A stretch of 24,661 bases of DNA, taken from contig JAZDLW010000007.1 in assembly GCA_043801595.1 (NCBI GenBank), positions 1 to 24,661 on the forward strand. The letters run 5' to 3'. Below the pieces are notes generated by a model that was not told where the DNA came from, made no database searches, and was given only the letters and a program-made list of their open reading frames with translations. A program made the position numbers and the translations under genes. Position 1 is the stretch's first letter. Each line of letters opens with the position of its first letter. Shown piece by piece: positions 1-24,661 of the stretch. Source of the DNA: Candidatus Aenigmatarchaeota archaeon. GTDB taxonomy: Archaea; Aenigmatarchaeota; Aenigmatarchaeia; JACPZZ01.

Positions 1-669
1 TGAAGCGTTTTCATTGCTCAAAAAAATCGTTTCGTTTTCTTTTTCCGCTCGGATCATTTCCCATCCCAATATATGATCTGGAATGCCGGTTATCCATTCA
101 ATGTCCGAGTATCCTTCCTTTTTCAGATCTTCCAGCGCAAGCGCAAATGTGTCGTATTTTATTGCAATCGCTGTAGGGTTCGTAACGCTTAACGCTGTTT
201 CAACAGCTAATTGCAGGAATTTTTCCCTGTACGCCTGTATTGCTTCTTTGTTTATTGATGGTGCATCAGGCTCGTATTCACGCGAACGGTCGAACGGGTA
301 TGTTGAAATTCCAGCGGACATATTGTGCCCGTAATATACGGATCGCAGTTTTCCTTTCCCGTCGACCATCGGGAAATACATTTCATACATATCACCCTTT
401 GATTTGTTTATCCACACTCTTCCTTTTTCGCCCGGAAGTTTCGGGCCGTAGAACTTTCCCCATTCGGATATCCAGCTTCTGGAAACGTCCAAAGTTTTCA
501 TTATTGTTTTATCAGGCACGTCTTTGTCTTTCGGATATCCGAGGAAAAATCTGTTTTTCAAACAGGAAGACCATAAGCCGACAACGTTCGCATAATCGTG
601 GATGGATAAGTGCCATCCTGCGTCATGGTATTCTGGTTTATGCAATTCTGAATTTTGTGCATTCATCAT
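1..669 (-). CDS. Hypothetical protein, 3'-truncated by window edge (>=223 aa, MMNAQNSELHKPEYHDAGWHLSIHDY...)
   Basis: Manual translation: open frame from ATG at 669 to position 1 with no stop. It starts 1 nt after the stop of the 671..988 gene. Absent from the ORF track because it has no stop in the window. Confidence 0.8.
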   Translation of the reverse strand, partial: MMNAQNSELHKPEYHDAGWHLSIHDYANVVGLWSSCLKNRFFLGYPKDKDVPDKTIMKTLDVSRSWISEWGKFYGPKLPGEKGRVWINKSKGDMYEMYFPMVDGKGKLRSVYYGHNMSAGISTYPFDRSREYEPDAPSINKEAIQAYREKFLQLAVETALSVTNPTAIAIKYDTFALALEDLKKEGYSDIEWITGIPDHILGWEMIRAEKENETIFLSNENAS

Positions 670-670
670 A

Positions 671-988
671 CTAAACCGCCTGTTTGCCGTATCGGCTTTT
701 TACATCTCTGACAACTTCCCATATGCCTGAAAAGTCCGAGTTTAAATCACCTGTAACGTACAGGATCATATTTCCTATCTTTCCGGCATAAAGCCTGCTG
801 TCAGCATCGATTATTTCGCTTATTTCGCGAACTTTGACCCATTCATCGAGGACTTCGTTTATCTCTGCCAATGCGCGTATATCCACGGCATCGAAGTTTT
901 TCGGAAAAACCTCTATAACATCGAGGTTTTGCGTGAATAAAACGCCCCAGACATTTGGAATACCCAGTTCAACAGAAGTTTGGTTCAT
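671..988 (-). CDS. Small protein, possible Roadblock/LC7 (MglB)-like fold
   Basis: 105 aa ORF tightly packed between its neighbours. The pattern IPNVWGVLF...helix...LYAGKIGNMILYVTGDLNSDFSGIWEVVRDV resembles Roadblock beta-strands plus the C-terminal helix. The fold call is inference. Confidence 0.6.
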   Translation of the reverse strand: MNQTSVELGIPNVWGVLFTQNLDVIEVFPKNFDAVDIRALAEINEVLDEWVKVREISEIIDADSRLYAGKIGNMILYVTGDLNSDFSGIWEVVRDVKSRYGKQAV

Positions 989-992
989 TAAA

Positions 993-1181
993 TCAACCTT
1001 TTCGACTTACCTTGCTCCCCTTTATCTCGCTAATCTGCGAATTAAGGAAGTTTATCTTGCTCTGGAGAAACTTGACTTCTTTTAGCGTTCTCGCACAGTT
1101 AAGCCTTATTTTGGTATCTACAAGCTGTTCCCTGTAAAGCCTAATAAGCCCTTCCGCATCATCTTTCGTTATCACGATCAT
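993..1181 (-). CDS. Small basic helical/coiled-coil hypothetical protein (62 aa)
   Basis: SD-like GGGATGTGAT upstream, 4-nt gap to the next gene, heptad-like LQSKINFLNSQISEI. Confidence 0.65.
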   Translation of the reverse strand: MIVITKDDAEGLIRLYREQLVDTKIRLNCARTLKEVKFLQSKINFLNSQISEIKGSKVSRKG

Positions 1182-1242
1182 TCAAATCACATCCCGTTGC
1201 ATTTTAGCTGTTGTCACGAGTTAGTGATATTATGATACGGTA

Positions 1243-1260
1243 GTATATAAGAATTTCTAT
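1243..1260 (-). promoter_or_regulatory. Putative archaeal BRE-TATA for the leftward operon
   Basis: Minus strand reads ATAGAAATTC-TTATATAC. It resembles ATAGAAACGC-TTATAAAG upstream of the ribosomal operon. Confidence 0.5.
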
Positions 1261-1359
1261 TGTATAGTAGTGACAATCCTTATAAACTGATATATCTATG
1301 CACTATAAAGGCGATTTTTGTATACAGAACATCTTTGATCGCCTTAAGGCGCATTGCTT

Positions 1360-2487
1360 ATGAACGAAATGGCAAGACTGCTCGGTAAGTACCAGAGACC
1401 TGTTTTAGCTCTGGACACGTCAACATTAGTCAGCCTTGGCCAGAATGATATAGCTACAATATCCGCGCTTTCTAGGCTTGACCGCGAGTTAATGCACGCG
1501 AGCGGTTACGAGGTCGTGGTTCTGGAGCATGTTGCAAAAGAATATGCTCGTTTTTATGACGAAAGTGTTTTGGGGGATTTTGGGATCCCGAAAGCATCGT
1601 TGAACGTCCTTGAATCGCTTGGTTATTCCAGGTTTCCCGATCATTTGAGAACTAGGATAATCGATGCACAGAAACTGTGGAAAGAGGCATCGCCTAAATC
1701 GCCTAAAAACATTGGTCTTCAGAGTGACAGTCAAAACAACGGCCACGTTAATTATGCTCTGCGCAGATTATCGGTCCTGCCGTCAAGGTCTGATCAGGAG
1801 CTTTTAGCATTTACGCTAGAACAGGCAGAAAACAGCAGGCAATGTTATGTTTTTTCCAGGGATGAGGATATCATTGGTCCTGTCAAAAATTTGTCGAAAA
1901 AATATCCGTGCATACATTATGTTGGTTACGGTGTTGAGCGTCCGAGCCTTTTATCCGGCAAAAGAAAGCCCGTACTCATTACGCCTGAAGTTGCCGGCAC
2001 GCTCTATAATTTGGAACAGAATGAACCTCTTGAAAATTACCTGCTTTCAGCAAAAGTACCTTTTGCCGGAGAGATCGTTGATATGATGGTTTCTGTGCAT
2101 CGCGTTGAAGGCGCGATAAACATCAATGAAAAGGAAGCATCGCGTCATTTGTTAAACGTGAGCGACATTGATTCGCTGGCAGGAGTCAGCGGATATAAAA
2201 AAGACATGATAAGCGAAAGGGAAAATGCAAAATTGAAGTCTGCGGCGCGCAGGATCAATAACAAGTACGCTGCATTGTCGTTTGTCAGCGTGTCAAGGAC
2301 AAGAAGCGGAGGTCTGTTGCGCATTGCCGAAGTGAACAGGAAGGTCCGTTTTACTTCAAACGGATTGGTCAATGATGTCGAAACTCCAGATTTGGAGTGG
2401 TTTATTGCGTATCCCAGCTATCTACGCGAGTTCTCGTCAGAAACTTCGGATTATCTGGCAGGTTTCAAAAGGGAGTTTTCCAGATGA
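1360..2487 (+). CDS. PIN-domain (putative ribonuclease) protein with uncharacterised C-terminal half
   Basis: PIN acidic motifs in the expected order: LALDTSTLV, VVLEHVAKEY, SRSDQELL, YVFSRDEDI. ATG at 1360 (ORF track start is TTG 1354). Confidence 0.75.
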   Translation: MNEMARLLGKYQRPVLALDTSTLVSLGQNDIATISALSRLDRELMHASGYEVVVLEHVAKEYARFYDESVLGDFGIPKASLNVLESLGYSRFPDHLRTRIIDAQKLWKEASPKSPKNIGLQSDSQNNGHVNYALRRLSVLPSRSDQELLAFTLEQAENSRQCYVFSRDEDIIGPVKNLSKKYPCIHYVGYGVERPSLLSGKRKPVLITPEVAGTLYNLEQNEPLENYLLSAKVPFAGEIVDMMVSVHRVEGAININEKEASRHLLNVSDIDSLAGVSGYKKDMISERENAKLKSAARRINNKYAALSFVSVSRTRSGGLLRIAEVNRKVRFTSNGLVNDVETPDLEWFIAYPSYLREFSSETSDYLAGFKREFSR

Positions 2488-2520
2488 ACAATAATAAGCT
2501 TTCGGTGCGATCCAGTATAT

Positions 2521-2952
2521 ATGAGACCGCCAGACGGCTATGTGTTTGCAGCAAGATACGAAAAACCAGCCTTTGTGTCGCGTGACGCCTATCTTTCAGA
2601 TTTGAAGCGCACTCTTGAAGCGGTCTATGATGTCATTAACCAGACAAACATCGAAGAAAAATATATCCAAAGGAAAAGAGGGATGAACGCTGATCTTGTG
2701 CGAGGGTCTACGGTGAATGGTCGCTACGTATTCGCGAGAGTGAATGCGGAAATCAGGATAGTTTCGGAGGATCCGTATCTGACTCCAAAAGTCATGGCAA
2801 AGTACAAAGGAAAGTTTGTGATCCCTCCTAAACGCGTAACATCAAAGGTGGTCAGGCTTGACACGACTGTGCATCAGATGATGCATGAACTGTTTGGCAA
2901 GGATCTGTCTGTGTCGGCAACATACGGGGAACAGGCGAAACTTCCATTGTAA
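2521..2952 (+). CDS. Hypothetical protein (143 aa)
   Basis: ATG-started ORF with protein-like composition, co-oriented downstream of the PIN gene and convergent with the next gene. Confidence 0.75.
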   Translation: MRPPDGYVFAARYEKPAFVSRDAYLSDLKRTLEAVYDVINQTNIEEKYIQRKRGMNADLVRGSTVNGRYVFARVNAEIRIVSEDPYLTPKVMAKYKGKFVIPPKRVTSKVVRLDTTVHQMMHELFGKDLSVSATYGEQAKLPL

Positions 2953-2982
2953 TTTTGTTGCTATTTGATAACCATCACAGCG

Positions 2983-4095
2983 CTATCTTTGATAATCGGC
3001 TGCTGTTTTAAGTGCAGGGTGTTCCGCATTTTTGGCGTTTAAATAACCTATGACAGCCATGCCATAGATCTGCATCAGCGCTTTCGATTCCCACATCATG
3101 TTTCCTTCGTTTTTGTCCATGACTCTTATCCGTTTGAATGCAAAATCAATATATTTTTCAAAGCCGTCTGGAAGGGCCGGTATGGGATTATCAATGGCGA
3201 GTCCGGGATACTGTACCGCAATCAAATCGCAGCCCGCTTCTATTCCGTAGATCGAATGATGGTCGAATTCGTTTTCGCTTCTTACTCTCTCTTCGGATCC
3301 GAACGCTGTTTTGATTTTTCTGGTGAACTTGTCATTCGAATATATGTGTCTCTCACAGTCATCGGATGTGCGTATTCCATAACCGATTCTTTTTGTCCTT
3401 TCATCAACGCCACGGTTTATTTCGTAAACAGGAACGTTCGTAAGGACTATATCATGAGGAGCGCTTTCGCCTGCCAGCGAAGGCAGGTCTCGAATGTTTA
3501 CACTGATTCCCTGCGAGAATGCCTGTGATAAATCCTCCCTTCCCGCCTGTAAAACTACTTTGGCGCGTTTTCTGAATAATGGAGATCCGTACATTTTCCT
3601 GCCTCTGTACCAGTTGTACGGCGTGTTCGGTTTCATGTCCGTGTTCGGACCGATGCCTTCGAAGTCGAAACCTATAGGCAGGTCGTCAAAAGTTTTTACA
3701 TGATCAAGTGTGAACCTGTTCATCTGTTCTTCTTGCGCTTCTCTTACGCTTAGGTTATCTCTGTTGTATTCCCATCTCTTAGCTGGTAAAAGGTACCATC
3801 GCTTCGGAAGGCTCCGATCATTCATAGGCGGAAAAAATTGGTTTCTTGGTACGCCGATCGTTTGGTGTTCTTTAGTTTTCTCGAGCGTCTCGAAAACACC
3901 GGTCCATCTTTCACCGACAGGCATTGTAAAATCTGGCACGTAAATCGGCAGTAGAAATCTTTTTTGGACGATTTCCCTTGTCACGCCTGGTTTGTTCCTT
4001 GTATAGTTTCCCCAGCTGACATCAATCCTTCGTAGGCTGTCTTCTAATCTTTCCTGCCATGTTGTTCCGCCGTTAATTAGCGTGTCGATGTCCAT
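2983..4095 (-). CDS. Hypothetical protein (370 aa), possible degenerate metal-binding motif (SDDCERH...FDHH)
   Basis: Long ORF with TTATAT at 4124..4119, about 29 nt upstream of the ATG, which suggests a leaderless promoter. Confidence 0.8.
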   Translation of the reverse strand: MDIDTLINGGTTWQERLEDSLRRIDVSWGNYTRNKPGVTREIVQKRFLLPIYVPDFTMPVGERWTGVFETLEKTKEHQTIGVPRNQFFPPMNDRSLPKRWYLLPAKRWEYNRDNLSVREAQEEQMNRFTLDHVKTFDDLPIGFDFEGIGPNTDMKPNTPYNWYRGRKMYGSPLFRKRAKVVLQAGREDLSQAFSQGISVNIRDLPSLAGESAPHDIVLTNVPVYEINRGVDERTKRIGYGIRTSDDCERHIYSNDKFTRKIKTAFGSEERVRSENEFDHHSIYGIEAGCDLIAVQYPGLAIDNPIPALPDGFEKYIDFAFKRIRVMDKNEGNMMWESKALMQIYGMAVIGYLNAKNAEHPALKTAADYQR

Positions 4096-4198
4096 GTAAA
4101 ATGGAAAGTGGTTTCAAGATATAAGCCTTTGATTTAAGCTCAGAACAGGCTGGTGTGATTTTATTTTTCCGCAATCCGCAGGCAACGCAAAACCTGAA

Positions 4199-5597
4199 TC
4201 AATTGTAGAGTTTTGAAACATATTCATCCAACATGCGCTGCGCAAGAACGTACGGGGCAGAAGAAATCGCGTTCCTTATCATTTCAATCCCTTTTCCGTT
4301 GCTGGAAATATGTACGGCCTCTTCAAGTTTGTCGTCGAAGTTTGACAGGCTATCATCAACCACAAAGGCGTTCTCGCCGTCTTTCAAAGCTTCGGCAGCC
4401 CAGCCTGAAAACGTAGCTGTCTGGATGCCGCCGTTGACAAGTACTTTCATTCCGCTGGTGCCGCTCGCCTCGCGGGCCGCTTCCGGTATGTTAATCCATT
4501 TCGAAGCCTTTACAAGCGCTGCGGCTTTTGCCCTGTCATAATTGGCAATATAAGCTATGCGCGGCGTATCGGAAGTCGTGATCGTCCTGATCAGTTCCCT
4601 TAGGAACCTTTCGCCGCCCTCATCAGCGGGTTTGTCGGAAAATATGAATGTTTCATTTGGAAAGTTTTTGGCACTTCTGAGAACAGCATCCGGTCTTTTG
4701 TAATCGGTAAGCCGTTTTGCATATGTTAAAGGTTCGCGCCCGTCCATGTCAAGGTCTGTGAAGTTGGAAATAACTTCGCCGTCCGCGCGCCATTTGTGGA
4801 ACGCTTCGCAGAGGTCTATTTTGTTAAGATATCTTGCCACAAGCAGTTCTTTGTCGGGTATTTTTGCATCTTTGAGCAATTCGGTTTCATTTCTCCATCC
4901 GGCAGCATATTTATCGTACAGTTGCTGCATGTGCACGCTCATCCACCCAAGAAAAACGGCGTTGGTAACCGAAGTTATTTTTCCGCTGTATTTTTTATCA
5001 GGGTAGAGTTTTTTTGTCTCAGCTTCATGCATTTTGGATACTGCGCAGATAATGTCGCTGCTATCCGCAAGGACTTTGCCAAAATCTATGCACGATTCTT
5101 CTTCGCCGGATTTCATCCATTCCAAAAACTTGTCCTCCATCAATAATTTGCAGTTGTACTTGCCGAATTTTTTGTGGCCATGCCTTTCCGACGTATGCGT
5201 GTGCCATATCAATCCTGCCCTGGCACCGTCCCCGTTTACTCTTGGGTATTATCTCAAAAAAATAGGCTTGCGTATTTTCCGTGCTGAGCGGATCAAGATA
5301 AACAGACACGTCAAAAGGATACCACTTGGTTCCGAGGCTGAGCCTGTCGACCTGGTTTTTTCTGAGCGAATCATTGCTGGCAGGTATGGCATCCGTTGCA
5401 ACCGAATAACCGTTGTTTGCTTTTGTGATTGTTTGGTGTGTTTTCATAGGATAAACCGGGGCAAACATGTAAAACGGAAGATTTCTTCTTCTTGCCTCGT
5501 AGAAAACGTCGGAAGTCAGCCCGCCCAAACCGCCTAAGCCTCCCCCGTCTATCATGTCCGTTTCAAGGGTGGCATAAATGACCGGGTTTTTATCCAT
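4199..5597 (-). pseudogene. glgP: Alpha-glucan (glycogen/maltodextrin) phosphorylase, split into two frames
   Basis: The 5' ORF (5597) has VIYATLE..GGLGGLTSD..NLPFYMFAPVY, matching YFSME..SGGLGVLAGD..LPLVGVGLLY. The 3' frame has WHTHT..GH, AVSKMH, VTNAV, YAKRLTDYKRP, KPADEGG, IANYD and the PLP-lysine motif EASGTSGMK plus GW. The span is 1399 nt (3n+1), with the frame switch between about 5248 and 5213. Confidence 0.85.
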
Positions 5598-5641
5598 GTA
5601 TAAGTAAATTGATTAAAACGTTATTAAAAGTTAACGAAAAA

Positions 5642-7804
5642 CTATTTTTCGTCTGTAAACTCGGTCAAACCTTTCGGTTCTGTTTGTTTTTCATCATCTT
5701 TTCCCGATAATTGGCGCTTGACGGATTTCGCGACATTCTGGCCGATAATCGCTGAAAGTGTCTGTTCCGGCGCCTCCCTCAACTTCTCTAATGACGTGAA
5801 TCCGGAATTGAATAATTTTCTCGCGCGGAAACGCCCGATATCCCTTAGTTTTACGAGCGGCAACAGTTCCTCTTTGATTCCGTAGACGACCCTGACGCGC
5901 GTCTTTCTCAGTTCCTTGATAACGTCTTTTATTCCGATGAGTATTGCGATTTCCTGCGCCGAATAAAAAAGCCAGCCCAGTATTGACATCTTCGAATACA
6001 GCTCACCGGGCGTCAGCCCGTACATCTCGAAAATCTGGTCTTCTGTCGCTTCTTCAGTCCATTTTCGAATCATTAACGAAGTTTTAACGGCTTTCAGGAA
6101 TTCTTCGTACTCGTAATCCCACTCGTCCGGCATTTCATGCAGCAAATCCTTGATTTTGTTCAATTCAGAATATACGTCCTTGAATTCCGCGTTTTTCACA
6201 GGCAGCAAAGGCCGCATCTCAAGCGTGTTCGTTAGCAGTTCAATCAACGAAAATGCGCCGGGTTTTTTATTTTTCGACGCTTTTAATCCCGCGATAATCT
6301 TTACAGCGGTATCAGGATCTATGTACAATTCCGATATTCGTTTTCCGATTGGCGTTGGCCGCAGCTTTTCAACATTGCTCACAATGAAATTGTTCGATTC
6401 GAGAAATTCCACGATGTTTCCGATTTTTTCAGCCATCTCCGACGACGAACCGTACTGCAGGCCGTAGAATGTCCTGGAAAAGAATTCGTATATTTCCTGC
6501 AGCGACCTGCACGTTTCCGTGGCGATCAGCGAAAGTACGTGAACGCGCAGCACCGGCTCTGAAGCAAGTTTTGAGTAAATTTCCTCGGTCTCTCCCATGA
6601 TGTAGCGTTGTGCAAGGTCCTCGCCCTCGTTTATCGTCTTTGCTATGAGTATGGATTCGCCGTGCGAATCGAATTGCGGTCGTCCAGCCCGCCCGATCAT
6701 CTGCTGGTAGTCCAGAACAGGTATGTACGACCATCCTGTTAACGCGTAATATCTTTTTGCGTCCCGGATTATAACACGGTAAGCCGGCAGATTGATGCCC
6801 ATTGCCAGTGTTGGTGTTGCTGCGATTATCTTGATCAGGTTTTTCTTGAATCCGTTTTCAATTAATTTTCTCTGCTTCGGAACAAGTCCTGCATGATGGA
6901 AAGCGGCGCCTCCGATTATGCATCTGGCAAGGCGTTCGCATTGTTTTGTTGGGTTTTCAAGGGCGTGTAAAACGTCATCCGCGATTTTTTTAAGCTCCTC
7001 CCTCTCGATTTTAGAAAGCACTTCGTACATTGCCTTTCCGATTCGTTCCGCCGTAGCTTCCGCTGATTTTCGCGTTGCGACGAACACGAGTGCCTGCTTT
7101 TTCTTGTCAACAGTATCGAGCGCTATTTTTATTTCCGGCAGATCCTCGCCGTCCAGGTTTATTTTTTCGCGCCCAAGGAACGCGATTTTTCCTTCCGCGT
7201 ACACGCCCTCGTACAATTTTACCGGTCTGTAATCTGATTCAATGACTTTGGCATTCAGCCAATCCGCTATTTCGCGTGCATTTTTTATTGTCGCTGACAG
7301 TGCAATGAACTGGGCTTTCGTTATTTTTTTTAATTTCGTAAGCAGTATCTCCATTGTCGGCCCGCGGCTGTGGTCTCCGATCATGTGTATTTCATCCGCA
7401 ACCACGAGCCCGACAGAATTTATCCACGGTACATCCCTTCGTAGAAGTGAATCCAATTTTTCCACGGTTAATATTATTACATCGTATTTTTCCAGCCAAG
7501 GATCCGAGGAGTCGTAATCACCCACTGACATTGCGACCTTTACGCCGAGTTTTTCATATTTCTCCTTGAACGAATCGTATTTCTCCGACGCTAATGCCCG
7601 CAACGGAACAAGGTATACCGCTTTTTTTTTGTTTTCAAGAACGCAGCGCAGCATCGCCAGTTCCGCAACCAGCGTTTTTCCCGAAGCAGTTGGCGCAGAG
7701 ACGACCATATTTTCGTTGTTTAAAACGCCCGCTTCAATACTCTCTTTTTGTACTGGGTTGAATGACGCATGCCCGGACAGCTTAAGAATATCTTCGGTTA
7801 TCAT
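5642..7804 (-). CDS. hel308: Ski2-like ATP-dependent DNA helicase Hel308/Hjm
   Basis: APTASGKT, DEIH, LSAT, FHHAGL, TLAMGINLPA and QMIGRAGRP motifs, C-terminal helix-hairpin-helix IGRFRARKLF, 720 aa. Confidence 0.95.
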   Translation of the reverse strand: MITEDILKLSGHASFNPVQKESIEAGVLNNENMVVSAPTASGKTLVAELAMLRCVLENKKKAVYLVPLRALASEKYDSFKEKYEKLGVKVAMSVGDYDSSDPWLEKYDVIILTVEKLDSLLRRDVPWINSVGLVVADEIHMIGDHSRGPTMEILLTKLKKITKAQFIALSATIKNAREIADWLNAKVIESDYRPVKLYEGVYAEGKIAFLGREKINLDGEDLPEIKIALDTVDKKKQALVFVATRKSAEATAERIGKAMYEVLSKIEREELKKIADDVLHALENPTKQCERLARCIIGGAAFHHAGLVPKQRKLIENGFKKNLIKIIAATPTLAMGINLPAYRVIIRDAKRYYALTGWSYIPVLDYQQMIGRAGRPQFDSHGESILIAKTINEGEDLAQRYIMGETEEIYSKLASEPVLRVHVLSLIATETCRSLQEIYEFFSRTFYGLQYGSSSEMAEKIGNIVEFLESNNFIVSNVEKLRPTPIGKRISELYIDPDTAVKIIAGLKASKNKKPGAFSLIELLTNTLEMRPLLPVKNAEFKDVYSELNKIKDLLHEMPDEWDYEYEEFLKAVKTSLMIRKWTEEATEDQIFEMYGLTPGELYSKMSILGWLFYSAQEIAILIGIKDVIKELRKTRVRVVYGIKEELLPLVKLRDIGRFRARKLFNSGFTSLEKLREAPEQTLSAIIGQNVAKSVKRQLSGKDDEKQTEPKGLTEFTDEK

Positions 7805-7918
7805 TAGGAGAACTTTGTGATTTGGTATTAAAAGTTAAGCTGTATGAAAGGTTCCGACAAGGTTGTGTGCAAAAGCGCTTAAAAGGGATTTTAAATCCTT
7901 ATCATTGTTATTTCGTTC

Positions 7919-8986
7919 ATGCGAATCGTTGTAATCGGGGCGGGAAAGGTGGCTCTTGAACTGGTCAGACAGACAGCAACCAACCCCGCTTATCAATACG
8001 TTGGAATCAGCGACAGCAGCGTCACAGTTACTAAATATAGCGGTTTCACACCCGATGAAATGATGGGAATAGTGGCGTACAAAGCGAGGGGCGGAAAGCT
8101 CAGAAATTACGAAGACGGCCGCAGTTGGGTAACAGAGCGACCAGACGACATTTTGGATCAGAGGATCAACGTCGTTGTCGATGCATCAACACACCAAACT
8201 TATGGCTTATTGATGCGAGCTTTGGACAATGACATAAATATTGTTGGCTCGAACAAACTTCCATACGCAGACGTGTCGCCAGCAGATTTCAAGAGATTGT
8301 ATTCAAAGGCAAAGAAAAAAAGGAAGACTATAGATAATCGAACTGTCGTGAGTGCTAACCTGGGAACTCTTAGGAGAATCGAAGAATTCGCGCACACAGC
8401 AGGCGGTGTTTCGTACATCAAAGGCTGTTTAAGCGGTACATGGGGTTATATTTCTTGGAAAATTAATCAAGGCGTTCCGTTTTCTCAGGCTGTATATGAA
8501 GCTAAAGAAGCCGGCTACACAGAAACCGATGCTCGCATTGATTTGAGAGGGACGGATTCCGCAAGAAAAGCAGTAATAATGGCGCGGACGAACGGCGTGC
8601 CGCTCGGACTTGCCAATATACAAGTGGAAAAGATTCTTTCTCCGGAAATCGAGAACGCAGGCGCGGAAGACGCTTTGAAATTATTGCCTACGCTAGATGA
8701 AACAATTAAGGGGCGCGTAGCTGTTGCCATAGAAAAAAATTGCACGTTACGATATGTCGGAGAGCTGGATTTTGACAAATGGGTATTTGAAATCGGCTTT
8801 AAGGAGATACCTCTGGATGACCCGCAAGCTTTTACCAGAGGTACTGATAACAAAGTTACCATGTTTCCGAGATATTGGAATGGCAAAGCTCTCAGCATCG
8901 AAGGTCCCGGCGCAGGTATAGAAGTAACCGCACAGGGTTTGATGGCAGGGCTTTATGATTTATCGTTGAATCATCTAATGGTGTAA
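7919..8986 (+). CDS. hom: Homoserine dehydrogenase (ThrA/MetL HD-domain type), divergent
   Basis: Rossmann GAGKVA, SNK, GCLSGT, GYTETDARIDLRGTDSARK with catalytic D/K, and GPGAGIEVTA. Confidence 0.85.
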   Translation: MRIVVIGAGKVALELVRQTATNPAYQYVGISDSSVTVTKYSGFTPDEMMGIVAYKARGGKLRNYEDGRSWVTERPDDILDQRINVVVDASTHQTYGLLMRALDNDINIVGSNKLPYADVSPADFKRLYSKAKKKRKTIDNRTVVSANLGTLRRIEEFAHTAGGVSYIKGCLSGTWGYISWKINQGVPFSQAVYEAKEAGYTETDARIDLRGTDSARKAVIMARTNGVPLGLANIQVEKILSPEIENAGAEDALKLLPTLDETIKGRVAVAIEKNCTLRYVGELDFDKWVFEIGFKEIPLDDPQAFTRGTDNKVTMFPRYWNGKALSIEGPGAGIEVTAQGLMAGLYDLSLNHLMV

Positions 8987-8989
8987 AGT

Positions 8990-10366
8990 ATGACTAAAGT
9001 ATCAGATTTAATTGTATCAAAATTCGGTGGCAGCGTTCTGAAAGATGCAAACGCTTTCAGGGACGCGGCAAACTATCTTTCCGGCAGGAACGCCGTTGCT
9101 GTGGTTTCTGCGATGCAAGGATTTACGAATGTATTCAAGAATGCATATGAAACGGCGAACTCCGGAAAATATATGTCCGGGTTTTCCCCCGCAAAGACGT
9201 ATATGGAAGTAATCGACACTCTCCCGTCAGGTTTGAAGCAGACCGCTGCTGTGGAGATGACAGGGGAGCTTGGGCTCCTGAAAATTTATGCAAAAATAGG
9301 AGCCCGTGACGCCTTCATAGGTTCGTCGGAAGGCCATTCTGCGATCCTTCTGAAATATCATCTCATGGCATTAGGAAAAGATGTTATTCATTTAACCGGG
9401 CCCGACGCGGGATTTTATCTCAACGGACATGGATTAGTAGACATGGAAAAAAGCAGGGAACATTTGGAATCCGTAGTCGGCGACAAACTCAAATCAGGTC
9501 AAAGGGTTGTTGTTGGCGGGTATCTCGGAATCGGAACCGACGACTCAGCCGAGCATGTTAAATTGGGCGCAAGAAATATTAACGATGCATTTGCACCGGC
9601 ATTGGCTGACGCGTTGGGCGCAGCAGTTGTGGAAATCATCAAAGACGTGCCGGGTGTTTATCGTGTGCCGCCCGTTTTCGGGGATTATGGTTTGTTGAAC
9701 GTCATAAGTTACGACGAAGCCAGAAAAATGTCGTGGCGCGGTTCGCCTGTAGTTCATCCATCCGCAATAAGAATTGCACAGAACAGAAACATACCGATGA
9801 TTGTAAAAACTATGGATAGCGAGGGCACGAAAATATCCGTTGCGTCACAAACAAACCTTCGCAAACCCGTTGCTGCACTTGTGGCAGAACGGATGCGTAT
9901 GGTAAGCGTACGCGACGATATCATGGATACGCCGGAAGGCAGAGGATATCTTGCCGCGATATACCGGTTTGAGAAAAATTACGGCGTTGATATAATTACC
10001 GATGCCACAGATTTTAGCGGTATTTCTTATACAGCAATGCTCGGCGACCGGAAAGATTCCAATAGAAGTGCGGAGGTTATTTTCGGTGAACACAACGAAA
10101 AGTTAGCAGAGCATCTACGCTCTCTGGGTTACAAGCCCGTAGTCGATGGCGAAGAAGTGGGCGTAATTACAGCTGTAGGTGACTGTATGCAAAACAAACC
10201 GGGTGTATTATCACAGATTACGGCCATTCCAGCCGCTCGGGGTATTTCCATACGGTCCGCTGTGCAAAGTGATGAAAAATATGCGCCTCCCAGCATAACA
10301 CTCGTGGTAGACAGCGATAAATTGGAAATGACTGTTAAAGCGTTAGCGGAAGACCTGTTTGCATAA
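8990..10366 (+). CDS. lysC: Aspartokinase-family protein with C-terminal ACT domains, divergent
   Basis: SKFGGS, VVSAMQG, DVPGVY, ISYDEA..M...GSPVVHP and ACT-type VGDCMQNKPGVLSQI. Confidence 0.85.
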   Translation: MTKVSDLIVSKFGGSVLKDANAFRDAANYLSGRNAVAVVSAMQGFTNVFKNAYETANSGKYMSGFSPAKTYMEVIDTLPSGLKQTAAVEMTGELGLLKIYAKIGARDAFIGSSEGHSAILLKYHLMALGKDVIHLTGPDAGFYLNGHGLVDMEKSREHLESVVGDKLKSGQRVVVGGYLGIGTDDSAEHVKLGARNINDAFAPALADALGAAVVEIIKDVPGVYRVPPVFGDYGLLNVISYDEARKMSWRGSPVVHPSAIRIAQNRNIPMIVKTMDSEGTKISVASQTNLRKPVAALVAERMRMVSVRDDIMDTPEGRGYLAAIYRFEKNYGVDIITDATDFSGISYTAMLGDRKDSNRSAEVIFGEHNEKLAEHLRSLGYKPVVDGEEVGVITAVGDCMQNKPGVLSQITAIPAARGISIRSAVQSDEKYAPPSITLVVDSDKLEMTVKALAEDLFA

Positions 10367-10373
10367 GCGGAAT

Positions 10374-11027
10374 TTATTCCGCAATCTTCATTGTCCCTGT
10401 TGGAAGGTGCGAAGATATTTCTTCAACCGTTATTTTTTCTATGCTGTTTTTGTGCTCGGGCAGTGCTTTCAGCAAAATCCTGCGTTTTATTTCTTCTACC
10501 ATTGTTTCCGCTGCGTTTGTACCGGGCAGCAAAGTTAAAAAATAGTCGGAATTTTTCCGTGTCGCCATTACCGGTCCGGTTATCAGCAGCGCGTTTCCGG
10601 AACCGTCCATCTTGACGCCTATTGAAAGTTTGACGTCGATTTTGTTGAAAAACTTCTTTTCACCGTTCACGAAGAAATAGCCTTTTGCCAGCAATTCGCC
10701 GGAAGGGATTGTTTTCGAAAGTTGTGCGGGTTTTACGCAGTAAACATCTGCGTTTTCCAGTTTGTCGTGCCAATCGCAGCAATTGGCAGCCGCAAATTCA
10801 ACCGCCTCTTTTAGCGCAGTCTCGCTCAATTGGTTGTTCGTCTTGAGCATTATGAACGGTTCGTTCGCGCTTTCGGATCGGATTATCAGATCATTCTCCT
10901 CTGCGCATTTCGTTACAAGTTTCTCTTTTTCCGCTGCATTCGCTGCGATGACAACAACATAGCCATCGCTGGTTGCGAAATTCCTGAATTTTGTGTGCCA
11001 GTTCTTCGGCAGTTTTTTAATTGGCAT
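10374..11027 (-). CDS. Stand-alone NFACT-R (DUF814) RNA-binding domain protein, related to the Rqc2/RqcH C-terminus
   Basis: WHTKFRNFATSDGYVVV..NA..E.LV.K...NDL; EAVEFAA; VYCVKPAQLSKTIPSGELLAKGYFFVNGEKKF, matching archaeal Rqc2 WYEKFRWF.SSDG and QVSKT.PSGEYL.KGSF.I.G. Confidence 0.8.
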   Translation of the reverse strand: MPIKKLPKNWHTKFRNFATSDGYVVVIAANAAEKEKLVTKCAEENDLIIRSESANEPFIMLKTNNQLSETALKEAVEFAAANCCDWHDKLENADVYCVKPAQLSKTIPSGELLAKGYFFVNGEKKFFNKIDVKLSIGVKMDGSGNALLITGPVMATRKNSDYFLTLLPGTNAAETMVEEIKRRILLKALPEHKNSIEKITVEEISSHLPTGTMKIAE

Positions 11028-11033
11028 CTGTCA

Positions 11034-11360
11034 TCATCTTTTTAGTTTTGTTCTAAGTTTCATAAAGTTATATGCGATAAAAACCGCAAGGGCCATGGTA
11101 CCTATCAATAAATAATCAAGCTGCGAAGATCCGGTGCTGGGCGCCGCAATCGTGGTTGTGGTGGTCGCGTTTGAAAGTTTGCAGTCCTGCGGACAACTGT
11201 TGGCTTCGAGTCCTTCGCAGATTCCATTGCCGCACGTGTAATTTTGCGGCCGCATCTCCGCTGCCATTCTTTGGTGATACGCGTCGAGCGTTTCATTAGG
11301 CAGCATCGAAGCCGAGGCTAAAGGAATCATCAGTATTAATGCGATAAGTAAAATTTTCAA
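11034..11360 (-). CDS. Small secreted, membrane-anchored Cys-rich surface protein
   Basis: Likely TTG start at 11360 giving signal peptide MKILLIALILMIPLASA. Then a CGNGICEGLEANSCPQDC motif, a Thr/Ser linker, a C-terminal TM helix and a basic tail. Confidence 0.75.
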   Translation of the reverse strand: MKILLIALILMIPLASASMLPNETLDAYHQRMAAEMRPQNYTCGNGICEGLEANSCPQDCKLSNATTTTTIAAPSTGSSQLDYLLIGTMALAVFIAYNFMKLRTKLKR

Positions 11361-11361
11361 A

Positions 11362-12354
11362 TCAAACGCCCGCAACCCAGTATATGGAGTTTATTATCGA
11401 CTTTTGTTCGTCCGCGCCCGGCAGTCCGAGTTTCACTTCGCATCCGCCGCCCCGCGCGGAATGTCCCCACTGTATAAATGCGCTTTCCCCGTTTCCGTAA
11501 TTGTTTGTCAGCAGATAATGATCTGTTACTCCCGCACCTCCGAATATCTCGGTCGCGGTTGTCTTGTGCTCCCCGCTGGAATGCGTGCTTTGCACCGATA
11601 ATATCGACGGCAATGCGTACGGCTTTTCCGTGATTTTATCGGTTATTAGTTTATTCGTTGCGATTCCCGGACAACAGCTTTCCAGGACATCCACACCCGC
11701 GACTGTTTGGAGTATCTGGTTTTTATCCTGATAAAACGAGTCGTGTGTAAAAACAATGCTTTTGCCGGATGCGACAAAGTTTTCCAGTTTCTGCTGTTTG
11801 TTCGTGCTCATATCGCTCGGTCCGGCGTCAACGCCGTCAAAAGCGACAACATTGTAAAGCGAGAGGTCGTACGAATCCGTGAACGAGCTTTCATGGATGC
11901 AATCCACTATCATCGGAGGATAGCCGTTTTTGTTTGCAAAGTTGGCTGCCATATCGTCGATAAAGCATTCGCATCGGTATATACTCAGAACCTTGATAAG
12001 GTTGTACTTTGTTTTCGTTTCAACGCCGATCGATGAGCTTAACAGTCTGATGGTATGGTCTCCGGACGTAGCCGGCAGGTTTTCAAGGAAAACCTTTCCA
12101 GCAGTGCCCGGAGCTATTGGCGAGGGAAGATTCGCATTAACCTGTTGCCCATCGACAAAAGCGGTCAGGCTTGAAATCACATCAGTGCCAATGTTATTTA
12201 CAAGAATTTCCCCGTAATTCGCGCCGATTATTTTGAATGCCTGTGAAGTTTGCGAAGATGCCATGGAATTGAACCAGGCATACGCGGCGCCCGTAAGGCC
12301 GACAGTAATCAACATCATCATGATCAGTGAAATTACGGGTGTTATTGCTTTCAT
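11362..12354 (-). CDS. Archaeal type IV pilin-like protein (class III signal peptide) with a C-terminal class I GATase-like/ThuA-like domain
   Basis: The ATG at 12354 gives MKA|ITPVISLIMMMLITVGLTGAAYAWF. TTTTATAC lies about 25 nt upstream. The C-terminal part has YNVVAFDG..LENFVASGKSIVFTHD..YGNGESAFIQWGH. Confidence 0.75.
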   Translation of the reverse strand: MKAITPVISLIMMMLITVGLTGAAYAWFNSMASSQTSQAFKIIGANYGEILVNNIGTDVISSLTAFVDGQQVNANLPSPIAPGTAGKVFLENLPATSGDHTIRLLSSSIGVETKTKYNLIKVLSIYRCECFIDDMAANFANKNGYPPMIVDCIHESSFTDSYDLSLYNVVAFDGVDAGPSDMSTNKQQKLENFVASGKSIVFTHDSFYQDKNQILQTVAGVDVLESCCPGIATNKLITDKITEKPYALPSILSVQSTHSSGEHKTTATEIFGGAGVTDHYLLTNNYGNGESAFIQWGHSARGGGCEVKLGLPGADEQKSIINSIYWVAGV

Positions 12355-12388
12355 ATTATCATTTCGTTTGAGTATAAAACACTTTAAC

Positions 12389-12925
12389 TCAGGATTTCGG
12401 AACATCCTTTTGCTTCGCATTCGCACCCGCCTTTTTCTCGGTAATCTGCTCCCCGACCTTTTTCTTTATCTCGTCGAGTGTTGTTCCGAAATAGTTTTCA
12501 AACTCCTGTGTCACGTAAACCTCTTTTGTCCTTCCCTTTTTCACGGTCTTTATCATTCCGCGCATTTCAAGTTTTTTTATGTAGTTATAGACCTTGTTTC
12601 CCTGCATTTTCACAAGGTACGCTTGCGTTGCAGGATGTTTGTAGACGATCAATGCCAGCGTTTTTAGAACGCCTTCCGACAAATCCGAGTACGGCGACAA
12701 ATGCGATACCTTTCCGATCAGTTCGGTTTTGACGTGTATCTGCCATCCGATTGGCGATTTCGAAATCTCTATTCCGCGGTCCGAGTAATCTTTTTTCAAC
12801 TCCTCGATTAACGTTTCGACGTCCTTTTCCTTTATGTCGGCTATGTCAGCCAAGTTCTTGGCAGAAAGCGGGTTTTGTGACAGGAACAAAGCAGCTTCAA
12901 CCAATTTTTTGGGTTTTTCGTCCAT
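12389..12925 (-). CDS. scpB: SMC-Scp complex subunit ScpB
   Basis: LVEAALFLSQNPLS, L..DY..RGIEI, LSEGVLKTLALIVYKHPATQ, YVTQEFENYFG. Confidence 0.92.
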   Translation of the reverse strand: MDEKPKKLVEAALFLSQNPLSAKNLADIADIKEKDVETLIEELKKDYSDRGIEISKSPIGWQIHVKTELIGKVSHLSPYSDLSEGVLKTLALIVYKHPATQAYLVKMQGNKVYNYIKKLEMRGMIKTVKKGRTKEVYVTQEFENYFGTTLDEIKKKVGEQITEKKAGANAKQKDVPKS

Positions 12926-12951
12926 TCGTTGGCACCAATGTAATTATTATT

Positions 12952-13026
12952 CGACGCTTCTGAAAAAGGTTCTGAACTCGATAACCGACAAATCAATGGA
13001 AAACTTCGGTTTTCGTGCATAGAAAG
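12952..13026. repeat. Degenerate A-type remnant plus B-type palindromic repeat
   Basis: cgacgcttctgaaaaaggtt resembles cgaccttttctgaaa at 14630. caatggaaaacttcggttttcgtgcatagaaag (12994..13026) contains the GAAAAC-TTCG-GTTTTC hairpin and matches the B copies at 14645 and 19232. Confidence 0.65.
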
Positions 13027-13144
13027 TACCATATATATTAGGCTAGTTTCACGAACAAAGCTTCAACTAGATTGAAAAAAAGGAAAAGAAGTAGCGATTC
13101 ACCATTTTCATAGTTTTGTTCGTTGGTTTTGACACATGCTGATT

Positions 13145-13183
13145 AGCTTTAATCAAACTTTTCTAAAAAGTTTAGATTAAGCT
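13145..13183 (-). repeat. A-type palindromic repeat, hairpin at the stop codon of the small membrane gene (possible terminator or 3' stabiliser)
   Basis: agctttaatcaaactttt-cta-aaaagtttagattaagct is an 18-nt-arm inverted repeat with two bulges. A T-rich tract follows on the minus strand at about 13072..13090. Confidence 0.7.
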
Positions 13184-13482
13184 TCTTGTAGCAATGTCAA
13201 CGCAGCAAGCAAAGCTCCGACCAAGACGGCTATGCCGCCCAAGACGCTAAACAGCCCTGCTAGCTGACCACCGAAAGACAGCGAACCCAAACCAATTGTT
13301 GCCAATGTGGCGGTTCCCATGGTTTCAGCCGTTACTCCGGACAGGAGTAGTAAAACTCCGCCCGCAGCAATCCAGCTAAAAGCCTTTTCTGCCATCTTTC
13401 GAAGACCTGTGTACTCAGCTAATGCGAGTACAACGAACACACCTATGACCGGACTACTCAATAGTTCCAAGCCAACAGTCAT
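13177..13482 (-). CDS. Small very hydrophobic membrane protein (101 aa, about 3 TM helices)
   Basis: Strong SD AGGTGA 7 nt upstream of the ATG at 13482. Gly/Ala/Leu-rich TM segments. Confidence 0.8.
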   Translation of the reverse strand: MTVGLELLSSPVIGVFVVLALAEYTGLRKMAEKAFSWIAAGGVLLLLSGVTAETMGTATLATIGLGSLSFGGQLAGLFSVLGGIAVLVGALLAALTLLQEA

Positions 13483-13529
13483 GTCGTTTTCACCTACAAC
13501 TAATTGGAAGGTCATTGATTTAAACACAG

Positions 13530-13571
13530 ATACGTCAATAAACGATATTTATACGTCAATAGACGATATTT
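13530..13571. promoter_or_regulatory. Tandem 21-bp direct repeat with palindromic cores, putative transcription-factor operator pair
   Basis: atacgtcaataaacgatattt (13530..13550) and atacgtcaatagacgatattt (13551..13571) differ by 1 mismatch. The core is CGTC-N4-GACG. Confidence 0.7.
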
Positions 13572-13593
13572 TAGCGCAAAAACCAGTGTTAGA

Positions 13594-13962
13594 TCAACGC
13601 AACGGTTTCTTGTGCTCCCGTGCCAGCAGTAGCGCAAACAGAATCAACAGCAAGGCAGCGTAGTACTTGAAGAAGAGTGCGAAGAAAATCAACGATCTGG
13701 CAACAGTGCTATCGTAAAGCACATACGGATCTCCGAACACGCCGCCCACAAGCGCGTTGTACGAATGGTACGAAGCCTCGGTCAGGTTGGCAGCTCCGAT
13801 TATGAGTATTGAAACGACCAACCCTAGCCACGATAGTGGTCTTTCCTTCTCCTTGTAGCTGTTATAAACGAATTTTAGAATGAAATATGACGCGAAAATG
13901 TAAACGAGCGTTAACGAGAATCCCGAAAATATCAGGAAATTCCAAAGATAGGTGTTGACCAT
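13594..13962 (-). CDS. Hypothetical membrane protein (122 aa, about 3 TM helices)
   Basis: Three hydrophobic segments and a basic C-terminal tail, directly downstream of rpl18. Confidence 0.75.
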   Translation of the reverse strand: MVNTYLWNFLIFSGFSLTLVYIFASYFILKFVYNSYKEKERPLSWLGLVVSILIIGAANLTEASYHSYNALVGGVFGDPYVLYDSTVARSLIFFALFFKYYAALLLILFALLLAREHKKPLR

Positions 13963-14001
13963 GATAATACTTTTGGTTTTGGCTCAAATAAGTTCGCTGT
14001 C

Positions 14002-14571
14002 TCAGAATTTTGCTGCAATCGCTTTCTTAATTTCCTCGAAGTGCGTCGAAATTTCTTCGGGCTTTATTCCGGCCTTTGCGTACGCTGCGAACCGTTTTTT
14101 CAACTCGGATTGGTCGGATTTTTTCAATGCTTCGGCATAACCGGCTATATGCTTTCCGCTGATCCTGTCCATTGTCGGTAGTATTGCCGGATCGTGCGGA
14201 ATCTTCATGCCCGCATCAACCGCGCCTTTCAAAACCGCGTAAATTCCGCCGCCTTTTGTTGAGTCTTGCAACCCTATATCCATAACAGCTTCGTCGGCCT
14301 TGCCTTTCGCCTTCATTCCACAGAGGAATCCGGACAAGTATGCCGCAGGTAAGTTTCCGGTCGGCAGTTTCCAGCCAAAGTTTTTTAATTCCAGGCTGTT
14401 AACAGCCGCGATGGCTTTGTCGCCTCTTGGCGTGTAGCTCACAATCTCCACTATGTAGTTTTTCAATGTCCTCCTTACGACAAATCTCGGTTTCTCGGAT
14501 CGCAGCAGGTTTAACCGCTTGTTGTAGTCTGTTCTTTGTTCTTTTCTGCGCCTGAATTGTAAACTCGTCAT
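14002..14571 (-). CDS. rpl18: 50S ribosomal protein uL18
   Basis: FRRRKEQRTDYNKRLNLL, GNLPAAYLSG, AVLKGAVDAG. Confidence 0.96.
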   Translation of the reverse strand: MTSLQFRRRKEQRTDYNKRLNLLRSEKPRFVVRRTLKNYIVEIVSYTPRGDKAIAAVNSLELKNFGWKLPTGNLPAAYLSGFLCGMKAKGKADEAVMDIGLQDSTKGGGIYAVLKGAVDAGMKIPHDPAILPTMDRISGKHIAGYAEALKKSDQSELKKRFAAYAKAGIKPEEISTHFEEIKKAIAAKF

Positions 14572-15140
14572 TTCTTTTCACTCTTTTTCATTCTCTTTTG
14601 ATCAAACTTTTCCGAAAAGTTTGTTTGGTCGACCTTTTCTGAAACAATGGAAATCTTTGGATTTCCATGCACAGGAAGCTTTGTTTCCTGTGAGATCAGG
14701 TTGTGTTCTTTCAGGTAGAGTTCCAAGTGTTTCCTGCTTCGGAACACGCCACCCTTTGAAAGCTTGTATAATTTTTTGTACGTTTCGTTGTTTATTGTTC
14801 CCGATGCTTTTAACTCACGGATCATCTGTCTCTGCGGTCGTATTGTTCGTATCCATCTTGCCTTTTGTTCATTGCCTGTTCTGGATTTGAAAGATCCTTT
14901 CCTGCTTCCGTGCCCGCGTCTTCGTCCTTTCTTTTTCTGTGCAGCGCGTACAGCTATCTGCGTTTTTGAAGGCGCATCTTCAGGAGCCTTTTCAATTGCG
15001 CCGCTTTTTATTAATTTTCTAACGTCTTCCCTTGTTATGGCTTCCGAAATATCTTTTAGTCTCAATGGCTCCATCCACACCTTGTGCTGGCCGCACTTCA
15101 AGAGTTTTGAAGCCAATCTTCTTTGTATGCTAAGGTTCAT
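14568..15140 (-). CDS. rpl19e: 50S ribosomal protein eL19 with a repeat-derived C-terminal extension
   Basis: QRRLAS..LKCG..KVW, AITREDVRKLI, KGRRRGHGSRKG, WIRTIR. About 40 extra residues follow YLKEHNLI. Confidence 0.96.
   Translation of the reverse strand: MNLSIQRRLASKLLKCGQHKVWMEPLRLKDISEAITREDVRKLIKSGAIEKAPEDAPSKTQIAVRAAQKKKGRRRGHGSRKGSFKSRTGNEQKARWIRTIRPQRQMIRELKASGTINNETYKKLYKLSKGGVFRSRKHLELYLKEHNLISQETKLPVHGNPKISIVSEKVDQTNFSEKFDQKRMKKSEKK
14597..14692. repeat. Composite A + partial A + B palindromic element inside the rpl19e coding sequence
   Basis: tttgat-caaacttttccgaaaagtttg | tttggt-cgaccttttctgaaa | caatggaaatctttggatttccatg-cacaggaagctttgtttcctgtg, 96 bp with these boundaries. 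Confidence 0.8.
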
Positions 15141-15145
15141 TCATT

Positions 15146-15484
15146 TCACCGGTTCAATATTTTTATTTTCGCATCATCGGCCTTCTTGATTATTGCAGCC
15201 CTTTTCTTTCCGCCCACGGACGATGCTATCCGCACCGCGGTCTTTTTGTCCGCCAATTTTGTTATCGTATCCAACTGTTTTTCATTGTGTACCAGCATTT
15301 CCTTGAAACCTGACGGGTGGAATCCTCTCGTGCTGGCGTTTGTGCGATGTCCGACTTTTACGACCCACGCCTTACCGCCTTCGCGCATGCGCATCTTGGA
15401 GTTTATGCCTCTTGGCTTTCTCCACGCTTTGTTATTCACCCTCTTTTCCGCGTACTTTTCCTGCCTTCTGAAATCCTTGCTCAT
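15146..15484 (-). CDS. rpl32e: 50S ribosomal protein eL32
   Basis: FRRQE..KRV..WRKPRGINSKMR, RGFHPSGFKEMLVHN. Confidence 0.96.
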   Translation of the reverse strand: MSKDFRRQEKYAEKRVNNKAWRKPRGINSKMRMREGGKAWVVKVGHRTNASTRGFHPSGFKEMLVHNEKQLDTITKLADKKTAVRIASSVGGKKRAAIIKKADDAKIKILNR

Positions 15485-15485
15485 A

Positions 15486-16010
15486 TTATCGACCCTTTGC
15501 TGTTATGAAAATTCCATCCTGGAAAACCCTTCTGTCATACGCTTTTATCCTTGTTGCCATTTCCATGTTCGACGCTGTTCGACTTACGTCTTCTATGTTC
15601 GAGCCTGTTACGAAAATCTGGTCTCCCTTTAACTCGACTTTCGTGCCCCCTATTATGCGTGCAATTCTTGGCGTGTGTTCCCCGAGGAAATTGTTTATGA
15701 AAATTTTGTCCTTCTCGACTTTGACCGTCATCGGAAAGTGAAGGTACAGTATTTTCAGCGTGTATTCCCAGCCTTCGGTGACGCCTTTGATCATGTTATT
15801 TATGTGCGATGCGATTGTTCCGGCCATGGCTTTTACGACTCTTCTCTTGTTTTTCGGGTTTATCGTTATTGTGCTGCCCTCGACTTTTATGTCAACCGCG
15901 TTTAATCGCATCGGTTTTTTCACAGTGCCGAGTTTGCCTTGTACGACTATCTCATCCTCGCCTATTTCAACTTTCACGTCTTTTGGTATTTCAAGCACGG
16001 CCATATTCAT
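15486..16010 (-). CDS. rpl6: 50S ribosomal protein uL6
   Basis: HINNMIKGVTEG, YLHFPM, NFLGE, DRRVFQDGIFI. The start could be 16013, 16010 or 16004. Confidence 0.96.
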   Translation of the reverse strand: MNMAVLEIPKDVKVEIGEDEIVVQGKLGTVKKPMRLNAVDIKVEGSTITINPKNKRRVVKAMAGTIASHINNMIKGVTEGWEYTLKILYLHFPMTVKVEKDKIFINNFLGEHTPRIARIIGGTKVELKGDQIFVTGSNIEDVSRTASNMEMATRIKAYDRRVFQDGIFITAKGR

Positions 16011-16012
16011 CA

Positions 16013-16399
16013 CTAGTATACAAACGAAAGCAATTTCCCTCCGACGCTCTTTGACTTGGCATCTTTGTGGTCCATCACACCTTTGCTTGTCGTAAGGATA
16101 AGTATGCCAAAGTCCTTTGCCGGCAGGTAGTTTATCTCGATTTTTTCTATGCCTTTTGCTTCAACCGAGTTTCTGGGCGATACGACGCCGCAGTCGTTTA
16201 TTTTCATTATCAGGTCGATTTTAAATTTTCCTATCTTTTTGTCGTCTATCAGTTCAAAGTTTCCTATGTAACCGTCTTTTTGCATTACCAGCAGCACGTC
16301 TTTTATCAGATCGGACGCGGGCGTAACGCATTCCTTTTTGCCCGCATGCTCGGCATTTCTGATTACTGTCAAAGCCTCGTTTAACAAATCTTGTCCCAT
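16013..16399 (-). CDS. rps8: 30S ribosomal protein uS8
   Basis: D.L..AL..I.NAE, YLPAKDFGILILTTSKGVMDH, GGKLL. SD AGGTGA lies before the ATG at 16399. Confidence 0.96.
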   Translation of the reverse strand: MGQDLLNEALTVIRNAEHAGKKECVTPASDLIKDVLLVMQKDGYIGNFELIDDKKIGKFKIDLIMKINDCGVVSPRNSVEAKGIEKIEINYLPAKDFGILILTTSKGVMDHKDAKSKSVGGKLLSFVY

Positions 16400-16408
16400 A
16401 AATTTCAC

Positions 16409-16567
16409 CTAATTATATTTCTTGAATCCTACGCTTTTCGCTACTTCGCGGAAGCATTGCCTGCAATAGTTAAGTCCGTATCTCCGGATTATTGCCCCGT
16501 ATCTGCCGCATCTCCTGCACGTTCTCGAACCGGGCCCGAAATGTCTTTCGCGTTTTACAGCCTTCAT
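16409..16567 (-). CDS. rps14: 30S ribosomal protein uS14 (Zn-binding C+ type, 52 aa; not in the ORF track)
   Basis: Manual translation [56 protein letters not shown] overlap with rpl5. Confidence 0.96.
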
Positions 16568-17070
16568 AATACCTCAGTCCCCATTGATTCTTTCAGCCAT
16601 TCGATTGCCTGATCCTTTGTTATTAAATGATTTTTCCCTATTTTCGCAGGCCGTATTCTTCTTTTCGTAACCCTGTATCCCGGCCTTTTCAATGTTACCG
16701 AAACATCGAAACCCATTATCCCTATTGACGGATCGTATTTCATGCCCGGTATGTCTATGTATTCGTGCACGCCTATGGAAAAATTCCCGTGTTTATCGAA
16801 TTGCGAGGCCTTTATCTTGTTTTCCGACGCTTCCAATACCCTTTTCAGGAAATCTTCGGCAATCTTTCCGCGCATTATCGCCTTTACGCCGATCTGCCTG
16901 CCCTTCGGTACGCCGAACGTGTTTCTTTTTCTTGCTTTTGTTATGACGACCTTCTGCGCGCTTGCCTTTTCCAGCAACTTCTTTGATTTTTCAAGCTTCT
17001 CGCCCGGGCCTCCTGCGCCCATGTTAAGCGTTATCTTCGCGATTGATATTCTAAGCATAGGATTTGTCAT
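16564..17070 (-). CDS. rpl5: 50S ribosomal protein uL5
   Basis: [48 protein letters not shown] lies before the ATG at 17070. Confidence 0.96.
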
Positions 17071-17071
17071 T

Positions 17072-17767
17072 TCATTCACCGAAATCTATCAAAGATTTTT
17101 CTTTTCCTATAGGGAAAACGAACTTGATTTGTGTCTCGTACACGCCTTCGCTTGTTTCAACAATAAGCTCGTTCGCTCTTGAACCGCTTATCGCTTCGAT
17201 CTCTTTCAACTTGGCGATCTTACCTATGTTCTTTCCTCCGGTTACCAGTATCGTTACACCCGGCTCAAGTTTTACGTGCGATACGATTTCTTTTGATGGA
17301 AGCTTTACAACAACTGTATCATTGGGCTTGTAATCCGTCTTGTTCGTTATCAGCGTTGTGCCGTCATGGAAGCTGAGCTGTATTTTTCCGCCTCTTATGA
17401 TTTTTTTGCCCCTGATTTTTAGGAACTTCTTGTCATAATCCTTTGTCATTTCCTTGAGTGTCAATCCTTTTTTCGTAAGCATCATCCTGTAATATTTTTG
17501 CATATCCGGGATGTGCAACACGTCCATCAATCCGACAGGAAAGCCCGTATCTTTTCTTATCACGCCGTCTACCTGAACCTTGCCGGCATTGAGTATTTTT
17601 CTCACTTCAGATGCAGTTTCGGCTACATGCAGAATATCACGAAGTATTATTTGCAAAGGTATTGACGAAAATGCCGGGTGCGGTCCGGCGCTCGGACTGA
17701 CCGTTAACGCTCTGGTTTTGGTTTCGATCTTCCAGAACTTTGGAACAACTTCTCTTTTCGTTTTCAT
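17072..17767 (-). CDS. rps4e: 30S ribosomal protein eS4
   Basis: PSAGPH, LRDIL, VDGVIRKD..FPVGLMDV, QLSFHDG, TGGKNIG. Confidence 0.95.
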   Translation of the reverse strand: MKTKREVVPKFWKIETKTRALTVSPSAGPHPAFSSIPLQIILRDILHVAETASEVRKILNAGKVQVDGVIRKDTGFPVGLMDVLHIPDMQKYYRMMLTKKGLTLKEMTKDYDKKFLKIRGKKIIRGGKIQLSFHDGTTLITNKTDYKPNDTVVVKLPSKEIVSHVKLEPGVTILVTGGKNIGKIAKLKEIEAISGSRANELIVETSEGVYETQIKFVFPIGKEKSLIDFGE

Positions 17768-18162
17768 TTCGCAACACCAGTCTTATCTTTCGCAACGTTT
17801 TCAACTGCGCTTTTAGTTTCCATTATACTCTGTCTCTTTTTGTCTGTTGTGACAAGCTTTATTATCCTGAGTTTTGGCGTCACGAGCGCGACCTGCGCCT
17901 GTGTGCCGTTTCTTTTTTTCACAACAGCAGTATCAACATAGACTCTCATTTTTTTAAGGTCGACCGAAGTTACGATCCCGCTCGTGCCTTTGAATTTTCC
18001 CTTGATTATCTGGACCTGGTCGCCGCTTCTCACTCCCATTGATCTGCGCTTTAACTGCTTTCTAAGTTCCTTGCTTAGCGCGACCTTCATGAATTTTTTC
18101 CTTATGTGCAGCGGTGCGTATAATCGCATTTTCCTCTGCAATCCCGCATTCTTGGTTTTCAT
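17764..18162 (-). CDS. rpl24: 50S ribosomal protein uL24
   Basis: QRK..LYAPLH.R.K, LSKELRK, KOW motif GDQVQIIKGKFKG. Confidence 0.95.
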   Translation of the reverse strand: MKTKNAGLQRKMRLYAPLHIRKKFMKVALSKELRKQLKRRSMGVRSGDQVQIIKGKFKGTSGIVTSVDLKKMRVYVDTAVVKKRNGTQAQVALVTPKLRIIKLVTTDKKRQSIMETKSAVENVAKDKTGVAK

Positions 18163-18163
18163 T

Positions 18164-18562
18164 TTATACCACCTGTGACGCTATCTTTCCAATAGCCGAA
18201 AATCTTTCAACGGCCTCCCTTGCTACAGGGCCCTTTATTTCCGTTCCCGTAGGTTCGCCCCTGTCGTTGACAAGGACAGCGGCATTGTCTTCAAATCTTA
18301 TTCTCATGCCGTTTGCGCGCCTATATTCTTTTTTTTGCCTGATTATTACCGCAAGCACGACTTCGTGCCTTTTTTTAACATCGCCCTTTACCACTGAACA
18401 TACTACAAGATCGCCCATCGCAGCCGCGGGCTTCTTTCGCTTCGTGCCTTTGTAGGTTTTTACCGCGATCAGGTTCAGCGTTTTCGCGCCCGAGTTGTCC
18501 GCGCAGTTTATTACAGAGTCTACGTTTATTCCCCTTGTCGCTGAAGATGATATCGCTTTCAT
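18164..18562 (-). CDS. rpl14: 50S ribosomal protein uL14
   Basis: CADNSGAK, IRFEDNAAVLV, IKGPVAREA. ATG at 18562 follows GAGTGAT. Confidence 0.96.
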   Translation of the reverse strand: MKAISSSATRGINVDSVINCADNSGAKTLNLIAVKTYKGTKRKKPAAAMGDLVVCSVVKGDVKKRHEVVLAVIIRQKKEYRRANGMRIRFEDNAAVLVNDRGEPTGTEIKGPVAREAVERFSAIGKIASQVV

Positions 18563-18566
18563 AAGA

Positions 18567-18908
18567 TCACTCTTTTCCGGACAATTTTTCGACAAGCGTA
18601 AACGACTTCGTCTTGCTCAACGGCCTGCATTCCGCGATCTTGACAGTGTCCCCGATTTTTGCTGCTATGCATTCTGGATTGTACGCTGTTACTGTGGTGT
18701 TTCTGCGCTCGTATCTCTGGTATTTCGATATATATTGGTTGTAACCCCACTTCACGACCGCCGTTTTCGAAGCGCGGCTTGATATGACTTTTCCCACGAA
18801 AACGCGCCCTCTTACAGGCAAAGAGCCGTGCCAGCAGCACTTCGTGTCTTTGCAACTTTTCGCTGGCGGGTTTGCTTCAATCCCGATGTTTTTTTTAGTT
18901 TTCATCAT
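18567..18908 (-). CDS. rps17: 30S ribosomal protein uS17
   Basis: C.D..C.WHG.L.VRG, KYQRYERR, IAECRPLSKTKSF. Confidence 0.96.
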   Translation of the reverse strand: MMKTKKNIGIEANPPAKSCKDTKCCWHGSLPVRGRVFVGKVISSRASKTAVVKWGYNQYISKYQRYERRNTTVTAYNPECIAAKIGDTVKIAECRPLSKTKSFTLVEKLSGKE

Positions 18909-18909
18909 A

Positions 18910-19212
18910 TCACCATTTTTCGATTTTCTTTTTTATCCTGTCCTGCGGACGCCCCACGAGCGTCGCACCGTCAACCTTCACGATCCCGTCCGGGATCGTG
19001 AAGTTAAACCTGTATTTTTCCTTTATCACGGTTTTTTTGCCTTTTGGTGTTGTTAGCGTAAACGTATTTCTCGTTTCATCGAGCACAATGCCGTTGATCG
19101 CAGTCCCAGTGCTTTTCGGACAGGCCGTGCATTGTAAACCGATGATTTCATGCCTTATTATATTTGAAGGCTTTATCATGTCGTCACGTTCTCTTTGCTT
19201 AAGCTCCTCCAT
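18910..19212 (-). CDS. rnp1: RNase P protein subunit Rpp29 (component 1)
   Basis: NIIRHEIIGL, GIVLDETRNT, VDGATLVGRPQDRIK, in the canonical operon position. An alternative start is 19179. Confidence 0.93.
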   Translation of the reverse strand: MEELKQRERDDMIKPSNIIRHEIIGLQCTACPKSTGTAINGIVLDETRNTFTLTTPKGKKTVIKEKYRFNFTIPDGIVKVDGATLVGRPQDRIKKKIEKW

Positions 19213-19215
19213 TTC

Positions 19216-19295
19216 TTTGATTAAACTTTCTCAAAGGAAACGATACGTTTCCTTTGCACGGAAAGCCTTGCTTTCCGTTGTATGAAGAAAGTTTA
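19216..19295. repeat. Nested element: B-type double hairpin inside the loop of an A-type hairpin
   Basis: tttgat-taaactttct[caaaggaaacg-ata-cgtttcctttg cacggaaagc-ctt-gctttccgttg]tatga-agaaagttta fills the SUI1-rnp1 spacer. Confidence 0.85.
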
Positions 19296-19595
19296 TTTCA
19301 GTTGGATCTGGCTTTCCTTGAAACCGTATTTTACCAGTATCGGTTTCAATTTCGCCTTGTGGTCCCCCTGCAACTCTATTCTGCCTTTTTTGTATGTGCC
19401 GCCGCAAGCGAGCTTTGACTTCAGCGTTTTTACGAGGTCTTTTGCGTTTTTTTCATCAACGCCTTCGACGATCGTTACGTTTTTGCCGTAACTCCTCTTG
19501 TCGAGGTATATGATTATTTGCTGGTCCTTTATACCCATTGCCGTGCATATGCAAAGCTCTCGCGGTAAACCGCAGTTAGGACATGTGTCTGCCAT
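19293..19595 (-). CDS. sui1: Translation initiation factor aIF1 (SUI1 homolog)
   Basis: CPNCGLPRELCIC, LKSKLACGGT, IELQGDH. Confidence 0.95.
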   Translation of the reverse strand: MADTCPNCGLPRELCICTAMGIKDQQIIIYLDKRSYGKNVTIVEGVDEKNAKDLVKTLKSKLACGGTYKKGRIELQGDHKAKLKPILVKYGFKESQIQLK

Positions 19596-19858
19596 TATTG
19601 CTCTTTTCCTCCCCTCTTTTTAACCGATTTTTTTGCCGGAACTTTTTCAATTTTTCCGGCTTTCTTATCCTCGTTATTTATTGTGAATATGCGTGCAATC
19701 GCTTTTCGGAATTCCTTGACCTTGCCCGTTTCCTTTATCGCCGCGCCGACTGCCGAACTTCCTTTCAGTTTTGCAAGTTCAAGCCTGAATTCATTGATTC
19801 TTTTCAGCCTGTCCTCGTACTTCATAGTCCTGATATCTTTTGTTCTTAGTATCGCCAT
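19595..19858 (-). CDS. rpl29: 50S ribosomal protein uL29 (Lys-rich C-terminal tail)
   Basis: MAILRTKDIR, GKVKEFRKAIARIFT, operon position. Confidence 0.93.
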   Translation of the reverse strand: MAILRTKDIRTMKYEDRLKRINEFRLELAKLKGSSAVGAAIKETGKVKEFRKAIARIFTINNEDKKAGKIEKVPAKKSVKKRGGKEQ

Positions 19859-19863
19859 TCAAA

Positions 19864-20508
19864 TCACTTTGCAGCCATTTCTGCATTTTCCCTGTTTTTC
19901 TCTTTTTCTTCCATTTTCCTCTTTTTCAACGCTTTCATTTCCTGTTCAATGTTAACAGCCATTATCTGCACCTGTACGCCGACTTTTCCCGGTTTAAGAA
20001 GCGCCTCGGCCTTTCCTCTTGAAACAAGCGTGTTCGCCGTTTCGCCCGAATGCTGCAGGTAACCCTGCATGAATTTTTCTGTTCTTGATTTGTCACCGCC
20101 CATTTTGCCGGCTATGCGTATCTGTATGCCAACCGCACCCGCATTCATTACCCTGTTGATCGTCATGTTGGCAACCCGCTTGTGATTCAACCCGCGTTCA
20201 AGCGAAGATGCAATCTGTCTTGAAATTATCCGTGCGTCAAGGTCTGGATCTTGTACCTCTTTTACGTCAAGTTGGGGATTGTCTATCTTGAATTCGTTTC
20301 TTAGGTGTTCGGTTATGCTCTTGATCTTTTCTCCTCCGCGGCCTATTACGATTCCGGGCCTGTTGGCGAATATGATTATTCTTGTTCCGAGCGGCGTTTT
20401 GCTTACTTCGATATGGGAGTAATCAGCCCGCTGGAACTGGCTCTTCAGGAATTCTTCTATAAGGACTGATCTTATTCCCTCGTTTATGAATTTTCTTTCT
20501 TTTGCCAT
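19864..20508 (-). CDS. rps3: 30S ribosomal protein uS3
   Basis: KTPLGTRIII...RPGIVIGRGG (KH domain), LERG, AGAVGIQIRIAGK. Confidence 0.96.
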   Translation of the reverse strand: MAKERKFINEGIRSVLIEEFLKSQFQRADYSHIEVSKTPLGTRIIIFANRPGIVIGRGGEKIKSITEHLRNEFKIDNPQLDVKEVQDPDLDARIISRQIASSLERGLNHKRVANMTINRVMNAGAVGIQIRIAGKMGGDKSRTEKFMQGYLQHSGETANTLVSRGKAEALLKPGKVGVQVQIMAVNIEQEMKALKKRKMEEKEKNRENAEMAAK

Positions 20509-20510
20509 GT

Positions 20511-20903
20511 TCAAGCCTTCCTTAATATTACCTGTACGTTCGTCATCTTTCCCTGCTGGCCGCTGAGTTTCCTTCTGGTTCTTGGCCTGTGGAACGTGAA
20601 TCCCTTTGTAGCCGAAACTTTTATTATTAATTTATTTGTGTCCAATTCTTTTGCTTTTGCATTCGCCTCGGCGCTTTCAAGCAAGGACAATATTTCCTGC
20701 GTCGCATTGTTGTAAAATTTTCCATCCAACGACGCTTTTCCTTCCAGCACGTTGCGCATCATCGCCTTCGCCTTCTGCAGATTCATGCCGTTTATTGCCG
20801 TGCATATTGCTATGGCGTTTCTTGTCGATATTCTGAGCGCTCTTCCAAACGCCTTTGAAGACGTTTTAGGATTGACTTGCATCGAATATCCAGCTTTTGC
20901 CAT
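20511..20903 (-). CDS. rpl22: 50S ribosomal protein uL22 (short form)
   Basis: AFGRALRIS, LLESAEANA..K.LD, position between S19 and S3. Confidence 0.92.
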   Translation of the reverse strand: MAKAGYSMQVNPKTSSKAFGRALRISTRNAIAICTAINGMNLQKAKAMMRNVLEGKASLDGKFYNNATQEILSLLESAEANAKAKELDTNKLIIKVSATKGFTFHRPRTRRKLSGQQGKMTNVQVILRKA

Positions 20904-20908
20904 AACAA

Positions 20909-21292
20909 TCACTTCAACGGTATGTACTTGCTTGACTTTGTAGCGCCTATTCCCGGAGCGGAATGCTTAACCTCTCTCGTTCCGTGTGAAAACTCTCCCA
21001 GCCTGTGTCCGATCATCTCGTCCGTAAGCGTTATTGCAAAGAATTCCTTGCCGTTGTAAACTCCCACTTTTTTTCCGATCATTTCCGGAAGTATTACCAT
21101 GCTCCTGCAGTGTGTTTTGTGAAATTTATTGGGTTCCCGTCTCATGTTCACGAGGAATATTTTTTGTTGCACTGTCAATCCGCGCTTTAATGCGCGTCTT
21201 GCGCGCGACTTCAACAGCTTGGAAAACTCTTCAAGTGTTATACCCTGCAGTTCTTCCAGTGATTTGCCGCGGAAATAAAACTTTTTTGCCAT
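20909..21292 (-). CDS. rps19: 30S ribosomal protein uS19
   Basis: RARRALKRG, KTHCRSMVILPEM, EMIGHRLGEF, HSAPGIGATKSSK. Confidence 0.96.
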   Translation of the reverse strand: MAKKFYFRGKSLEELQGITLEEFSKLLKSRARRALKRGLTVQQKIFLVNMRREPNKFHKTHCRSMVILPEMIGKKVGVYNGKEFFAITLTDEMIGHRLGEFSHGTREVKHSAPGIGATKSSKYIPLK

Positions 21293-21296
21293 TTGC

Positions 21297-22010
21297 TCAC
21301 TTCTTCCTTCCTGTTCTTCTTGCAGCTATATAACCTATCTTCTGTCCCGGAGGCGCGTTTCTTGATACGGTCTTCGGATGGCCCGGTCTCGTCTTTCCTC
21401 CGTAAGGATGGTCGGCCGCATTCATGCAAACACCCTTTGAACGCGGGAAAAGCTTTCCGCGTGTGCGCATAAGATGCCATTTTGTTCCGCCTTTTACGAA
21501 CGGTTTATCTTTTCTTCCACCGCCAGCTGGAACGCCAACCGTTGCACGGCATAATGGCTTGAATTCTTTTATCTCGCCAGACGGCATCTTCACGTATACC
21601 TTGCCGATATCGTGCGCAACTATCATGCCGAACGAGCCGGATGAACGGCAAAATTTCGGTCCGGATCCGGGCCTTGATTCCAATCCGTAAACAAGAGTCC
21701 TTTCCGGTATTTCTGACAGCGTCAATACGTTTCCCGGCAGCGGCGGCGCCGCTATTCCGCATGAAATAACGCTGCCGACGTGTATCCCTTCCGGTGCGAT
21801 TACGAGAATTTCCTCGCCGTCCGCTAATTTCAATTTTGCAAGCGGCGCGTTTCTTCCTGGGTCGTGAAGTAATTCGATAACAGTCGCCTGCGATGTCGCG
21901 TTTGCACCTTCTATCGATGGATATTCGACAACACCCGCCCAATTATGGGATGGGGCTGTGTAAGACAACGAACCTTTTCCGCGCGCCCTTACAATTTGTC
22001 GTTTTCCCAT
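21297..22010 (-). CDS. rpl2: 50S ribosomal protein uL2
   Basis: MGKR...RARGKGS, HDPGRNAPLA, MNAADHPYGG, SRNAPPGQKIG.IAARRTG. Confidence 0.97.
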   Translation of the reverse strand: MGKRQIVRARGKGSLSYTAPSHNWAGVVEYPSIEGANATSQATVIELLHDPGRNAPLAKLKLADGEEILVIAPEGIHVGSVISCGIAAPPLPGNVLTLSEIPERTLVYGLESRPGSGPKFCRSSGSFGMIVAHDIGKVYVKMPSGEIKEFKPLCRATVGVPAGGGRKDKPFVKGGTKWHLMRTRGKLFPRSKGVCMNAADHPYGGKTRPGHPKTVSRNAPPGQKIGYIAARRTGRKK

Positions 22011-22021
22011 TTACAACACCC

Positions 22022-22363
22022 TTATAACATTCCCAGCCTTGTCGCTATTTCCGAGGCCGAATAATCCTTTGACAATTTTACAAACGCCTTTTTCTGGCCT
22101 TTTCTCGTTATCGACGTTTTGACATCCTCGACAACAACATCGAAAGCCTTTTCCATTGCACATTTTATGTCGTTCTTGTTAGCGTCAAGGTTAACTATGA
22201 ATACAAGCTTGTTTTCCTTTTCTATCAGCCTTATCGATTTCTCAGTCATTAACGGATGTGATAAAACTTTCCATTCGTCTTTTGTGAGCGTTCTCTTTAC
22301 GGGTTTCTCCTTGCTTGCCGGTTTCTGCGCGACTTTTTTGGTTTTTGTTTGTTCTTCCGCCAT
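22022..22363 (-). CDS. rpl23: 50S ribosomal protein uL23 (N-terminal Lys-rich extension)
   Basis: PLMTEKS..LIE.ENKLVFIV, GQKKAFVKL, A.EIATRLG. Confidence 0.95.
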   Translation of the reverse strand: MAEEQTKTKKVAQKPASKEKPVKRTLTKDEWKVLSHPLMTEKSIRLIEKENKLVFIVNLDANKNDIKCAMEKAFDVVVEDVKTSITRKGQKKAFVKLSKDYSASEIATRLGML

Positions 22364-22364
22364 G

Positions 22365-23159
22365 TTACTTTGCCTCCGCTAATTTCTTTATCGCGGATTC
22401 CGTCCATACTGTTAAACGGCCTTGCGTCCCGCCTGGCGCTAAAAGTTTCGCATTGATGTTCACGATATCCGTAACATCAACGCCTTCGATGTTTGCCGCG
22501 GCTTTCGCTATTCCCTCGTTTTTGCCTACGACTATGAGCGGCCCTGTTTTCATTTTGTATTTCCTGCCCCTGCCCTTTCCTTTTCCAGCTCTTATGGTTT
22601 TTTCCGCTATTCTTTTTAATTCATCTTTCAAGCCCAGTGCAATGAAAAACTTTTCAACATCGCTCGTCTTGGAAATTTTTTGCAACCCGTCATCAACTAT
22701 GATCGGAAGTTCGATTACGGAAAGTTTGTGCCCTCTTTTCGACACGGCGTCCTTGTTCGCCGTCGCCGCTATTGCAGACTGGATTGCCAGTTTCCTTTCC
22801 TTGTCATTGATTTTTTCCAGAAAAACTTTTCTTTCCAGCGGCGGGTGCGCTAATCGCCCTTTAACAGCGTGCGGCGCAAATCTTAATCTCATGTTAAGGT
22901 AGCCTTGTCCCGTTATTCTGGGCCCCCTTGCCATTTCTTTGTTCGCCATGGAATTGAACACGCTTCTCCTGCCGTGGTAATGCGCGGATGTGCGCTTGCC
23001 GGCCATGGGATCGCGTGAATGTTTCCGTCTTGATTTTGACACCAATGAAAGAAATGCCCTAAGCACCAGATCCTTGCGCGCCTCTGTCAGAAATACCTTT
23101 GGAAGTTCGATCTGATTTTTTACCTTTCCGTTCATGTCGTAAACATTTGCTTTTGTCAT
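22365..23159 (-). CDS. rpl4: 50S ribosomal protein uL4
   Basis: DPMAGKRTSA, GRLAHPP, RAGKGKGRGRKY, LLAPGG..GRLTVWTESA. Confidence 0.96.
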   Translation of the reverse strand: MTKANVYDMNGKVKNQIELPKVFLTEARKDLVLRAFLSLVSKSRRKHSRDPMAGKRTSAHYHGRRSVFNSMANKEMARGPRITGQGYLNMRLRFAPHAVKGRLAHPPLERKVFLEKINDKERKLAIQSAIAATANKDAVSKRGHKLSVIELPIIVDDGLQKISKTSDVEKFFIALGLKDELKRIAEKTIRAGKGKGRGRKYKMKTGPLIVVGKNEGIAKAAANIEGVDVTDIVNINAKLLAPGGTQGRLTVWTESAIKKLAEAK

Positions 23160-23161
23160 GA

Positions 23162-24157
23162 TTATGCACCCTGCTTGCTTTCTGTCGAAATCGATTTTAT
23201 TTCCGGTAGCGGCGGCATCAACGAAGGCGGTCTGATTGATAATCTCATTCGTATGAGTCTTTTTCTCGGACCTGCAACAGATCCCTGCAAAATAACGTAG
23301 TCACCCGGTATTGTTCCGTAGCCTACGAATCCGCCAGACGGCGTTATCGCGCTGTTTTTGTCGCCTATTAAAATGACTCTTTTATTGAATTCTGTTCTCT
23401 TATGGAATCCAAGTTGTCCTGGCAATGGTACGGTCCATCGCAGTTTTCCCGGTCTCTTCTGGCCCATTGAACCTATACCGCGCCTGTTCTTTCCTTCTTT
23501 GTGGCTCAGCATCTTGACACCGTGTCTCTTGATTGTACCCGCAAAACCTTTTCCTGTCGTTACTGCAACAACATCGATCCAGTCGCCGTTCTTAAGTGTA
23601 TCCTTGACCGAGATCTCTTTTCCAAGAACCCGCTTTGCGTATTCAAGTTTCATTTTTATGTCGTTTCCGCCTATGGCAGTTTCGAATACTTCTGGTTTTT
23701 TCTTGCCAATGCCCGCCTTTCTCGGTACCGTATGAACAATGAGCCTGACATCGTCGATATTTTCGACGGATTCGAATGCTTTAAGGTTTTTTTCGAAATC
23801 GTATTCTTTTGGAAGTTTCATTTTTCTGGAAAGGTCTTTTTGCAAATTTTTGAATAATACGTCCTTTGTGGATCTCAAACCGGTCGGGCTACGCGAGTAA
23901 ACGCGTAATCCGAAAACAAAAATAGGCGGGCAATCAATGATGGTTACCGGTATTTGCGTAATCTGGCCGGTTGTTGGCGTGTTGGCGCGTTTATCCACGG
24001 CCATAATGTGCGTCATTCCCGCCTTATAGCCTGCGAAACCCAACGGTTTCACGTCCTTTGAAACAGGCCACGTTCGTACGACTGGATAAATCCTTTTAGC
24101 CCTTTTCCTCGGCTTGAATGCTAAACTTCCTTTTCTTGGTGATTTTACTACAGGCAT
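23162..24157 (-). CDS. rpl3: 50S ribosomal protein uL3
   Basis: PRKGSLAFKPRKRA, GFAGYKAGMTH, TTGKGFAG, GQLGFHKRTEFNKR, GSVAGPRKRLIR. Confidence 0.97.
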   Translation of the reverse strand: MPVVKSPRKGSLAFKPRKRAKRIYPVVRTWPVSKDVKPLGFAGYKAGMTHIMAVDKRANTPTTGQITQIPVTIIDCPPIFVFGLRVYSRSPTGLRSTKDVLFKNLQKDLSRKMKLPKEYDFEKNLKAFESVENIDDVRLIVHTVPRKAGIGKKKPEVFETAIGGNDIKMKLEYAKRVLGKEISVKDTLKNGDWIDVVAVTTGKGFAGTIKRHGVKMLSHKEGKNRRGIGSMGQKRPGKLRWTVPLPGQLGFHKRTEFNKRVILIGDKNSAITPSGGFVGYGTIPGDYVILQGSVAGPRKRLIRMRLSIRPPSLMPPLPEIKSISTESKQGA

Positions 24158-24218
24158 ACGCCTACCCCACTCTATTCAAAAACTGTACAAGAAGCTCCCA
24201 GCTTCTTTTTTCCGTCCC

Positions 24219-24336
24219 TTTAGCCAAACTTCCTATAAGTTTGTAAAAGGTCGTACAGAAACCACGCCAGCGCATGATTTTTGGTTTGAGGGCCTATCAA
24301 TCGCACGGAAACCAAAACCGTACGGTTTTATCGCCC
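24219..24336. repeat. Cluster of degenerate A-type and B-type repeat fragments and palindromes upstream of rpl3
   Basis: tttagc-caaactt-cctat-aagtttg (A-like), aaaaggtcg (right arm of the cgacctttt variant), gcacggaaacc (B-like, 24303..24313) and the perfect palindrome aaaaccgtacggtttt (24314..24329). Confidence 0.6.
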
Positions 24337-24402
24337 TTTAAATAAACTCGAACTCTTTTTCGAGCGTAATTGGATTTGTTCCAAATTATAATATTGGGTA
24401 GC

Positions 24403-24420
24403 CTTTATAAGCGTTTCTAT
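24403..24420 (-). promoter_or_regulatory. Putative BRE-TATA promoter of the ribosomal protein operon
   Basis: Minus strand reads ATAGAAACGC-TTATAAAG, just downstream of the preceding gene's stop. Confidence 0.55.
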
Positions 24421-24450
24421 TGTTCAAACTACCCGCCAGCACCACAATTG

Positions 24451-24661
24451 TCATGCAAAGGGGTCGTAGTTTTTCACCGTGACCTTTACTCTTCCATCCT
24501 TGTACAGCAAACGCTGCATTCCGCATTCAATAGTATTGCCGAATGAATAATTATCCACGAAATGCGTAACGCGCTCCGCATCGCCTTTCACGTCAAAACC
24601 GCAATCTTGACTATTCGTGACAATGTGTAATTTGATCTTTTTGCCGCCTTTAACCCAGTCT
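24451..24661 (-). CDS. 3' end of a hypothetical protein (...DWVKGGKKIKLHIVTNSQDCGFDVKG...VKNYDPFA*)
   Basis: Manual translation: 69 open codons from the window edge to TGA at 24453..24451. Confidence 0.7.
   Translation of the reverse strand, partial: DWVKGGKKIKLHIVTNSQDCGFDVKGDAERVTHFVDNYSFGNTIECGMQRLLYKDGRVKVTVKNYDPFA

Follow-up and report, generated by a model that had tools for sequence, protein, structure and literature searches.

Gene-less mobile hairpin elements of two families in related Aenigmatarchaeota genomes, one inserting preferentially into the hairpins of others

Among the small mobile repeats described from archaea, SMR-A of Haloquadratum walsbyi is about 110 bp long and ends in prominent terminal inverted repeats, its copies being commonly >95% identical; it is described as strongly favouring the near-terminal palindromes of PATEs and of IS605-type elements by a mechanism termed "enigmatic", and the movement of such transposase-free, duplication-free, hairpin-targeting repeats has been left open since (PMC3119063). 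PIT/BoxC motifs are described as dispersed and as linked to rearranged loci and to the blocking of polymerases in vitro, and the G/C-rich TMECO as folding in vitro; the corresponding ITxF search was limited to stems of 6-15 triads and loops of 1-6 nt (PMC4666352).

The window analysed here is a 24,661-nt stretch of a Candidatus Aenigmatarchaeota assembly (G000; 814 kb, 86% complete), which we compared with the sister genomes G001-G006 and with two runs, X1 and X3, available as contigs only. An initial annotation had proposed two families of REP-like palindromes, types A and B, dispersed through this genome. A structural finder gave 63 type B copies in G000 and none in each of 4 controls, and type A occupies ~51 loci. 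Strict patterns matched 37 B and 35 A in G000, as against 0-1 B and 0 A in 5 order-4 Markov genomes, whereas a loose single-hairpin finder proved unspecific (91 matches, with 29-38 in controls). The long type A pattern was found in 6 of 301 genomes, all of one genus. Both repeats are thus commoner than in Markov or control genomes, which disposes of the possibility that they occur no more often than in shuffled sequence, and as short, lineage-specific, largely extragenic palindromes in many copies they do show a REP-like trait.

Within the window, the type A copies at 13148, 14597, 14624, 19216 and 24219, their common orientation, the full B copies at 14645-14692 (+) and 19280-19232 (-) and the partial B at 12994-13025 could all be confirmed; folding z-scores below are relative to 200 shuffles. 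The partial B (12994..13025, plus strand) reads as the first hairpin and 8 nt of the second, and an X1 contig from a ~92% identical relative is without 27 nt at 12996-13023. The supposed A remnant beside it (12952..12971, minus strand) is a doubtful decayed type A by resemblance only, and the folding of the stretch 12950-13030 is indistinguishable from that of its shuffles (z -0.4). A short-form A with a 21-nt hairpin and a 6-nt tail lies at 13148..13174 (minus strand; z -2.4 for 13146-13176), 2 nt past the stop codon of a 116-aa ORF. At this site G003 has identical flanks with the 27 nt missing and no duplication, G001 has a different A+B, and G002, G004, G005 and G006 have no element.

The cluster at 14597-14698 is not intergenic, as it falls within the eL19 reading frame. 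It begins with a long-form A (14589..14623, minus strand; hairpin 14623-14603, tail end AAAAGAGAATG), whose junction is empty in G005 and G006 and whose counterpart contigs in X1 and X3 skip 14600-14693. A second, imperfect A of the CGACC subtype (14624..14698, minus strand) is split by a 48-nt B of two abutting hairpins (14645..14692, plus strand; z -6.4, and -4.9 for 14595-14700). This B, called by the finder, is translated on the opposite strand within a C-terminal extension of eL19 by 30 residues, and is 1 nt apart from a copy at C30:22083, the host of which is a different A subtype.

A comparable composite separates SUI1 from the RNase P p29 gene, where the spacer is 113 nt in G000 and 0-3 nt in 5/5 sister genomes. 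The 3' half of an older A of the TAAGC subtype, with its tail, can be read from the sequence at 19189..19204 (minus strand) and is missing in 5/5 sister genomes. Sequence and fold place the second A, with purine arm AAGAAA and mirror tail AAAGAA, at 19213..19295 (minus strand); the SUI1 stop codon supplies its first 3 nt, and a 49-nt B (19232..19280, minus strand; finder, z -8.6) splits it one base into the 3' arm. The composite as a whole (19214-19297) folds with z -9.1. Two families exist as first proposed, but they are not independent: the A copies at 14624 and 19216 are each split by an inner B, a relationship that the first reading had missed.

By sister comparison, a degenerate A (24219..24243, minus strand; z -5.1 for 24217-24246) occupies a variable site in the L3-operon leader. 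The site carries an A in G001, a nearly identical A together with a B of 48 nt in G006 and another twin-hairpin family in G004, with no full A in G003 or G005. Next to it, at 24256..24338 (minus strand), we found a conserved structured leader of 81-85 nt upstream of L3, present in all 5 sister genomes with L3 available, with a consensus fold of -27.1 kcal/mol and two-sided change at 2/23 pairs. The sequence at 24303, earlier taken for a B fragment, belongs to this leader and lies outside the repeat system; 24298-24336 alone folds like its shuffles (z -0.2).

Type B is 46-52 nt long (135/136 copies) and consists of two abutting hairpins, 5'-CAA...TG-3', with one bulged base near the foot, an A in 122/131 copies; the two ends have only CA/TG in common. 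Covariation was scored in 131 distinct copies at pairs not used in selecting them. Pair 9 of hairpin 1 was paired in a fraction of 0.98 (0.32 when shuffled), and in hairpin 2 the values were 0.92 for pair 10 (0.40 shuffled) and 0.71 for pair 11 (0.32 shuffled). The proposal that inner stems vary while keeping their pairing is borne out by these values, and such compensatory change implies selection on a recognised fold. It should be noted that the finder demands CA and G ends, such that the fixed ends rest on filled/empty pairs, and that a few of the 136 copies may be false. Two such pairs are exact, G003 versus G004 (eL19-uL18) and G006 versus G001 (L3 leader), and in them B begins at the hairpin foot with neither a guide tail nor a 5' tetranucleotide. 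Target duplication was not seen: matches of 2-8 nt across the insert occur at shuffle level, and matches of at least 5 nt in 0/136. Terminal inverted repeats and target duplication, traits of classical (DDE) MITEs, are both absent.

We observed that the preferred landing site of B is the 3' arm of another hairpin, namely those of A, of B itself, of a third family and of IS605 ends (33, 19, 4 and 3 of the 136 copies, respectively; the IS605 right ends are at L168, L181 and L199). In G000, 21/63 copies lie in a hairpin 3' arm as against 147/2000 random intergenic sites, and over the 136 copies the 3' arm was used 52 times and the 5' arm 7 times; hairpin loops were not enriched (13/63 versus 485/2000), and 52/136 targets were not classed as hairpins. 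Self-nesting, seen in 19/136 copies, always occurs in the same orientation at a single bond, between TTT and YCRTG, and never (0 copies) at the equivalent site on the opposite strand. Outside the named targets, 77 copies have 74 distinct pairs of 12-nt flanks and 66 distinct left 6-mers, and hence no fixed target word; the only preference is for A/T at -1 (127/136) and non-G at +1 (133/136). Truncated nested copies exist, and an IS605-type mini-element was found inside a B loop (L166).

Orthologous spacers, which the initial annotation had proposed to compare, are filled in one genome and empty in another. Over 391 junctions shared by G000 and G006, B was present in G000 only at 20, in G006 only at 7 and in both at 1, and A at 20, 12 and 2; over 341 junctions shared with G005, the figures were 20, 2 and 0 for B and 21, 4 and 0 for A. 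These differences, together with the paired stem changes, uphold the earlier view of structure-conserved, non-autonomous, dispersed elements in a DPANN archaeon, and we are highly confident that A and B are mobile, gene-less elements of related Aenigmatarchaeota genomes. It is extremely improbable that they are instead regulatory signals conserved at fixed boundaries of genes, such as terminators or elements for processing or for the start of translation. Such an origin would suit the co-orientation of A with genes, its T-rich 5' arm, its placement at stop codons and tRNA ends, the ATG that ends the long-form tail and the few sites, e.g. C23:148174, with A in all three compared genomes; it is largely refuted by the genome-specificity of nearly all copies, and the SUI1-p29 insert missing from 5/5 relatives, the nesting and the in-frame insertion into eL19 are likewise unlike signals. 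Secondary regulatory use of single copies is possible.

Type A, in contrast to what had been assumed, has no fixed tail that could act as a guide. It consists of a ~21-nt hairpin followed by a purine tail that mirrors its own purine arm (~27-40 nt in total), singly or in head-to-tail arrays. The mirror holds in 23/24 informative G000 copies and 6/6 in relatives, 28/52 G000 copies being uninformative and the rule resting on four subtype states and not on 30 independent events; a permutation test gave 368 versus 316.6 +/- 6.4 (n=77). A tail of this kind is the signature of an intrastrand triplex, and the 5'-3' order on the strand, in which a pyrimidine arm is followed by the purine arm and then by the mirror third strand, is that of class II motifs, although A, with 4-7 triads and a second linker of 8 nt, falls partly outside the ITxF limits. 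We predict that type A folds into a three-stranded helix.

The positions of A bear on whether an RNA step is involved, i.e., excision by the tRNA splicing endonuclease, circularisation, reverse-splicing and copying by a reverse transcriptase. Of the 37 tRNAs in G000, 5 have A or B within a predicted intron and 8 more have one alongside; A is aligned with gene direction 51 versus 11, which fits an RNA step or transcription-linked selection; and reverse transcriptases occur in G003 and G006. We nevertheless regard the RNA route as very improbable: G000 and G005 have no reverse transcriptase, B frequently lies antisense in its host, eL19 and three tRNA introns among them, and in some cases both neighbour genes point the opposite way, and the sense strand of A would form a purine-motif triplex, described as impossible in RNA (PMC4666352).

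Spread with no dedicated enzyme, in which stalled forks would switch template or undergo gene conversion through short homology shared by hairpin arms and A-rich gene ends, is in our view improbable overall, being unlikely but conceivable for A and very unlikely for B. A 136-nt A[B[B]] unit occurs between unrelated flanks at C17:16654 and at C27:578, with 98.5% identity between the two, so A has been copied at least once with B as cargo; nine bases of this unit at C17:16654 are native in G005, leaving the 5' boundary of A fuzzy and offering the homology that template switching would need. The start of 9/51 A loci on the host stop codon, the 52/136 B copies in A or B, whose arms could supply homology, the truncated nested copies, consistent with repeat-mediated deletion, and the failure to find a mobiliser in G000 point the same way. 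However, the empty sites for 13148 and C17:68970 are without the entire A, including its 5' pentamer, and for B the constant ends and length, the 74 flank pairs, the lack of duplication and the compensatory change, implying a recognised fold, argue against it.

A single-stranded DNA route appears rather likely for both families, as it fits the lack of target duplication together with a strand bias. With the leading strand assigned by the GC skew of fourfold sites (uncalled for 15 B and 25 A loci), B favours the G-richer, inferred leading sense 44:17 in three genomes pooled and 17:4 where the two neighbour genes disagree, with 10:9 where both neighbours are opposite; for A the ratios are 57:12 pooled and 17:5 where neighbour genes disagree. 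IS200/IS605 elements are described as working on the lagging-strand template (PMC6006769), and A and B might be REP- or PATE-type substrates of a TnpA or RAYT acting in trans from passing insertion sequences. The absence of duplication and the leading-sense bias would fit, and such elements circulate in the family (TnpB domain in 7/7 relatives; Y1 in G004 and G006); the bulged base near the B foot would also fit, as would one A tail variant with TCAA immediately 3' of the hairpin. TCAA is the right-end site of IS608.

A search for a Y1/RAYT gene flanked by the repeats had been proposed, but the 86% complete G000 gave no Pfam match to Y1 (PF01797), no hit with a profile built on the Y1 proteins of 10 relatives (best E 2.1), no Y2 over cut-off, and no match to TnpB, tyrosine integrase, IS110, reverse transcriptase, Cas1 or serine resolvase; none of 40 hairpin-bracketed ORFs looked transposase-like by eye, and G005 likewise has no Y1. 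In G004 and G006 the Y1 genes are bounded by G+C-rich ends of another kind, unrelated to A or B, and neither repeat was found at the IS200/IS605 ends examined (2 Y1 loci and 6 of 31 tnpB-domain matches). B itself inserts into IS605 ends, accepts an IS605-type mini-element in its loop and is without the tetranucleotide 5' of the hairpin and the fixed target word described for IS200/IS605 enzymes, and no RAYT-type subclass is described as having been seen in archaea (PMC6006769). A twin-hairpin insert interrupts the Y1 gene of G006. Mobilisation in trans by these enzymes is therefore improbable, and the original assignment to REP/REPIN or IS200/IS605 gives way to a reading in which REP/HUH is only an analogy. 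An HUH-type enzyme of some kind is possible, if unlikely.

The best explanation, which we hold with moderate confidence, is that A and B move as folded ssDNA at the replication fork and are cut and rejoined by a trans-acting enzyme. Folded B would be a nicked dumbbell whose ends meet at a TG/CA junction resembling the internal one; it may be released as a covalently closed ring of ~50 nt and then be joined to a hairpin of the lagging-strand template, and replication would resolve the branched product. The contigs examined showed neither a circle nor an excision event. The putative purine-motif triplex of A might serve as recognition fold or polymerase brake, which could make A a frequent target of B. 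Copies remain at places able to tolerate them, namely stop codons, the ends and introns of tRNAs, and the termini of proteins. Rather doubtful is a hairpin-into-hairpin mobility system without known transposase, in which the ~50-nt closed dumbbell of B and of its sister families would enter folded fork DNA by single-strand exchange and triplex A, moved by the same enzyme with B as cargo, would seed tRNA introns. If true, this would be self-targeting mobile DNA of the smallest class, would reveal a new strand-transfer activity and would be a likely answer to how SMR-A-like repeats move. A (~27-40 nt) and B (~50 nt) are small substrates whose ends, target bonds and natural variants are defined, so that cell extracts and candidate proteins can be assayed on synthetic oligonucleotides. 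These repeats alter core genes of an 800-kb genome (+30 eL19 residues, the 113-nt SUI1/RNase P p29 spacer, tRNA-intron inserts). REPIN-type systems have been reported absent from archaea.

In-frame palindromic repeats in housekeeping proteins are known as the Rickettsia palindromic elements and the Methanocaldococcus coding repeat, which the eL19 insertion resembles by description, in-frame copies being exceptional here. REP/BIME/REPIN systems with RAYT are, as described, likewise lineage-specific 20-65 nt intergenic hairpins with mosaic clusters, ends supplying stop codons and occasional in-frame copies (PMC3116915, PMC3733652, PMC6006769, 10.1101/2021.07.10.451892). A and B differ in their A/T-rich stems, their insertion into hairpin stems and the lack of a GTAG/CGTC-type tag, of a Y1 bracketed or in the assembly, and of an inverted doublet with variable spacer, the hairpins of B abutting directly. 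PATEs and the 52-bp terminal-only IS605 derivatives, of the same size class as B, are described as short and palindromic, with no terminal inverted repeats and no duplication (PMC3119063); duplication is absent also from B (136 copies) and A (the 13148 pair), but B has no fixed target word of 4-6 nt on the 5' side of its insertion point. PATEs host a second element as A hosts B, yet their palindromes are described as matching IS605-type ends (PMC3119063), to which A and B are unlike where examined in this genus, and true PATE-like units there form a separate family. Type A is closest in form to PIT/BoxC/TMECO class II motifs, with pyrimidine arm, purine arm and mirror purine tail (class IV on the other strand; PMC4666352); it differs from TMECO in its A/T-rich composition, its 4-7 triads, an 8-nt palindromic linker extending the duplex and a fold that is predicted, and in addition has clean presence/absence variation and cargo. 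B, compared by description, does not have the ~110 bp and terminal inverted repeats of SMR-A, being 46-52 nt of two abutting hairpins with divergent copies, compensatory changes and self-nesting at a fixed bond. It resembles SMR-A in being archaeal and transposase-free and in targeting hairpins, including IS605 right ends, with no duplication (PMC3119063). Haloquadratum PATE and SMR-A, together with the PIT/BoxC motifs, are the closest known systems to A and B.

The genome studied here, G000 (813,961 bases in 32 contigs, 86% complete), includes the window as its contig C31, where the ribosomal protein cluster from L3 to uL18 lies on the minus strand. The initial annotation described two families of dispersed palindromes in this window, and we observed that the A elements at 13148, 14597, 14624, 19216 and 24219 and the B elements at 14645 and 19280 were present as it had described them and folded better than shuffled sequences. 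Its A remnant at 12952 is a mere resemblance, and the sequence at 24303, which it took for a B fragment, belongs to the leader upstream of L3 that is kept in 5 of 5 sister genomes. Copies are commoner than chance: strict patterns identified 37 B and 35 A copies in G000, versus 0-1 and 0, respectively, in five Markov controls. A structure-based finder, in which nested copies were removed stepwise and CA and G ends were required, gave 63 B copies of 46-52 nt in G000 versus 0 in four controls, and A finders placed the number of A loci at 51-52. Among named records, 31 of the 35 loci with the B pattern were from Aenigmatarchaeota (2 were from unnamed archaea and 2 from others), in agreement with the earlier description of the host as a DPANN-like archaeon. 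The window contained no Rfam match at gathering scores and no tRNA; a sigma-70 promoter and terminator scan, the sigma-70 model of which fits archaea poorly, listed no A or B element, and k-mer masking was too noisy for use.

We used 136 B copies (131 distinct) from G000, its sister genomes and metagenome contigs to define the anatomy of this element. Hairpin 1 consists of CA, a bulged base (A in 122 copies), about 8 pairs and a terminal TG, and is followed directly, without a spacer, by hairpin 2 (CA...TG). Pairs that lay outside the selection stayed paired at frequencies of 0.98, 0.92 and 0.71, versus 0.32, 0.40 and 0.32 after shuffling; at the innermost pair of hairpin 1, pairing was not kept (0.21). 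Because CA and G ends were a requirement of the finder, the ends of B were checked independently. At the eL19-uL18 junction, the same A occurs in sister genomes G003 and G004 with and without a 52-nt B, respectively, and in the L3 leader a near-identical A occurs in sister genomes G006 and G001 with and without a 48-nt B. No target duplication was found at B insertions. Candidate B occurrences elsewhere were rejected: 15 matches to hairpin 1 in viral contigs all lacked hairpin 2 and are therefore attributed to chance, a match from Nitrososphaerales lacked the second hairpin, and one from Woesearchaeota had both hairpins, yet is single-copy and lies within a different hairpin cluster.

Classed by sequence, the hosts of these 136 copies were A (33), another B (19), a third twin-hairpin family (4), IS605 right-end hairpins (3) and sites elsewhere (77). 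B nests within B at the bond between TTT and YCRTG, in the same orientation in 19 of 19 cases. Restored B targets in G000 had a median fold of -7.7 kcal/mol, versus -2.9 kcal/mol at random intergenic sites, and the cut fell within a 3' arm at 21 of the 63 targets versus 147 of 2000 random sites; loops were not enriched, and 27 of the 63 targets were unclassed.

On its majority (gene-sense) strand, A runs from YRANC through a pyrimidine arm and a loop of ~3 nt into a purine arm; GNTYR comes next, followed by a tail whose first three bases end in C (mostly ATC, AGC or ACC) and which is purine-rich thereafter. Among 301 genomes of the class, the long form, with AAAAGAGAATG as its 3' end, was restricted to 6 genomes of this genus. 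The tail is the mirror of the purine arm, and is neither its complement nor a direct repeat of it: in copies whose stem has a G-C pair at a distance of 0, 2, 3 or 4 bases from its foot, the tail G is equally distant in 23 of 24 from G000 and 6 of 6 from relatives. PMC4666352 describes this strand order for class II intrastrand triplexes. Judged from its sequence, the order in A is that of such a triplex, as a predicted fold whose mirror rule derives from four subtype states only. The 5' end of A overlaps native sequence in some cases, and 9 of 51 A loci start on the host stop codon; that the 5' pentamer is always target-derived was ruled out by two empty sites.

Comparison of orthologous spacers revealed the presence/absence variation that the annotation's mobile-repeat reading entailed, with A and B almost always confined to one genome. 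At 391 orthologous junctions with G006, B was found only in G000, only in G006 or in both at 20, 7 and 1 junctions, respectively, and A at 20, 12 and 2; the corresponding values at 341 junctions with sister genome G005 were 20, 2 and 0 for B and 21, 4 and 0 for A. The SUI1-p29 spacer is empty in 5 of 5 relatives, and the A at 13148 adds 27 nt cleanly to the sequence found in G003. Contigs of a relative with ~91% identity (two runs, one study) skip 14600-14693 in frame; this allele may represent the ancestral state or the result of a later deletion. Two unrelated loci share, with 98.5% identity, a 136-nt A[B[B]] unit in which one B is nested in another within A, and A is therefore able to travel with cargo; B is able to travel alone, since near-identical copies at 14645 and at 22083 of contig C30 are hosted by different A subtypes. 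A few sites that bear A in all three genomes compared, and the overlap of some A 5' ends with native sequence, count against a tidy picture of mobility. A second read layout yielded one joint that skips a nested B locus (L065 17592-17761), with 18 unrelated letters in between, and showed no clean boundaries. We regard the mobility of A and B as very nearly certain.

The L3-operon leader at 24256-24338 of the minus strand is conserved and structured, has no Rfam match at gathering score, and has orthologues at L150:15219-15300, L113:5248-5328, L082:2752-2835, L083:18151-18235 and L084:356-438. Its consensus fold is -27.1 kcal/mol with little covariation, and an invariant loop has its complement in an invariant stretch further downstream, which makes a pseudoknot possible; the leader is a candidate element of ribosomal autoregulation. 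A second non-coding motif (~13060-13135, minus strand), downstream of a 116-aa ORF, is kept in 6 of 6 sister genomes, with a B-like insert inside it in G006. Four ORFs of 143-377 aa (1-669, 1354-2487, 2521-2952 and 2983-4095) had no Pfam match at E 0.001, and a 337-aa ORF at 4199 had a weak phosphorylase match. Sequence at the start of C31 matches the end of contig C4, and that around 24303 recurs at the start of C30; these repeats are possible contig overlaps, although a BLAST filter did not recover them.

Twin hairpins of additional families, 48-50 nt long and with different ends (TTGAG...CTCAA plus WTAG...CTAW), were observed at L054:1463-1512, L045:817 and 3571, L072:5052 and L080:1391; one such insert breaks the Y1 gene of G006, and others lie inside hairpins or B. 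Tandem and nested arrays of another family, a single hairpin with a bulged A (GAAAC...GTTTC), lie directly upstream of tRNA genes, at 155584-155915 and 167962-168282 of G000 contig C23 and in the orthologous stretches of G005 and G006. Five predicted tRNA introns of G000 (C19:6366, C21:17809, C23:126414, C30:21680 and C30:22003) contain A and/or B, and at the C23:102593 tRNA gene, which has no intron in G000, the G006 intron begins with A. An IS605-type mini-element of ~48 nt occupies the loop of a B hairpin 2, after TTAA, at ~3615-3662 of L166. Multi-hairpin clusters that differ in sequence occupy similar places in other lineages (the eL19-uL18 junction on L019 of G009, a genome of another family, and L179/L044).

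With respect to mechanism, the strand that we took as leading sense (genes being G-richer at fourfold sites) was preferred in pooled counts by both B (44:17) and A (57:12). The leading-sense bias was 17:4 for B and 17:5 for A where neighbour genes disagree; where both neighbours opposed it, however, the B count was 10:9. The lack of duplication, the strand-polar targeting of 3' arms and the same-orientation nesting together make a reaction on the lagging-strand template the simplest reading. We lean towards a single-stranded DNA route for A and B, and consider an HUH enzyme rather unlikely. In a folded B, both ends would meet at a TG/CA junction resembling the internal one; excised B would be a closed dumbbell, and its joining into a stem would create a three- or four-way junction, then resolved by replication.

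Searches of G000, an assembly 86% complete, with eight mobiliser families and a custom Y1 profile found none. Matches to Y1 occurred in 15 of 61 genomes (G000 not among these), to integrase in 3 of 8, IS110 in 0 of 8, reverse transcriptase in 2 of 8, resolvase in 2 of 8, TnpB in 7 of 8 and Cas1 in 2 of 5, and to Y2, over cut-off, in 0 of 5. An HUH motif scan of 80-450 aa proteins among the 898 predicted in G000 gave 4 matches, 0 with a downstream tyrosine motif; the full Pfam scan of proteins covered 15 window proteins. In a search for an autonomous element with cargo between B ends, none of 13 lone hairpins bracketed a gene, and these look like B copies that are nested, interrupted or cut off. 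The Y1 genes of G004 and G006, one of which is broken by a twin-hairpin insert, have ends that differ from A and B. IS200/IS605 elements are widespread in the family, and could conceivably help A and B to move in trans. The core of the initial annotation, non-autonomous mobile hairpin repeats, stands; its Y1/RAYT label is so far not supported.

We found no description of the A or B families in the literature searched, which covered few subscription journals; they are real, mobile, nested and, apparently, undescribed in print. A and B are alike in habit to REP/BIME mosaics, but lack three of the REP/REPIN-RAYT features looked for (PMC6006769, PMC3733652, PMC3116915, 10.1101/2021.07.10.451892). 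In its strand order A agrees with PIT/BoxC triplex motifs, although it falls outside their published size limits (PMC4666352). Among described systems, the pair most resembles PATE and SMR-A of Haloquadratum, of which SMR-A is a transposase-free repeat that targets palindromes without duplication by an unexplained route (PMC3119063). Judged by the description of SMR-A rather than by its sequences, B differs from it in size and terminal repeats, and A, unlike a PATE, has no match among the IS605 ends examined. We class A and B with the transposase-free palindromic elements of archaea, as a new variant whose mechanism is only proposed.

What the first reader, a model, noticed from the sequence alone, without database searches (positions are those of the whole stretch)
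14597..14692. Palindromic repeat composite translated in frame as the C-terminal tail of ribosomal protein eL19
Seen: the eL19-like sequence ends around residue 149 (YLKEHNLI). The next 32 or so codons (SQETKLPVHGNPKISIVSEKVDQTNFSEKFDQK) are encoded by the B + partial A + A composite. It is 96 bp with my boundaries, a multiple of 3, and has no stop. The ATGA overlap with rpl18 is preserved. Established: archaeal eL19 is usually about 145-150 aa, and in-frame palindrome insertions into genes are known from Rickettsia (RPEs). Inference: a selfish repeat has created new peptide sequence on a core archaeal ribosomal protein.
Basis: partly seen in the sequence, partly recalled or inferred. Interest (0 to 1): 0.75.

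Follow-up and report, generated by a model that had tools for sequence, protein, structure and literature searches.

The report
Nested DNA hairpins lengthen ribosomal protein
In a tiny groundwater archaeon, short mobile-looking DNA hairpins have stacked up, one inside another, at the end of a core ribosomal protein gene and add about 30 amino acids that its closest relatives lack; this is most likely a tolerated accident of a kind already known from Rickettsia.

Summary
Confirmed, with corrected anatomy. This Aenigmatarchaeote's eL19 is 190 aa; the conserved domain ends at residue 146-150. Residues 150-184 are read from genome-wide repeats: two tandem A hairpin modules, the first split by a 48-bp B double hairpin, plus A's terminal motif (14589-14697). 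The closest known homologue (87% identical) lacks 33 residues there, and a groundwater contig skips a net 90 bp, so the tail is a lineage-specific gain. Two of six congeners carry other copies at this junction with the stop inside the repeat, so read-through and the ATGA overlap are optional. The same repeats give a clean 16-aa insert in RtcA (absent in 5 of 5 orthologues), build uS5 tails in 7 of 7 genus genomes and fill tRNA introns. Only 2 of 77 loci lie inside genes (66 expected). No mobiliser was found; translation is not shown; the filled allele is seen in one assembly only. Best reading: a neutral, RPE/REP-like insertion into a disordered tail. The scan described this repeat family before in this genome, and similar tails in other DPANN and CPR genomes.

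The parts
14568..15140 (-). rpl19e (eL19) ORF, 190 aa; conserved part to about residue 149, tail residues 150-190
   Evidence: AlphaFold model: coil 146-174, pLDDT under 50 at 158-169, low-confidence helix 175-189
14645..14692 (+). B element, 48 bp, two hairpins each starting CA and ending TG; read antisense in eL19, residues 150-166; open in all six frames
   Evidence: (E 1.9e-11); 47 of 48 identical to G000:C30 copy in a tRNA-Asp intron
14693..14697 (-). first five bases of A module 1 (left arm, upstream of B); overlaps host codon Ile149
   Evidence: pairs with 14631-14635 once B is removed; partly shared with the empty-site contig, so the left boundary is uncertain by a few bases
14623..14644 (-). 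rest of A module 1 (hairpin and linker); residues 166-173
   Evidence: (27-nt spacing to module 2)
14597..14622 (-). A module 2: hairpin 14604-14622 plus linker; residues 174-182 (NFSEKFDQK)
   Evidence: E 7.2e-07
   Evidence: 18 copies vs 2 and 0 in controls; follows A; K-R-M absent from P0002
14568..14588 (-). native gene end KKSEKK-stop, with the ATGA overlap onto uL18
   Evidence: same six residues end the 87%-identical homologue P0002
14002..14571 (-). rpl18 (uL18) ORF, 189 aa, start codon overlapping the eL19 stop
19211..19299 (-). second composite in the window: B inside an A hairpin, at the 3' end of the ORF 19293-19595, not translated through
13148..13173 (-). lone A hairpin, intergenic; a decayed B junction lies at 13010-13025

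Best explanation
The tail is the by-product of successive insertions of short non-autonomous hairpin elements into a permissive spot. Shown: the DNA is A module + A module + terminal motif, with B sitting in the stem of the first A; relatives lack it. Inferred order: A modules entered the lysine/glutamate-rich end of rpl19e just upstream of the native KKSEKK; B then inserted precisely, without a target duplication, into the A stem, the kind of site it occupies across the genome. Each step happened to be a stop-free multiple of three (A period 27 nt, B 48 nt), so the frame still reaches the old stop. It persists because eL19's C-terminus lies beyond the folded domain. Most copies landing in coding DNA are purged, or the elements prefer existing hairpins, so copies pile up between genes, in tRNA introns and at gene ends. 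Inferred, not shown: mobilisation through hairpin single-stranded DNA by an HUH-type enzyme acting in trans or now lost. The peptide most likely has no selected function.
For: Empty sites: P0002 (87% identical, 157 aa, ends HNIISEKKSEKK); contig record 12 of run X3 spans both flanks and skips 94 bases with 4 others between; 3 of 6 congeners show no repeat at the junction. Independent gains: an empty allele (P0010) is sister to the filled G003 allele at 99/95 support. Precise insertion: flanks of B are A|A in 18 of 33 copies, duplication of at most 2 nt in 32 of 33, and removal restores hairpins in many A-nested copies. Second clean case: 48-bp/16-aa B insert in RtcA, absent from 5 of 5 genus orthologues and from PDB 4o89, modelled as a low-confidence loop, 255-272. 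Avoidance of coding DNA: 2 of 77 loci inside genes, 6 holding a stop, against 66 expected (minimum 57 in 200 draws). Frame by chance is plausible: 17 of 32 A units and 13 of 33 B units are multiples of three, about 0.11 for three steps (my arithmetic). Congeners G003 and G004 stop inside the repeat and lose the overlap. A related double-hairpin repeat breaks a transposase gene in G006, so insertion is not frame-aware.
Against: No mobiliser: Y1_Tnp absent from G000 (86% complete) and present in 2 of 7 family relatives, where it has ordinary IS200/IS605-type ends and no A or B flanks; RAYT model over cut-off in 0 of 5 genomes. uS5 tails reach the same conserved stop in 6 of 7 genomes despite five different lengths, which hints at selection on frame. 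The filled eL19 allele is known from one contig only and no laid run bridges it. The P0001+P0002 pairing has weak support (81/66). The X3 allele keeps the terminal-motif stretch, so it could be a deletion rather than a never-filled site.
Confidence: 0.72

Rival explanations
1. The repeat-made tails are kept by selection: they supply charged extensions to ribosomal proteins (eL19, uS5, uL30) or keep translational coupling to the next gene; the 190-aa eL19 would reach towards the small subunit like the eukaryotic bridge eB12 helix.
For: uS5 tails are A-derived in 7 of 7 genus genomes, 6 reading to the same stop; G001 uS5 carries NFSEKLDQKRM, nearly the eL19 peptide; a uL30 tail in G006 too. A's frame gives K/E/D/Q-rich peptide; the eL19 tail has net charge +4 and a predicted helix at 175-189. 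Eukaryotic eL19 has a long C-terminal helix forming eB12, which archaea lack (PMC9932298, passages).
Against: eL19 tails share no sequence across the genus and range from 150 to 190 aa total; overlap kept in only 3 of 7; a proline-containing coil separates the helix from the core and helix confidence is about 56-60; no match of the tail to eukaryotic eL19 tails; half of A units are multiples of three anyway.
Confidence: 0.13
2. The repeats are not transposed by a dedicated enzyme but arise by replication slippage, template switching and gene conversion between hairpins, and may be kept as RNA-stability or terminator hairpins at gene ends; the eL19 tail is incidental read-through.
For: No transposase tied to the repeats; tandem 27-nt A units fit slippage; 47-of-48 identity with the tRNA-Asp copy, next best score 36.5, fits conversion; copies cluster at gene ends.
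Against: The RtcA insert sits in a site with no prior hairpin, with sharp ends and no duplication; B has fixed CA/TG ends in 33 copies; the eL19 copy lies inside a ribosomal operon, where termination would be harmful (inference).
Confidence: 0.1
3. The insert is an assembly artefact, or is removed from the mRNA as a bulge-helix-bulge intron, so no tail is made.
For: One assembly only; no run bridges the filled site; a near-identical B sits in a true tRNA intron.
Against: Contig ends overlap by 141 bases, implying an assembly word longer than the whole composite (inference); the twin differs at one base and has other flanks; congeners have their own inserts at the site. A strict bulge-helix-bulge scan recovered the 100-nt and 190-nt tRNA introns (missed tRNA-Cys) but in eL19 found 4 candidates of 40 nt or more, none a multiple of three, against 6.2 per random 220 nt.
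Confidence: 0.05

Closest known systems
Rickettsia palindromic elements (RPE; Ogata et al. 2000, as described in PMC2229807 and PMC10969869, passages read)
   Same: Dispersed palindromes fused in frame into conserved genes, also found in RNA genes; effect thought neutral or slightly harmful (guanylate kinase).
   Different: RPEs are 105-150 bp single long hairpins and nearly half lie in ORFs; here units are 27-52 bp, nest inside each other, and only 2 of 77 loci lie inside genes. No sequence comparison with RPEs was run.
Methanocaldococcus jannaschii palindromic repeats with coding potential (Suyama et al. 2005; seen only as a citation and one sentence in PMC2229807; the name MJRE is recalled)
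   Same: Archaeal precedent for repeats fused into protein genes, so the phenomenon is not new for Archaea.
   Different: Paper not held, so sequence kinship is untested; the first 50 kb of the M. jannaschii large plasmid gave one half-A match at E 0.014.
REP / BIME / REPIN elements and RAYT (TnpA-REP) transposases (PMC6006769, PMC3733652, passages read)
   Same: 20-65 nt hairpins, mosaics and dimers, mostly extragenic, some intragenic copies encoding 20-30 aa at termini or in loops; CGTC-type REPs also lack a dedicated transposase.
   Different: No GTAG/GTGG or CGTC foot in the A or B alignments (by eye); no REP-flanked transposase found; B inserts into stems of other hairpins; archaeal host.
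Eukaryotic eL19 C-terminal helix (bridge eB12; PMC9932298, passages read)
   Same: Extension of similar length at the same end of the same protein.
   Different: No sequence match beyond about residue 155; here mostly coil, lineage-specific, repeat-derived.

Membership tests
RPE-like coding palindromes | dispersed multi-copy palindrome | tested here: met
   77 loci
RPE-like coding palindromes | in-frame insertion in conserved genes with empty orthologues | tested here: met
   eL19, RtcA 5 of 5
RPE-like coding palindromes | 105-150 bp single long hairpin | tested here: not met
   A unit 25-33 nt, B 48-52 nt, nested
RPE-like coding palindromes | fusion protein is expressed and active | not testable with these tools
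   no RNA holder listed; no proteomics
REP/REPIN-RAYT | short extragenic hairpins in mosaics or doublets | tested here: met
REP/REPIN-RAYT | GTAG/GTGG (or CGTC) tetranucleotide at the hairpin foot | tested here: not met
   not seen in alignments of 15 B and 32 A copies (by eye)
REP/REPIN-RAYT | cognate RAYT gene flanked by the repeats | tested here: not met
   NF047646 over cut-off in 0 of 5 genomes; 12 Y1 loci show no A/B flanks apart from one single-hairpin B-like match in G031 at E 0.003; genomes are 71-91% complete
Classical MITE (TIR + TSD) | target-site duplication | tested here: not met
   at most 2 nt in 32 of 33 B copies; none in RtcA beyond 1 nt. For A not resolved: a 5-nt direct repeat brackets the composite
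IS200/IS605-derived non-autonomous elements (HUH, no TSD) | ends match those of a resident IS200/IS605 element | tested here: not met
   ends of the G004 and G006 Y1 elements differ from A and B
Archaeal bulge-helix-bulge intron | BHB motif that excises the insert in frame | tested here: not met
M. jannaschii coding palindromes | sequence kinship | tested here: inconclusive
   only 50 kb of a plasmid scanned; paper not held

The most novel reading that the evidence does not exclude
A and B form an undescribed two-tier mobile system: A, a hairpin module shared by many archaea and some bacteria, and B, confined to one Aenigmatarchaeote family, which homes into A stems without target duplication through an unknown enzyme. 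A's charged reading frame acts as a repeated source of new ribosomal-protein extensions (uS5 in a whole genus, eL19, uL30), with selection keeping the frame, giving a living model of how extensions such as the eukaryotic eL19 bridge helix begin.
Probability: 0.12. Interest if true: 0.78.

Novelty: new variant of a known kind. Interest (0 to 1): 0.47.

Why it matters
It shows, with filled and empty alleles among close relatives, how new peptide is added stepwise to an essential ribosomal protein, and gives a very clean internal case (RtcA plus or minus 16 aa) that can be assayed. The general phenomenon is known from Rickettsia, bacterial REPs and M. jannaschii, which caps the surprise. The open questions are what moves these hairpins in a genome with no detected transposase, and why the A module recurs from DPANN and Methanosarcinales to Clostridia.

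Tried and rejected
Mobiliser: Y1_Tnp none in G000, 12 of 41 relatives, 12 loci examined without A/B flanks; reverse transcriptases in 2 of 5 genomes look like diversity-generating-retroelement RTs (my reading of the upstream template-like text) and are not flanked by the repeats, though one lies beside uS5; tyrosine integrases in 2 of 5, no flanks. TnpB, IS110 and DDE families were not searched. Expression: no RNA holder listed. Reads: four runs laid as contigs at 82% likeness; none bridges the filled site. Metagenome scan with eL19 gave 3 distant loci only. Rfam on 16 loci: tRNAs and 5S only, Clostridiales-2 below cut-off. Plasmid blastn: short matches only, taken as chance. Idea that the C30 twin lies in SRP RNA: rejected, SRP is on C23 and the twin is in a tRNA-Asp intron (ARAGORN found it only with introns allowed). 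Apparent in-frame repeats at the start of uS2, Trm56, SepF and FtsZ: rejected as upstream of the true start (shown for uS2; inferred for the rest). Fuzzy B1/B2 regexes matched controls too and were dropped. Pattern with the terminal motif found nothing in genome contigs. Literature: searches found no description of these repeats or of repeat tails in Aenigmatarchaeota; subscription papers and supplements were not searched, and the supplement of PMC3733652 listing intragenic REPs was not read.

Full report
Setting. The window is contig C31 of an 814-kb, 86% complete genome; near homologues of its eL19 are labelled Candidatus Aenigmarchaeota. It holds the ribosomal protein cluster on the minus strand.

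Observation. rpl19e runs 15140-14568, 190 aa, and overlaps rpl18 by ATGA. Pfam domains end at residue 146; solved archaeal chains are 143-151 aa. The tail DNA matches many places in the genome, and its core motifs occur 29, 41 and 18 times against 0-2 in Markov controls.

Anatomy. B (14645-14692) is a 48-bp pair of hairpins, each beginning CA and ending TG, read antisense in eL19. Removing it in silico restores a complete A hairpin, so the 'partial A' is a whole A split by B. A second A module follows at a 27-nt period, then the terminal motif of A arrays (14589-14599), encoding K-R-M. Residues 150-184 are therefore repeat-derived and KKSEKK (185-190) native.

Empty sites. The closest homologue, P0002 (87% identical), ends HNIISEKKSEKK, 33 residues shorter. 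A contig of run X3 (65 differences in 700 bases and 11 in 152; depth 5) covers both flanks and skips 94 bases with 4 others between, a net 90 bp. Of 6 congeners, G004 has A and G003 has A with B at the junction (HMM hits), both with the stop inside the repeat and 28 and 75 nt to the uL18 start; G001 has a decayed A-like stretch (by eye); G002, G005 and G006 show none. The overlap is present in 3 of 7. In a tree of 25 eL19 cores an empty allele is sister to the G003 allele (99/95), so the site was hit more than once; the pairing of the window with P0002 is weak (81/66). Against: the filled allele is known from one contig and no laid run bridges it. The 141-base contig overlaps make a repeat mis-join unlikely (inference).

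Genome-wide pattern. With my own gene calls (860 genes, 87% coding), 77 repeat loci fall as 65 intergenic, 6 holding a stop codon, 4 in tRNAs and 2 inside genes; random placement puts 66 inside genes. The second intragenic copy is in RtcA: 48 bp, 16 aa, absent from 5 of 5 genus orthologues found (6 genomes searched), an exact gap against PDB 4o89, and the only low-confidence segment of the model. uS5 tails are A-derived in 7 of 7 genus genomes, 6 reading to the same stop with tails of 13, 13, 21, 25, 34 and 42 residues as I counted them. Among 60 loci from relatives (30 of 45 B matches, 30 of 53 A matches; some overlap), 9 had an ORF of 80 aa or more through the motif and 4 looked like true C-terminal tails, including uS5 and uL30; none was an internal insert. 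The nearest B relative (47 of 48) lies in a tRNA-Asp intron, in the same position of an A hairpin.

Distribution. The B junction is in 8 of 41 relatives, all of family f1; among 301 genomes of the phylum it is multi-copy only in this genus, with single places in 4 others and one control hit. The A pattern is in 16 of 41 and, in a capped scan of 130 stretches, in Woesearchaeota, Micrarchaeota, Methanosarcinales, Thermococcus, Clostridia and Aminicenantes, in several cases inside or just after tRNA genes. Whether all these share descent is not shown.

Mechanism. B inserts with sharp ends: A|A flanks in 18 of 33 copies and at most 2 nt duplicated in 32 of 33, often in a hairpin stem. That fits single-strand hairpin transposition of the HUH type (PMC6006769, passages), but no cognate enzyme was found. 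Frame-keeping needs no special cause: 17 of 32 A units and 13 of 33 B units are multiples of three, this B is open in all six frames, and a related repeat breaks a transposase gene in G006. The tail is modelled as coil with a weak end helix. Splicing as a bulge-helix-bulge intron is not supported.

Known context. In-frame palindromes are documented for Rickettsia RPEs, including RNA genes and a near-neutral enzyme test, and for an archaeon (PMC2229807, passages; PMC10969869, passages); intragenic REPs encoding 20-30 aa are common and thought neutral at termini and in loops (PMC3733652, passages). Suyama et al. 2005 was not held. Archaeal eL19 lacks the eukaryotic bridge helix (PMC9932298, passages). 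Seven searches (listings only) found no description of these repeats. Earlier notes of this scan describe the same repeats in this genome and similar tails elsewhere; none matched this sequence.

Verdict. Real, and correctly interpreted in outline. It works like RPE or intragenic REP insertion but fails membership of REP-RAYT and of classical MITEs. New variant of a known kind; interest 0.47.

Noticed in passing
G000:C23:79327-80403 (L034, L177), RtcA residues about 257-272: Clean 48-bp, 16-aa B insert inside RNA 3'-phosphate cyclase, absent from 5 of 5 genus orthologues; the best test case for neutrality.
   Followed up: yes
G000:C21:51637-51764 (L183) and L184-L189: uS5 C-terminal tails built from A modules in all 7 genus genomes; 6 read to the same stop.
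   Followed up: partly
G000:C30:21680-22176 (L037); L197-L199, L206: tRNA-Asp and tRNA-Lys introns of 100 and 190 nt filled with A and B modules; intron content differs in each congener.
   Followed up: partly
L212:1470-1520 (G006): IS200-type transposase gene broken by a third double-hairpin family, also present in G000 (C2:11925, C14:17366).
   Followed up: partly
L047-L176: The A pattern recurs in distant archaea and in Clostridia, Aminicenantes and Cloacimonadota, often after a GC-rich hairpin in bacteria and in or beside tRNA genes in archaea; no Rfam family over cut-off in the 14 of these loci scanned other than tRNA.
   Followed up: partly
L027 (G014), eL19-uL18 junction: In another family the eL19 stop also lies inside a hairpin resembling A, followed by a second hairpin; the junction may be a wider hotspot.
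   Followed up: no
L223:870-2228 (G006) and L222:1300-2355 (G003): Reverse transcriptases resembling those of diversity-generating retroelements; the G006 one lies just upstream of uS5.
   Followed up: no
window 13177-14001: uL18 is followed by two small membrane-protein ORFs without Pfam match, not by uS5, which lies on contig C21: the spc-type cluster is split.
   Followed up: no
window 671-4095: Five ORFs (105, 62, 377, 143, 370 aa) without Pfam match at the left end of the window.
   Followed up: no
window 4199-5597: Two ORFs that look like pieces of a carbohydrate phosphorylase-like gene (weak Pfam hit on the 337-aa one); possibly a frameshifted gene.
   Followed up: no
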